50,415 bases of DNA, from contig JAFGRJ010000161.1 in assembly GCA_016935235.1 (NCBI GenBank), positions 1-50,415 of the forward strand, in the 5' to 3' direction. Positions 1 to 50,415 of the stretch are shown in pieces. Under the pieces are notes generated by a model. The model was not told where the DNA came from. It worked only from the letters and a program-made list of their open reading frames with translations, and searched no databases. The position numbers and the translations under genes are program-made. The stretch's first letter is position 1. Every line of letters starts with the position of its first letter. This stretch comes from Candidatus Cloacimonadota bacterium. GTDB taxonomy: Bacteria > Cloacimonadota > Cloacimonadia > Cloacimonadales > TCS61.

Positions 1-2478
1 GTCCCGCTGGGAACACAACAGGTATCCATTTCCTCGAATGCACCATCTGCCCGGGTTGCCCTGATCCAGAATGATACTCTCCTGGCTACCGCTGTTACTG
101 ATGGTTCCGGCAATGCTACCCTCAATCTCACTGATCCCGTTACCATTGCCGAAGAGCTTGACCTGTTTCTCCATGCCCATAACCGTAATCCCTGTGAAAA
201 CACTATTATTGTGGTCAGCAATCAACCCTATGTGGTGAATAACTCCTTCAGCATAGATGACAGTGGCGGGAACGGTAATGGTGAAGGCGATTTCGACGAA
301 TTCATCACGATCGCTATAATGCTGCAGAATGTTGGTGATCAACCCGCTCAGGAAGTGATTGCTGCCTTGAATTGCAACGACAATTACTTCGTCATCACCG
401 ATGCCTTCGAAGCAGCAGGTTATCTGGGAAGTGGCGACAGCATTCTGCTCAACGGAGCTTTTGCAGGTTATATAGCAGATAACATCCCAGACCAGCATCA
501 ATTATTGCTGGATCTGCTGATAAACGACGCTGACGAGAACAGCTGGCAATACACTATACCTCTGACGGTAAACGCTCCCGATCTCCAATATCAAACCATT
601 AACATCGATGATTCCGATTTTAATAATAATGGCAGACTGGATCCCGGTGAAAACGTCGAGTTGACAGTACAAATATTAAACCAGGGACATGCAGCGTCCC
701 CGCTTATTACAGTATCTCTTACCTGTGTAGAACCTGAAATAGATATAAATCCACCCAGCCTGCAGCTTACCGGTCTGGATGCGGGAGAACAAACAGCTGC
801 AATTTTCAGTGCCAGTATTGGGGATATGATTCCTCCCGGTACTCCGGTAACCTTTTCTCTCGAGACAGGGTCAGGTAATTATACCTTTACTCATGAATTC
901 ATCCTGAGCGTTGGATTAATCCTTGATGACTTCGAATCCGGAAACATGTTCACCATGAACTGGGAAAATTCCGGTAACTTACCCTGGTTCATAGAATCGG
1001 ATAATCCCTGGGAAGGAGAATTCTGTCTGTGCTCAGGTGATATCACTCACAACCAGACATCAGTACTATCCATTACTGTGCAGGTTCTGGCTGGCAGCGA
1101 TCTGAGTTTCATGAGAAAAGTCTCCTCGGAAAACAATTACGATTATCTCAGGTTTTATATCGACGATGTTCTGAGAGACCAGTGGAGCGGAGAAAGTAGC
1201 TGGAGTCAAGTTACCTATCCCGTGGATATCGGTGAACACAGCTTCCAATGGGTTTATTATAAAGACGGTTCGTTAAGTTCCGGAAACGATTGCGCTTGGA
1301 TAGATTATATCATTTTCCCCTATATCGAACTGCCCGGTCAACCAGATATCACTCTCGCTCCCACCAGCCTGGAATTCGACCTATTGCCGGGAAATTCCCA
1401 GCAGGAAAATTTCGTCATCTACAATGAAGGCAATGCAGAACTTGAATATGAAATGGAAGTACAGTATGATTCTTTCCAATCTTCAGGGAGAAGCTGGAGT
1501 GATCCCGATGAATACGGCTATATCTGGATCGACAGCGATGATCCCGAGGGACCTCCTTATAACTGGTATGAATTGAATCCGGCAGCTATTCCAGTAACCT
1601 TTACCCATAATGATGTGAGTACGGACCTGATCCCGCTGGATTTCAGTCTTAGTTTTTATGGAGAAAGCTACACCAGTTTCCGGATCAGTCCCAACGGGTG
1701 GATCGGCTTCAGTAACGACTGGTCTGATTATCACAATTATGCCATCCCCAGGCAGGATGCCCCCCGGGCAGCTATTTTCGGTTTCTGGGATGATCTTGAT
1801 CCCCTGCAGGGTGGAGATGTTTACTATCTGCAGAATCAGGATAGTCTCATTGTCTGGTTTGATGATGTCATTCACTACCCTGGTATCTATACCGGGATCT
1901 ACGACTTCGAAATTATAGTATATCGCGACGGAAATATTCTCTGCCAGTATAATTCCATGACTGGCGACCTTGATTCTGCCACCATCGGTATCCATAATCT
2001 GACCGGTGATGATGCCCTGCAGGTTGTATACAATAACAACTACGTTCACGATCAGCTGGCTGTCTTCTTCCAGAAACCCCTGACCTGGTTAGAAATTAAC
2101 CCTCACCAGGGTACTATCCCGGAATATGCCCAGATAGAAATAAATGTCACCTCGGATGCTGGTGAACTCCCTCCGGGATATTACTATGCCGATATCCTGA
2201 TAAATTCAAACGATCCTGATCAGAGTTGCTTATTGTTGCCTGTTACCCTGGCGATAAATGATGAGACGCTGGAAATACCTTCCCAGATTAGAACTCATAT
2301 ATCAGGTAATTCCCTGATCATTACCTGGAATGCTGTGGACGGAGCTTCATCCTATCTTGTTTTTGCTGCAGATAGCCCCTATGATTATTTTCAGTATGTT
2401 ACCACAGTATACACCAACTCATGCCTGATGCCCCTCAACCAGAGTAAGAGATTCTTCCGGATAACCGCCGCCAACTGA
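1..2478 (+). CDS. Large secreted cell-surface protein, 5'-truncated by the window edge. Has a jelly-roll (MAM/choice-of-anchor-like) module and an FN3-like C-terminal tail.
   Basis: Frame 1 is open from base 1 to the stop at 2476-2478, so the GTG at 211 in the ORF track is probably internal. The composition is Asn/Asp/Gly/Thr-rich and beta-type. A 'DFESGN..WENSG..CAWIDYIIF' module is present. The C-terminal 'LIITWNAVDGASSYLVF...RFFRITAAN' is paralogous to the tail of the next gene. Confidence 0.6.
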   Translation, partial: VPLGTQQVSISSNAPSARVALIQNDTLLATAVTDGSGNATLNLTDPVTIAEELDLFLHAHNRNPCENTIIVVSNQPYVVNNSFSIDDSGGNGNGEGDFDEFITIAIMLQNVGDQPAQEVIAALNCNDNYFVITDAFEAAGYLGSGDSILLNGAFAGYIADNIPDQHQLLLDLLINDADENSWQYTIPLTVNAPDLQYQTINIDDSDFNNNGRLDPGENVELTVQILNQGHAASPLITVSLTCVEPEIDINPPSLQLTGLDAGEQTAAIFSASIGDMIPPGTPVTFSLETGSGNYTFTHEFILSVGLILDDFESGNMFTMNWENSGNLPWFIESDNPWEGEFCLCSGDITHNQTSVLSITVQVLAGSDLSFMRKVSSENNYDYLRFYIDDVLRDQWSGESSWSQVTYPVDIGEHSFQWVYYKDGSLSSGNDCAWIDYIIFPYIELPGQPDITLAPTSLEFDLLPGNSQQENFVIYNEGNAELEYEMEVQYDSFQSSGRSWSDPDEYGYIWIDSDDPEGPPYNWYELNPAAIPVTFTHNDVSTDLIPLDFSLSFYGESYTSFRISPNGWIGFSNDWSDYHNYAIPRQDAPRAAIFGFWDDLDPLQGGDVYYLQNQDSLIVWFDDVIHYPGIYTGIYDFEIIVYRDGNILCQYNSMTGDLDSATIGIHNLTGDDALQVVYNNNYVHDQLAVFFQKPLTWLEINPHQGTIPEYAQIEINVTSDAGELPPGYYYADILINSNDPDQSCLLLPVTLAINDETLEIPSQIRTHISGNSLIITWNAVDGASSYLVFAADSPYDYFQYVTTVYTNSCLMPLNQSKRFFRITAAN

Positions 2479-2639
2479 TTTTGTCCCCTATTGTCACACT
2501 ATAAATATCATTTGCTTAACATACCCGCCAGACAAGACTGATCTTTTCAATACATTGAAAAAGCACTTCCAGTATTGAATGTTAATAATACTGGTTGACA
2601 ACAACAATCTTTATAAATAATTAGCAGAATTAATGCAAC

Positions 2640-2654
2640 TGGTATAAATATTGC
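2640..2654 (+). promoter_or_regulatory. Candidate sigma54 (-24/-12) promoter, TGGTATaaataTTGC
   Basis: The GG (2641-2642) and GC (2653-2654) have the canonical TGGCAC-N5-TTGC spacing. The element ends 34 nt upstream of ATG 2688, and GGAG at 2677-2680 serves as the SD. The -24 half is degenerate (TGGTAT). Confidence 0.4.
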
Positions 2655-2687
2655 TGTTTGGAAAAGAAAATATACTGGAGTAAGGCA

Positions 2688-5600
2688 ATGAATGTTCGGG
2701 TGTGGGCAGGATTGATTTTAATTGTGTCACTTGTTTCTCTTATTGCTGAAGAAATAGCGGAATTCGAACTCAATTTCAGCAGCAGAGAATTTCACATTTT
2801 ACAGGAACAATATACCATGATATCGGTTTCCGATCTCAATTACATTTATAAAGAAGAAGCCGGGGCACCTGCCCTGCCTTTTCGCATGGTAAGCCTTCTT
2901 GTACCTTATGATGCCGTATATGCAGGAGTTACTTACGATGCCACCTATGAAACAATAGCCACAGATATTCTAATCATGCCCCAGCAGCCTCTGGTTCCCA
3001 CCCTGCCCAACTTCCCGGTTCCGCAGTTCGTCCCCCCGGAGCAGGGTATCTATTATTCGGATAAATCCTATCCCCTATCCCAGGTCGAGTTTACTTCCGA
3101 ACAGAAGATAAGCCAGTACAAGACGTTATTTTTTCTTATTTCTCCCTTCCGATATCTACCCCGGCAGGGTAAACTGGATTTAATAACTGAGATCACTGTT
3201 ACAGTGAATCTGGAAAAAGGTGAGCTAACCGGACCTGTACGCTGGGATGATGGCAATTTCAAAGATCTCCTCCTTAGTGAAATTATTAACCCTCAGGATT
3301 TGACGGAGTATTCCCTGCGGTCACCGGTTGATCCTGATGATATAAAATATCTGATCATTACTTCCACAGCTCTGGCTTCGTATTTTCAACCTCTTATTGA
3401 CTGGAAAACCCAGACCGGTGTACCTGCCAGTGTCGTTACCACCGAATATATTTACAGCACTTATCCGGGCAGTAACAATCAACTGATGATAAAAAACTGC
3501 ATCCAGGATTATTATCTTACTAAGAATACCACCTGGGTCCTGCTGGGAGGAGATAACACCGTCGTTCCTGATCTGGATTGCTATGGTAATGTAAACAATG
3601 GTGGCACGACAGACAATTATATTCCCACTGACCTTTTTTATGCGTGTTTCGACAACCAGTTCAACTGGAATGCCGATGGTGATGGTATAAATGGAGAAAC
3701 TAACGACAACATCGATATGGGGCCTGAAGTAATTCTGTCACGGGCTCCTGTCCGCAGCAATGCTCATGTTACCGCTTTTGTGAACAAAACCCTCCAGTAC
3801 GAACAGAATCCACCCGCAAGTAATTTCGCATCTGATATGCTGATATCAGGAGTAGAATTATGGAACACCTGGGGTGGACGCAGTGATGCTGACTGGCGTT
3901 GCGAAAAAATGTGGAATGATTATATTGATCCCTGGTGGGATGGTACTCATTACCGCTTTTACGATACCAATACAGATTTCGGGGGATCTTCTTACGATGT
4001 AACCGTAAGTAACCTTACTAATCAGATCAACGGGGGATATAATTATATATATATGGCTACTCACGGCAATCAGATCCTGTGGAGTACGGAAACCGGTTCC
4101 TGGTATTATTCCAGCAATGCTTCTGTCCAGACCAATCAGAATTTACAGGGCATGATTGCCACAATGGCCTGTATCACCAATGCTTTCGATAACAGCAGCG
4201 GTTATGGCAGCGATCCCTGCCTCAGTGAAGCTTTCATCCGCAATCCCAATGGCGGTGCGGTGGCTTACCATGGCAGCTCCCGATATGGCTGGGGTTACAG
4301 CAGCTACTCTGACAATCACGGACCTTCCCTGCAATATTCAGATTATCTGTACTACTACCTCTTCCGGGGAGAACCAACAGACAACAAGTATAAATTCGGG
4401 GCAGTAGCCACGCTGGGCAAGATACATTTCATCGCAGCTTCCAGCAGTTATGGAGCCATGCGCTGGCTACAATTTGCCCTTAACACCATCGGTGATCCTG
4501 AACTCGATCTGCTTACCGCTGATCCCGCAGGAATTACAATAAGCGCCCCTTCCGAAATACCCATTAATAATAGCAACCCAGTTACCATCTCGACTAATGT
4601 CCCTGCCGCCAGCATCTGTATGAACAATAACATTGATGTTTATATCTGTGGCAGTTGTGATGCTTCAGGAAATTTCACCTGCACGCCCAGTCCAGCCTTT
4701 GCTGATGATATCCTGGTAACCGTAACAGATCATAATCGGATTTACGACAGTGTGATCATCACAGTTAATACCAATCTGCCTTCCCTGGATGTATCCATAT
4801 CATCCATCAGTGAGGATATGGAACCAGATACCCAGTTGCAAACAGACTTTATAATTACCAACAATGGCGAACCTGGATCAACGCTTGATTTTGAGATTCT
4901 TATGGCTGGAAATCCAGGTCGCAGCATTGCTGGTTCTACAATAACCTGTGCTGAAACCGAGTACGAATCCGGAACCAGCGGTATGATACTGCATCTTATC
5001 CTGTATAATGCCAGCATTGATAACGAATGGATATCCGGCGCCACCCTTGATTTTCCCAGCAATGTTACTGTTACAACTTCCACCAATTTTGTAGGGGGTT
5101 CCGGCGGGGACCTGTTCACAAATAATTCCACGGGTAATGGAGCCCTGGTAAGCTGGTATGATGGCGATGGTGGTGGGGGTGAAATTTACCCTGGTGAAAG
5201 TGCCTCTGCTACCGTTACCATTAATATATCCACCGGATTTTCCGGTGATATGGTTCTAAACTGGACCATGCAGGGTGATATCTGGGGCAGCCAGCCCCAT
5301 AGTATATCTGGCTCTATAACCCTGATTCAATCAGGACCTACCCTGCACCTGACAAGCCCCAACGGAGCTGAGGTTTGGGCAATTGACGAAGAGAACCTTA
5401 TCACCTGGGAACATTCGGGCAGTCTGCCCAATGTAAAATTACAGGTCTCCCGTAATAATGGTTCCAGCTGGAGCAATATAATTTCTTCTACTATCAACGA
5501 CGGCATTCATAACTGGCTGGTCACCGGGCCTGGCTCGGATAATTGCCTGATAAAGGTTGCCAGCCTGGATAATTCCGTGGTCGATTCATCGGATGGTGTA

Positions 5601-6029
5601 TTCACGATATACCAGCCAGTAAGCTGGCTTTTCTCAGATATCCTATCAGGCCATCTGGAATATAATGAACAATCTCTGATAACTCTTACACTGGACAATT
5701 CCGGAATGGATCCCGGCAGTTACTATGCCAACGTAATCATTACCAGTAATGCCGGTGATGATGTAACAATCCCTGTAATAATGAATATCAATTATCAGCA
5801 ATTACTGCAACCGGAAATCATGGAAACCGATATTTCCAGTGATGGTGATAATTTCATATTTACCTGGCAGGAAGTACCCGGGGCTACCGCCTATAACGTT
5901 TACAGCTCCCCTGATCCTTATACTGAATTCCCCTCAGGATGGACTCTTGAATATGCAGGACCGGCATTGAGCTGGTCGACACCACTCACCGGAGCCAGGA
6001 AATTCTTCAAAGTAACTGCTTCTAATTAG
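2688..6029 (+). CDS. Peptidase C25 (gingipain-family cysteine protease) with Ig-like/FN3-like C-terminal domains
   Basis: ATG 2688 follows GGAG and gives the signal peptide MNVRVWAGLILIVSLVSLIA; the TTG at 2658 in the ORF track is less likely. C25 hallmarks are present: 'YLIITSTALASYFQPLIDWKTQTG', 'LLGGDNTVVP', 'IPTDLFYACFD', a catalytic-type His in 'YMATHGN' and a Cys in 'MACITNAFD'. Confidence 0.8.
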   Translation: MNVRVWAGLILIVSLVSLIAEEIAEFELNFSSREFHILQEQYTMISVSDLNYIYKEEAGAPALPFRMVSLLVPYDAVYAGVTYDATYETIATDILIMPQQPLVPTLPNFPVPQFVPPEQGIYYSDKSYPLSQVEFTSEQKISQYKTLFFLISPFRYLPRQGKLDLITEITVTVNLEKGELTGPVRWDDGNFKDLLLSEIINPQDLTEYSLRSPVDPDDIKYLIITSTALASYFQPLIDWKTQTGVPASVVTTEYIYSTYPGSNNQLMIKNCIQDYYLTKNTTWVLLGGDNTVVPDLDCYGNVNNGGTTDNYIPTDLFYACFDNQFNWNADGDGINGETNDNIDMGPEVILSRAPVRSNAHVTAFVNKTLQYEQNPPASNFASDMLISGVELWNTWGGRSDADWRCEKMWNDYIDPWWDGTHYRFYDTNTDFGGSSYDVTVSNLTNQINGGYNYIYMATHGNQILWSTETGSWYYSSNASVQTNQNLQGMIATMACITNAFDNSSGYGSDPCLSEAFIRNPNGGAVAYHGSSRYGWGYSSYSDNHGPSLQYSDYLYYYLFRGEPTDNKYKFGAVATLGKIHFIAASSSYGAMRWLQFALNTIGDPELDLLTADPAGITISAPSEIPINNSNPVTISTNVPAASICMNNNIDVYICGSCDASGNFTCTPSPAFADDILVTVTDHNRIYDSVIITVNTNLPSLDVSISSISEDMEPDTQLQTDFIITNNGEPGSTLDFEILMAGNPGRSIAGSTITCAETEYESGTSGMILHLILYNASIDNEWISGATLDFPSNVTVTTSTNFVGGSGGDLFTNNSTGNGALVSWYDGDGGGGEIYPGESASATVTINISTGFSGDMVLNWTMQGDIWGSQPHSISGSITLIQSGPTLHLTSPNGAEVWAIDEENLITWEHSGSLPNVKLQVSRNNGSSWSNIISSTINDGIHNWLVTGPGSDNCLIKVASLDNSVVDSSDGVFTIYQPVSWLFSDILSGHLEYNEQSLITLTLDNSGMDPGSYYANVIITSNAGDDVTIPVIMNINYQQLLQPEIMETDISSDGDNFIFTWQEVPGATAYNVYSSPDPYTEFPSGWTLEYAGPALSWSTPLTGARKFFKVTASN

Positions 6030-6043
6030 TCAGGAATGCCAGC

Positions 6044-6394
6044 ATGAAAGACAATATGGTCAAAACATTCCAGGAAGAAAGGGAAAAATTGAACCGTCTG
6101 ATCTCAGAGTATGCCGGTAAGGAAATAAAGAGATTCTTGAACCTCGACTCCCAGGTTTACCGGGATGACATTCTGCCAGCTCGTACCAAAGAAATGATGG
6201 GGCTGGTAGCATCTCTGGTATTGAGATGCGACGACTGCATAAGGTATCACCTGATCAAATGCCATGAAAACGGGATTACCAGCGCGGAACTGGAAGAGAT
6301 CATTGCGGTGAGTCTGATCGTGGGAGGATCGATCACAATCCCCCATATCCGCCGGGCATTTGCCTTCTGGAGAGAATTGACCGGGACAGCCTGA
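6044..6394 (+). CDS. Carboxymuconolactone decarboxylase / AhpD-like family protein
   Basis: A 116-aa protein with the AhpD-family redox motif 'CDDCIRYH' and an all-helical composition. It starts 14 nt after the C25 stop codon. Confidence 0.75.
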   Translation: MKDNMVKTFQEEREKLNRLISEYAGKEIKRFLNLDSQVYRDDILPARTKEMMGLVASLVLRCDDCIRYHLIKCHENGITSAELEEIIAVSLIVGGSITIPHIRRAFAFWRELTGTA

Positions 6395-6445
6395 TTCAGT
6401 TCAGTGCAGTCAATCTCCAGCTGTTTATACAGATTTCAATTCAGT

Positions 6446-7738
6446 CTATTTTCCGGAAATACTGACCCCGCCAAAATGAATCCAGGGCATGATCTGCCAT
6501 CCGAAATTCACCGTTTCCCGGGAAATTCCCCTGATATTGAAAAGAAGATCAGCCAGATTGCCTGAGATCATGGTTTCACTCACCGGATATCTGATCGTTC
6601 CTTTCTCGATCAAATAGCTGTTCTTGGCAACACCGGAAAAATCACCCTTGTCATTAGGATTCCCTCCGGAAAAGCGGCATAACAGCAGACCCCTATCTAC
6701 CTGAGCAATCATGTCCCGCAAAGCAGTCTCTCCAGCCTCCACTTTATAGCAGTTACCTGAATTCACCGATCTGGCCAGACCCGTCTTGTTAGCACCGTAA
6801 AGGCTGAGAAGAAAAGATTTCAGAACACCTCCATCTATTATGGTGGAATTCTGAGCGGCAAAACCATCGTTAGTAAAGAAATATCCCTGCGGGAATTCCG
6901 GAGCCAGCGGGAGAGATCTCAGGGTCAACAGCGGATGTGCGACTTCTTTCCCCAGTTTATCCTGGAACAGAGATGTCTGCGAAATCAGGGCAAAATCTCT
7001 TAGATAATTAGTAATATAGGAAATGAAATCACCGATACAATCTGGGGTAATAATCAGATCGCCCATGAACTTGTTTTTCATTTTTTCTGTAACGATCTGT
7101 TCCGATGCCTGCTGCAAGAGATCGGCAGTAGTACAGGCAGTAATAAAATCCTGATCAAGCTTTTCTTTTACCAGATAGGTATAATTGAAGGATGAACTTT
7201 GTTTGCCTTCTTTTGCTGTAAACATCGGGACAAAATTATAGGAAGCTTCCCTGACCGTGAAATTCACTCCATTACTGTTCAGGAATATCCTGTCACTCCG
7301 GGTGTGATCGAGTATCACTTCCTCCAGAATAATCTTGGGAAACCTGTTTCTTACTTCCTGATTAAAATCCTGCAATCTCTGGTACATGGCATCAAGGTCC
7401 GGATCAAGCTGGCCTTTCTGAAAATCTGCTGCTTCCTGATACGGGGCGATATCGTTGGCAGGATCTTCCTGGGAAGACTTAGCAAGGTCAACGACTTCTT
7501 CCACAGCATCTTTAATATCTTTATCACCCAGTTTATTGATGGTGAGAGAACCTTTCTTATTACCTGCCAGCGCCATTAAAGACAAACTGGCATTTTCATT
7601 GGTCCGAAAAAGGCTTAATTCCCCGGTATGAATATTCATCTCCTGTTTACGGTTCACTTCCAGATGACAGGATGCCTTGGCAGCCCCCTTTTTTAAAAGG
7701 TCAGCGAGTGCAAACTCAACTGCTTCTCTGTATCTCAT
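6446..7738 (-). CDS. pmbA: PmbA/TldE, the partner subunit of the TldD metalloprotease
   Basis: TldD/PmbA-fold sequence without a HExxxH motif, lying directly downstream of tldD. I place the start at ATG 7738 (MRYREAVEF), which is preceded by GGAGGT; the TTG at 7753 in the ORF track overlaps that SD. Confidence 0.8.
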   Translation of the reverse strand: MRYREAVEFALADLLKKGAAKASCHLEVNRKQEMNIHTGELSLFRTNENASLSLMALAGNKKGSLTINKLGDKDIKDAVEEVVDLAKSSQEDPANDIAPYQEAADFQKGQLDPDLDAMYQRLQDFNQEVRNRFPKIILEEVILDHTRSDRIFLNSNGVNFTVREASYNFVPMFTAKEGKQSSSFNYTYLVKEKLDQDFITACTTADLLQQASEQIVTEKMKNKFMGDLIITPDCIGDFISYITNYLRDFALISQTSLFQDKLGKEVAHPLLTLRSLPLAPEFPQGYFFTNDGFAAQNSTIIDGGVLKSFLLSLYGANKTGLARSVNSGNCYKVEAGETALRDMIAQVDRGLLLCRFSGGNPNDKGDFSGVAKNSYLIEKGTIRYPVSETMISGNLADLLFNIRGISRETVNFGWQIMPWIHFGGVSISGK

Positions 7739-7739
7739 T

Positions 7740-9122
7740 TTATTTACCTCCAATATTGATTTTGCATTTCACTGCCGGTCCACCCATTCCAACCGGTATG
7801 GATTGTTTTTTTCCGCACATGCCACTGCAGGTCCAGGACATTTCATCTGAAATCATGGTTATCGTCTGCAGCATATCAAATGCCACTCCGGATATGGTAG
7901 TATCAAGAATAGCCCTGCCGATGCTCCCCTTTTTTATTTCATAGCCCATTACAATACCGAACATGAACTCACTGGTGGAGTCTGCCTGCCCGTTACTTGA
8001 TTTCAAGAGGTAATAACCGTCATCAATGGAAGAAATCATATCATCGAGTTTATCAGGACCGGGGAGAATCGCTGTATTTCTCATGCGGATCAGAGGTTCA
8101 TCGTCAAAACCGTAAGCTCGGGCATTACCCGTGGGCGCAACTCCGAAATGTGCAGCAGTTTCCTTATTATGCATGAAACTTTTCAGGATACCATGTTCAA
8201 TCAAAACTGTATCCTGAGCCGGAGTTCCTTCGTCGTCCACGAAAACGGGAACAGGGCATTGCCTTCCCAGGGCTGAACTGGCAAAATCTGTCATGGAGAC
8301 AAGGGGAGAAGCCACCTCTGTATCAAGATAATCCGCAGCAATGGAACCTCCCAATACGATATCAGCTTCCACTGTATGACCGATGGCTTCGTGAGAAAGA
8401 ATTCCAGCCAGGTCCGCATCGAGTATGCAATCCTTGAGTCCGGCATCAGGATGTATTCCCTCGGCTTTCTTCTGCAGGTGTTCATATTGAGTTCCGATTC
8501 TGGCCATCAGGTCCTCTAAGTCCTGAAAATGTTCTTCAATCTGACCAAAGCCTCCGTAAGTGTCATAAAGCTCAATGGGTTTACCGTCCTTGAGAGTGGT
8601 CAGCACAACATACAGTATGGAGCGCGGAATGACTGTATATGCCAGAGAGCCGGAGGAAGTCAGTAGTTTTTTTTCCATATCCAGGCAATTAAGCGACAGG
8701 GTTCTGGTGCTGATATTTTTAAATGTTCTGACGAGACGATCATCCAGATCTCTCAGAAATTCGATGATTTCTTTCTGAGTGATGCGTGGTTTACTGGTTG
8801 AGAAATCTTTCTCGATCCTGCCTCCTGAGGTTGTGGGAAGTGATTTAACCTGCCGGGAATTCTTGGTTGCCAGAAAAATGGCATTGGCGGTGGCATCTTT
8901 TATAACCGACCTGATCACTGCAGAATTTATTTCGGGATTACTGGCAAAGCCCCAGAAACCGTCCTTGTAAACCCTGGCTGAGACTCCGCTGAGCGCAGTC
9001 CTGCTGTTGCGGACAATGTTCCCTTTGACTATGGCAATACTGACGTTTCTGTTTTCCTGTATACGCAATTCGGTATATTCGGAAAACAAGCTGCTGAATT
9101 TCTTAAATTCGGAAAGTTCCAT
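7740..9122 (-). CDS. tldD: TldD metalloprotease
   Basis: A 460-aa protein with the TldD zinc motif 'HEAIGHTVEAD'. The C-terminal 'GMCGKKQSIPVGMGGP' is typical of the family. Confidence 0.85.
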   Translation of the reverse strand: MELSEFKKFSSLFSEYTELRIQENRNVSIAIVKGNIVRNSRTALSGVSARVYKDGFWGFASNPEINSAVIRSVIKDATANAIFLATKNSRQVKSLPTTSGGRIEKDFSTSKPRITQKEIIEFLRDLDDRLVRTFKNISTRTLSLNCLDMEKKLLTSSGSLAYTVIPRSILYVVLTTLKDGKPIELYDTYGGFGQIEEHFQDLEDLMARIGTQYEHLQKKAEGIHPDAGLKDCILDADLAGILSHEAIGHTVEADIVLGGSIAADYLDTEVASPLVSMTDFASSALGRQCPVPVFVDDEGTPAQDTVLIEHGILKSFMHNKETAAHFGVAPTGNARAYGFDDEPLIRMRNTAILPGPDKLDDMISSIDDGYYLLKSSNGQADSTSEFMFGIVMGYEIKKGSIGRAILDTTISGVAFDMLQTITMISDEMSWTCSGMCGKKQSIPVGMGGPAVKCKINIGGK

Positions 9123-9133
9123 TTGTACTCCTT

Positions 9134-11278
9134 TTATATAATATCAAACGCACAGGATAATTTCAGGAAATAGACAGTTACCTGTTCATGACCGTCAAGG
9201 TCCTGCTCCAACCAATACCTGTTGTCACTTCGGGTAGCCCCCAGATAAACAGCAGTATTGGCATTGGGTTTAAAGGTGAACAGGGGATAAAAGTCAATTC
9301 TACTGCATTCTTCTCCAGTTTCATAGATATCGCTGTCCGTTATCTGGATGATGGTCCTCAGCCAGAAATTACGGTGAAACTGCAATTTTAACTTGCATTC
9401 GTAAGTACGGGCAATGTAGAATTTCCTGGTTTCGTGATATTTCTGTTTGAATTCGAGATCAATATTGCTGGAAGGTCTCAGGTTCAAAGTTGTCTCCAGT
9501 TTCCTGTAATCTCCGGTTTCACCTCTGTATTCACCAAACCAGAGATTTTCCCCATCAACCAGCAGCAAGTTAATACCAATTTCCCGTCTGGGATTATATG
9601 TCAAGGAAAGCCAGGGATAATGAAGATGATAGTCCTTATTTAGATAATTTTCGGTGGTTAATTCCAGACCAGTCCATAATTCCATATTATTCTTGAAGAT
9701 GCATCCTCCCATTCCTTCCCAGTAATTAGTCAGGATCCGATCAAATTTGAAATCGTATTTAACATTCTGCGTGGAGGCAATTTCCAGATAACGGATCAGG
9801 TCTTCATCTGTTGCAGAGTGTATCTGGTATTCAAGACGATTCTCCAGAAAATTCAGATCAGTTTCAGTGATATAACCCAGGTCAGCCCGGAAATTGGTGG
9901 ATAGTCCCTTGGCAAAATTATGGATATACCAGGTACCATCATAATAATTTAATTCCGCTGCATAAGCATAACCTCTCTGCAAGGTGGTAACATCGTCCTC
10001 GCCTATTTCATTTCCGGAAGCAGCCATTTGACTGTAAAAGCTAATCTGGTTATTCAGGCGGAAAAAATTATCGAGATTTATCACCAGGTTATCATATTCC
10101 CCGAATTTCCTCAAAGAACCAGCTAATCTGATTCTGTCGTCTTTCATGCCCAGTTTTCGAGAAAAGCAGATAAATGCAAAAGGAGTATTCTTGTCCCCAT
10201 TAAAGGATGAGGAGAATCGATCTCCGGGTACATCTTTATCCACCGCCACGAGACCGTACAGGGAATACCTGCCCAGAGAACTGGAAATTTTAGCACCCCA
10301 GGCCGGTTCCACAATCTGACGGGTGTACAGGATGTTTATACTCGTTTCATAGGGATTTGCACCTTCAACAAAAAATGGTCTCTTTTCCGGATAATAAATA
10401 TCGTACCGGTTATTAACTTCTACATTGAGAGCATCGGCCTCTATAATATTGAAATCAGGATTTACCGTTACAGTGGCAGAGACCATGGAGCCAGGTTCAA
10501 ACAGAAGGTTGAACTCCGGTTCAATTTCTTCCGTTCTATTCTTAATACCTAGAATATCATTTTTTTCTTCATTGAATCTGCTGATCAGGGAAGGATTAAT
10601 TTTCAAGCTCATACTTGAAGGTAGAATGGCGAATTTCAGAATACCGTAATTATCATAGAAGTTTCCTCTGCCCCGCAGCACGGGAAAAGAGGTTATCTCT
10701 TCACCACGCTCGGGAATATGCCTTTTAATGAAGGTTCCCCAGGTCACACCTTTACCGCTGCGATATTTGATGCTGTTTAATGGTATGGCAAATTCGATCA
10801 GATACCCGAAATCCATTCGGGTTCCGCGGGAATAATAGAAAAGGTCCGGGAGGGTATCGATGTCATCAATCACAATGCCATCTGCCTGTTCCCCGTTTAC
10901 ATTGGCCCCGAAATAATAAGCTTTTTCATTGGAATGAAAAGTATCCAGGAATATGAATACGCGATCGGTGGTCATGATATTGTCACGACTGCAGTGAAAA
11001 TCCCTGATGATTTGCAGATCTTCCGCATAACACTTGACCAGACAGTATATATTATCGAAATCATAACCGATAAAAAATTCCGTCTTCTCCGATGGCGTGG
11101 TGTTGTCGCCCGGTGATGTCTGATAGAATTCCTCAATCATAACAGCGCAATTCCATTCGTTATCTCCAATGACTCCATCAATAATCGGAGCAGATGTTAA
11201 GAATGGCACTTCATATTCCATTTTACCATACAGGATAGAACATAAACTGAAAAACAACAGCCATCCATAACTTCTCAT
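9134..11278 (-). CDS. Secreted or outer-membrane-associated protein, DUF5916 / CBM9-like (tentative)
   Basis: Has the signal peptide MRSYGWLLFFSLCSILYG. The N-terminal 'APIIDGVIGDNEWNCA' resembles the family-9 carbohydrate-binding module that precedes DUF5916 beta-rich domains. The family assignment is from memory and was not searched. Confidence 0.45.
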   Translation of the reverse strand: MRSYGWLLFFSLCSILYGKMEYEVPFLTSAPIIDGVIGDNEWNCAVMIEEFYQTSPGDNTTPSEKTEFFIGYDFDNIYCLVKCYAEDLQIIRDFHCSRDNIMTTDRVFIFLDTFHSNEKAYYFGANVNGEQADGIVIDDIDTLPDLFYYSRGTRMDFGYLIEFAIPLNSIKYRSGKGVTWGTFIKRHIPERGEEITSFPVLRGRGNFYDNYGILKFAILPSSMSLKINPSLISRFNEEKNDILGIKNRTEEIEPEFNLLFEPGSMVSATVTVNPDFNIIEADALNVEVNNRYDIYYPEKRPFFVEGANPYETSINILYTRQIVEPAWGAKISSSLGRYSLYGLVAVDKDVPGDRFSSSFNGDKNTPFAFICFSRKLGMKDDRIRLAGSLRKFGEYDNLVINLDNFFRLNNQISFYSQMAASGNEIGEDDVTTLQRGYAYAAELNYYDGTWYIHNFAKGLSTNFRADLGYITETDLNFLENRLEYQIHSATDEDLIRYLEIASTQNVKYDFKFDRILTNYWEGMGGCIFKNNMELWTGLELTTENYLNKDYHLHYPWLSLTYNPRREIGINLLLVDGENLWFGEYRGETGDYRKLETTLNLRPSSNIDLEFKQKYHETRKFYIARTYECKLKLQFHRNFWLRTIIQITDSDIYETGEECSRIDFYPLFTFKPNANTAVYLGATRSDNRYWLEQDLDGHEQVTVYFLKLSCAFDII

Positions 11279-11358
11279 TCAATCTCCCTGAAACTCCAAT
11301 GCAATCTATATTCTTTTGCAATCCCGCTCAGATTCACGGTGTGATCTGATATTACGGA

Positions 11359-11373
11359 GCAATGTCCGTGCCA
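11359..11373 (-). promoter_or_regulatory. Candidate sigma54 (-24/-12) promoter, TGGCACGgacaTTGC
   Basis: The minus strand reads 5'-TGGCACGGACATTGC-3', an exact match to consensus TGGCACG-N4-TTGC. It lies in the 190-nt gap upstream of the DUF5916-tldD-pmbA string, 81 nt before ATG 11278. Confidence 0.6.
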
Positions 11374-11467
11374 GAGATTTAAATACCAATAATCCAGCAA
11401 ATTATAGTTTTCCAGATTATTTTTTCCTGTTCGTTGGTGCGACAGCAGCGTTCATATGCGAACATTT

Positions 11468-14400
11468 TCATGATTCCCGTTGCAGCTTGATATTAGAAAG
11501 GTCAGTCAGCATTTCGGACGAGAGAAATTCCGGAGTGAAAATCAGGAATAGCGGCTTACTCATGAATTCGGTAGTGCTGGGTAGCGACAATTTATCCATA
11601 ACCCAGAAAGACAGGGTTTTCTTATCTGTACTCGCCTCACATGATCTATGAGGTTCTCTGCTATAAAGCTGTAGCAGCTCCTTTCTATCCATACCTCCGA
11701 AAGCGAAAGAATGCTGCACAAGCCAGACCTCTTCCTGTCCGGCATAGGTATCGGAAATATCGCCCCTGTTGTTTACCGATCGGAAGAATGAGCGTTCCAA
11801 GCTATTTGCACTCCTGATGAAGCCATTAATTTCGAAATTCCAATTTTGCAAACAGGTTCCAGTATTCTGGATTATGCAGTTATCAATCAAGAGAACGGGA
11901 CAGGATGGCATCAGCAGATAAAAGCTTTTCCAGCCAAGTCCTTTATATTTCTTGTGCTCCCTGATGGAAATTTCTATTTCCACTCCCTGCCAGATATTCC
12001 CAAGATTATCAGCAAACTTCACTAATCTGCTTGTAGCTGGTTGTGCATAGAGTGTCTGATAGCGCATTTCCTGGGGAAGGGCAAATATACCGCCACCCCA
12101 TTGATTCCACCAGGATTTGCATATTTTCCGGGGAAAGCTGGTATCCAGCCACTCTTGCTGATGGTATGTCAGAGAAAATATCCCCGGGAGAAAAGCTTCG
12201 GCACACTTTATCCTGATCGTGCCATTATCGACAGCCAGTGTCTTAAAACCTTCCTGATCGGATACTTCCGCCTTTATTTCTCCCCTGCCTATTTTAAATA
12301 TAGCCCTGTTCCTGTATAATTTCTGCAATGCTGTAGATGCCTGCAGATGCAGGATATCAGAGGAACTGGAATTTTTTTCCTTCAGGTTGAGAAATACCTG
12401 TTTTTCATTTTCCTTATCCAGTAGAGAACCTCCCGCATCTGCAAAACTTCCCTTGCTGGATTGGATGCAAAATTCACCTCCGAATTTTCTCTGCCTGTGT
12501 TCAACTACCTGAACAGCCAGATCTCCCTTGATAAAAGGATTCCCTCCATTGATCTTAAACTCAATGCACTGATGCGGTTCACCCTCGCAGACCTTTTCTC
12601 CCCTGAGATAATCCCTGAAATCAAAACAGTTTGTGAATCTATTCAGGAAAAAGAACACTGAGGGTGAGCGATAATTCTCCGGATGCAGGTTTTTATTCAC
12701 TGAATGTTCAAAATACATGGCCCAGTCACCAAACCGGATGCTGTCTGGAGCAGACCAGCTCAAGCCGACACTGATTTTCTTACCGCTTGTGAATAACCAG
12801 TTCTCGCTGATCAGGTTGTAGTCAATATTATCGATATTGACTTGTGTATCTGAGGAAAATTCCATTAATCTATTGTTATAATGAAGAAAGAAGCTGCTTT
12901 TGGAAAAGTTGAAATAGCGACACAACGCTAATTCAGCATCGGTTGCATTCATTGCCATATTTTCTATCTCCTCCCATGTTTCCAGAACTCCATCTGAATA
13001 TAAACGGAAGCACAGGGAGAATTCCACCTGTTGTATTCTTTCCGAATGATAATCCAATTTCAGTAGTACAGCACCTCTTTCTTCGGTAAAGTTGGCTTTA
13101 CTGGCATCAACCTTGCTGAATTCATATGAATAGGGTTTTCCCAACTGGGGTGGTCGAAAATAAACACCCTCTCCCTGCTGATCGTCTTTTACAAAATGAC
13201 CTTCGTTGCAGAAATCACGTTTGTTCAATATTAACTGGTAATCCCCATACCCCAGGACAATCTTTTTCTCACTTTCTCCCCAGTATGGTTGTCCCTTGCC
13301 ATGGATGATGGCAGAGAGAGTCCTGGAAAACCTGATGGTATCTTCACCTTGAACATCCGCTTTGATAACCAGTTCGGTATTGATGATACCGCTTCTGAGA
13401 AACCGAAAGGGAAGCGGGACTGATTTTCTTTCATTCTTTAACAGAGCAACTCCGAAGTCATATTCTGCGAATTCAACCAGTTCCTGTCGGGGCAGGGAAA
13501 AAGCAAATGAGGCATTTTGAGCGAAATTGTTCTCCACATCAAGATAAAGAAGTCCGTTTTCAGAAAGAGGTGTAATTTTTTTCAGACTCCCCTGGCAACT
13601 TAGCGACAGAGGAAAGAGAGGTTCAATGCCAATACCCATGAGAACCTTCCGGTCATTTATCTCGACAGCAGCCTGTACGCGGGGATGTGTCTTCCAGGGA
13701 GATTGCTCATCATCGATCTTATCCAGGAAAAAGGTCGCCGTTATAATCCTGCTTCCTGTTATACTGAATTCCTGCTGGAAAGGGAAACTGATGTTCCTGT
13801 CATCCCTGCCTCTGATACGAAACTTGATGGGAACCTCCATCTTGTTCGTTATCTGAAAATTAACATAATAATGGCGACCAAAGATCAATTTTCGTTTAGC
13901 CACAGCGACGGAAACTGAGAATTCCCTGCACTCGATTCTTCTGATTAAGCGCCCGTAACGGCAGAAATCAACTTCCAGCCTGTTTTCATCTTTCTGCCAG
14001 AGATAACGGTAATACTCCGAATCGTTTTCCCTGATACCATCAGGTTCTATTGCTATTTCCCGGATGCTGTCTTTCTGCCAGTCCATCACCCTGAAATAGT
14101 CTCTGAGTATTTCTGTATTCAGCACCGTGGGAATGAAATCCATCAAATGAGTTGTATCATCCCGGTCTTCCCAGAAAAATCCGCACTTCTTGTACATGGG
14201 CACTGCCTTGGTATTACCGGTCCATGTATAAAGATCAAGACGGGGCCAACCCAGTTCAACCGTGCGCTGCACACATCTCAGGACCAGGGCTTTACCTATC
14301 TTCCTGCCCTGATAGGAAGGCAGAACATTAATTAAATCAATATATAATGCGCCTTCATCTTCCCGATATTCTGATAGCTTACAGTAACCCACGACCATGT

Positions 14401-14578
14401 TGTCATCCAGTGCCAGGTACAGGTTTATATGAGGTGAACTTGCTTCTTCCCGGATCACCTTTTCTGCGGTAATTTCGGTATTGTAACCTCCCCATCCATC
14501 CCCGCTTTGATTCCACATGGCCGCAATAGATGCAGCATATTTCTTTTCATATTCAACAATCTTGATATTATTGTTCAT
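11468..14578 (-). CDS. GNAT N-acetyltransferase domain (about 150 aa) fused to a roughly 880-aa uncharacterized domain
   Basis: The N-terminus carries GNAT motif A, 'YQGRKIGKALVLRCVQ'. I could not assign the remainder to any family I recognise; it has a notable 'SWWNQWGGGIF' segment. An SD-like GGAAG lies before the ATG. Confidence 0.6.
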   Translation of the reverse strand: MNNNIKIVEYEKKYAASIAAMWNQSGDGWGGYNTEITAEKVIREEASSPHINLYLALDDNMVVGYCKLSEYREDEGALYIDLINVLPSYQGRKIGKALVLRCVQRTVELGWPRLDLYTWTGNTKAVPMYKKCGFFWEDRDDTTHLMDFIPTVLNTEILRDYFRVMDWQKDSIREIAIEPDGIRENDSEYYRYLWQKDENRLEVDFCRYGRLIRRIECREFSVSVAVAKRKLIFGRHYYVNFQITNKMEVPIKFRIRGRDDRNISFPFQQEFSITGSRIITATFFLDKIDDEQSPWKTHPRVQAAVEINDRKVLMGIGIEPLFPLSLSCQGSLKKITPLSENGLLYLDVENNFAQNASFAFSLPRQELVEFAEYDFGVALLKNERKSVPLPFRFLRSGIINTELVIKADVQGEDTIRFSRTLSAIIHGKGQPYWGESEKKIVLGYGDYQLILNKRDFCNEGHFVKDDQQGEGVYFRPPQLGKPYSYEFSKVDASKANFTEERGAVLLKLDYHSERIQQVEFSLCFRLYSDGVLETWEEIENMAMNATDAELALCRYFNFSKSSFFLHYNNRLMEFSSDTQVNIDNIDYNLISENWLFTSGKKISVGLSWSAPDSIRFGDWAMYFEHSVNKNLHPENYRSPSVFFFLNRFTNCFDFRDYLRGEKVCEGEPHQCIEFKINGGNPFIKGDLAVQVVEHRQRKFGGEFCIQSSKGSFADAGGSLLDKENEKQVFLNLKEKNSSSSDILHLQASTALQKLYRNRAIFKIGRGEIKAEVSDQEGFKTLAVDNGTIRIKCAEAFLPGIFSLTYHQQEWLDTSFPRKICKSWWNQWGGGIFALPQEMRYQTLYAQPATSRLVKFADNLGNIWQGVEIEISIREHKKYKGLGWKSFYLLMPSCPVLLIDNCIIQNTGTCLQNWNFEINGFIRSANSLERSFFRSVNNRGDISDTYAGQEEVWLVQHSFAFGGMDRKELLQLYSREPHRSCEASTDKKTLSFWVMDKLSLPSTTEFMSKPLFLIFTPEFLSSEMLTDLSNIKLQRES

Positions 14579-14598
14579 TCTTCCTGCCTGGATAAGGT

Positions 14599-15630
14599 TT
14601 ATTTGAGATAATCCACAATAGCCTGCAGCCGTATCTGCCAGATCTCTTCCGTCAGGTAGTTTCTGAAACCCATTTCCTGATTTATCCTGAGCATGGGCCC
14701 ATTGGAAAGGGCATTCTCAGTTCTTACTATCCGTATGTAAGGTTTTTCCAGGATTAATTTCTTGATCATGACAGCTTTCAGCCATCTGCCCAGACCACGA
14801 TTGCGATACCGCTCTGCTACCCCCGTATCATCCTGATTCATCAGATCTCGCCTGTAGCCAGTATAGATCAAGGTGGTGAAACCAGCCAGTTCGCTATTGA
14901 CTTTGTTCCTTGCGACCAGCAACCAGTACTCCCAACCTTTGGCAAGTATGGCTCGAAGTGAATCCCTTAACCATTTTTCACTGATGTTTTCCCACCTGTA
15001 CTCCAGTTCATCCATAGGAACGGAATTCCAGAATTCATTATAAAGTTTCACATAGGCTGCAATCCTGTCCTCAGGATATTCATTCTTCCAGAATTCAAGC
15101 TGGAAATCCCGGTTAGCCTGCCTGCCCCTGGTTATCCAGTTGTCCATAAGTGTATAATCCAGATCAGCAATTTCCAGCTGATTGATATGGTTCGTCTGAC
15201 CTATCTGCGCTCCCATGCGATGGAGAAAAATGGATCCTGCTTTCGGTTTGTTTACTGTCATGAAATCAATTATTTCGATGCCATCATTCTGGATTTTTTC
15301 GACCACATGTTGTAACAATGCTTTGCCTATGCCTTTCTGCCGGTAATTTTTGCCCACCTGGATATTAACATAAGCAATATGCCTGTTTTCACCTTCTTTA
15401 TTGATGAAACAGCAGGCATCCCCCAGAATGTTTCCTTTCACCACTGCCAGCCAACGATACACCTTTTCTGAATCAGATACATTCCTCAAATATCTCACAA
15501 ACTGCTCATAAGTACGCGGCGGATCGTCTGAATAGGTCTCGCTCTGCAGCTCATTGAACAAGTCAAGATACTTCTTCAGTAATTGTTCATCCATAAAATC
15601 AGGATCTACAAGATCAATCGTGTAATTCAT
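14599..15630 (-). CDS. Tandem-GNAT acetyltransferase (two GNAT folds)
   Basis: Two acetyl-CoA-binding motif-A copies are present: 'YRQKGIGKALLQHVV' and 'YRNRGLGRWLKAVMI'. The start overlaps the hflX 3' end by 17 nt, and AGGAAGGAG lies before the ATG. Confidence 0.7.
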   Translation of the reverse strand: MNYTIDLVDPDFMDEQLLKKYLDLFNELQSETYSDDPPRTYEQFVRYLRNVSDSEKVYRWLAVVKGNILGDACCFINKEGENRHIAYVNIQVGKNYRQKGIGKALLQHVVEKIQNDGIEIIDFMTVNKPKAGSIFLHRMGAQIGQTNHINQLEIADLDYTLMDNWITRGRQANRDFQLEFWKNEYPEDRIAAYVKLYNEFWNSVPMDELEYRWENISEKWLRDSLRAILAKGWEYWLLVARNKVNSELAGFTTLIYTGYRRDLMNQDDTGVAERYRNRGLGRWLKAVMIKKLILEKPYIRIVRTENALSNGPMLRINQEMGFRNYLTEEIWQIRLQAIVDYLK

Positions 15631-16900
15631 TCTTTCTCCTTCCTACATCATACCGGGCATATCGATAATGGTCTGCCTGGTGCATTTCCGCTGTTATCAA
15701 AATCCCTTCCTCCCGATATTCTTCCCTTCTGATTCTGCAAATCTGATAAAGCTCGTTAACCAGATTCTGCTTTTCAAATGGGATCAGAAAATTATATACA
15801 GTATATTGATACATACTGTGATTTATTTCCTCATACAACCTTGCCAGATTCGTACCAAGTCGAGCTGATATCAGAATTCCTTCCGGGAAGCCTGCCTGCA
15901 ATGCCATACGCTGAGGTTCGTCCAGCTGGTCGATCTTGTTAAGGAGCAGAATTTTCTTCTGCTTTTCCGCTCCTATCTCCTGCAGCACCCTTTCTACTGC
16001 AGCTATCTGCTCCTTATAACGGGCACTACCAGCATCCACTATATGCAGCAGCAGATCGGCATCCAGAGTTTCCTGTAGAGTGGTATGGAAAGAAGCAATT
16101 AAATGATGTGGCAGATCTGCAATGAATCCGATCGTATCGGACAGAATAACATCCCGCCCTCCTGCCAGTTTCAATTTTCTTGTGGTTGAATCAAGAGTGG
16201 CGAACAATTTGTCCTCAACCAGAACATCAGCTGCCGTCAGGCTGTTGAAGAGCGTCGATTTCCCTGCATTAGTATAACCGATTATACACACTTTCCCAAT
16301 TTGCTGTCTTCTTTTTCTCTGAACGTTTTTCTGGATTTCGATCCTTTTCAACTGGTCTTGCAGATGTAATATTTCCTGTCTGATCTTTCTTTTATCGACT
16401 TCAAGCTGTTTTTCTCCCATGCCTCGGGCAGTTCCACTGCTGCCACTAACCTGACCCCGTTCCCTGTCCAGGTGTGACCACAGTTTCTTCAACCTGGGCA
16501 GCTGATAAACCAGCTCTGCCAATCTTACCTGCACTTTAGCCTCTTTAGTCCGGGCATGGCGGTGAAAGATATCAAGGATTATTTCCGTCCTGTCTGCTAC
16601 CTCAACTTCAAAAAAACTGGTGATGTTCCGCATCTGATTCGGTTGCAGTTCATTGGCAAAAATCAACATATCGATTTTGTCATATCCAGCCAGCACGGCA
16701 TGCAGAAAACCCTTACCGACATAGGTCGCAGCATCGATTTTTCTCCGGTTCTGGATATGATAACCAAGAACAGTTATCCCGGCTGTAGCAGCCAGGCGAG
16801 ACAATTCCTGCAGGGTAGATTCTGTCTTCAACTCATCATCCTGTTTCAGATTGACACCGATCAATACCGCTCGGGGCAGTTCCCGTTTGATTTCTATCAT
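15614..16900 (-). CDS. hflX: GTPase HflX
   Basis: Has the HflX N-terminal domain plus the G1 motif 'GYTNAGKST', 'DTIGF' and 'LLNKID'. The length (428 aa) is typical. Confidence 0.9.
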   Translation of the reverse strand: MIEIKRELPRAVLIGVNLKQDDELKTESTLQELSRLAATAGITVLGYHIQNRRKIDAATYVGKGFLHAVLAGYDKIDMLIFANELQPNQMRNITSFFEVEVADRTEIILDIFHRHARTKEAKVQVRLAELVYQLPRLKKLWSHLDRERGQVSGSSGTARGMGEKQLEVDKRKIRQEILHLQDQLKRIEIQKNVQRKRRQQIGKVCIIGYTNAGKSTLFNSLTAADVLVEDKLFATLDSTTRKLKLAGGRDVILSDTIGFIADLPHHLIASFHTTLQETLDADLLLHIVDAGSARYKEQIAAVERVLQEIGAEKQKKILLLNKIDQLDEPQRMALQAGFPEGILISARLGTNLARLYEEINHSMYQYTVYNFLIPFEKQNLVNELYQICRIRREEYREEGILITAEMHQADHYRYARYDVGRRKNELHD

Positions 16901-16969
16901 CTTTATTCCTTATCTTCACTATCCACAGGTACAGCAAAGGATCATGATCTGATCTAATGAGGCCTGCTT

Positions 16970-18868
16970 TCACTTCTTTATTATTTCTTCTTCACCCATC
17001 AGATATTCCCATTGCTCCATGAGCTGAGTGATCTGATCTTTTACTGTACATTTTCTTTCATACATTTTATTCAAATCTTCATAGTCTGATATTTCCAGCA
17101 TTTTTCTTTCTATTCCTTCCAACTCACTTTCCAGCCACGTTATATTTTCCTCGATGTTCCTGATCTTCTGTTTTAATCTGCGCAATTCCTGTTCATCCTG
17201 ACTCCTGATTATTGGCTTCAATCCTGCATCATCACTCTTATCACTACCGGAGACCTGCGACTTACAAAGTCGGTAATATTCATAATCACCAGGGTATTCC
17301 TGTAATTTACCTTCTTCCAGCTCCAGTATCTTTTCCGACAGTTTATTGATCAGATATCGATCGTGGGATATAAAAAGAACAGTACCCTTGAAATCAGCAA
17401 TCGCCTGTTCCAGCATCTCCCGGGATAAAATATCCAGGTGGTTGGTAGGCTCATCCAGCAGCAGAAAATTTACATTTCCATGCATAAGCAGGCTGAGCTG
17501 GAATCTGACCCGTTCTCCTCCAGAAAGTTCTCTGATCTTCTTGAAAACATCTTCGCCCAAGAACAGGAATCTGGCCAGGATAGAACGGACTTCACCCTGA
17601 GTGACAGGATATTCTGCCAGGAATGAATCCAGCAGTGATAAATTCTCATCCTGAAATTCCACCTCCTGCTGCAGATAACCAATCTTTACCGAAGGTCCGA
17701 TATAGATATCACCCGCATCTGGTTCAATTTCCTGATTGATTATCCTGAATAAAGTGGTTTTACCACAACCGTTCCGACCCAGCAAGACAACTCTCTGCCT
17801 GTAATGAAGGTTCAGGTCAATCGCCCGGAGAACTAGATTTTCACCATAGGATTTCTTTATTTTCTGCAGACGGACGACTATTTTCCCTGATCTCCCAGTA
17901 TTGCTGAAGTCAGCCCTGATCTTCCTGTTCCGGGCTGGTTTTTTTACTTTTTCTAATTCCTCTATCTGCTTCTCACACCTTTTCGCTTTGGCCATATGAG
18001 CTGAATTATCCGAATTGATATTTCCCCATGTGCGATAACGTTCCGCCGCTTCCTTAAGGGATTTGATTCTCTTGGCAGCCTGTTTGAAAATATCCATCTC
18101 TGTCTGGCGCCGGCGTCTGTTTTCCTCAAGATAAAAAGAATAATTTCCGGCAAATTCCTCAATTTCGCCTGCTTTCAGTTCCATGATCCTTGAAACAATC
18201 TGATCCAGAAAATACCGGTCATGAGATATGATGAGAACGCTGCTTTTAGTTTCCTTCAGATAGGATTCCAGCCATTCGATGGACTCCAGATCCAGATGGT
18301 TGGTTGGTTCATCCAGCAACAGCAGGTCAGGTTTCTGCAATAGCATTCTCGCAAGCAGGACTCTGGTCTTCTCGCCACCGCTCAGATCGCTGAACCTGCA
18401 TTCTGACAGGTTATTAATCTTAAGACCTGTACAAATCTTCTCAATTTCCAGATCAACACTGTAACCACCTTTATTCTCAAACTCAAGCTGCAGATCTCCA
18501 TATTTTTTTATGGCTTTATCCAGTTCCTGATCAGACAGCAGATGAAATTTTTTCTCCAGGTCCTTCAGCTTTTGATCAATTTTGTTAAGATGGGTAAAAC
18601 TCTCCCGGAGACATTGCCCTGCTGTTGTATCGCGAGTAAAAACAGGTATCTGATCCAGATAGGCTATTTTAACATCCTGGCGGTAACTGACAGTGCCCGA
18701 ACTGGTCGGTTCTATCCCGGCAATGATACGGAAAAGGGTGGTTTTCCCACTGCCATTAATACCGATAAGACCAGCTTTCTCTCCTTTCTGCACACGCAAT
18801 GACAAACCATTGAGCACATTTGCGCCACCATAATTTTTTGTTATCTCATTCAAACTTACTTCAACCAT
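16970..18868 (-). CDS. ABC-F family ATPase (two NBDs, inter-domain linker, C-terminal coiled coil; Uup-like architecture)
   Basis: Two Walker A motifs ('GINGSGKTT', 'GRNGCGKTT'), two signature motifs ('LSGGEK', 'LSGGER') and no transmembrane segments. The start is set at ATG 18868 (MVEVSLNE), which follows GAGG; the start at 18892 in the ORF track is probably too far upstream. Confidence 0.85.
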   Translation of the reverse strand: MVEVSLNEITKNYGGANVLNGLSLRVQKGEKAGLIGINGSGKTTLFRIIAGIEPTSSGTVSYRQDVKIAYLDQIPVFTRDTTAGQCLRESFTHLNKIDQKLKDLEKKFHLLSDQELDKAIKKYGDLQLEFENKGGYSVDLEIEKICTGLKINNLSECRFSDLSGGEKTRVLLARMLLQKPDLLLLDEPTNHLDLESIEWLESYLKETKSSVLIISHDRYFLDQIVSRIMELKAGEIEEFAGNYSFYLEENRRRRQTEMDIFKQAAKRIKSLKEAAERYRTWGNINSDNSAHMAKAKRCEKQIEELEKVKKPARNRKIRADFSNTGRSGKIVVRLQKIKKSYGENLVLRAIDLNLHYRQRVVLLGRNGCGKTTLFRIINQEIEPDAGDIYIGPSVKIGYLQQEVEFQDENLSLLDSFLAEYPVTQGEVRSILARFLFLGEDVFKKIRELSGGERVRFQLSLLMHGNVNFLLLDEPTNHLDILSREMLEQAIADFKGTVLFISHDRYLINKLSEKILELEEGKLQEYPGDYEYYRLCKSQVSGSDKSDDAGLKPIIRSQDEQELRRLKQKIRNIEENITWLESELEGIERKMLEISDYEDLNKMYERKCTVKDQITQLMEQWEYLMGEEEIIKK

Positions 18869-18892
18869 CGTTACCTCATGAGTAAAACACAA

Positions 18893-20719
18893 TCAGGAAT
18901 TTAACACCACGGTTTCGCGCTCTTCCAGAAACTGATTGGTGTAAAGGCTGTAATAATGACCTTTACGGTTGATCAGCTCATGATGGTTACCGCTCTCGAT
19001 TATCTCGCCTTTACGAATAACCAGAATCCGGTCCGCAGACCTTATCGTAGATAACCTGTGAGCAACAAGGAAACTGGTCCGGTTGCGCAATATCTTCTGG
19101 ATGGCATCCTGGATCTTCTTCTCCGTTTCCGTATCAACAGAAGAAGTCGCTTCATCAAGCACGAAGATGCGAGGATCAGCCAGAACTGCCCGGGCAAAGG
19201 AAATCAATTGTTTCTGCCCGGTGGACAGCAGGCTGCCACCTTCTCCTACTTCGGACAGATAGCCCTTCTCCATGGTTGTGATGAATTCATGAGCATTCAC
19301 CAGCTTCGCTGCTTCTTCTATCTTGGCATCATCCACCTCCAGATTACCGTAGGCAATATTATCCCGAACTGTACCACTGAACAGATGAGGACTTTGCAAT
19401 ACATACCCTAGATTAGATTGTAGCCAGAGCTGAGACCTTTGCCGATAATCGCAGCCATCGATCAAGATCTCCCCTGCATCAGGTTCATAGAAACGACAGG
19501 TAAGATTTACGATCGTGCTCTTGCCCGAACCGGTTTCACCTATCAGGGCTATGGTCTCACCTGCTTTGATGTCCAGATTGAAATTCTGCAAAACCTTTTC
19601 CCCATTTTTGTAGGCAAAGCTTACATTGCGAAAGCTGATATCACCTTTGATAACTGCCTTCTCCTTTTTTCCAGTTGCAATGACATTACCATAAGTCTCT
19701 AAAATCTCAGGGGAATCAGTAATTTGCGGGATCTCCTCCAGCAGTGAAAAGATCCTCTCTGCAGACGCCTGAGCATTCTGCAGTTCAGCAAAGATACGTG
19801 CCATTTCATGAAGAGGTTCGAAAAACTGAACCGTATAGGAAATAAACGCCACCAGTGTACCGTAAGATAAAAGGTCAAGAACCACCTTTTCCCCACCCAG
19901 CCAGATAGCCAGTCCCGTACCAATACTGCCCAGACTCAATACTACTGGCAGATAGATTGCCGAAAAAACCGCAGCTTTAACAGAAGAGGAATACATATTA
20001 CGGCTCAGGTTCTGAAATTCTCTCAGATTTTCTTTTTCCCGCACCAGGGTTTTTGTTGTCTTGGCTCCTGAAATACCCTCATTGAAAGCACCCGTAATTT
20101 TGGAATTGGTTTTTCTTACGATACGGTAAGCACCGAGAATTTTTTTCTGAAAAAACAGGCTTAAAATCACCAGCACTGGAACCACAGTGAGCGTTATCAA
20201 GGCAAGTTTCCAGTTCAGGATGAGGATAATGACAGCGATCAAAATCATCAACGATAAACCCCAGACCATATCTACCAGCCCCCAGGATATGAAGCTGCCC
20301 AAACGCAGACTATCTGAAGTCATCCTGGCCATCATCCAGCCTACCGGCGTGCGGTCATAATAGCTGAAGGAAAGTTCCTGCAGATGCTGAAAGGTTTTCT
20401 TACGGATATCATAGGTTAGATCCATTTCTATCCTGCCAGCAATGGCTATGAAAAAGTAAATATTCCCTGATTGAATAAGGATCAACATGAAGTAAACCAG
20501 GGTAAAGAGACCCAATCCCCTGCTTGTTGCCGGAATGATAAAGTGATCGACAGCATATCTGCTCATAAGCGGGAACAGGGCATCCACTCCTGCCAGGGCT
20601 ATCATGAATAAAGCCAGAACCAGTAACCGTTTCCGATAGGGTTTAAGGAATACCCCCAGTTTTTTCCAGAGATTGGGATCAAATCTCTTTGTATAATCTT
20701 TTTCCTCAAAAGCGATCAT
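18893..20719 (-). CDS. ABC exporter half-transporter (TMD-NBD fusion, MdlB/type-IV exporter-like)
   Basis: Six N-terminal transmembrane helices, Walker A 'GETGSGKST', signature 'LSTGQKQ' and Walker B 'IFVLDEATS'. AAGGAG lies before the ATG. Confidence 0.85.
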   Translation of the reverse strand: MIAFEEKDYTKRFDPNLWKKLGVFLKPYRKRLLVLALFMIALAGVDALFPLMSRYAVDHFIIPATSRGLGLFTLVYFMLILIQSGNIYFFIAIAGRIEMDLTYDIRKKTFQHLQELSFSYYDRTPVGWMMARMTSDSLRLGSFISWGLVDMVWGLSLMILIAVIILILNWKLALITLTVVPVLVILSLFFQKKILGAYRIVRKTNSKITGAFNEGISGAKTTKTLVREKENLREFQNLSRNMYSSSVKAAVFSAIYLPVVLSLGSIGTGLAIWLGGEKVVLDLLSYGTLVAFISYTVQFFEPLHEMARIFAELQNAQASAERIFSLLEEIPQITDSPEILETYGNVIATGKKEKAVIKGDISFRNVSFAYKNGEKVLQNFNLDIKAGETIALIGETGSGKSTIVNLTCRFYEPDAGEILIDGCDYRQRSQLWLQSNLGYVLQSPHLFSGTVRDNIAYGNLEVDDAKIEEAAKLVNAHEFITTMEKGYLSEVGEGGSLLSTGQKQLISFARAVLADPRIFVLDEATSSVDTETEKKIQDAIQKILRNRTSFLVAHRLSTIRSADRILVIRKGEIIESGNHHELINRKGHYYSLYTNQFLEERETVVLNS

Positions 20720-20740
20720 TATTAACTCCTTAAAACAAGC

Positions 20741-22606
20741 TCAACTGATCTGTATTTCTTTCCCGTTATTGACATTCAGCTCGGCATTCCGATCATTAAT
20801 TTCACTGGCAAGTTCCTCTTCCAGTTCGTTCTGGATTGACCAGATTCTCTTGTACATCCCATCCTTATGCAGCAATTCAAGATGCGAACCCTGCTCAACT
20901 ATCATGCCATTATCCAGAACCAGAATCCTGTCCGCTTCCGCCAGGGTATTCAGGCGATGGGAAATGATGAAGGTCGTGGCGCGTTGCGGCCTCTTCTGTA
21001 ATTCCAGCCTTATAGTGGCATCAGTTCTGGTGTCCACAGCGCTCAGAGAATCGTCGAATATCAGGATAGGATTATTTCTGATCACAGCCCGGGCAATGGC
21101 AATTCTCTGTTTCTGACCTCCGGAAAGTGTTATTCCTCTTTCGCCAACCAGTGTGTCATAACCTTTCTCAAAGTTCAGGATAACATCATCAATAGCCGCT
21201 GCCCTGGCTGCATCACGAATATCTGCTTCCGTATAGTTCTCCACTGCCAGTCCGATGTTTTCCTGCAGGGTTTTTGAAAACAAAAATGGTTCCTGCAGGA
21301 CAATACCTATATTTTTGCGCAGCACCTTCTTATCATATTCTCTGATATCCCTGCCATCAATCAGAATGGCTCCTTCCTGCACATCATAGAGCCTCGGCAG
21401 CAGATGGACCAGGGTACTTTTACCAGCCCCGGTTCGACCCAGGATAGCTATGGTCTCACCGCTACTCACCCTGAAAGAAATATTCTTGAGCACAGGTTTG
21501 TCATGCTCATAACCGAAAGTCACATTCCTGAATTCTATATTACCCTGCAGGTAATTTTGAGCATTACCAGTACCTGAATCCTCAACTGGTTCATTGAGAA
21601 TCTGTTGTATCCGGTCCACTGAAACCAGTGCCTTCCCCATATCGGTCAATACCCTTCCCATCTGACGCACAGGCCAGAGCAGCATACCAACATAAGAGGA
21701 AAAGGCAAGCATAGTCCCCAGACTGATCATCCCGATTGCCGACCAATATGTTCCCAGGATCATTACCACCGCAATCTGCAACAGGCTCATGAAATCCGAT
21801 ACCGACCAGTACCAGGCCAGCAGTCGTATCAATCGGAAGGTAAGATCGCGATATTCACAATTCCTGATATCAAATTTTCTGATCTCGTAAGACTGCCGGG
21901 CAAATGCACGTACTACCCGCACACCTGTTAGATTTTCCTGCAAGACTGTGGACATTCTGCCTTCTGATTCATCGGAAGACTGAAAAGCTTTCTTTACCTT
22001 CAGGAAAAAAATTACGGCAAAAATGAAGATTGGTGGTATCAACGCCATGGATACCAGAGTCATCGTCAGATGCATGGGTAACATGAAGGATAAGGCAAAT
22101 CCTACCATGAACAGGGCTCTGCCAACTTCCACGAGCTGAACCGCCAGAAATCTTCTGATAGTCTCCACATCGGAAGTACAGCGCTGAATCAGGTCACCTG
22201 TCCTGGCATTGACATGATATTTGAAAGGTAAATACTGCAGGTGATCATAGACTTTATCCCTGATTCTCTGTACAATAGCTTCTGAAGCCACAGCGGACAA
22301 TTTGCCCTTGAAAAAGAGAAATAATCCCTGTGCCAGGGTAAGGCAAACCAGAATCAAACCGAAGATCCACAGACATTGGATCAAGGATGTTCTTCCACCC
22401 AGCTGCTGGAATAATCCGGAGAATACAGGCTGTAACCAGCCACCAACATCAAGCGGTTTATCGCCAATAACAGAATCAACTGTTATTCTCAGCAGCAGTG
22501 GCCAGATAAATCTAATGAAAGTCGCTATTCCTATAGAGGAAATGGAAAAAATATACAAACTCCTATAACCTTTCATGAAATTCCAGAGTATTTTCATTTT
22601 ATTCAT
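20741..22606 (-). CDS. ABC exporter half-transporter (TMD-NBD fusion, MdlA-like), probable heterodimer partner of the next gene
   Basis: N-terminal TMD, Walker A 'GRTGAGKST', signature 'LSGGQKQR' and Walker B 'ILIFDDSLS'. GAGG lies 6 nt before the ATG. Confidence 0.85.
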   Translation of the reverse strand: MNKMKILWNFMKGYRSLYIFSISSIGIATFIRFIWPLLLRITVDSVIGDKPLDVGGWLQPVFSGLFQQLGGRTSLIQCLWIFGLILVCLTLAQGLFLFFKGKLSAVASEAIVQRIRDKVYDHLQYLPFKYHVNARTGDLIQRCTSDVETIRRFLAVQLVEVGRALFMVGFALSFMLPMHLTMTLVSMALIPPIFIFAVIFFLKVKKAFQSSDESEGRMSTVLQENLTGVRVVRAFARQSYEIRKFDIRNCEYRDLTFRLIRLLAWYWSVSDFMSLLQIAVVMILGTYWSAIGMISLGTMLAFSSYVGMLLWPVRQMGRVLTDMGKALVSVDRIQQILNEPVEDSGTGNAQNYLQGNIEFRNVTFGYEHDKPVLKNISFRVSSGETIAILGRTGAGKSTLVHLLPRLYDVQEGAILIDGRDIREYDKKVLRKNIGIVLQEPFLFSKTLQENIGLAVENYTEADIRDAARAAAIDDVILNFEKGYDTLVGERGITLSGGQKQRIAIARAVIRNNPILIFDDSLSAVDTRTDATIRLELQKRPQRATTFIISHRLNTLAEADRILVLDNGMIVEQGSHLELLHKDGMYKRIWSIQNELEEELASEINDRNAELNVNNGKEIQIS

Positions 22607-22712
22607 CAGTACCTCGGTTCTTTATGCAATTTTCTATCTTCTGTAATATTTCGGAAAATAAACGCATATTTAGAAAAAATTCCATAACCAATCTGCTTTT
22701 TTGCCTTTCTGA

Positions 22713-22799
22713 TTACGTAAGGATTTTTTCGGATCTCCTCTCTATCCGGAAAGGCCAGGAAAAACATAATTTCAATAATACCAGTAAAAACCGCAGCAT
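22713..22799 (-). CDS. Candidate 28-aa small ORF (MLRFLLVLLKLCFSWPFRIERRSEKILT) in the leader, downstream of the terminator
   Basis: A perfect AAGGAGG (22811..22805) lies 5 nt before ATG 22799. The N-terminal half is hydrophobic and the tail is basic. It is the only SD-supported part of the 75-aa ORF in the track (22713..22940), which otherwise reads through a terminator hairpin. Confidence 0.35.
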   Translation of the reverse strand: MLRFLLVLLKLCFSWPFRIERRSEKILT

Positions 22800-22823
22800 T
22801 TTTGCCTCCTTTCCGTATCTGTT

Positions 22824-22865
22824 AAAAAAAAAGCTCAAGGTCGGGCATTTGCCCACCTTGAGCTT
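22824..22865 (-). terminator. Rho-independent terminator (15-bp stem, one bulge, 4-nt loop, U-run)
   Basis: The minus strand reads AAGCUCAAGGUGGGCA-AAU-GCCCGACCUUGAGCUU followed by U7-9 (A-run at 22824-22832 on the plus strand). It lies 218 nt upstream of ATG 22606. Confidence 0.7.
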
Positions 22866-22998
22866 TTCTATTGATACAAAATTGGTGGGACCAGCCCTTA
22901 TAGATACTGATCCCACCAAATCTATTATTTCTGAACTCACTCCTTCCGGATGAGTCAGCTTTTATAAATTCGCGGTTGTTTAAGCGGGACCAGTTGGG

Positions 22999-23037
22999 TC
23001 AGATAACAGTGCCCTGTGGTATCCGAAATAAGAACAT
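22999..23037 (-). CDS. Candidate 12-aa leader peptide (MFLFRIPQGTVI)
   Basis: A perfect AAGGAGG (23052..23046) lies 8 nt before ATG 23037. The stop codon UGA (23001..22999) abuts the first of the alternative-pairing RNA segments. Confidence 0.4.
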   Translation of the reverse strand: MFLFRIPQGTVI

Positions 23038-23377
23038 TATATCAGCCTCCTTTCTTAAAATTTACTCTTCATCTTAAACAACTTCAGCTTCGCTAATTTG
23101 AAAACGATATTTCAGTCAAGTTTTTTTTCCTGAAATAATTTTCCGAAATAACCTTTACCTGAAATCCACACTAACTAAGCAGATTATGTTCCATAATCAT
23201 AAGTTGTTTTATCATAATATAAATATATACTGATGGGAAATTTTTTACTGTCCGTTTTTGGCACTGCTTCCGTGCGAATATGGACAGGGATGAGATGTAT
23301 TTAGCATACTGATTCATTTAGCGGTTAAAAATATATTATGAAAAAAACTTGCACTTCATCAAAAGACAGAAAAAATG

Positions 23378-23386
23378 TGTTATAAT
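23378..23386 (+). promoter_or_regulatory. Candidate extended -10 promoter element (TGTTATAAT) for the K+ channel operon
   Basis: A TGnTATAAT match lies 28 nt upstream of the TTG start at 23414. The nearest TTGCAC (23349-23354) is 26 nt away and too far to act as a -35 element. Confidence 0.3.
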
Positions 23387-23413
23387 AATATTATCGAAGA
23401 AAAGGCCATGTAA

Positions 23414-24568
23414 TTGAAAAAATTTATCAGAAGAAAAACCCTGGTTTTTCGTAAAAATAAGAATACCCTTTTATTACTGAAGAACCTTTTTTTCATAATC
23501 CTGATAATAATGGCTGGTGCGGTTGGTGTACTGTTCTTTGAATACCAGACCGGGGGTATAAAGAATCTATTCGATGCAATCTGGTGGTCACTGGTAACAA
23601 TAACCACAGTAGGTTATGGTGACCTTTATCCCATAACTTTCTGGGGACGCATCATTGGAATTGTCTTCATCTTACTGGGCTTCATTGTTTTTTCCACATT
23701 CACAGCTTTCATCGCCAGTAATTTTATCGACAAGAAAATCAAGGAGAGAAAAGGATTGAATACCATAAAGGATAGAAATCATATCATGATCTGCGGCTGG
23801 AATAATTCTGCCCGCAAGATCCTGGATTTTACCAAGAAGTACGAAGATCTGCGGAATATTAAGGTGGTTCTGGTCAATGAGCTGGATGAGGGTGATATAT
23901 CTTCCGTGCAGAATAACTATCCTGATCTGGAGATAGGATTCATCAAGGGGGATATTACCAATCTGGACGTTCTGCTGAAGGGTAATATTACCGAAGCCAA
24001 ACATATTATCCTGCTGTACGATGAAAGCAAACCGCAGTCTGCTCCTTCGGATGAAAGAACCATTATCGCTGCCCATAACCTCTATGATCTCAATCTGAAA
24101 GGCATGATTAATATCCAGTTGAAAGACAAGAAATACCTGCCCAACATCCAGAGAACAAAAGTCCAGAATGTGGTCATATTTGATGATGTGGGAGGGAATC
24201 TACTCGCTAATGCCACATTGAATCCTTCCGTGCCGGACTTTGTTCAGGAAGCCCTGAAACTCAAAGATAACAAGGGCTTCAGGGAAATAGATATTCCTGA
24301 TGAATTTATTGGTAAAAATTATGGAGAGCTGTTCAATCATTTCAAAGAAAACAAAAATCTGGTTCTACTGGGAATCAGTTCTTCTCTCCCTGAATTCTCC
24401 ATCTCTTCTATTCTCTCCGATGATACTTCCTCTATCGACCGTTTTATCAAACGTCAGTTCGAATTATCCGGCAAGAAAATGGAAGTTCGGGAGTCACAAA
24501 CCCGCATCAAGATTAAACCTGAAGATTCCTATTTGATTCAGGATACCGACAAGGCGATTGTGCTGTGA
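23414..24568 (+). CDS. Potassium channel, 2TM pore domain plus RCK/TrkA-N domain
   Basis: Has the selectivity filter 'TTVGYGD', flanking transmembrane helices and a Rossmann-like RCK start 'IMICGWNNSARKI'. TTG is the only in-frame start that retains TM1. An ATG-TAA start-stop pair lies immediately upstream (23408-23413). Confidence 0.8.
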   Translation: MKKFIRRKTLVFRKNKNTLLLLKNLFFIILIIMAGAVGVLFFEYQTGGIKNLFDAIWWSLVTITTVGYGDLYPITFWGRIIGIVFILLGFIVFSTFTAFIASNFIDKKIKERKGLNTIKDRNHIMICGWNNSARKILDFTKKYEDLRNIKVVLVNELDEGDISSVQNNYPDLEIGFIKGDITNLDVLLKGNITEAKHIILLYDESKPQSAPSDERTIIAAHNLYDLNLKGMINIQLKDKKYLPNIQRTKVQNVVIFDDVGGNLLANATLNPSVPDFVQEALKLKDNKGFREIDIPDEFIGKNYGELFNHFKENKNLVLLGISSSLPEFSISSILSDDTSSIDRFIKRQFELSGKKMEVRESQTRIKIKPEDSYLIQDTDKAIVL

Positions 24569-24576
24569 GGTGAAAT

Positions 24577-25065
24577 GTGGATCTGGAATTTTTAAGAAAA
24601 GTATCTCTGTTCAGCAAACTCAGTACTGATGAATTAAACCTGGTAGCCCCCTGTCTGCATACCTGCCGTTTCAAGGAAGGTGAAAAAATCATTTCTGACC
24701 GGGAAGAAAGTGATAAGCTGTTTATCCTGCATCTGGGGAAGGTAGTGGTGTCAAAGAAAATGACCATGGTAGATCAGGAGGAGGAGCTGGATAAGACACT
24801 TACTGTCCTTTCTGCAGAAAATTTCATGTTCTTCGGAGAAATAGGTTTACTGGGTTTTCGCAAGAGGACTGCCAACGTTGTAGCTAAAACTGATTGTGAG
24901 TTATATTCCCTCAATCAGAAGGATTTCATGACACTAAGCGAAAAATACCCCGGTATTGGATTCAAGATCCTGCTGGAAATATCGCGGCAACTTTCACGAA
25001 TTCTGGAAAAGACTAACGAAGATGTTCTTAAACTTACCACTGCCCTGATTTATGCCCTGAAATAA
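24577..25065 (+). CDS. Stand-alone cyclic-nucleotide-binding (CAP/CNBD-fold) protein
   Basis: Has the phosphate-binding-cassette-like 'FFGEIGLL...RTANVVA'. It is 162 aa with no DNA-binding or transmembrane extension. The GTG start is preceded by GAGGTG, which overlaps the channel stop codon. Confidence 0.75.
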   Translation: MDLEFLRKVSLFSKLSTDELNLVAPCLHTCRFKEGEKIISDREESDKLFILHLGKVVVSKKMTMVDQEEELDKTLTVLSAENFMFFGEIGLLGFRKRTANVVAKTDCELYSLNQKDFMTLSEKYPGIGFKILLEISRQLSRILEKTNEDVLKLTTALIYALK

Positions 25066-25101
25066 TATCCTTGCAGAAAACAGCAGATCAGATAAACAGA
25101 A

Positions 25102-25126
25102 AAGCCCTCCTGCAAAAGGAGGGCTT
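25102..25126. terminator. Bidirectional stem-loop between convergent genes
   Basis: AAGCCCTCC-tgcaaaa-GGAGGGCTT, a 9-bp GC-rich stem, lies between the 3' ends at 25065 (+) and 25147 (-). The flanking A/T runs are short. Confidence 0.55.
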
Positions 25127-25146
25127 CAATCATTATTTACCCTGGA

Positions 25147-26268
25147 TTAGGGAAAATCGACCTGAATCTTGGTGCCGAAATAAATTTGAGAACCTTCATC
25201 ATTACCTGCGCCATCTTCCATGTCATCAATCATACCTAATTCGGGAATAAGTGTCATTACACTAGACAACTGGTATTTGATCTGTCCGAAAACTGCCATG
25301 GCAGTATCCTGATCATCCATGCCGTCCAGTTTGGAAGCATTAAAACCGACACCACCCAGAAAAGTCATTTTATCATTGATCTTATAACCGAACTGACCAA
25401 ATCCACCTGAAGAGAAATTATTGATAACCTCATCCTTTTCTCCATCCCAGCCTGAATTGGCTCCTGTTGAGGTAACGATACCGTAATCTGCAATATTCTG
25501 TCCGTAATTGAACTGCCCCATCAGACACAGATCACCTTTCTCATACTTTACTGTCAAAGCCAAAGCATAGGCAATCAGGTTCTCATTAGTGTTTTTCGTG
25601 ATAAACTCGCTGCTGGTGGAATCAGCGGGATCATAATCAGGATTGGGTTCTGCCCACAAAGCTATGTCCTTATTGTATTGAGCTACGTTAATACCGAAGG
25701 TGGCATGTACCATAACCTCATCGATATTCAATTTCATACCGATATTGGTGCGTGGCAGGAGGGCATCTACCATATCGGTCGAACAATCGGGGCAGGGTGA
25801 ATACCTTTTCGGTTCCATGAAGCTGATATAGGGTCCGTTCTTGAAGGTAAGCCTGATCTGAGGATTTCTGCTGTCGTAATAAGCACCGTAAGCGATCAGA
25901 CTTTCATCCTTACCGGAATATATTGAGGTTGCCTGAGCTGCCAGATCGCTGAAACCGGTGTAATCCTGGCCAACCAGAAGCTTGACCTTGTCAAAATCGT
26001 ATTCGCCATAGATCTTGCGCAGGTAGGCATCACCCCATTTGAAACCGAATTCGACATTGGCTTTCAACTTATCATATGCCAAATTCGCTCCGAATCTGCT
26101 GTTTGTATAAAGATTATAACTCATTATCAAGCGGGATTCTCCACCTGTGAAATCTTCATCCTCCTGAATATACCACATCCCGATACGGGCACTGCCATAA
26201 AAATCAAAATCGTAAGCTGACAGAAAAATGGGTAACAGCAATACTATTAATAAAGAAATTTTCTTCAT
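25147..26268 (-). CDS. Outer-membrane beta-barrel (porin-like) protein, family unassigned
   Basis: Has the signal peptide MKKISLLIVLLLPIFLSA and an alternating amphipathic, Gly/Tyr/Asp-rich sequence. AAGGAG lies before the ATG. Confidence 0.5.
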   Translation of the reverse strand: MKKISLLIVLLLPIFLSAYDFDFYGSARIGMWYIQEDEDFTGGESRLIMSYNLYTNSRFGANLAYDKLKANVEFGFKWGDAYLRKIYGEYDFDKVKLLVGQDYTGFSDLAAQATSIYSGKDESLIAYGAYYDSRNPQIRLTFKNGPYISFMEPKRYSPCPDCSTDMVDALLPRTNIGMKLNIDEVMVHATFGINVAQYNKDIALWAEPNPDYDPADSTSSEFITKNTNENLIAYALALTVKYEKGDLCLMGQFNYGQNIADYGIVTSTGANSGWDGEKDEVINNFSSGGFGQFGYKINDKMTFLGGVGFNASKLDGMDDQDTAMAVFGQIKYQLSSVMTLIPELGMIDDMEDGAGNDEGSQIYFGTKIQVDFP

Positions 26269-26344
26269 ATTCTCTCCTTAGGTTACTGGAAGTTGTTCAA
26301 AGAAAAATTATTATAAAGAATGATGTCAATTAGATTTTAAATAA

Positions 26345-26379
26345 TTAAGGCAGTTCCGTGATTAATGGAACTGCCTTAA
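26345..26379 (-). terminator. Stem-loop terminator after the upstream OMP gene
   Basis: TTAAGGCAGTTCC-N9-GGAACTGCCTTAA, a 13-bp stem, lies 17 nt past the stop at 26396. An AU-rich tract follows on the minus strand. Confidence 0.6.
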
Positions 26380-26395
26380 TGCAATTTTTCAGGTA

Positions 26396-27571
26396 CTAGA
26401 ATTTATACTGCACTCGTGAGCACAGCTCAAAAACAGAATCGGAATCGCCATAATAATCTTCATTGGGCATTGCCATTGCACCCACCAGATCAAAAGCCAG
26501 AGGTTTATAGATATCCCAGTTGAAACCAAGATCGAACTCCATACCCCGGTTAGTTTCATCATTCACTTTCTCAACTGTGTTCAAATAACCGCAAGCAACC
26601 TTGATCTTCATGTCGTCAGTGAAGGGATAAGCTCCGGTAAGAATTGCGTTCATGGTTCCCAGGGTACCGTTGTTGGTTCCAATCCAGCCAATCTGTTGAC
26701 CATCATGGATATTACGACCGAAGATTTCCAGACCATTGAAATTATATTCGGCAATGGTGTTGAAAATAGTAGTTTTTTCCGGATCCTCACCATCATCGCC
26801 ACTTACATAGACGAATTCCAGACCCAGTTCCAGGGCAGACTTGTATTTTACCTTGAAATCAACAGCATAACCACCATTGGTGACATCTTCATTACGGGCA
26901 ATCCTGTCATCCATCTTGTAATGACCATAATTGTACATCGCCTGTATATCGAATATCACTTTATCCAGAGTATAAATGAAATATGGCATGAGCCAGGCAT
27001 CGATGTAATCTCCTCCGTTGTATCTTCTCACGATATTCTCAATACCGAAATTTTTATGATAATAGTTGAGGAAAAACAGGTCTGTGTCGTCATCGGCATC
27101 ATAATCATTTTCCAGCAGTTTTGCTGTACCAATCTGGACAGCTCCCGGTCCGATCGACTTCTTGAGCATGATGGCACCCATATCAGCTCCCAGGACAAAG
27201 CTGTTGTGATCCTCAAACCTCAATAAACCGATCGAGGCATTGAAACCGGATTTGGGACAGACAAAGTCCAGATAGAGATGTTTGGTTTCCACATTTATGC
27301 CATCAGTATTAACACCACCTCCTGACTGTAACTCTCCCCAATCGATATCACCGATTTCCAACTGCCAGACAGCTTTCAGATTTTCACTGAAAGAGGGGAT
27401 AAAAGACATACGTAGACGCGTATCGATATAACTGTAGGTAGGGGTATCCTCCCCGATATAGTTATACATGGCCATGCGTGTCCTGAGCACACCCTTGTAG
27501 CTGAAAGTTGTCTCTGCAGAAAGAACTGCCAGCATCGTTAAGATCAATAAAACGAAAATTGTCTTCTTCAT
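26396..27571 (-). CDS. Outer-membrane beta-barrel protein, family unassigned
   Basis: Has the signal peptide MKKTIFVLLILTMLAVLSA and a C-terminal '...RVQYKF' with an aromatic terminal residue typical of BAM substrates. AAAGGAGG lies before the ATG. Confidence 0.5.
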   Translation of the reverse strand: MKKTIFVLLILTMLAVLSAETTFSYKGVLRTRMAMYNYIGEDTPTYSYIDTRLRMSFIPSFSENLKAVWQLEIGDIDWGELQSGGGVNTDGINVETKHLYLDFVCPKSGFNASIGLLRFEDHNSFVLGADMGAIMLKKSIGPGAVQIGTAKLLENDYDADDDTDLFFLNYYHKNFGIENIVRRYNGGDYIDAWLMPYFIYTLDKVIFDIQAMYNYGHYKMDDRIARNEDVTNGGYAVDFKVKYKSALELGLEFVYVSGDDGEDPEKTTIFNTIAEYNFNGLEIFGRNIHDGQQIGWIGTNNGTLGTMNAILTGAYPFTDDMKIKVACGYLNTVEKVNDETNRGMEFDLGFNWDIYKPLAFDLVGAMAMPNEDYYGDSDSVFELCSRVQYKF

Positions 27572-27675
27572 CTAACCTCCTTTAATGCCCTTGGTTCAGA
27601 ATAAACACTTTTAATGTCAAGCGAAAGTTTACCATTTACATTTGCTTATTATTGTAAAGCAGCAATCAAGAGTGA

Positions 27676-28962
27676 TTACTGGCGGATAACAGGAATGAAG
27701 ACAATACTGAGAGTATCGGTCATGGCGTTACCGGCAGGATCAGCACCAGATATGCGGAATTCATAGGATGCATAATTACGGAGGGATGCAGCCGGTTGAA
27801 AACTGAACTGCAGGGAAGGCGCACGCTTCCAGGTCAATTCAGGGAATTCTTCATTCTCGATACCTTTTAGGGAAACCTGAATATTTTCCGGGAAAATGAT
27901 TTCAGAAAAAATGGTCTCGATCTCTGGTTTCAGAATATCTACTGTCGCCCCGTTCCTGGGTTTATGGGATAATATCCGCGGAGGTATCCGGTCAGGATCA
28001 TTACTGCCCATCAGGAATAACTCTGATTTATCGCAGAGGTTTCCTTTGAGATCGTACAGGTCAATTATTTCCAGCCTGTAACGAAGTGTGTCCAGAGGTT
28101 CTGTAACCAGAAGAAGTCTATCGTCGTTCAGATAATCAGCTTTTATATTCATCTGTCTGCTCAGGGAATCTGCCGTGAAGAGCCAGACTGCTTCATAGGA
28201 AGCTACAGATTCGCTGAATTGTACGTTGATCTGGGTTGAAGAAGGTACAGAGGCTGATATCATTTCGGGTCTCAGGGTATCCTGGTAGGTCATTTCCAGA
28301 TCAATATTGGAAAATTCCCGGGCTGGGATGAAAACTTCCGTATAGGGCTCGCTCTCGTAATCAAACCTGCCATTGCCATCCTTATCGACATATGCCTTTA
28401 AGATATGATCCTCTGCATTCAGATTCTCGAAACGGTAATTACCCTGAACTGTAATCACTCTGAATATAAACAGAGAATCGTAGGAAAATAAACGCAGATT
28501 GACCGGTAAAGAAGCATCTTCAGGTAATTCAAACACAATGCTGCCTGAGATGACCTGCTCCTGCAATTTACCATTCCTGAAGACAAAGATATAGTCCCGA
28601 TCCAGCTTGTTATCATGCTCGCCCTTGATGCTGGTGTTGAATGAGAAGAAATAATTGCTGTCTTTCTGTAATTCTTCCAGTAAAGTTATCGAAAGGACAT
28701 TCTTATCCCAGGAAAGCTTCTTCTTGATCACAGGGGGATAAATATAGAATCCTGTAAGTATGGTATTCCTTTCTATGGGCTTGGAAAAGGTTACCTCTAT
28801 TTTACCTTCTCCCAGATCAGAAAATTCTCCGGGACTTATATCGATTATCTCAGGAGCGATCAGGTCTTTTTCTCCCCCGGTAGGAGATTTCTTGTGACCG
28901 CAATCAGCCACCAGGAATAATAATGAAAGGAGAAGTATGACCCGCAGGATTTTATTGATCAT
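27676..28962 (-). CDS. Lipoprotein with Ig-like (SbsA/Big-type) domains
   Basis: Has the lipobox-like 'LFLVADC' and repeated 'D..(A/P)P.I' domain starts. The start overlaps the recR 3' end by 11 nt. Confidence 0.5.
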   Translation of the reverse strand: MINKILRVILLLSLLFLVADCGHKKSPTGGEKDLIAPEIIDISPGEFSDLGEGKIEVTFSKPIERNTILTGFYIYPPVIKKKLSWDKNVLSITLLEELQKDSNYFFSFNTSIKGEHDNKLDRDYIFVFRNGKLQEQVISGSIVFELPEDASLPVNLRLFSYDSLFIFRVITVQGNYRFENLNAEDHILKAYVDKDGNGRFDYESEPYTEVFIPAREFSNIDLEMTYQDTLRPEMISASVPSSTQINVQFSESVASYEAVWLFTADSLSRQMNIKADYLNDDRLLLVTEPLDTLRYRLEIIDLYDLKGNLCDKSELFLMGSNDPDRIPPRILSHKPRNGATVDILKPEIETIFSEIIFPENIQVSLKGIENEEFPELTWKRAPSLQFSFQPAASLRNYASYEFRISGADPAGNAMTDTLSIVFIPVIRQ

Positions 28963-29554
28963 TTACTTTATATCTTCGCTTCAGCGCATTTCCCAGGGTA
29001 ATGGAAGTGGTATATTCGATATCACCCCCGAAGGGTATGCCGGTGGATAACCTGGTAATTTTCCCGATTTCTGTCGCCAGTTCCGCTGCCAGAAAATTTA
29101 TTGTGCTCTCTCCTTCAGCTGAAGGGTTCAAAGCCAGGATAATCTCCTTTACCTGGTGTTGCCGCAGATATTCACAAAGAGCGGGAAAGTTAATCTGGTC
29201 AGGTCCGATCCCGTCGATCGGTGAAAGCAGATTGCTGAGTACAAAGTAACGTCCGTTAAACTCATTGGTCTCCTCGATCAGATATACATCCTGGGTATTT
29301 TCCACTATGCAGAGCAGATCATCCCGGCGGTTCGGTGCACGACAAAATTGGCAGGGATCATCTTCACTGAGCAGGTTGCATACCGAGCAGTTTCGATATT
29401 TTTCTACCGCTGTCTTGATGGATTCTGCCAGAGCTATGGCTTCTGCTTTGTTCATGCGGATTAAATGCATAGCCATTCTACGGGCGGATTTATTCCCTAT
29501 CCCTGGTAATTTCTTCAGATGCTGCACCAGCAGTGCCAGAGTACCTGTGAACAT
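28952..29554 (-). CDS. recR: Recombination protein RecR
   Basis: Has the HhH motif 'LPGIGNKSARRMAMHL', the C4 zinc finger 'CSVCNLLSEDDPCQFC' and a Toprim region 'LCIVENTQDV'. Confidence 0.9.
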   Translation of the reverse strand: MFTGTLALLVQHLKKLPGIGNKSARRMAMHLIRMNKAEAIALAESIKTAVEKYRNCSVCNLLSEDDPCQFCRAPNRRDDLLCIVENTQDVYLIEETNEFNGRYFVLSNLLSPIDGIGPDQINFPALCEYLRQHQVKEIILALNPSAEGESTINFLAAELATEIGKITRLSTGIPFGGDIEYTTSITLGNALKRRYKVNDQ

Positions 29555-29563
29555 AGGAGTTGA

Positions 29564-29890
29564 TTAAACCAGACCTGGCAGGTTCAGACCACCGGTGAAT
29601 TTTGACATTTCGTTTTCAGTGGTTCTGGTGATTTTTTCCTGAGCTTCATTGATAGCGGCAATTATAAGGTCTTCCAGCATCTCAACATCGTCGGGATCAA
29701 TCACTTCCGGATCAATTTTAACAGCCAGTACCTGATTTTTCCCGTTCATTTTCACCTTTACCATTCCGCCACCGGAAGAGCCCTCAACCACCATATTGCT
29801 GAGCTCCTCCTGGGCTTTAGCCAGATCTTTCTGCATCTTCTGGGCTTGCTTCATCAGGTCTTGAATACCTTTTTTACCACCCGGAAACAT
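29564..29890 (-). CDS. ybaB: Nucleoid-associated protein YbaB/EbfC
   Basis: A 108-aa protein with 'MKQAQKMQKDLAKAQEEL...SGGGMVKV..NG' typical of the family, in the conserved position upstream of recR. Confidence 0.9.
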   Translation of the reverse strand: MFPGGKKGIQDLMKQAQKMQKDLAKAQEELSNMVVEGSSGGGMVKVKMNGKNQVLAVKIDPEVIDPDDVEMLEDLIIAAINEAQEKITRTTENEMSKFTGGLNLPGLV

Positions 29891-29941
29891 TTTGCGCTCC
29901 TCGTTATTTTATATTTATAAAAACGTACCTGCGAAATAACG

Positions 29942-30787
29942 TCAACAATTTGTTTTCTTGATCTTCAATCCCAATCGATATATACGATTCTTCCCGACCT
30001 GGCAGCTTTCACTGATTTTCTTCACAGTTTCCTTCAATGTGCAGCCCTGATCGAGGTAAAAAGTGATTTTTTCGAGTATTTCATTTTCACTTATTTCATG
30101 AGGAATATAGCCTGCGACAACTATGACAAACTCACCCTTCAGATTGAGCCTGTCAGGATAAGCAATGAGTTCATCAAGAGTGCCCCTGTATACACTTTCA
30201 TGTATTTTCGAGATCTCCCTGGCAATAGCTATTTCGCGATTCCCCCAATTAGACCTGAGCAGGGTCAAAAAATCCAGAAGCCGATGGGGAGCTTCATAGA
30301 ATATCAAGGGAACTCTCACTGTCCTAAGCTGATCGAACAATTTTCTGATAAGGCTTTCTTTCTCCGGGATGAAACCGACAAAATAAAAGCTGTCTGGATT
30401 AAAACCTGAAATCACCATGGCAGCTATTAGTGCTGTAGGTCCTGGTAAGGCACAGACATGATACCCCTGGGTTATTGCTTCCCTGATGATTATATAGGCT
30501 GGATCAGATATTCCCGGAGTACCGGCATCAGATACAATAGCAACATCTCCCCCGCTGGCAATCAAATCCAGTATCCTGGCAGTCCGCTCCCTTTCATTGA
30601 ACTTGTGATAGCTGATCATGGGCGTTTTTATCTCGTATTTCTGCAGCAGTTTATAAGTAACCCTGGTATCTTCCGCAGCTATCAGATCCACTTCTTTGAG
30701 TATTCTCAGTGCCCTCAGGGTTATGTCTTCCAGATTCCCGATTGGCGTTGGTACGATGAACAGCCTACCCTTATCTTTTTTTGCCAT
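29942..30787 (-). CDS. rsmI: 16S rRNA (cytidine1402-2'-O)-methyltransferase RsmI
   Basis: 'LFIVPTPIGNLEDITLRALRILKEVDLIAAEDTR' and 'VSDAGTPGISDPA' are hallmark tetrapyrrole-methylase-fold RsmI motifs. Confidence 0.85.
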   Translation of the reverse strand: MAKKDKGRLFIVPTPIGNLEDITLRALRILKEVDLIAAEDTRVTYKLLQKYEIKTPMISYHKFNERERTARILDLIASGGDVAIVSDAGTPGISDPAYIIIREAITQGYHVCALPGPTALIAAMVISGFNPDSFYFVGFIPEKESLIRKLFDQLRTVRVPLIFYEAPHRLLDFLTLLRSNWGNREIAIAREISKIHESVYRGTLDELIAYPDRLNLKGEFVIVVAGYIPHEISENEILEKITFYLDQGCTLKETVKKISESCQVGKNRIYRLGLKIKKTNC

Positions 30788-30876
30788 AGTGCGCTTAATA
30801 TTTCATAGTGAATTATGTGCAAGTTTTTTATCTTCAGGCAACTTACCACCGGGCAGCAGAATGTTTGATGCTACTC

Positions 30877-30904
30877 AAAAAAAACAGGGAGCAGAACTCC
30901 CTGT
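30877..30904 (-). terminator. Rho-independent terminator after kbl
   Basis: The minus strand reads ACAGGGAG-UUCUG-CUCCCUGU followed by U7-8 (A-run at 30877-30884 on the plus strand). It lies 32 nt past the stop at 30936. Confidence 0.7.
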
Positions 30905-30935
30905 TTATGATAACAATACGATTAAGCTACTACGA

Positions 30936-32162
30936 TCAGCTTTTCTTATACTTTTTGAGAATCTCCAGAACAATATCGATGTCAGCTTCAGTATGGTCGG
31001 CATTCACCTGGAATCTTATCTCTTCATCACCTTTAGGGACAACCGGGAAATTCAGACCTGTTCCCAATACACCATTTCGAGTTAGATATTTGACCAACTT
31101 CGTAGTTTCCGCAGTATCACGTATCATCAGGGGAACCACCGGATGTGGACCTTCAATTGTTTCAAAACCCAATTCTTTCAGACCGTCTTCGAACTTCTTG
31201 GTCATGGCGGCAAGATGTTCCAACCTCTGCAGACCTTCCTTAGTGTCCAGAATTTCCAGAACTTGCAATGCTGCCGCTGCCTCGGAACATGTAATGGGAT
31301 TGGAATATATATACATGGGAGCAGATTCGCGCAAATATGTGATCACAGTTTGGGAAGCTACTACATAACCCCCATTCACCCCGAAGGCTTTACCCAGTGT
31401 TCCGATCAGAATATCAACCCGGGCTCCGGTATGTTCCTCAGTGCCCCTGCCGGTTCTGCCAAAAGCTCCCACACCATGAGAATCATCGGCGATAGTAATA
31501 ACTCCTTCGTCAAATTTATCATTGAACTTAGCACAGATCCCTGTAAGTTCATGGAGGGGAGAATAGTCACCCCGCATACTGAAAATGCCATCAGTAATGA
31601 CCAAACAGCGCCTGCCCTGGCCAACCGCCTCATGCAGCCTTGCTTCCAGTTCATTCATATTATTATGTTTGTAAATCATTTTTGCTGCGGGTCGGGAGAG
31701 ACGTAGAGCCTGAATGATACAATTATGGTTCAACTCATCCGAAATCACCACTGTCTCAGCGGTGGTGAGTGGATAGATCACTCCGAGACTGGTAACATAA
31801 GCAGAGCTGAAGATCATAGCAGCTTCACGTTGATGAAACCTGGCAAGCTTATTTTCCAGAGCAATATGAAGGTCATACGTACCACTGATAAAACGAACAG
31901 CTCCCGGTCCCACCCCATATTTATGGGCTGCCTGTTCTTCTGCTGCAATCACTTCCGGGTGCATCGACATTCCCAGATACGAATTGGCATTCATCTTGAT
32001 GAATTCTTGTTCTCCAAAGCCTTCCAGAATGTACCTGGGACCAAATTTTCCCTCAGCTTTTTTTACTTTTTTAATAACCATTTCTGCGCCTTTATCTCTT
32101 CCGGTGGAACGCAGATCCGCCAGATTCTTCTCCAGGGCAGCATTCAGTTTGTTAAGCGCCAT
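30936..32162 (-). CDS. kbl: Glycine C-acetyltransferase (2-amino-3-ketobutyrate CoA ligase), alpha-oxoamine synthase family
   Basis: PLP fold type I with the Lys motif 'GTLGKAFG' and 'DDSHGVG'. It lies next to an SDR-type threonine dehydrogenase. Confidence 0.75.
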   Translation of the reverse strand: MALNKLNAALEKNLADLRSTGRDKGAEMVIKKVKKAEGKFGPRYILEGFGEQEFIKMNANSYLGMSMHPEVIAAEEQAAHKYGVGPGAVRFISGTYDLHIALENKLARFHQREAAMIFSSAYVTSLGVIYPLTTAETVVISDELNHNCIIQALRLSRPAAKMIYKHNNMNELEARLHEAVGQGRRCLVITDGIFSMRGDYSPLHELTGICAKFNDKFDEGVITIADDSHGVGAFGRTGRGTEEHTGARVDILIGTLGKAFGVNGGYVVASQTVITYLRESAPMYIYSNPITCSEAAAALQVLEILDTKEGLQRLEHLAAMTKKFEDGLKELGFETIEGPHPVVPLMIRDTAETTKLVKYLTRNGVLGTGLNFPVVPKGDEEIRFQVNADHTEADIDIVLEILKKYKKS

Positions 32163-32175
32163 AATTTTTCTCCTG

Positions 32176-32595
32176 CTATTTTATTTTTTCTATAACAACA
32201 CATGCACTGGCATAGTTCTTTATATGGGTAATGGAAACAAATATCTTATCTAATCTTTTATCTTCAAAAAAAGCTTTTGTACCACCATATAGACGAATTT
32301 CGGGCTTACCCAGTTTATCATTAATGATTTCAATCTCGTTCAGTTTGATACCATTGCTGAAGCCAGTTCCCAAGGCTTTGGAGAAGGCTTCTTTGGCGGC
32401 GAACCTGCCAGCGAAATTCATCGCTTTACATTTAAAGGAATTACAGTAGGCAATTTCAACCTCTGTAAAAACTCTCCGCAGGTACTTTTCTTTTCTACCA
32501 ATTAGTCTACCTATTCTTTCGACTTCTATGATATCAATTCCAGTGCCGTAGATCAATTTTCTTACCCGTATCCTGTCAGATGATTTTATAAGCAA
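32176..32595 (-). CDS. acpS: Holo-ACP synthase (4'-phosphopantetheinyl transferase)
   Basis: Contains 'GTGIDIIEVERI', 'AGRFAAKEAFSKALGTG', 'GKPEI' and 'SITH..YASACVVIE'. The true start may be the internal TTG at 32556 (MIYGTGID...), which gives a typical length of about 126 aa. Confidence 0.8.
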   Translation of the reverse strand: MLIKSSDRIRVRKLIYGTGIDIIEVERIGRLIGRKEKYLRRVFTEVEIAYCNSFKCKAMNFAGRFAAKEAFSKALGTGFSNGIKLNEIEIINDKLGKPEIRLYGGTKAFFEDKRLDKIFVSITHIKNYASACVVIEKIK

Positions 32596-32616
32596 ACAGG
32601 GAAAATTCAGTCATTT

Positions 32617-33567
32617 TTACTTTAATTTTTTCCCCAATACTTGCAGCATATCTTCCGTCATCCTGGTCAGGTCATATTCAAAAGCCCAACCCCATTCTTT
32701 TCGAGCTGCGGAATCATCCATATTATTGGGCCAGCTGTCAGCGATTGCCTGTCTGACGGGATCGATATCATACTCCATCTTGAATTCGGGAATGTGCTTA
32801 CGGATCTCGGCAGCTATCATTTCAGGATCAACGCTCATTGAGGTGACATTGAATGCGTTTCTATGCACAAGTCTGGAAGGATCAGCTTCCATGAGATCCA
32901 CGGCTGCTTTCAAAGCATCGGGCATATACATCATATCAAGAAAGGTCCCGGCTTTCAGGAAACATGTATACTTTTTATTCCTGATTGCTTCATAATAAAT
33001 ATCCACGGCATAATCAGTCGTCCCGCCACCGGGCAGGGTCTCATTGGAAATTATACCAGGGTATCTCAAACCTCGAGTGTCAACCCCGAACCTCTTAAAG
33101 TAATAATCACAGAGCAGTTCACCGGCTACTTTGGTTACGCCGTACATGGTGTTGGGACGTTGAATAGTGTCCTGAGGGGTATGGTCCGCAGGAGTGGAGG
33201 GGCCAAAAGCACCAATAGAACTTGGAGTGAATACAGCGCAATTATACTCACGGGCAACTTCCAGGACATTATACAGTCCATTTATATTTACATTCCATGC
33301 TAAGGCAGGTTTTGCTTCAGCCACTGCCGAGAGGATGGCAGCCAGATGGTAAATGACATCAACCCTGTATTTTTTCACTACTGCGGCTAGTTTACCACCT
33401 TCCGTACAGTCCACTATTTCAAAAGGACCTGAATTTAAAAGTTTCTCACTGGGTTTTGTCTTTCTTCCGCAAGCCACTACGTTAGTATTACCATATAATT
33501 CTCTTAACAACATTGTCAGTTCTGAACCAATCTGACCTGCAGAACCTGTAACCATTATTTTTTTCAT
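32617..33567 (-). CDS. tdh: L-threonine 3-dehydrogenase, NAD-dependent epimerase/SDR type
   Basis: The N-terminal 'IMVTGSAGQIGSELTMLLRELYG' and 'YGVTKVAGE' (YxxxK) resemble extended-SDR TDHs. The operon context with kbl supports the call. Confidence 0.7.
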   Translation of the reverse strand: MKKIMVTGSAGQIGSELTMLLRELYGNTNVVACGRKTKPSEKLLNSGPFEIVDCTEGGKLAAVVKKYRVDVIYHLAAILSAVAEAKPALAWNVNINGLYNVLEVAREYNCAVFTPSSIGAFGPSTPADHTPQDTIQRPNTMYGVTKVAGELLCDYYFKRFGVDTRGLRYPGIISNETLPGGGTTDYAVDIYYEAIRNKKYTCFLKAGTFLDMMYMPDALKAAVDLMEADPSRLVHRNAFNVTSMSVDPEMIAAEIRKHIPEFKMEYDIDPVRQAIADSWPNNMDDSAARKEWGWAFEYDLTRMTEDMLQVLGKKLK

Positions 33568-33880
33568 TACATCTCCAATTTTTTCTGGAAAAAATCTTTT
33601 CTGGCCTCATTTTGTCAACTCTAATATTAAAACTGCTTTACTTCCTACCAGCTCATCTGTGCCGTAATTTTTTCATTTATACAGTAATAAAAAAATTGTA
33701 TGCTCATATAAAATATTAATCTTGATATTAAGGATAATAAAGACATATGTATCGTTTTTTTGCTGGACAGCAGGCTGAAAAATATTAACCTTTCTTTCAT
33801 GTATTTTGGGATTATTTTTTTAAAGGAACATGATTTAAAAGTGTTTATTTTTATCATAAACAGTATTATAACTTGTTGAA

Positions 33881-34861
33881 ATGAAAATGTTAAAGATATA
33901 CCTGAACATTGTTAAAAGTAGATTTTTTACCCATTATCCACTGGCACTGACACATCATGTTACCTCCAGATGCAATGCCAAATGCAGCATTTGTGATCTC
34001 TGGAAAAGATCCAAGAACTCATCACGGGATCTTACCCTTTCCGAGATTTGTCAGATGCTGAAATCAGCAAGAAATGCTGGGATAATATCTTATACAGCCT
34101 TTGGCGGTGAGCCGCTTTTAAGAAAGGAGATCTGTGATATACTCGATTTTTCCAAGAAGCTGGGATTCCTTAATTCTCTGATCACAAACGGTTATCTGTT
34201 ACCGGAAATGGCAGATAAGATTATACCGCTTGTGGATTATCTTATCATATCGTTAGATTCCAATGATGAGCTACATGATGAGATAAGGGGGATAAAGGGG
34301 CTGCGGAACAGGATTATTAACGGTATTGAGTTAACAGCCAATCGTACCAATGTCATCATTAATACAGTAATTTCGAATCTTAATCTCGACAAAATCGACG
34401 GCCTCATGGTACTTGCTAAAGCTTACGGGGTCTCCATAACATTTGAGCCGATGGCGATATATAAAGGATTCAATGAACACCTGGCACCTAGTATAGAAGA
34501 CCTTAACAGAGCATTTAGTAAAATCTTGGCTTACAAGAAGTCCGGATTCCCTGTTGGTAATTCTCAATCCTATCTATCCAACTTTACCAATAGAAAAAAA
34601 TACGTCTGTCATGCCCCGAAAATTTATATCAAGGTCGATTTTGACGGTCGCATCTACACCTGCCAGGACATGAATTGGGGAAATATAAAGGACAGGGACT
34701 TCAAGGAAATATTTAAAAGTAAATCTTTTAGAGATTTCTGTAAGATAAACGAATCCTGTAACAAGTGTGTGGTCTCATGTGTTCTGGAAACATCTCAAGC
34801 TTATTCGCTGGATCCTGCTTTCTTTATTGATAAAATTAGATCACTTATCTCTGTCCGATAA
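33881..34861 (+). CDS. Radical SAM enzyme with a SPASM/twitch-like C-terminal Cys cluster
   Basis: Has the CX3CX2C motif 'CNAKCSIC'. The C-terminal 'CHAPKIYIKVDFDGRIYTC ... CKINESCNKCVVSC' provides seven Cys, including the C-x13-G-x4-C element. No clear SD precedes ATG 33881. Confidence 0.75.
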   Translation: MKMLKIYLNIVKSRFFTHYPLALTHHVTSRCNAKCSICDLWKRSKNSSRDLTLSEICQMLKSARNAGIISYTAFGGEPLLRKEICDILDFSKKLGFLNSLITNGYLLPEMADKIIPLVDYLIISLDSNDELHDEIRGIKGLRNRIINGIELTANRTNVIINTVISNLNLDKIDGLMVLAKAYGVSITFEPMAIYKGFNEHLAPSIEDLNRAFSKILAYKKSGFPVGNSQSYLSNFTNRKKYVCHAPKIYIKVDFDGRIYTCQDMNWGNIKDRDFKEIFKSKSFRDFCKINESCNKCVVSCVLETSQAYSLDPAFFIDKIRSLISVR

Positions 34862-35003
34862 TTTCTCAGCAATGGGAGAATAATTTAAAAAACATAGCAA
34901 ATTAAATGGTCTTAGCATTACAACTTAATAAAAAAAATTGTCTTATGGGTGGTTCCTTTGTTTTATATTTATGTAGAAGTATGTGTAAGGGACACATTAA
35001 CTC

Positions 35004-35684
35004 ATGAATTACTACAGGGAGAAACTTTCCGGCAAGCGTTTGAAGCTGTGTTATGATACTGCTCCTGCCAGGATAAAACAGTATTTACAGGCAGAAATAG
35101 AATATGTTATTTCTCATATAGAACCAACTGATTCTGTCCTGGAGCTGGGTTGTGGTTATGGACGGGTTACTATTGCCCTGGCAGAAGCAGCCCGGGAAGT
35201 AACCGGGATAGATAATGCTGCAGAAAATCTGCAACTTGCCCGGAAATTGATGAATAATTATAATAATATCAATTATTTCACAATGGATGCCATCTGCATG
35301 GATTTTCCCGAAGCCAGTTTCGATCTAGTTGCCTGTATACAAAACGGGATATGTGCTTTTCGAGTAGATCAAACAGCATTGATAAAGGAAGCACTGCGGG
35401 TAACCAGGCCAGGCGGAAAAGTTATATTTTCAAGCTATTCTGCTAAATTCTGGGAAGAAAGATTGAAATGGTTCGCATTACAGGCAAAAATGGGGCTGGT
35501 TGGTGAGATCGATTATTCCCGAACTGGCAATGGGGTGATTGTCTGCCGGGATGGTTTCAATGCTGCAGCATTGCAGGCAGAAGATTTCAAGCAGTTGTTC
35601 TCTCCCTGGAGTTGCGAAGTCTTCATTACCGAAGTAGATACTTCAAGTATTTTCTGTGTAGCCATGAAAAAATCACCTGATTAG
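35004..35684 (+). CDS. Class I SAM-dependent methyltransferase
   Basis: Has motif I 'VLELGCGYGRVT', an acidic 'GIDNA' and post-I/II motifs. The protein is 226 aa. Confidence 0.8.
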   Translation: MNYYREKLSGKRLKLCYDTAPARIKQYLQAEIEYVISHIEPTDSVLELGCGYGRVTIALAEAAREVTGIDNAAENLQLARKLMNNYNNINYFTMDAICMDFPEASFDLVACIQNGICAFRVDQTALIKEALRVTRPGGKVIFSSYSAKFWEERLKWFALQAKMGLVGEIDYSRTGNGVIVCRDGFNAAALQAEDFKQLFSPWSCEVFITEVDTSSIFCVAMKKSPD

Positions 35685-35782
35685 AAATGCATGATGAAAT
35701 TAACTATTCCGGTGAAATTCAGACTTCTTCCCGAACCACAATCATGGATATTTCTTCTGATTTACGCACTGGAATGCATCAG

Positions 35783-38179
35783 CTACTCGTACTTCAGGAT
35801 ATCAACCGGGTTGATTCTGGCTGTTCTGATAATCTGAGCACTCATAGTTGTAAAGGCTATGAACAAAGCCAGCAATCCTGACATAATGAACACCCATATA
35901 CTGATGGTTGTACGATAGGCGAAATTTTGCAGCCATTTATTCATCAGGAAATAGGATATGGGCCAAGCTACCAGATTTGCCAGCAGGATGAGCTTATTAA
36001 AATCCCTGCTGAGTAGTAACAGGGTATCTTTTAGGGAAGACCCCAGCACTTTGCGGATGCCTATCTCCTTTAATTTTCTCTGCAAGACATAGGAAGAGAG
36101 ACCGAACAAACCGAGGCAGGCAATAAAAATTGCCAGGAGTGTAAAATACAGAAATATTTCCCCCATTTTTCTCTCTCCCTGGTGAATGCTGTCGAATCTC
36201 TCGTCCAGGAAAAAGTAATCAAAAGGCATATCAGGATTCATCTCCTGCCATTTATCCCGGATCAAATCTAATGTTTTGAATATATTGCCAACTGCCAGTT
36301 TTATGCTCAGAGTAGAATTACCCCCTTCATTTGAATAGAAAACCATAGGTTCTATCTTATTCCGTAATGGATTCACGTGGAAATCCTCCACCATTCCTAT
36401 CACGGTGAAAGCTCCCGGATTTTCCCCGTCAGCATTGAAGGGATCCTTTATGATTTTGCCAAGGGGATCATCCCACCCCAGATTTTTTGCCAGGGTCTCA
36501 TTTATTATTAATGACATGTCCTCACTGGCATAGTCACTGGAAAAATTCCTTCCGGCTTTTAAACTTATGGCAAATGCTTCCAGGAAATCATAATCAATAA
36601 CCATGGTTTTAAACAACCAGGGTTGTTCCTCGTCATAACCCTCAGGCAGAAAACCATGGCCCTGACATGCCCCAGAACCGGGGAAATTACTGGAAATAGT
36701 TATCTTGTTAATTCCGGGGATTTGCTCGAAGGTACTTTTCAATAAAGGCGCTCTTTGCATCAATTCATTACCTCGCAGTGGAATGATCAGAACATGTTCC
36801 TTGTCAAAACCGAGTTTTTTAGTACGATAATACTGAATCTGCTTGTAGATTACAATAGTTGAACTGATCAGGGCTATAGAAATGATGAATTGAAATATGA
36901 CCAGGATGTTGCGAAAAATATATTTCTTATGACCTGCCACTGTAGAGCCTTTTATGACATTGACCGCCTTGAAGGCGGAAAGGTAGAAAGCCGGATACAA
37001 TCCAGCAGCCATTCCCAGCAGGAACACAAATAAAGCAACTGTTAGAAGCATTTTCCACCCTGGCAGGAAATATATATTCATTTCTTTGCCGACTAGATTA
37101 TTGAATAATGGCAGCAGCAATTCTATCATAACAAAGGCAACTATGGCTGCTATTATGGTAATGGACATGGATTCCCAGAGAAATTGCATTATCACTTTCT
37201 TCCTGCTGGCACCAATGATTTTACGAATACCTATCTCTTTTGCCCGTATAGTGTAATGGGCAGTGGTGAGATTGATAAAATTGACGCAGGCAATAAATAA
37301 TATGAAAAGGGCAATGGCTGAAAAAATATAAATATAGATGATATTGCCATCATTGCCCATATTATAGGACAGATCTGAATACAGGTGAATGTCCTTTACC
37401 GGTTCCAGATTCAGGTAAAAGGACATCCCATGGATCTCTGGGTCAATACCCATTTTATCCATCACCAGATTTCTTATTTTCTGGGTAAACTGCACTGGAT
37501 CAGTATTCTCCTCCAGTCTGATATAGGTATAATTACTGAAAAGTCCCCAGTTCTGGGGGATATCATCGTATAGCTGTTCCAGGGAAATCAGGGCATTGAA
37601 TTTGAGATGCGAGTTGGAAGGTATATCAGCAAATACTCCTGTTACTGTGTAATTATCTGCATTGTTGACCAGCAATATCTTGCCCAGCGGGTCCTCATCT
37701 CCGAAATACTTTTTTGCCAGGGACTGGCTTATTAAGACACTCCTGGGTTCTTCCAGCATCGTGTCTCGGTTTCCTGCCAGCATTTCATAAGAAAAGACAT
37801 TGAAGAAATCCCTGCCCACGGGATAAATGGAATTCTCAAAAAACAGCTTGTCAGCATGCTTAACCACTACTTTGGAAATAGATTGACCAACTGTAACAGC
37901 ATTTATAACCTCTGGAAAATCACGCTGTAGAACGTCCGCCAGGAGTGGCATGGTAACAGCATATTCTATCTCTTGCCCGGTAATGGCACCGGTTATATAA
38001 ATCCGGAAAAGGTCCTGATATTCAACATGGAAACGATCATAACTCAGTTCATGAAAAATGAAGATGGTAATTAGAAAACAGACGGTTATGCCCATTGCCA
38101 GTCCGATTATGTTAATAAATGAAAATCCTCTGTGTTTTTTCAGATTGCGAATGAGAACCTTGAAGATATTAGCAAACAT
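35783..38179 (-). CDS. FtsX/MacB-type ABC transporter permease (double FtsX domain, about 800 aa)
   Basis: The N-terminal 'IRNLKKHRGFSFINIIGLAMGI' TM1 is followed by a large periplasmic domain, and two 4-TM FtsX-like blocks are present. AAGGAGG lies before the ATG. No adjacent ATPase gene is present. Confidence 0.75.
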   Translation of the reverse strand: MFANIFKVLIRNLKKHRGFSFINIIGLAMGITVCFLITIFIFHELSYDRFHVEYQDLFRIYITGAITGQEIEYAVTMPLLADVLQRDFPEVINAVTVGQSISKVVVKHADKLFFENSIYPVGRDFFNVFSYEMLAGNRDTMLEEPRSVLISQSLAKKYFGDEDPLGKILLVNNADNYTVTGVFADIPSNSHLKFNALISLEQLYDDIPQNWGLFSNYTYIRLEENTDPVQFTQKIRNLVMDKMGIDPEIHGMSFYLNLEPVKDIHLYSDLSYNMGNDGNIIYIYIFSAIALFILFIACVNFINLTTAHYTIRAKEIGIRKIIGASRKKVIMQFLWESMSITIIAAIVAFVMIELLLPLFNNLVGKEMNIYFLPGWKMLLTVALFVFLLGMAAGLYPAFYLSAFKAVNVIKGSTVAGHKKYIFRNILVIFQFIISIALISSTIVIYKQIQYYRTKKLGFDKEHVLIIPLRGNELMQRAPLLKSTFEQIPGINKITISSNFPGSGACQGHGFLPEGYDEEQPWLFKTMVIDYDFLEAFAISLKAGRNFSSDYASEDMSLIINETLAKNLGWDDPLGKIIKDPFNADGENPGAFTVIGMVEDFHVNPLRNKIEPMVFYSNEGGNSTLSIKLAVGNIFKTLDLIRDKWQEMNPDMPFDYFFLDERFDSIHQGERKMGEIFLYFTLLAIFIACLGLFGLSSYVLQRKLKEIGIRKVLGSSLKDTLLLLSRDFNKLILLANLVAWPISYFLMNKWLQNFAYRTTISIWVFIMSGLLALFIAFTTMSAQIIRTARINPVDILKYE

Positions 38180-38227
38180 TCTACCTCCTTGATGTATTCA
38201 TTATTTCCATGATCTGATAAATTTTGA

Positions 38228-38242
38228 GCAAAAGCTGTGCCA
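38228..38242 (-). promoter_or_regulatory. Candidate sigma54 (-24/-12) promoter, TGGCACagcttTTGC
   Basis: The minus strand reads 5'-TGGCACAGCTTTTGC-3' with exact consensus halves and spacing. It ends 49 nt upstream of ATG 38179. Confidence 0.6.
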
Positions 38243-38591
38243 GGATTAGAATCGTGAAAATTCAATCATAACGCATATCTGAAGGATAAAACTGAAATAT
38301 CGACTGCACGTAATCGGACAAGGCGCGTTCAGATTCAGACAGTAAAACTAAAATATCTGTCTTCTCACTGACCTTATCAGGAAAAAATCATCTTAAAGAA
38401 GAAAGGGGAAGAGTATTATGCTGTGTAATGAAAAATTGTCGCATTCCGCCGATAATTTGCAATTTTGAATAGGCATTCTTTGCAGAAATATATCCATTTC
38501 ATAACATATCCTCTGAAAAGAAAAAGATCAAAGAGATTTAACTTTCTTATTCATAATAAGTTAGGCGATAAGTAGATTTATTTATTCAGTT

Positions 38592-38606
38592 TGGCAGAAA
38601 ACTTGC
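38592..38606 (+). promoter_or_regulatory. Candidate sigma54 (-24/-12) promoter, TGGCAGaaaacTTGC
   Basis: Matches TGGCA-N6-TTGC with the correct GG/GC spacing. It ends 36 nt upstream of ATG 38642, with the SD TAGGAGG in between. Confidence 0.6.
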
Positions 38607-38641
38607 GTATTTACTGATCAAAATCTACGTAGGAGGACAGA

Positions 38642-40777
38642 ATGAAGACACAATTGCTTTTGCTTCTGATTGTACTTACAGCAGGTATCATCTGGGCTCA
38701 TGAATTACAGCAGCCTTTCCTGCGCGCTGAGTTCACAGATCCCCATCATTTTCGGATAATTGCAGATCAAGAACGCAATGATCACCCCGAGATCACCTTC
38801 GAGACCGGGCCATCAACCATTACTTTTTCCATGTACGATTATATGCCGGGTGGTTACAATATCCCGCCTTTCGGAAACCAGCCTGTAATTTCCCAACCTG
38901 AAGGTTTCCCGGCTGATGGTATATATCTAGCCTTCATGTATCAGCAGAATTCCGTTTCCCTGCGCCGGATCTATTACACATACATAGATTCCCAGGGTAA
39001 TTTCCAGCCACCTAACGCTGTCAGCAGTACCAATATCAAGGAAGGTTTTGCCGGTATTGCTGTTGATCCCGTAACTGCTAATCCTTTTGTTGCCTGGCAT
39101 AATATTGTTGAACCGGATGAATCGTATGATTGTTCATTCAGTTTTGACTTGTTCAATGTCATTGGCAGCCCGGGGCTCTGGAACCAGGCTGAGATATTTG
39201 TGGATAATCCGGAACTGGGAGTGGATCTGGTGGGAATTAATGGTGCTGAGTATATCTGGCCTGAATTGCGTATTGGTCCCTCTCCTTTGCCAGGCTACCA
39301 GCGCCTGCATGTTCTTGTGACCAACAGCAATCCCAACGGTCAGGGCGATTTTCTGGATAACATAATCTATGGTTATAGCGATTTTCAATATGATGAAAAC
39401 AGCTATACCATGTTACTCACTGACTGGTCGTTTCAAACCTTTCCGGAAATAGATGATTGGTGGATCAATGATATTAAAAGAGCGATAAAGGATTACGCTG
39501 TGTCGGATGATGGTCAGGTACTTATTATCGGTCATGCCGGACAGAGTTATCTTGCGTATCACAGTACCGACTATGGTGAGAGTTTCACATATATTGAACA
39601 GGAAGCCTGCTGGGACATTTTCGAACCATATATCATCGATCCTGGCACCGGTGAACCACTGGAGCCATATTTCGAAGGCGAGGATTGCATGATCGAACCC
39701 AACAGTGATGGCAAGCATTACAATGTTCTTTTTATCGCCGACAACTCCAAAGCTATCTTCATGACAGCCTTCGGAGTTAATACCTATGAGAATGTGGATG
39801 ATCACCTTTATCTGCCAGCCTTCTTCGAACCCAAGATCGTTATTTTTGATATTGCCACCCAGCAGTTCACATTCACTGATCTGCAGGTACCCGGGCTTGA
39901 TGCCTATGATGATCAGCCCATGATCCCCTGGGACTTGAATGAAGATGGCGAGGTTGATGAATATGATGAGGATGGTTACCCGGTTTTCGTGGATTGCTGG
40001 CCAACTTATTTTTACGCAGGAGATTATGGTAACGGCTCTTTCCATGAGAGCCTGTTTAAGATGGCTAAGAATGAAGAGATGGGCTGGCTGGTAACTCTTT
40101 TTCAGGATGGGCGTAAACTCAAGAATGCTTTTTATGATGAACCTGGTTATGAAGAATGGATAGATACACCTGAAATTGCCATCGCCGCCTCCTTCGACAA
40201 CGGTGAAACATGGTCTTACCCATCCTATCTCAACGCTAAAACCGGTGATGAAAACTACTTCCCCGAACTGGAGGGTATGATCCCCGAGTATGTATATATT
40301 TCTGAAGAGATCGAATACGTTGATGAAAACCTGGGACGCATTCATATGTTCTTCCTCGACGACTATAGCTATGGATCCTTTGTCGGGCAGAACAACCATG
40401 GCCTTCAGAATGGCGGTGATCTTACCTATGCTACTCTTCTGGTAAATTTCGATTTTGAACCCATGCAGTTTACTTCCAACGACAATAAAATAGTGCAATC
40501 TTCTCTGAAGTTGTATCAGAACTATCCCAATCCCTTCAATCCGGTCACCAATATCAAGTTCAGCCTAAAAACAGCTGATCATGTTACCCTGGAGGTATTC
40601 AATATCAAGGGTCAAAAAGTCAGGACATTGGTCAATGATTACCGCTCCTCTGGTGATTATCAGGTTACCTGGGATGGACGCGATGAAAAATATTCTCCAG
40701 TAAATAGCGGACTCTATCTGTACAAATTAAGGGTTGGTAAAGAAACCTCAACCCGTAAGATGCTTCTGCTTAAATGA
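38642..40777 (+). CDS. Secreted BNR/Asp-box (sialidase-fold-like) protein with a T9SS type-A C-terminal sorting domain
   Basis: Has a signal peptide (MKTQLLLLLIVLTAGIIWA) and Asp-box-like 'STDYGESFTY' and 'SFDNGETWSY'. The C-terminal 'LYQNYPNPFNPVTNIKFSL...GLYLYKLRVG' is the Por secretion tail / FlgD-Ig-like domain. Confidence 0.75.
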   Translation: MKTQLLLLLIVLTAGIIWAHELQQPFLRAEFTDPHHFRIIADQERNDHPEITFETGPSTITFSMYDYMPGGYNIPPFGNQPVISQPEGFPADGIYLAFMYQQNSVSLRRIYYTYIDSQGNFQPPNAVSSTNIKEGFAGIAVDPVTANPFVAWHNIVEPDESYDCSFSFDLFNVIGSPGLWNQAEIFVDNPELGVDLVGINGAEYIWPELRIGPSPLPGYQRLHVLVTNSNPNGQGDFLDNIIYGYSDFQYDENSYTMLLTDWSFQTFPEIDDWWINDIKRAIKDYAVSDDGQVLIIGHAGQSYLAYHSTDYGESFTYIEQEACWDIFEPYIIDPGTGEPLEPYFEGEDCMIEPNSDGKHYNVLFIADNSKAIFMTAFGVNTYENVDDHLYLPAFFEPKIVIFDIATQQFTFTDLQVPGLDAYDDQPMIPWDLNEDGEVDEYDEDGYPVFVDCWPTYFYAGDYGNGSFHESLFKMAKNEEMGWLVTLFQDGRKLKNAFYDEPGYEEWIDTPEIAIAASFDNGETWSYPSYLNAKTGDENYFPELEGMIPEYVYISEEIEYVDENLGRIHMFFLDDYSYGSFVGQNNHGLQNGGDLTYATLLVNFDFEPMQFTSNDNKIVQSSLKLYQNYPNPFNPVTNIKFSLKTADHVTLEVFNIKGQKVRTLVNDYRSSGDYQVTWDGRDEKYSPVNSGLYLYKLRVGKETSTRKMLLLK

Positions 40778-40784
40778 GATATAT

Positions 40785-40823
40785 GGGAAAGCAGTTTTCA
40801 CCTGCTGCTTTCCCTGTTTTTTT
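40785..40823 (+). terminator. Rho-independent terminator
   Basis: GGGAAAGCAG-N10-CTGCTTTCCC is followed by TGTTTTTTT, 8 nt after the stop codon. Confidence 0.75.
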
Positions 40824-40843
40824 AATATTGATTGGAAGATTAT

Positions 40844-41395
40844 ATGAATGTTCTTGTCTTGCACGGCAGTCCCAGAAAAAATAAGAACTCAGATACGCTG
40901 GCAGATTTTTTCCTCAAGGGTCTGCAAAGTAATGGTAAAAGACGAATCCGTCATTTCTATCTCAACGATCTGAAGATAAAACCCTGCCAGGGCTGCCTGC
41001 ACTGCTCCATGGCTCCTGAACATGAATGCAGCATCAGTGATGACATGGGCCTGATTTACACTGCCTATAAAGAGGCAGATTTGATCGTATTTACCACCCC
41101 CATGTACTGGGGATATATGACCGCGCAAATGAAAACTGCTTTCGACAGGATGGAAGCCCTAGCCTGGCAGGGTTTTGCCGGAAAAATCTTCGTAGTCCTC
41201 ATAACCTATAATTTTCACTGTCAGTCAACTCTTGAATTCTTCCAGAGAATATCTCCCTTCTTTAAAATCAGGCTGCATTACATATCCTGCCGCACTTACG
41301 ACCATATTCACCACCATGAAATCCCTGTAGCGGATTGTCAGGCTGAACTCCAGCAAGCTTATAACCTGGGGAAAACAATTGGAGCCACAGAATAA
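40844..41395 (+). CDS. Flavodoxin-fold NAD(P)H-dependent FMN reductase, iron-sulfur flavoprotein (Isf)-like
   Basis: 'MNVLVLHGSPRKNKNSDTL' is an FMN-reductase N-terminus. The compact Cys motif 'CQGCLHCSMAPEHEC' is CX2CX2CX7C. ATG 40844 is preferred over the TTG at 40832. Confidence 0.7.
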   Translation: MNVLVLHGSPRKNKNSDTLADFFLKGLQSNGKRRIRHFYLNDLKIKPCQGCLHCSMAPEHECSISDDMGLIYTAYKEADLIVFTTPMYWGYMTAQMKTAFDRMEALAWQGFAGKIFVVLITYNFHCQSTLEFFQRISPFFKIRLHYISCRTYDHIHHHEIPVADCQAELQQAYNLGKTIGATE

Positions 41396-41516
41396 ATAAT
41401 CCAAATGATAAATCAGTAATAAACTTTCAACAATTATTGCATTATTTTAAATTGATGTTTTTACTTTGACAAATTGTTGATATATTAATCTTCTGTCACC
41501 AAAAAGAGGAGGTTAT

Positions 41517-41615
41517 ATGGGTAAAGGTGACCAGAGAACGGGAAGAGGAAAGATATTCCGTGGTTCCTACGGCAAGAAAAGACCGAGAAAAGATAAAAAC
41601 AAAAAAGACAAGTAA
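41517..41615 (+). CDS. 30S ribosomal protein bTHX (32 aa)
   Basis: Not in the ORF track because it is under 60 aa. It translates to [32 protein letters not shown], closely matching my recollection of Thermus Thx ([25 protein letters not shown]). AGAGGAGG lies 6 nt before the ATG. Confidence 0.8.
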
Positions 41616-41762
41616 TTTTCCCACCTTTTATCTGATTTCAATATAAACACTTAACTGATAATTTTCTAACAGAAAATATGAATTGATCTACAAACCTGAA
41701 AATTTATTTAACCTTTTATTCTCGCTAGAGCAAAAAAAATCCCGAAATTGATCGGACTGGCT

Positions 41763-43550
41763 TTACTCCCACTCTATCGTCCCGGGCGGTTTCGTGGTGA
41801 TATCGTAGAAAATTCGTCCAACTCCCGGTAATCCCTGTACCTGTTGAATAATCTGGTGAAGATAGGAAAAGTCCATTTCATAGACGTCAGCCGTCATAGC
41901 GTCAAGAGAGCGGACGGGTCTGAGAATAAAAATCAACTTACCTGCTTCATCAATGAATGGAAGACTTACTATAGGCATTTGCCAGATCTCGGTTAAATGA
42001 GATGTTTTCTTGCTGAAAAAAGCATCCACCTGACGCAGAAGTTCAAGATTCTGCCTGGTCAGATAATGAGATATCAGTTGTGGTTCACCCTGCAGCTGAT
42101 CCAGCGAGTAGACGACCCTGTTGACCGATTCCAGATTATTGATCAATTTGGAAGAAATCATGTGCAATAGGTTCCAGGTGACATCAATCCCCTCATCAGA
42201 CCAGATCACAGCCGGGTGGTGATAGGTCCGGAAATCTCCCTGCACACCCACGCTGAACACCGGCAGGATCAAACCGGAAAAACCATGAGCCGAAAGCATT
42301 GACAGCAATAAAGGTTGTTCCTTTCTGAAATCATCCTGACTGATTCCCTGGGAAGCCAGTAAACGGATTGCCAATCCCGGACCGGGAAAAGGCTGGCGGT
42401 GAACCAAATTGGACGGCAAGCCAAGCTCTTCTCCCAGCATGCGCACTTCATCTTTGTACAGCTCTCTGATCGGTTCAATTACCTTCCCCTGTGCTATCAA
42501 CTCCTCAATTTCAGCAACGCGGTTATGATGAGTTTTGATCTTCGCCGCTTTGGCTGTGAAACCACTTTCTATAGTATCAGGATAAATTGTCCCCTGTACA
42601 AGCAGCCAGTTCCGCTCAAATTTCAGCTTCTTCAGTTCTTCATGCACGATATCCACAAACAGTTTACCTATGATCAATCTTTTTTCTTCCGGATCAGTAA
42701 CTCTCCCAAGTTCTTTTAAGAACAGGTTCTCAGCCTTTATGATCCTGACATTGTCATACTGTAGCTCTTGCAAATGAGCCATGACCTGTTTTGATTCATT
42801 CAGGCGCATGAATCCTGTATCGACATGAATGGAAAACACCCTGTTGTTACCAAGAGCAGCAATACATAATTCCAGTGCCACCAGAGAATCTACTCCTCCG
42901 GAAAGTAGCAGAATCAGCTTATTATTACCTGCTTCCCGGCGTATCCGGTCCAGAATCGTTTTTTTGAAGTTAACCGGTTTCCAGGTTCTCTCTGCCTGGC
43001 ATATTCTAAGAAAATTATCCAGCATTTGCATACCGGCGCGCGTATGTGTTACTTCAGGATGAAATTGCACTCCGTAAATCCTGCCGTCTCCCGATTGCAT
43101 GGCTGCAATTTCAACACTGGCAGAGGATGCCGTCTTCTCGAAATCGGCAGGAAGCTCCAGAACATGATCGCCATGACTCATCCAGACTTGCTGTTCTGGG
43201 GATAGTCCTTGAAAAAAGGGAAACTGGGGATCGCAGGTAATTTCAGCCATTCCATATTCCTTATTGCTGCCTGAACTTACCTTACCACCGAAGACAACTG
43301 CCAGAAGCTGATGTCCGTAACATATGCCAAGTACCGGGATCTTCAGATTGTGAAAATCTATGCCAGTTCTTAAAGCATCTTCGGCATTAACCGACCTTGG
43401 CCCTCCAGACAGTATGATACCTGCCACTTCTTTAGCAGCGATCCTGTCCTCCGGTTGGTAGATCTGGCTGTATACACCAAGGGAGCGGATGCGGCGTGCT
43501 ATAAGATGCGTGTACTGACCGCCGAAATCAATTATGGCAATTCTGATCAT
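41763..43550 (-). CDS. guaA: GMP synthase (glutamine-hydrolysing), long form with an expanded C-terminal domain
   Basis: Has a GATase N-terminus 'IAIIDFGGQYTHLIARRIRSLGV', the PP-loop 'LSGGVDS', 'FPGPGLAIR' and the C-terminal 'KPPGTIEWE'. It is 595 aa, against about 515-525 aa for typical bacterial GuaA. Confidence 0.85.
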   Translation of the reverse strand: MIRIAIIDFGGQYTHLIARRIRSLGVYSQIYQPEDRIAAKEVAGIILSGGPRSVNAEDALRTGIDFHNLKIPVLGICYGHQLLAVVFGGKVSSGSNKEYGMAEITCDPQFPFFQGLSPEQQVWMSHGDHVLELPADFEKTASSASVEIAAMQSGDGRIYGVQFHPEVTHTRAGMQMLDNFLRICQAERTWKPVNFKKTILDRIRREAGNNKLILLLSGGVDSLVALELCIAALGNNRVFSIHVDTGFMRLNESKQVMAHLQELQYDNVRIIKAENLFLKELGRVTDPEEKRLIIGKLFVDIVHEELKKLKFERNWLLVQGTIYPDTIESGFTAKAAKIKTHHNRVAEIEELIAQGKVIEPIRELYKDEVRMLGEELGLPSNLVHRQPFPGPGLAIRLLASQGISQDDFRKEQPLLLSMLSAHGFSGLILPVFSVGVQGDFRTYHHPAVIWSDEGIDVTWNLLHMISSKLINNLESVNRVVYSLDQLQGEPQLISHYLTRQNLELLRQVDAFFSKKTSHLTEIWQMPIVSLPFIDEAGKLIFILRPVRSLDAMTADVYEMDFSYLHQIIQQVQGLPGVGRIFYDITTKPPGTIEWE

Positions 43551-43599
43551 TCATTATTTCCGGAATCCATGTTTTATGTTTCAGGTAAAACATGACAGT

Positions 43600-44184
43600 T
43601 CAAGAACGGATACTCAGCAGAAGGTTACGCAGGCACTCGCTGTAAAACACATGTTCAACAGCCAGACCTCGCTTCTCCACCTCAATGATATCTTGCGCTC
43701 CTGTTAAATCAACATCTTTCTGAGCAATTATTCTGCCACTGTCCAATCCTTCATCAACAAAATGCACTGTTATCTTGGTAGTGTTCAAACCCTTTTCCCA
43801 GGCCCATGCGTAGCCATGCAGGCCCCGGTGTTTCCTGGTATCGGCTGGATGAATATTGATTATTCTGTCAGGAAATGCTCGCACTATTTCTACAGGTAAT
43901 ATTCTCATATACCCGGCCAGAACGATGAGATCGGGTTGCATTGATCTCAGGAAATCCAGTAATTTCCTGTTGTACTCTGTTTTTGTCTTGCCGCGGGAAG
44001 ATATGACTTGAACAGGTATCCCTTTCTCACAGGCAAGGGCAATCCCGGGTGCATCAGATTTATTGGAAAATACAGTCACGATTTCGCAAAGGTTCTGAAG
44101 AATGCCATGATCAACATTTTCAGCAATAGCTTTCATGTTGCTGCCACGACCGGATATGAGAATGAGAATCCTTTTTTTGCTCAT
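43600..44184 (-). CDS. purN: Phosphoribosylglycinamide formyltransferase
   Basis: Contains 'ILILISGRGSNMKAI', 'LIVLAGYMRIL' and 'IINIHPA', which are typical PurN motifs. Confidence 0.85.
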   Translation of the reverse strand: MSKKRILILISGRGSNMKAIAENVDHGILQNLCEIVTVFSNKSDAPGIALACEKGIPVQVISSRGKTKTEYNRKLLDFLRSMQPDLIVLAGYMRILPVEIVRAFPDRIINIHPADTRKHRGLHGYAWAWEKGLNTTKITVHFVDEGLDSGRIIAQKDVDLTGAQDIIEVEKRGLAVEHVFYSECLRNLLLSIRS

Positions 44185-44196
44185 AATAATAAAATT

Positions 44197-45477
44197 TTAA
44201 ACAAATGACTTTATTACAGGATTAAGCCGATTACCAATATCTTTCCGGTAATACTGACCGGGGAAACTTATTTTCTTGACTCCCTGGTAAGCAGCGTTAA
44301 CAGCTTCGGAAAGGTTTTCACCTTGACCTACAACATTCAAGACTCTTCCCCCGGCAGTAAGATAACTTCCCTTTTCCATCCTGGTACCCGCATGAAACAC
44401 CAGACCGGGATAGCTCTGCAAACCTGAAATAAGCCTGTCTTTCTCATATTTGCCAGGATAACCTGCCATAGCCATCACAATATCGGCAAAATATCCTGGA
44501 TTAAACTCGAGTTGTAAGCTGCTCAATTCTCCCTCAATACAGGCTGTAATAATATCGAGCAGATCGGTTTTCAGGGCTGGCAATACCACTTGTGCTTCAG
44601 GATCACCCAGTCTGACATTATATTCCAGTACCCGGGGACCTTGGGCAGTAATCATCAATCCGAAATACAGCACTCCCCTGTACACTATGCCTTCCTCGTG
44701 AATACCGCGCAGGGTTGGTTCCACTGTATCCTCGATAATTCTCTTCCAGAGCCGTTCCGAGAGGTCCGGAACAGGACAGAAAGCCCCCATCCCTCCTGTA
44801 TTGGGTCCTCTGTCATTATCATAGATCTGCTTATGGTCCTGAGAAGGTTGCAAAAGATGATAATTCCTCCCATCCACGAATGCCAGCAGAGAAATTTCAT
44901 CACCATAAAGCTTCTCTTCAATGATTATCCGTGCTTGCGAACCATATTTCTGACATATTTCACCCACCACCTTCTTAACCTCAACGGGGGAGTCACAGAC
45001 ATAAACACCTTTCCCACCAGCAAGACCGTCGTATTTTATTACACACCCATCCTCTTTCAGGAAAAAATCTTTCATTCTTCCTTCGCTTGCTTTATCAGCA
45101 CAGGAAATTTCAGTAAAAGCAGCGCTGGCAACACCGTGTTTTTTCATGAACTGTTTGGCAAAAACCTTGGAGCTTTCCAGTCGGGCAGCCTGCCGGTTAG
45201 GTCCAAACACTCTAATTCCAGCTTGAACCATATAATCGGTTATACCTGCTGCCAGAGGAGCTTCCGGACCAACCACGAGCACATCGATTTTTGCACTTCT
45301 GCAGAATTCTGCGATCGATTTAAAGTCCATTATATCCAGGAGAATATTATTGCTTGTTCCACCATTTCCGGGAATGGAAAAGATCTTGTCGATCCTGGAA
45401 CTCTGGTTCAATTTCCAGGCGATTGCATGTTCTCTCCCTCCTGAACCCAATACCGCCACCTGCATTTTCACACTCAT
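44197..45477 (-). CDS. purD: Phosphoribosylamine-glycine ligase
   Basis: 'VAVLGSGGREHAIAWKL' and an ATP-grasp core are present. The ATG at 45477 overlaps the purC-E stop codon (ATGA). An alternative start at 45465 (MQVAVLG) is equally plausible. Confidence 0.9.
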   Translation of the reverse strand: MSVKMQVAVLGSGGREHAIAWKLNQSSRIDKIFSIPGNGGTSNNILLDIMDFKSIAEFCRSAKIDVLVVGPEAPLAAGITDYMVQAGIRVFGPNRQAARLESSKVFAKQFMKKHGVASAAFTEISCADKASEGRMKDFFLKEDGCVIKYDGLAGGKGVYVCDSPVEVKKVVGEICQKYGSQARIIIEEKLYGDEISLLAFVDGRNYHLLQPSQDHKQIYDNDRGPNTGGMGAFCPVPDLSERLWKRIIEDTVEPTLRGIHEEGIVYRGVLYFGLMITAQGPRVLEYNVRLGDPEAQVVLPALKTDLLDIITACIEGELSSLQLEFNPGYFADIVMAMAGYPGKYEKDRLISGLQSYPGLVFHAGTRMEKGSYLTAGGRVLNVVGQGENLSEAVNAAYQGVKKISFPGQYYRKDIGNRLNPVIKSFV

Positions 45478-46862
45478 ACCCCCTGGTTAATTTCATCGTC
45501 AGCACTGGCGAGTTTTGCTTTCTGTAAGCCAATCTCAGTGCAGAAGATCTCCTTGAGGCGAGGCAGGTTAAGGCATCTTAATGCTGCCATTGCTGCTAAT
45601 CCAGTGTCAACCAGCGTCAGGGCAGGTGTATGGGAAGGCATCAGCAAGGAGGAATTGATGTTCAACAGAAAATCCAGCTTATCCTGAAAAGGCGGGCAGT
45701 TAATCACCGGAACAGCCAGATTTGCTGCCAGCGCTCCCCCCAGGCCGTTGGACCTGCCAGCTACAGCAACAACCACCACCGGTTCCAGTGCCTGATTGTA
45801 TTCTGATGCTATTTCTGGTATTCTCTCTCCATTCTTATGTGCTGAAACAACCCGCAGCCCGGAATAAACACCATAATTTTTCAGACCGGATAATATTTTC
45901 AGGCAATGTTCTCTGTCTGCCTGAGATCCCATGATCACTATGATACTCCCGTCCCTGATGATATTTTCATCAACCAGATTACGATAGATTCTTTCTTTCA
46001 CACTACCGTTTACCATGATCAGTTTTTCTCCGGTGATTTTTTCATAAATCTGCAAATAACGCCGCGAGACTTCCTCGATAACCTCGGAAGGTAAATGGTC
46101 CGGCATCCGATCACCGTCCTTATGCCGTAAAAGCCACTGCCTGACGTATTCCTTATCAATCGCATCGACATTTGCTGGATTCTCTTGATAGGCTTTCAAG
46201 TCCCAGAAGCGCGAGGAATCAGGAGTATGAATTTCGTCAATCAGAACAAGCTTACCATTGATTAATCCGAATTCATATTTAGTGTCAACCAGGATAATAC
46301 CCTGAGCGGCGAGTGTCCGTGTGCCCTCAGCAAACAATGCCAGGGATGCTTCTTCCATCTGATGATAGATCTTGCTGCTTGCCCAGCCTTCTTTGACGAT
46401 CTGGGCTGGTGATATCTCCCGATCGTGTTCTTCCTTGGTAGTTGGTGTCAGCAGTGGATTACTAAACTGCTGGTTCTTTTCCAGATTATCAGGAAGTGTA
46501 ACTCCAGAAACAATGCGTTTGCCCTTCTCATAATCACGCCCCAGAGAGCCTGTAAGATATCCGCGCACTATCATTTCAATCCTTAGTGGTTTTGCTTCCT
46601 TGACCAGACTGATATTGGGATCGATCATCCTGATAAAATGATTTTCAATTATATGGCGGGTTTTTCCAAACCAGTAGGCGGCAATTCCATTAAGAACAGC
46701 CCCTTTATGGGGAATGAGGTTATTCAGCACATAATCAAAACTGGATATCCGATCGCTGACCACGATCATCCTGGTATTCTCATCAACCCGAAAACTTTCC
46801 CTTACTTTGCCGCTATGGAGTTTCTTGAGCTGGGGAGTAAATATCTTATCTACGTAATCCAT
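45474..46862 (-). CDS. Bifunctional SAICAR synthetase (PurC, N-terminal) / AIR carboxylase-type PurE (C-terminal) fusion
   Basis: The N-terminal 300 aa or so has 'SGKVRESF..VVSDRISSFD' and 'LVDTKYEFG' (long-type PurC). The C-terminal 150 aa or so has 'IVIMGSQADREHC', 'VVSAHKNG' and 'VAVAGRSNGLGG...VPVINCPP' (PurE fold). Confidence 0.8.
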   Translation of the reverse strand: MDYVDKIFTPQLKKLHSGKVRESFRVDENTRMIVVSDRISSFDYVLNNLIPHKGAVLNGIAAYWFGKTRHIIENHFIRMIDPNISLVKEAKPLRIEMIVRGYLTGSLGRDYEKGKRIVSGVTLPDNLEKNQQFSNPLLTPTTKEEHDREISPAQIVKEGWASSKIYHQMEEASLALFAEGTRTLAAQGIILVDTKYEFGLINGKLVLIDEIHTPDSSRFWDLKAYQENPANVDAIDKEYVRQWLLRHKDGDRMPDHLPSEVIEEVSRRYLQIYEKITGEKLIMVNGSVKERIYRNLVDENIIRDGSIIVIMGSQADREHCLKILSGLKNYGVYSGLRVVSAHKNGERIPEIASEYNQALEPVVVVAVAGRSNGLGGALAANLAVPVINCPPFQDKLDFLLNINSSLLMPSHTPALTLVDTGLAAMAALRCLNLPRLKEIFCTEIGLQKAKLASADDEINQGV

Positions 46863-46901
46863 TTTCCCTCTCCCGTTTTTATATTTTTTTATTTGATTAT
46901 T

Positions 46902-48539
46902 TTAATGTCGAAAATGCCTGATGCCAGTGAAGATCATGCAGATGCCAAGTTCATCAGCCCTTTTTATTACTTTTTTATCACGCAAAGAGCCTCCAGGTTG
47001 TACAATAATTTTTATCCCATTTGCTGCCGCGATTTCCACATTATCCGGAAAGGGAAAGAAGGCATCGGACAGGAGAATCGATTTTGCCAGCTGGTTACTG
47101 CAATAATCCTCGCATTCTTGATCTAGAAAGGCACCATTACGGAAAGCGTGGAATTCCCTCAGCAGGTTATCCCTGCTTTTCTCCAGAGCCAGGCGAGTTG
47201 AGATCAGACGATTGGGCTGTCCAGCTCCCATGCCCAGAAGTTGCATATATCCGGATTCCACTTCCCGCACTATGCATATGGCATTGGATTTAATCTGTCT
47301 TACGACATTCAGTCCAAATTCAATGAGAGACTGCCAGGATTTCAGAGCTATTCTTTCCTTGGTAGCAAATTCCAGTGAGTTATATAATTTTCCATCCCTG
47401 TCCTGCATCAGGAGTGAATTTGCCAGGAACCTGTAATCAAGACCCATTTCATCAAAACTGGGATCATACCTGATCAAGCGCAGGTTCTCGTGAAACTGAA
47501 GATAACGCAATGCATCTTCATTGAAAGATGGAGCTGTTATGACCTCAATGAATTTTCTCTTGCTTTTATCCAAAGCATTCAATTGAAAAAATTCCGCTGA
47601 TTCCAGAGTTAATTCACTGTTGAATGCAATTACCGAACCGAAAGCAGACACAGGATCTCCTTCCCAGGCAAATTTCAAAACACTATGCTGATTTATACCA
47701 GAGGCAATCCCACAGGGATTGTTATGCTTCACTATACTGCAGGCAATACCCGGAATACCTTTCAATGAATTAACCGCACTGTTGATATCACTGATATTGT
47801 TATAGGATAATTCTCTGCCATGCAGCAGTTCAAGATCATAGAGAGATTTCCCCATCCCCCGTTGTCGGAAAAGAAATCCCTGCTGATGAGAATTTTCGCC
47901 ATAGCGAAGGGTAAGAGCCTTTTCGAAACACAATCGCAGTGAAGGATCATTCCCTCTTTCATCCATTGTTTCAGCTATTATACCATCATAATCCGCAATA
48001 ACATTGAAGGCTTTACGCATCAGATAGAATCTAGTCTCATAACTCACCGCACCCTTATGGTCGCTCAAGTCCTTTAAAAACATCTTATAATCATCGATTT
48101 CACTGAGAATGCATACATAATGAAAATTTTTGGCAGCAGCCCTGATCAGGGTCGGACCTCCGATATCAATATTCTCGATAAGTTCTGCGAGGGCTGCACC
48201 TTTCTCTTTCGCCCGGGCAAATGGATACAGGTTACATACAACCAGATCAATAGGGGTGATCCCCAGTTTAACGGCCTCTTCACCATCCCGTTCCCGATCG
48301 AACAGAATGGCTGCCCCAATCTGAAAAGACAGAGTTTTCATGCGACCTGAAAAAGCCTCCGGGTTACCTGTTATCCTGCTTATATCGATTACTTCGTAGC
48401 CTTTCTGCAATAGATAATCCCTGGTTCTGCCCGTCGCAATTATCTCACAGCTAAAACTCTGTAATGCGGCAACAAGGTTTTCCAGGGAGGTTTTATCACT
48501 TACACTGATGAGAGCTCTTTTGATCTTGATCAAATCCAT
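46902..48539 (-). CDS. purH: Bifunctional AICAR transformylase / IMP cyclohydrolase
   Basis: Has the MGS-like N-terminus 'KRALISVSDKT', then 'DLVVCNLYPF', 'ENIDIGGPTLIRAAAKN' and a C-terminal AICARFT domain ending 'MIFTGIRHFRH'. Confidence 0.9.
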   Translation of the reverse strand: MDLIKIKRALISVSDKTSLENLVAALQSFSCEIIATGRTRDYLLQKGYEVIDISRITGNPEAFSGRMKTLSFQIGAAILFDRERDGEEAVKLGITPIDLVVCNLYPFARAKEKGAALAELIENIDIGGPTLIRAAAKNFHYVCILSEIDDYKMFLKDLSDHKGAVSYETRFYLMRKAFNVIADYDGIIAETMDERGNDPSLRLCFEKALTLRYGENSHQQGFLFRQRGMGKSLYDLELLHGRELSYNNISDINSAVNSLKGIPGIACSIVKHNNPCGIASGINQHSVLKFAWEGDPVSAFGSVIAFNSELTLESAEFFQLNALDKSKRKFIEVITAPSFNEDALRYLQFHENLRLIRYDPSFDEMGLDYRFLANSLLMQDRDGKLYNSLEFATKERIALKSWQSLIEFGLNVVRQIKSNAICIVREVESGYMQLLGMGAGQPNRLISTRLALEKSRDNLLREFHAFRNGAFLDQECEDYCSNQLAKSILLSDAFFPFPDNVEIAAANGIKIIVQPGGSLRDKKVIKRADELGICMIFTGIRHFRH

Positions 48540-50302
48540 TATTTATCCTGATCTTTTGTATAATTTATCACATAAAAGAACATTAACTCCTCCAGCATGC
48601 CTTCAAAAGAAGCGAACTTACCGGCTGGTTGCAGATTGGCTGCTATTTCTTCAGCTTCCTGCAAACATTTCTGGTATAACTCTGAACCATTGTCGGGAGG
48701 CTGATATGTAAAGTCCTTTAATTTCAAAGCAGTCCCCAGGTCCACATCCAGGGGTGTCCGGAACTTTTTTGCATCGCGGTGGTACCACTCTCCACTGCAT
48801 AAATTGAATTCATAAAGGGGAAGGAACAGCTCCGCCTGCCGTGTCATAAAATCCAGTACTCGAACCAGATACTCATATTCTTCCCAGGATAATGTATAAT
48901 GCAGATTCAACCTTACCCACCCCGGTTTAAGCCCGGAATAATTATCCAGCGCTATCAAACATTGATAATATCTAGAGGTCTGCTTGTCTATATTAAGAAG
49001 ACGGTGACCGTAAGGGCCGGCGCAGGAACAACCTGCTCTGGTCTGAATTCCGAAAAGGTCGTTCATCAATCTGGTAACAAATTTCGGATGCAGGATTCTG
49101 TCCTTATGAATAATATTGAAGGGGATTATGGCGACTTTCTTGGCAGGCTCGGTGGGACCATAGAATATTATTTGTCTATTATTCTTGAATCTTTCATAAA
49201 AATCCTGCAGGTAAAAATTCTCTATTTTTTCAATATTAGAGATACCGACCTGTTCCTTTAATTGAAAAATCAAGGCAATTTTGATATTCTGGAGAATACC
49301 TGGTGTACCTGGTTTTTCCCTGATCTCAATATCTGAGATGAATTTTTCTCTCTCTGGGGTCACAAAATCCACAGTACCACCAGCTGCGATGCACGGTGGC
49401 AGATCCCGCGGATAGATTTTCTCATTGATCACCAGCAACCCGGAAGTACCAGGACCTCCCAGAAATTTATGCGGAGAAAGGAATATCGCATCGAAATAGG
49501 ATTCATGATCTCGGTTCATATCTATTTCGATATAGGGGGCACAGGCAGCAAAATCGAAACAGGCGATCGCATCGTGCCGATGAAGAATACGGGCAACATC
49601 GTATACCGGGGTTCTGATGCCGGATACATTGGAAGCAGCTGAAAAGGAACCTATTTTCTGTCTTGAGGCATAGCAGGGATTGGCAACGGCCTCCTCCAAG
49701 GCAATCAGATCAAGGTCTCCTGTCTTGCTGAGGGGTATTTCTACCACTTCGCAGAGAGTCTGCCGCCACATTATCTCATTGGAATGATGCTCATAGGGTC
49801 CAACAAATACAATAGGTTTTTTCTTTTCTATATATTCCCGTAATTCCCGGTTACATTTGTCGTTATCCGGATATCTTTGCAGACAGCTCTCCAGGAATTC
49901 ATCAACTCTCCGCTTGGTTGCAGGCGGCCAGTATACTCCCAATATCTGCTGAAGCCTGGTGATGCCACCGGTGGTCCCTGATTCGGTGAATATCACCTTG
50001 CCTGTTTCTCCGGCGTTCAGGATCTTCTTGATCTTTTTTGCGGCAGCTTGCAGAAGAAGTGTCATGGTTTTACCGGTGAAATCATCTTCAGTATGGGTAT
50101 TGGCATAATATTGCATGAGATGGAGCATATAATTCTCGATGAAACGAACATTGCGACCACTAGCTGTATAATCCGCATATACCAGTGGTTTCCAGCCAAA
50201 AGGTGTAGCAAAAGATATATTTCTGCCAATGATCTGACTTCGCAGCCATTCCAATTGGTTGATCAGTTCACGCTCTTCTATCAATCCTTTCTTTTCATGC
50301 AT
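48539..50302 (-). CDS. Aminotransferase class V-fold PLP-dependent enzyme (cysteine desulfurase/lyase-like), 587 aa
   Basis: Has 'VYADYTASG' and the PLP-lysine context 'FLSPHKFLGGPGTSGLL'. The stop codon overlaps the purH start (TAATG). No SD is visible before ATG 50302. Confidence 0.6.
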   Translation of the reverse strand: MHEKKGLIEERELINQLEWLRSQIIGRNISFATPFGWKPLVYADYTASGRNVRFIENYMLHLMQYYANTHTEDDFTGKTMTLLLQAAAKKIKKILNAGETGKVIFTESGTTGGITRLQQILGVYWPPATKRRVDEFLESCLQRYPDNDKCNRELREYIEKKKPIVFVGPYEHHSNEIMWRQTLCEVVEIPLSKTGDLDLIALEEAVANPCYASRQKIGSFSAASNVSGIRTPVYDVARILHRHDAIACFDFAACAPYIEIDMNRDHESYFDAIFLSPHKFLGGPGTSGLLVINEKIYPRDLPPCIAAGGTVDFVTPEREKFISDIEIREKPGTPGILQNIKIALIFQLKEQVGISNIEKIENFYLQDFYERFKNNRQIIFYGPTEPAKKVAIIPFNIIHKDRILHPKFVTRLMNDLFGIQTRAGCSCAGPYGHRLLNIDKQTSRYYQCLIALDNYSGLKPGWVRLNLHYTLSWEEYEYLVRVLDFMTRQAELFLPLYEFNLCSGEWYHRDAKKFRTPLDVDLGTALKLKDFTYQPPDNGSELYQKCLQEAEEIAANLQPAGKFASFEGMLEELMFFYVINYTKDQDK

Positions 50303-50415
50303 TCTTGCTTGACCAGCTGAAAATTGCTCGGGAATCCTCCCACGTCCTTATTTCAGCTTTCCGGGTATTTCCATGATTATAATTTTAACTGGACCTGCAG
50401 CGAAATCGATCGATA

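What the first reader, a model, noticed from the sequence alone, without database searches (positions are those of the whole stretch)
22700..23120. Attenuator-like leader: two mini-ORFs with perfect SD sites, duplicated complementary segments and a strong terminator upstream of the ABC/ABC-F/HflX string
The following elements are read on the minus strand.
1. AAGGAGG-N8-AUG opens a 12-codon ORF (MFLFRIPQGTVI, 23037..22999).
2. The segment CUGGUCCC occurs twice: at 22993..22986, just after the uORF stop, and at 22894..22887.
3. GGUGGG also occurs twice, at 22917..22912 and 22857..22852.
4. The middle pair of segments forms a 13-bp hairpin (UUGGUGGGAUCAG-N12-CUGGUCCCACCAA).
5. The last GGUGGG lies in the 5' arm of a 15-bp terminator followed by a U-run (22865..22824).

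The first CUGGUCCC(GC) can instead pair with GGUGGGAUCAG (about 10 bp). That would free CCCACC to pair with the terminator arm. This is the classic mutually exclusive helix logic of ribosome-stalling attenuators such as erm, cat and vmlR/ABC-F leaders. The proposed antiterminator is only 6 bp, so the energetics must be computed.

After the terminator, a second perfect AAGGAGG-N5-AUG opens a 28-codon hydrophobic and basic ORF (22799..22713). Both peptides contain F-R-I. An extra GGAA-tetraloop hairpin sits at 22958..22931. This 0.8-kb gap is the largest non-coding stretch in the window.
Basis: partly seen in the sequence, partly recalled or inferred. Interest (0 to 1): 0.7.

Follow-up and report, generated by a model that had tools for sequence, protein, structure and literature searches.

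The report
Leader-peptide transcription attenuator before efflux operon
The 0.5-kb stretch upstream of an ABC-exporter/ABC-F/HflX operon in this Cloacimonadota genome is a conserved, previously undescribed leader: a tiny translated ORF followed by RNA segments that can pair in two mutually exclusive ways, which most likely switches the operon on when ribosomes stall, the same trick Gram-positive bacteria use for antibiotic-resistance genes.

Summary
The leader is conserved. I recovered 23 distinct versions in 10 lineages of Cloacimonadota, always upstream of and co-oriented with the same heterodimeric ABC exporter.

The conserved parts are:
- an A-tract plus TTGAC promoter box and an AGGAGG Shine-Dalgarno (SD);
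- a 12-15-codon uORF (R-x-P-Q-G-[T/S]-x-[A/V/I]-stop, kept through synonymous codons);
- segment 1, starting 0-6 nt after the stop;
- segments 2 and 3 and the strong terminator T2.

Two helices that exclude each other both hold across the family. Helix 1:2 is 100% paired and helix 2:3 is 98.9% paired, each with compensatory changes. The two states differ by only 1.5-6 kcal/mol. A nascent transcript forms 1:2 first. A ribosome on the stop codon destroys 1:2.

The 2:3 hairpin is followed by a U-rich tract (UUUUUGUAU in most lineages), so it looks like a first terminator. The weak link is escape from T2, because the seg3:T2 pairing in the window is no better than in shuffled sequence. Rfam has no match.

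Verdict: a new member of the known class of ribosome-mediated attenuators (bmrB-bmrCD, vmlR, hflXr). The inducers are untested. Moderate interest.

The parts
23114..23126 (-). Promoter-like box: A-tract followed by TTGACT (23119..23114)
   Evidence: AAAAAACTTGAC(A/T/G) lies 62-83 nt upstream of the uORF AUG in all full-length leaders. No TTGAC occurs between T2 and the ABC start in 11 of the 12 lineage representatives where both are held. The -10 element and the transcription start are not determined.
23046..23052 (-). Shine-Dalgarno AAGGAGG of uORF1
   Evidence: (A)GGAGG lies 5-8 nt before the AUG in all but one of the distinct leaders listed; L049 has AAAGGAGC.
22999..23037 (-). uORF1, 12 codons plus stop: MFLFRIPQGTVI*. 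The conserved motif is R-x-P-Q-G-[T/S]-x-[A/V/I]-stop.
   Evidence: Homologous 12-15-codon uORFs occur in 10 lineages. The motif is kept through synonymous codons: Arg CGG/AGA/AGG, Pro CCA/CCG/CCU, Gln CAG/CAA, Gly GGC/GGU. An internal hairpin (about 23026..22999) also forms.
22984..22994 (-). Segment 1 (ACUGGUCCCGC), starting 4 nt after the stop codon. It is the 5' strand of antiterminator helix 1:2.
   Evidence: The 9 core pairs with segment 2 are 100% paired in 21 sequences. Slid controls give 16-54%. Compensatory changes occur at 2-3 positions. The duplex energy is -18.6 kcal/mol. Masking by a ribosome with the stop codon in its A site removes the helix.
22931..22958 (-). Central GGAA-loop hairpin. 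It is the apex of the long 1:2 rod in the read-through fold.
   Evidence: A hairpin occupies this position in most lineages with unrelated sequence; the L037 group and L049 carry no inner hairpin here. With 1:2 enforced, the window folds as 11 bp + 9 bp + this hairpin.
22907..22919 (-). Segment 2 (UUGGUGGGAUCAG). It pairs either with segment 1 or with segment 3.
   Evidence: The core GGG(A/G)U is invariant in all leaders.
22882..22894 (-). Segment 3 (CUGGUCCCACCAA). It is the 3' strand of hairpin 2:3 (-22.4 kcal/mol). Its CCCACC is also complementary to the terminator's GGUGGG.
   Evidence: Helix 2:3 is 98.9% paired, with compensatory changes at 2 positions. In the nascent fold, CCCACC pairs with GGUGGG.
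22873..22881 (-). U-rich box (UUUUGUAUC) directly after hairpin 2:3. It is the candidate U-tract of a first terminator (T1) and the partner of the A-rich base of T2.
   Evidence: UUUUUGUAU(C) is found in 7 of 10 lineages. In relatives it forms helix P4, which overlaps the base of T2.
22824..22867 (-). Main intrinsic terminator T2: AAAAGCUCAAGGUGGGC / GCCCGACCUUGAGCUUUU plus a U9 run.
   Evidence: Energy -27 to -29 kcal/mol. A 13-bp consensus stem has many compensatory pairs. The top of the 5' arm keeps GUGGG in 9 of 11 lineages.
22805..22811 (-). Shine-Dalgarno AAGGAGG of uORF2
22713..22799 (-). uORF2, 28 codons: MLRFLLVLLKLCFSWPFRIERRSEKILT*
   Evidence: The motif C-[F/Y]-[S/N]-W-[P/S]-[F/Y]-R is conserved with synonymous changes in L038, L076 and L077. 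It is absent from most other lineages. No Pfam match. Its role is unknown.
15614..22606 (-). Regulated operon: ABC exporter 1 (22606..20741), ABC exporter 2 (20719..18893), ABC-F (18892..16970), HflX (16900..15614)
   Evidence: ABC exporter 1 follows the leader on the same strand in all 19 testable metagenome hits.

Best explanation
This is a ribosome-position-sensing transcription attenuator that controls a translation-stress or drug-response operon. The operon encodes a BmrCD-type heterodimeric ABC exporter, an ABC-F protein and HflX.

Transcription starts at the conserved A-tract/TTGAC promoter. The very strong SD loads ribosomes onto the 12-codon uORF1.

**OFF (normal translation).** The ribosome runs to the stop codon. 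Its footprint covers segment 1, which begins 4 nt downstream. Segment 2 therefore pairs with segment 3. That hairpin is followed by a U-rich tract and acts as a first terminator. It also sequesters CCCACC, so the strong terminator T2 forms as a fail-safe. Transcripts would end near 22875 or 22826.

**ON (ribosome held upstream).** The ribosome is held at or before the conserved R-x-P-Q-G codons, for example by a ribosome-targeting antibiotic. Its leading edge then stops at about the stop codon and segment 1 stays free. Helix 1:2 forms as soon as segment 2 is made. This builds a long rod with the GGAA hairpin at its tip. Segment 3 is left single-stranded. It pairs with the GGUGGG and AAAA parts of the T2 5' arm before the 3' arm is transcribed. 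RNA polymerase reads through into uORF2 and the operon.

**Shown here:** conservation of all parts, covariation of both competing helices, near-equal energies of the two states, and the footprint geometry.

**Inferred:** that the uORF is translated, that stalling occurs and where, which inducers act, and that the seg3:T2 pairing suffices to defeat T2.
For: **Family and linkage**
1. The leader family is real and linked in cis to the ABC exporter. Of 10 resolved homologous loci fetched through the protein, 7 carry the leader and an eighth, truncated locus (L077) is consistent with it.
2. A DNA pattern taken only from segments 2 and 3 and the U-box gave 22 metagenome hits. All 19 testable hits have the ABC exporter downstream on the same strand. 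The same pattern gave 0 hits in IMG/VR.

**uORF1 behaves as a coding sequence**
3. The SD and AUG are conserved (all but L049 keep GGAGG) and the length is 12-15 codons. R-x-P-Q-G is kept through synonymous codons, including Arg CGG versus AGA/AGG.

**The switch**
4. Helix 1:2 is 100% paired in 21 sequences. Slid controls give 16-54%. C:G changes to U:A and A:U changes to G:C.
5. Helix 2:3 is 98.9% paired with compensatory changes. T2 shows strong covariation.
6. In stepwise folding, 1:2 is the minimum-free-energy (MFE) fold in 10 of 10 lineages once segment 2 is out. It drops to 0-5 of 9 pairs when a ribosome sits with the stop codon in its A site. Helix 2:3 takes over once segment 3 exists.
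7. The two states are nearly isoenergetic: -69.8 versus -71.3 kcal/mol in the window.

**Terminators**
8. Hairpin 2:3 (-16 to -24 kcal/mol) is followed by UUUUUGUAU in 7 of 10 lineages.
9. In nascent folds, segment 3 pairs with the T2 5' arm in 8 of 10 lineages. GUGGG at the top of that arm is kept while the lower stem varies.

**Context**
10. The ABC start lies only 49-51 nt after T2 in several lineages, with no promoter box between. Expression must therefore pass through T2.
11. The gene content matches operons known to be controlled this way: bmrB-bmrCD (PMC4191407), vmlR (PMC9226507) and hflXr (PMC6310831).
Against: - There is no experimental evidence of translation, stalling, premature 3' ends or induction.
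- At equilibrium the full-length leader always folds as 2:3 plus T2. Even with 1:2 enforced, T2 still forms. Read-through therefore depends on kinetics that I cannot compute.
- In the window, the seg3:T2 antiterminator is -10 kcal/mol, which is no better than shuffled upstream sequence (z about +0.6). In the L037 group it is only about 4 bp.
- The P-Q-G codons also form the top of an RNA hairpin inside the uORF. Part of the apparent peptide conservation could therefore be selection on the RNA.
- Lineage L049 has the RNA switch but no PQG motif.
- The retrieval pattern fixed parts of segments 2 and 3, so conservation of the 2:3 core is partly due to ascertainment.
- The ABC-F protein reaches only the generic NCBIfam model, not any named resistance subfamily. 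ABC-F and HflX are absent from some loci that carry the leader.
Confidence: 0.62

Rival explanations
1. The switch is the same but the ribosome logic differs. Segment 1 is normally locked in a small local hairpin (P1) whose 5' arm lies at or just after the stop codon. Only a ribosome arrested on the last codons or the stop codon melts P1 and frees segment 1. This resembles ermC, or the stop-codon stall of MsrDL.
For: A local hairpin that sequesters part of segment 1 exists in most lineages. It is 79.5% paired, with 3 pairs showing compensatory change. The block G-[T/S]-x-[A/V/I]-stop is conserved right up to the stop codon. With this logic, absence of translation gives the OFF state, as in the equilibrium fold.
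Against: Helix 1:2 out-competes P1 as soon as segment 2 exists, in 10 of 10 lineages without any ribosome. The P1 loop exposes the 5' half of segment 1 as a toehold. In L052 and L076 the 1:2 helix begins 0-1 nt after the stop codon, so a ribosome on the last codons would cover much of it. In the window P1 is only 4 bp.
Confidence: 0.15
2. The promoter-uORF1-T2 unit is an independent small gene, either a small RNA or a 12-aa peptide. T2 is simply its terminator, and the ABC operon is expressed separately.
For: T2 is very strong (-17 to -29 kcal/mol with a long U-run) and always forms at equilibrium. The unit has its own conserved promoter box.
Against: The unit is always immediately upstream of and co-oriented with the ABC exporter. 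In several lineages only 49-51 nt separate T2 from the ABC AUG, with no promoter box. Two mutually exclusive, covarying helices placed against the stop codon have no role in a plain small-RNA gene. A different uORF-plus-terminator leader replaces this one in another clade of the same operon.
Confidence: 0.08
3. The leader is a riboswitch or a protein-binding RNA switch. A ligand or protein stabilises 1:2 or 2:3, and the uORF is incidental or only tunes the response.
For: Several single-stranded stretches are highly conserved (AAUAUAUA, UUUUUGUAUCUA). The two folds are nearly isoenergetic. Some related loci encode a GyrI-like/Cass2 small-molecule-binding protein just upstream.
Against: There is no Rfam match, even at E <= 10. 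The conserved unpaired boxes are missing or altered in the window, L038 and L076. The SD, AUG, ORF length, synonymous-codon pattern and fixed stop-to-segment-1 distance are all conserved and would be left unexplained.
Confidence: 0.08
4. It is an attenuator that senses an amino acid or charged tRNA, like the trp, his or leu leaders, rather than translation inhibitors.
For: The architecture is the same in general terms: a short leader ORF, alternative helices and a terminator.
Against: There is no run of any one codon in uORF1. The downstream genes are exporters and ribosome-rescue factors, not biosynthetic genes.
Confidence: 0.03

Closest known systems
bmrB-bmrCD leader of Bacillus subtilis (ribosome-mediated transcription attenuation; PMC4191407)
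   Same: The regulated genes are the same type: a heterodimeric ABC exporter with one degenerate ATP site. [quoted passage not shown] In bmrB, slower leader translation caused by ribosome-targeting drugs gives read-through.
   Different: bmrB is a 53-aa ORF with the terminator inside its coding region. Here the uORF has 12-15 codons and all switch helices lie downstream of its stop codon. There are two terminator-like hairpins in series. There is no sequence similarity. The phylum is different (Cloacimonadota, not Bacillota).
vmlR leader of B. subtilis (uORF(MIN), AAT/AT/terminator; PMC9226507)
   Same: A very short uORF with its own SD. Stalling prevents an anti-antiterminator, so an antiterminator forms. 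The regulated gene is an ABC-F. Most relatives of the window's uORF begin with M-I-N or M-I-R, like uORF(MIN).
   Different: The vmlR uORF is a tripeptide and stalling is at initiation. Here a longer peptide has a conserved C-terminal motif. The ABC-F is the third gene of the operon and is absent from some loci. No NusG pause element has been examined here.
rli80-hflXr leader of Listeria monocytogenes (PMC6310831)
   Same: A 14-aa uORF, alternative RNA structures and a premature terminator control an HflX paralogue. The system works together with an ABC-F (lmo0919).
   Different: The rli80 peptide carries the macrolide-type RLR motif, whereas the motif here is R-x-P-Q-G. HflX is the fourth gene here. 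There is no sequence similarity.
E. coli trp-type attenuators
   Same: A chain of overlapping segments in which the position of the leader ribosome decides which helices form. A ribosome that reaches the stop codon favours the terminator.
   Different: There are no regulatory codon runs. The chain has one more link (1:2, 2:3, 3:T5', T5':T3'). As a result, absence of translation is predicted to favour the first-formed 1:2 helix rather than termination.

Membership tests
Ribosome-mediated (leader-peptide) transcription attenuators of drug-response genes (bmrB, vmlR, rli80/hflXr, msrD type) | A short upstream ORF with its own ribosome-binding site that is translated | tested here: inconclusive
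   The SD, AUG, 12-15-codon length and peptide motif are conserved through synonymous codons in 10 lineages. Translation itself cannot be shown with these tools. Part of the motif also forms an RNA hairpin.
Ribosome-mediated (leader-peptide) transcription attenuators of drug-response genes | An intrinsic terminator between the uORF and the regulated gene | tested here: met
   T2 is -17 to -29 kcal/mol with a U5-U10 run in every lineage, and its stem covaries. A second terminator-like hairpin (2:3 plus UUUUUGUAU) is present in most lineages.
Ribosome-mediated (leader-peptide) transcription attenuators of drug-response genes | Mutually exclusive alternative helices, one of which precludes the terminator | tested here: met
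   Helices 1:2 and 2:3 share segment 2. Both are 99-100% paired with compensatory changes. The two states differ by 1.5-6 kcal/mol. This holds for the first terminator (2:3).
Ribosome-mediated (leader-peptide) transcription attenuators of drug-response genes | An antiterminator that competes with the main terminator T2 | tested here: inconclusive
   Segment 3 pairs with the T2 5' arm in nascent folds of 8 of 10 lineages (-10 to -18.5 kcal/mol). It is no better than shuffles in the window, and z is only -2.4 to -3.1 in three lineages.
Ribosome-mediated (leader-peptide) transcription attenuators of drug-response genes | The footprint of the leader ribosome overlaps a switch segment | tested here: met
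   The 9-nt core of segment 1 starts 2-6 nt after the stop codon in all lineages, and the extended helix starts at 0-4 nt. Masking through stop+12 removes helix 1:2.
Ribosome-mediated (leader-peptide) transcription attenuators of drug-response genes | Read-through induced by ribosome-targeting antibiotics or translation stress | not testable with these tools
   This needs reporter assays, Term-seq or toeprinting.
Known curated RNA families (Rfam 15), including known leaders and riboswitches | A covariance-model match at or near the gathering score | tested here: not met
   There are 0 hits at gathering score in the whole window. The best hit at E <= 10 is 23 bits against a threshold of 59 and is terminator-like.
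erm/cat-type translation attenuation | [quoted passage not shown] | tested here: not met
   The switch ends in hairpins followed by U-runs. The region between uORF2 and the ABC start has no unusual structure (z = -0.9).
Amino-acid biosynthetic attenuators (trp, his, leu, thr, pheA leaders) | Runs of codons for the regulating amino acid in the leader ORF, and biosynthetic genes downstream | tested here: not met
   There are no codon runs. The downstream genes are exporters, an ABC-F and HflX.

The most novel reading that the evidence does not exclude
R-x-P-Q-G-[T/S]-x-x-stop may be a new nascent-peptide arrest module. It would sense a specific class of ribosome-targeting compound exactly four codons before the stop. 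It would drive a two-terminator relay. In the window's clade it would be followed by one or more further conserved sensor uORFs (the C-F-S-W-P-F-R family and others). The operon would then integrate several translation-stress signals in series. This would occur in an uncultured, non-Gram-positive phylum where no antibiotic-sensing leader has been described.
Probability: 0.25. Interest if true: 0.65.

Novelty: new member of a known kind. Interest (0 to 1): 0.42.

Why it matters
If correct, antibiotic- or translation-stress-sensing leader peptides extend beyond Firmicutes and Actinobacteria into Cloacimonadota, an uncultured phylum common in anaerobic digesters and sediments.

It would provide a new conserved peptide motif (R-x-P-Q-G) to test for drug-dependent ribosome arrest.

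It would mark a BmrCD-like exporter, an ABC-F, HflX and sometimes an RsgA-like GTPase as one co-regulated translation-stress regulon.

It also offers a compact, nearly isoenergetic RNA switch with two terminators in series. That could serve as a reporter for environmental translation inhibitors.

It is not surprising in principle, because the logic is textbook attenuation.

Tried and rejected
- **GTDB genome scan with the ABC protein.** It returned only homologues of 53% identity or less, mostly from Firmicutes. They have no nucleotide similarity to the leader. Some carry unrelated uORF-plus-terminator leaders.
- **Exact-protein look-up of the window's ABC gene.** Not on record.
- **MAFFT on the full leaders with L076 added (A2) and on spliced segments (A3).** Both misaligned segment 1 of L049 or L076. 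I used alignment A1 and a motif-anchored register analysis instead.
- **Shuffle control for the seg3:T2 antiterminator.** It does not separate the window from chance, so I do not claim that link as shown.
- **Equilibrium folding with ribosome masks on the full-length leader.** T2 always forms, so the switch cannot be demonstrated thermodynamically.
- **Fold of the region from uORF2 to the ABC start.** No significant structure, so there is no evidence for a second attenuator or RBS sequestration in the window.
- **Pfam on the uORF2 peptides.** Nothing found.
- **IMG/VR scan with the leader pattern.** 0 hits; useful only as a specificity control.
- **Promoter/terminator scan tool.** It missed both terminators because of their bulges, and it did not list the conserved TTGAC box among its promoter-like sites.
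- **Small translated ORF across segment 2 to T2.** The 75-aa GTG ORF at 22713..22940 is only the uORF2 frame extended upstream, and it is not conserved.
Full report
**Observation**

- AAGGAGG, 8 nt, AUG, then the 12-codon uORF1 MFLFRIPQGTVI* at 23037..22999.
- CUGGUCCC at 22993..22986 and at 22894..22887.
- GGUGGG at 22917..22912 and at 22857..22852.
- The 13-bp hairpin at 22919..22882.
- The bulged 15-bp terminator with a U9 run at 22865..22824.
- AAGGAGG, 5 nt, AUG, then the 28-codon uORF2 at 22799..22713.
- The GGAA-loop hairpin at 22958..22931.

The gap 22607..23413 (807 nt) is the largest ORF-free stretch in the window. The region 23060..22810 folds at -91.3 kcal/mol against -58.3 +/- 4.7 for dinucleotide shuffles, z = -7.1.

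**Context**

The downstream genes on the same strand are as follows.
- Two half-size type-I ABC exporters. The first has a degenerate Walker B (IFDDS). The second has a canonical one (VLDEA) but no LSGGQ. This is the BmrCD/LmrCD kind of heterodimer with one degenerate ATP site.
- An ABC-F protein: NF000355 'ribosomal protection-like', 471 bits against a cutoff of 380. It reaches no named resistance subfamily.
- HflX: TIGR03156, 396 bits against a cutoff of 217.
- GNAT acetyltransferases.

The organism is a Candidatus Cloacimonetes/Cloacimonadota MAG. The ABC protein is identical to an NCBI entry of that name on a 50,415-nt contig.

**Relatives**

A GTDB scan returned only distant homologues, mostly from Firmicutes, with no similarity to the leader. 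Protein homologues of 64-69% identity are all Cloacimonadota. I fetched the contigs of 11 of them.
- Seven carry a recognisably homologous leader.
- One contig starts inside the terminator and is consistent with the leader.
- Two carry a different leader: a 33-35-aa uORF ending TARPRF[I/M]* followed by a terminator.
- One has an assembly gap.

A DNA pattern built only from segment 2, segment 3 and the following U-rich box gave these results.
- One match in the window and none in 100 shuffles.
- 22 metagenome contigs.
- No hit in IMG/VR.

All 19 metagenome hits with enough downstream sequence have the ABC exporter on the same strand, 142-1632 nt downstream. In total there are 23 distinct leaders in 10 lineages.

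**Conserved anatomy**

These features are shared across the family.
- An A-tract plus TTGAC box 62-83 nt before the AUG.
- AGGAGG 5-8 nt before the AUG.
- A 12-15-codon uORF.
- Segment 1 starting 2-6 nt after the stop (0-4 nt for the extended helix).
- One or two hairpins of variable sequence in most lineages.
- Segment 2, GG(U/C)GGG(A/G)UYRG.
- Segment 3, ending CYC(A/G)CYA.
- A U-rich box, UUUUUGUAUCUA in most lineages.
- A strong terminator, T2.

The leader peptides are:

| Lineage | uORF1 peptide |
|---|---|
| window | MFLFRIPQGTVI |
| L038 | MIIRIFLVPQGTSI |
| L037 | MTNFKLIRTPQGSSV |
| L045 | MIRYFKNRVPQGTSA |
| L056 | MINIVLNRKPQGWFA |
| L076 | MINLLRIPAVGTV |
| L052 | MNRLFRLPAGGSVI |
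| L065 | MIRQNTLPGGSF |
| L041 | MIRLVLFRKPDGGNF |
| L049 | MNIIKFRLAVSTA |

The motif R-x-P-Q-G-[T/S]-x-[A/V/I]-stop is kept through synonymous codons: Arg CGG/AGA/AGG, Pro CCA/CCG/CCU, Gln CAG/CAA, Gly GGC/GGU. This argues for selection on the peptide.

One caveat applies. The Pro and Gly codons also form the top of a hairpin inside the uORF. On A1 that hairpin is 80% paired, with 5 pairs showing compensatory change. Selection at the RNA level therefore contributes or cannot be excluded.

**The switch**

Helix 1:2 (segment 1 with GGGAUYRGU of segment 2) is paired in 100% of 188 cells in 21 sequences. Slid controls give 16-54%. Compensatory changes are C:G to U:A and A:U to G:C. In a motif-anchored register that includes L076, 9 of 10 positions are paired in all 16 distinct helices, and only 9 of 5000 permutations reach the observed total. 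Segment 1 was not in the retrieval pattern, so this test is independent.

Helix 2:3 is 98.9% paired with compensatory changes at two positions. Its core was partly fixed by the pattern. RNAalifold recovers 2:3 and a 13-bp T2 with many compensatory pairs.

Energetics:

| Element or state | Energy (kcal/mol) |
|---|---|
| 1:2 duplex | -11.6 to -19 |
| 2:3 hairpin | -16 to -24 |
| T2 | -17 to -29 |
| Window, free MFE (nt after stop to T2 3' end) | -71.3 |
| Window, helix 1:2 enforced | -69.8 |

Across four lineages the state with 1:2 enforced is only 1.5-6 kcal/mol above the free MFE. In the window, enforcing 1:2 gives a long rod: 11 bp, then 9 bp, then the GGAA hairpin at the tip.

**Order of folding and the ribosome**

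For a transcript that ends just after segment 2, the MFE fold contains the full 1:2 helix in 10 of 10 lineages. A ribosome mask through stop+12, which corresponds to the stop codon in the A site, reduces it to 0-5 of 9 pairs. A mask ending at stop+3 to stop+6 leaves it almost fully intact (7-9 of 9 pairs). Once segment 3 is present, 2:3 becomes the MFE in most lineages. The full-length equilibrium fold is always 2:3 plus T2.

The simplest reading follows.
- A ribosome that reaches the stop codon occludes segment 1. Helix 2:3 then forms and transcription terminates.
- A ribosome held at or before the conserved PQG codons leaves segment 1 free. The first-formed 1:2 helix then persists.

A variant model is ranked second. 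In it a small local hairpin (P1; 79.5% paired) must be melted by a ribosome on the last codons. I rank it lower for three reasons.
- Helix 1:2 out-competes P1 without any ribosome.
- The P1 loop exposes a toehold.
- In L052 and L076 the helix starts right at the stop codon.

**Two terminators**

Hairpin 2:3 is followed by UUUUUGUAU in 7 of 10 lineages, by AUUUUGUAU in the window, by UUAUUGUAU in L038 and by UUAUCAUAU in L076. It therefore has the form of an intrinsic terminator (T1), and helix 1:2 directly prevents it.

T2 is universal and must be passed for expression. In several lineages the ABC AUG lies only 49-51 nt after T2 and there is no TTGAC box in between.

The proposed escape is that free segment 3 pairs with the 5' arm of T2. 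In nascent folds that run from the 2:3 loop to the T2 loop, this pairing forms in 8 of 10 lineages. In most lineages the U-box then forms a second helix with the A/G-rich base of T2. The composite is -10 to -18.5 kcal/mol and covers 9-12 nt of the arm. GUGGG at the top of the 5' arm is retained in 9 of 11 lineages while the lower stem varies.

The shuffle control is weak. In the window z is about +0.6, and only three lineages reach z of -2.4 to -3.1. T2 still forms at equilibrium even with 1:2 enforced. This step is inferred, not shown.

**uORF2 and other small ORFs**

The window's uORF2 has homologues with a C-[F/Y]-[S/N]-W-[P/S]-[F/Y]-R core and synonymous variation in L038, L076 and L077. 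It is missing from most lineages and has no Pfam match. The RNA between it and the ABC start has no unusual structure (z = -0.9). Other lineages carry different conserved 24-aa ORFs at this position. Their role is open. The F-R-I shared by the window's two peptides is not conserved.

**Comparison with known systems**

Rfam 15 has no match, either at gathering score in the whole window or at E <= 10 in the region. No paper in the searched library links Cloacimonadota to leader peptides or attenuators.

Functionally the closest systems are these.
- bmrB-bmrCD, which regulates the same exporter type. Its 53-aa leader has the terminator inside the ORF (PMC4191407).
- vmlR, with uORF(MIN) and an AAT/AT/terminator arrangement (PMC9226507).
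- rli80-hflXr, with a 14-aa uORF carrying an RLR motif (PMC6310831).

The present leader shares the logic but not the sequence. It differs in having all switch helices downstream of the stop codon, a one-link-longer relay, and two terminator-like hairpins in series.

**Verdict**

This is a new, conserved member of the known class of ribosome-mediated transcription attenuators, found in a phylum where none has been described. The existence of the switch between 1:2 and 2:3 is well supported. Translation of the uORF, the stall site, the inducers and the bypass of T2 remain inferences.

Noticed in passing
window 22713..22799 (-); L038, L076, L077; L066 6788..7000 (-); L041: Several families of conserved 24-28-aa ORFs with strong SDs lie between terminator T2 and the ABC genes. 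One family contains ..K[L/F]CFSWPFR.. (window, L038, L076, L077). A second is MFEFIITMTESSFTFSYRDIFGIF / MQEFMITMTESCFIFSCGDYYGIL. A third is ..NMIC[G/S][F/Y]YRDEWMLY. They could be further sensor uORFs in series or small membrane peptides.
   Followed up: partly
L043 2735..2836 and L075 about 2760..2867: In another clade the same ABC/ABC-F operon is preceded by a different leader. It has a 33-35-aa uORF (MIRLIPDYTTSVPTIQIVCFLVNSTTARPRFMQ / MINLIGLMPNDTTGLSKNQIVCFSVVSQTARPRFI) followed by a terminator. The ending R-P-R-F contains a +x+ motif of the kind seen in macrolide-sensing leaders.
   Followed up: partly
L066 5603..6724 (-), L076 1862..3004, L077 404..1534, also L064: An RsgA-family GTPase (373-380 aa, PF03193 E = 1e-40) is inserted between the leader and the ABC pair in some lineages. 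This adds another ribosome-associated factor to the regulon. It is absent from the window.
   Followed up: partly
L037 2151..2375, L040, L041 1305..2047, L045 1764..2548, L074: Upstream of the leader, other lineages carry a conserved 74-aa ORF of unknown function. In L041 and L045 there is also a GyrI-like/Cass2 small-molecule-binding protein. The window has about 300 nt of non-coding sequence there instead (23120..23413).
   Followed up: no
window 23414..25065 (+): A divergently transcribed K+ channel with an RCK domain and a cNMP-binding protein are syntenic with the leader in several relatives (L037, L038, L040, L074). The neighbourhood is therefore old.
   Followed up: no
window 23091..23126 (-), and the same region of all leaders: The conserved promoter box is an A-tract plus TTGAC. 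A TAAAAT/TAAAGA-like element follows after only about 13 nt in many lineages, not the usual 16-18 nt. The promoter architecture of this phylum may differ from the sigma-70 consensus.
   Followed up: no
window 11468..15630 (-): Two GNAT-domain proteins follow HflX, and the first overlaps it by 17 nt. They are 343 aa and 1036 aa, and the larger has an N-terminal GNAT domain. They may belong to the same operon, for example as drug- or ribosome-acetylating enzymes.
   Followed up: no
uORF1 start in most relatives: Most leader peptides begin M-I-N or M-I-R, which resembles the Met-Ile-Asn uORF of the B. subtilis vmlR leader. The window's own peptide begins M-F-L.
   Followed up: no
L004 about 1650..1770; L002, L003 and L005 just before the ABC start: Some homologous ABC pairs in Firmicutes also have an SD-uORF (for example MKMRKVNYKLNMTGLLRA) and a terminator-like hairpin upstream. 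Leader control of this exporter family may be widespread, with non-homologous leaders.
   Followed up: partly
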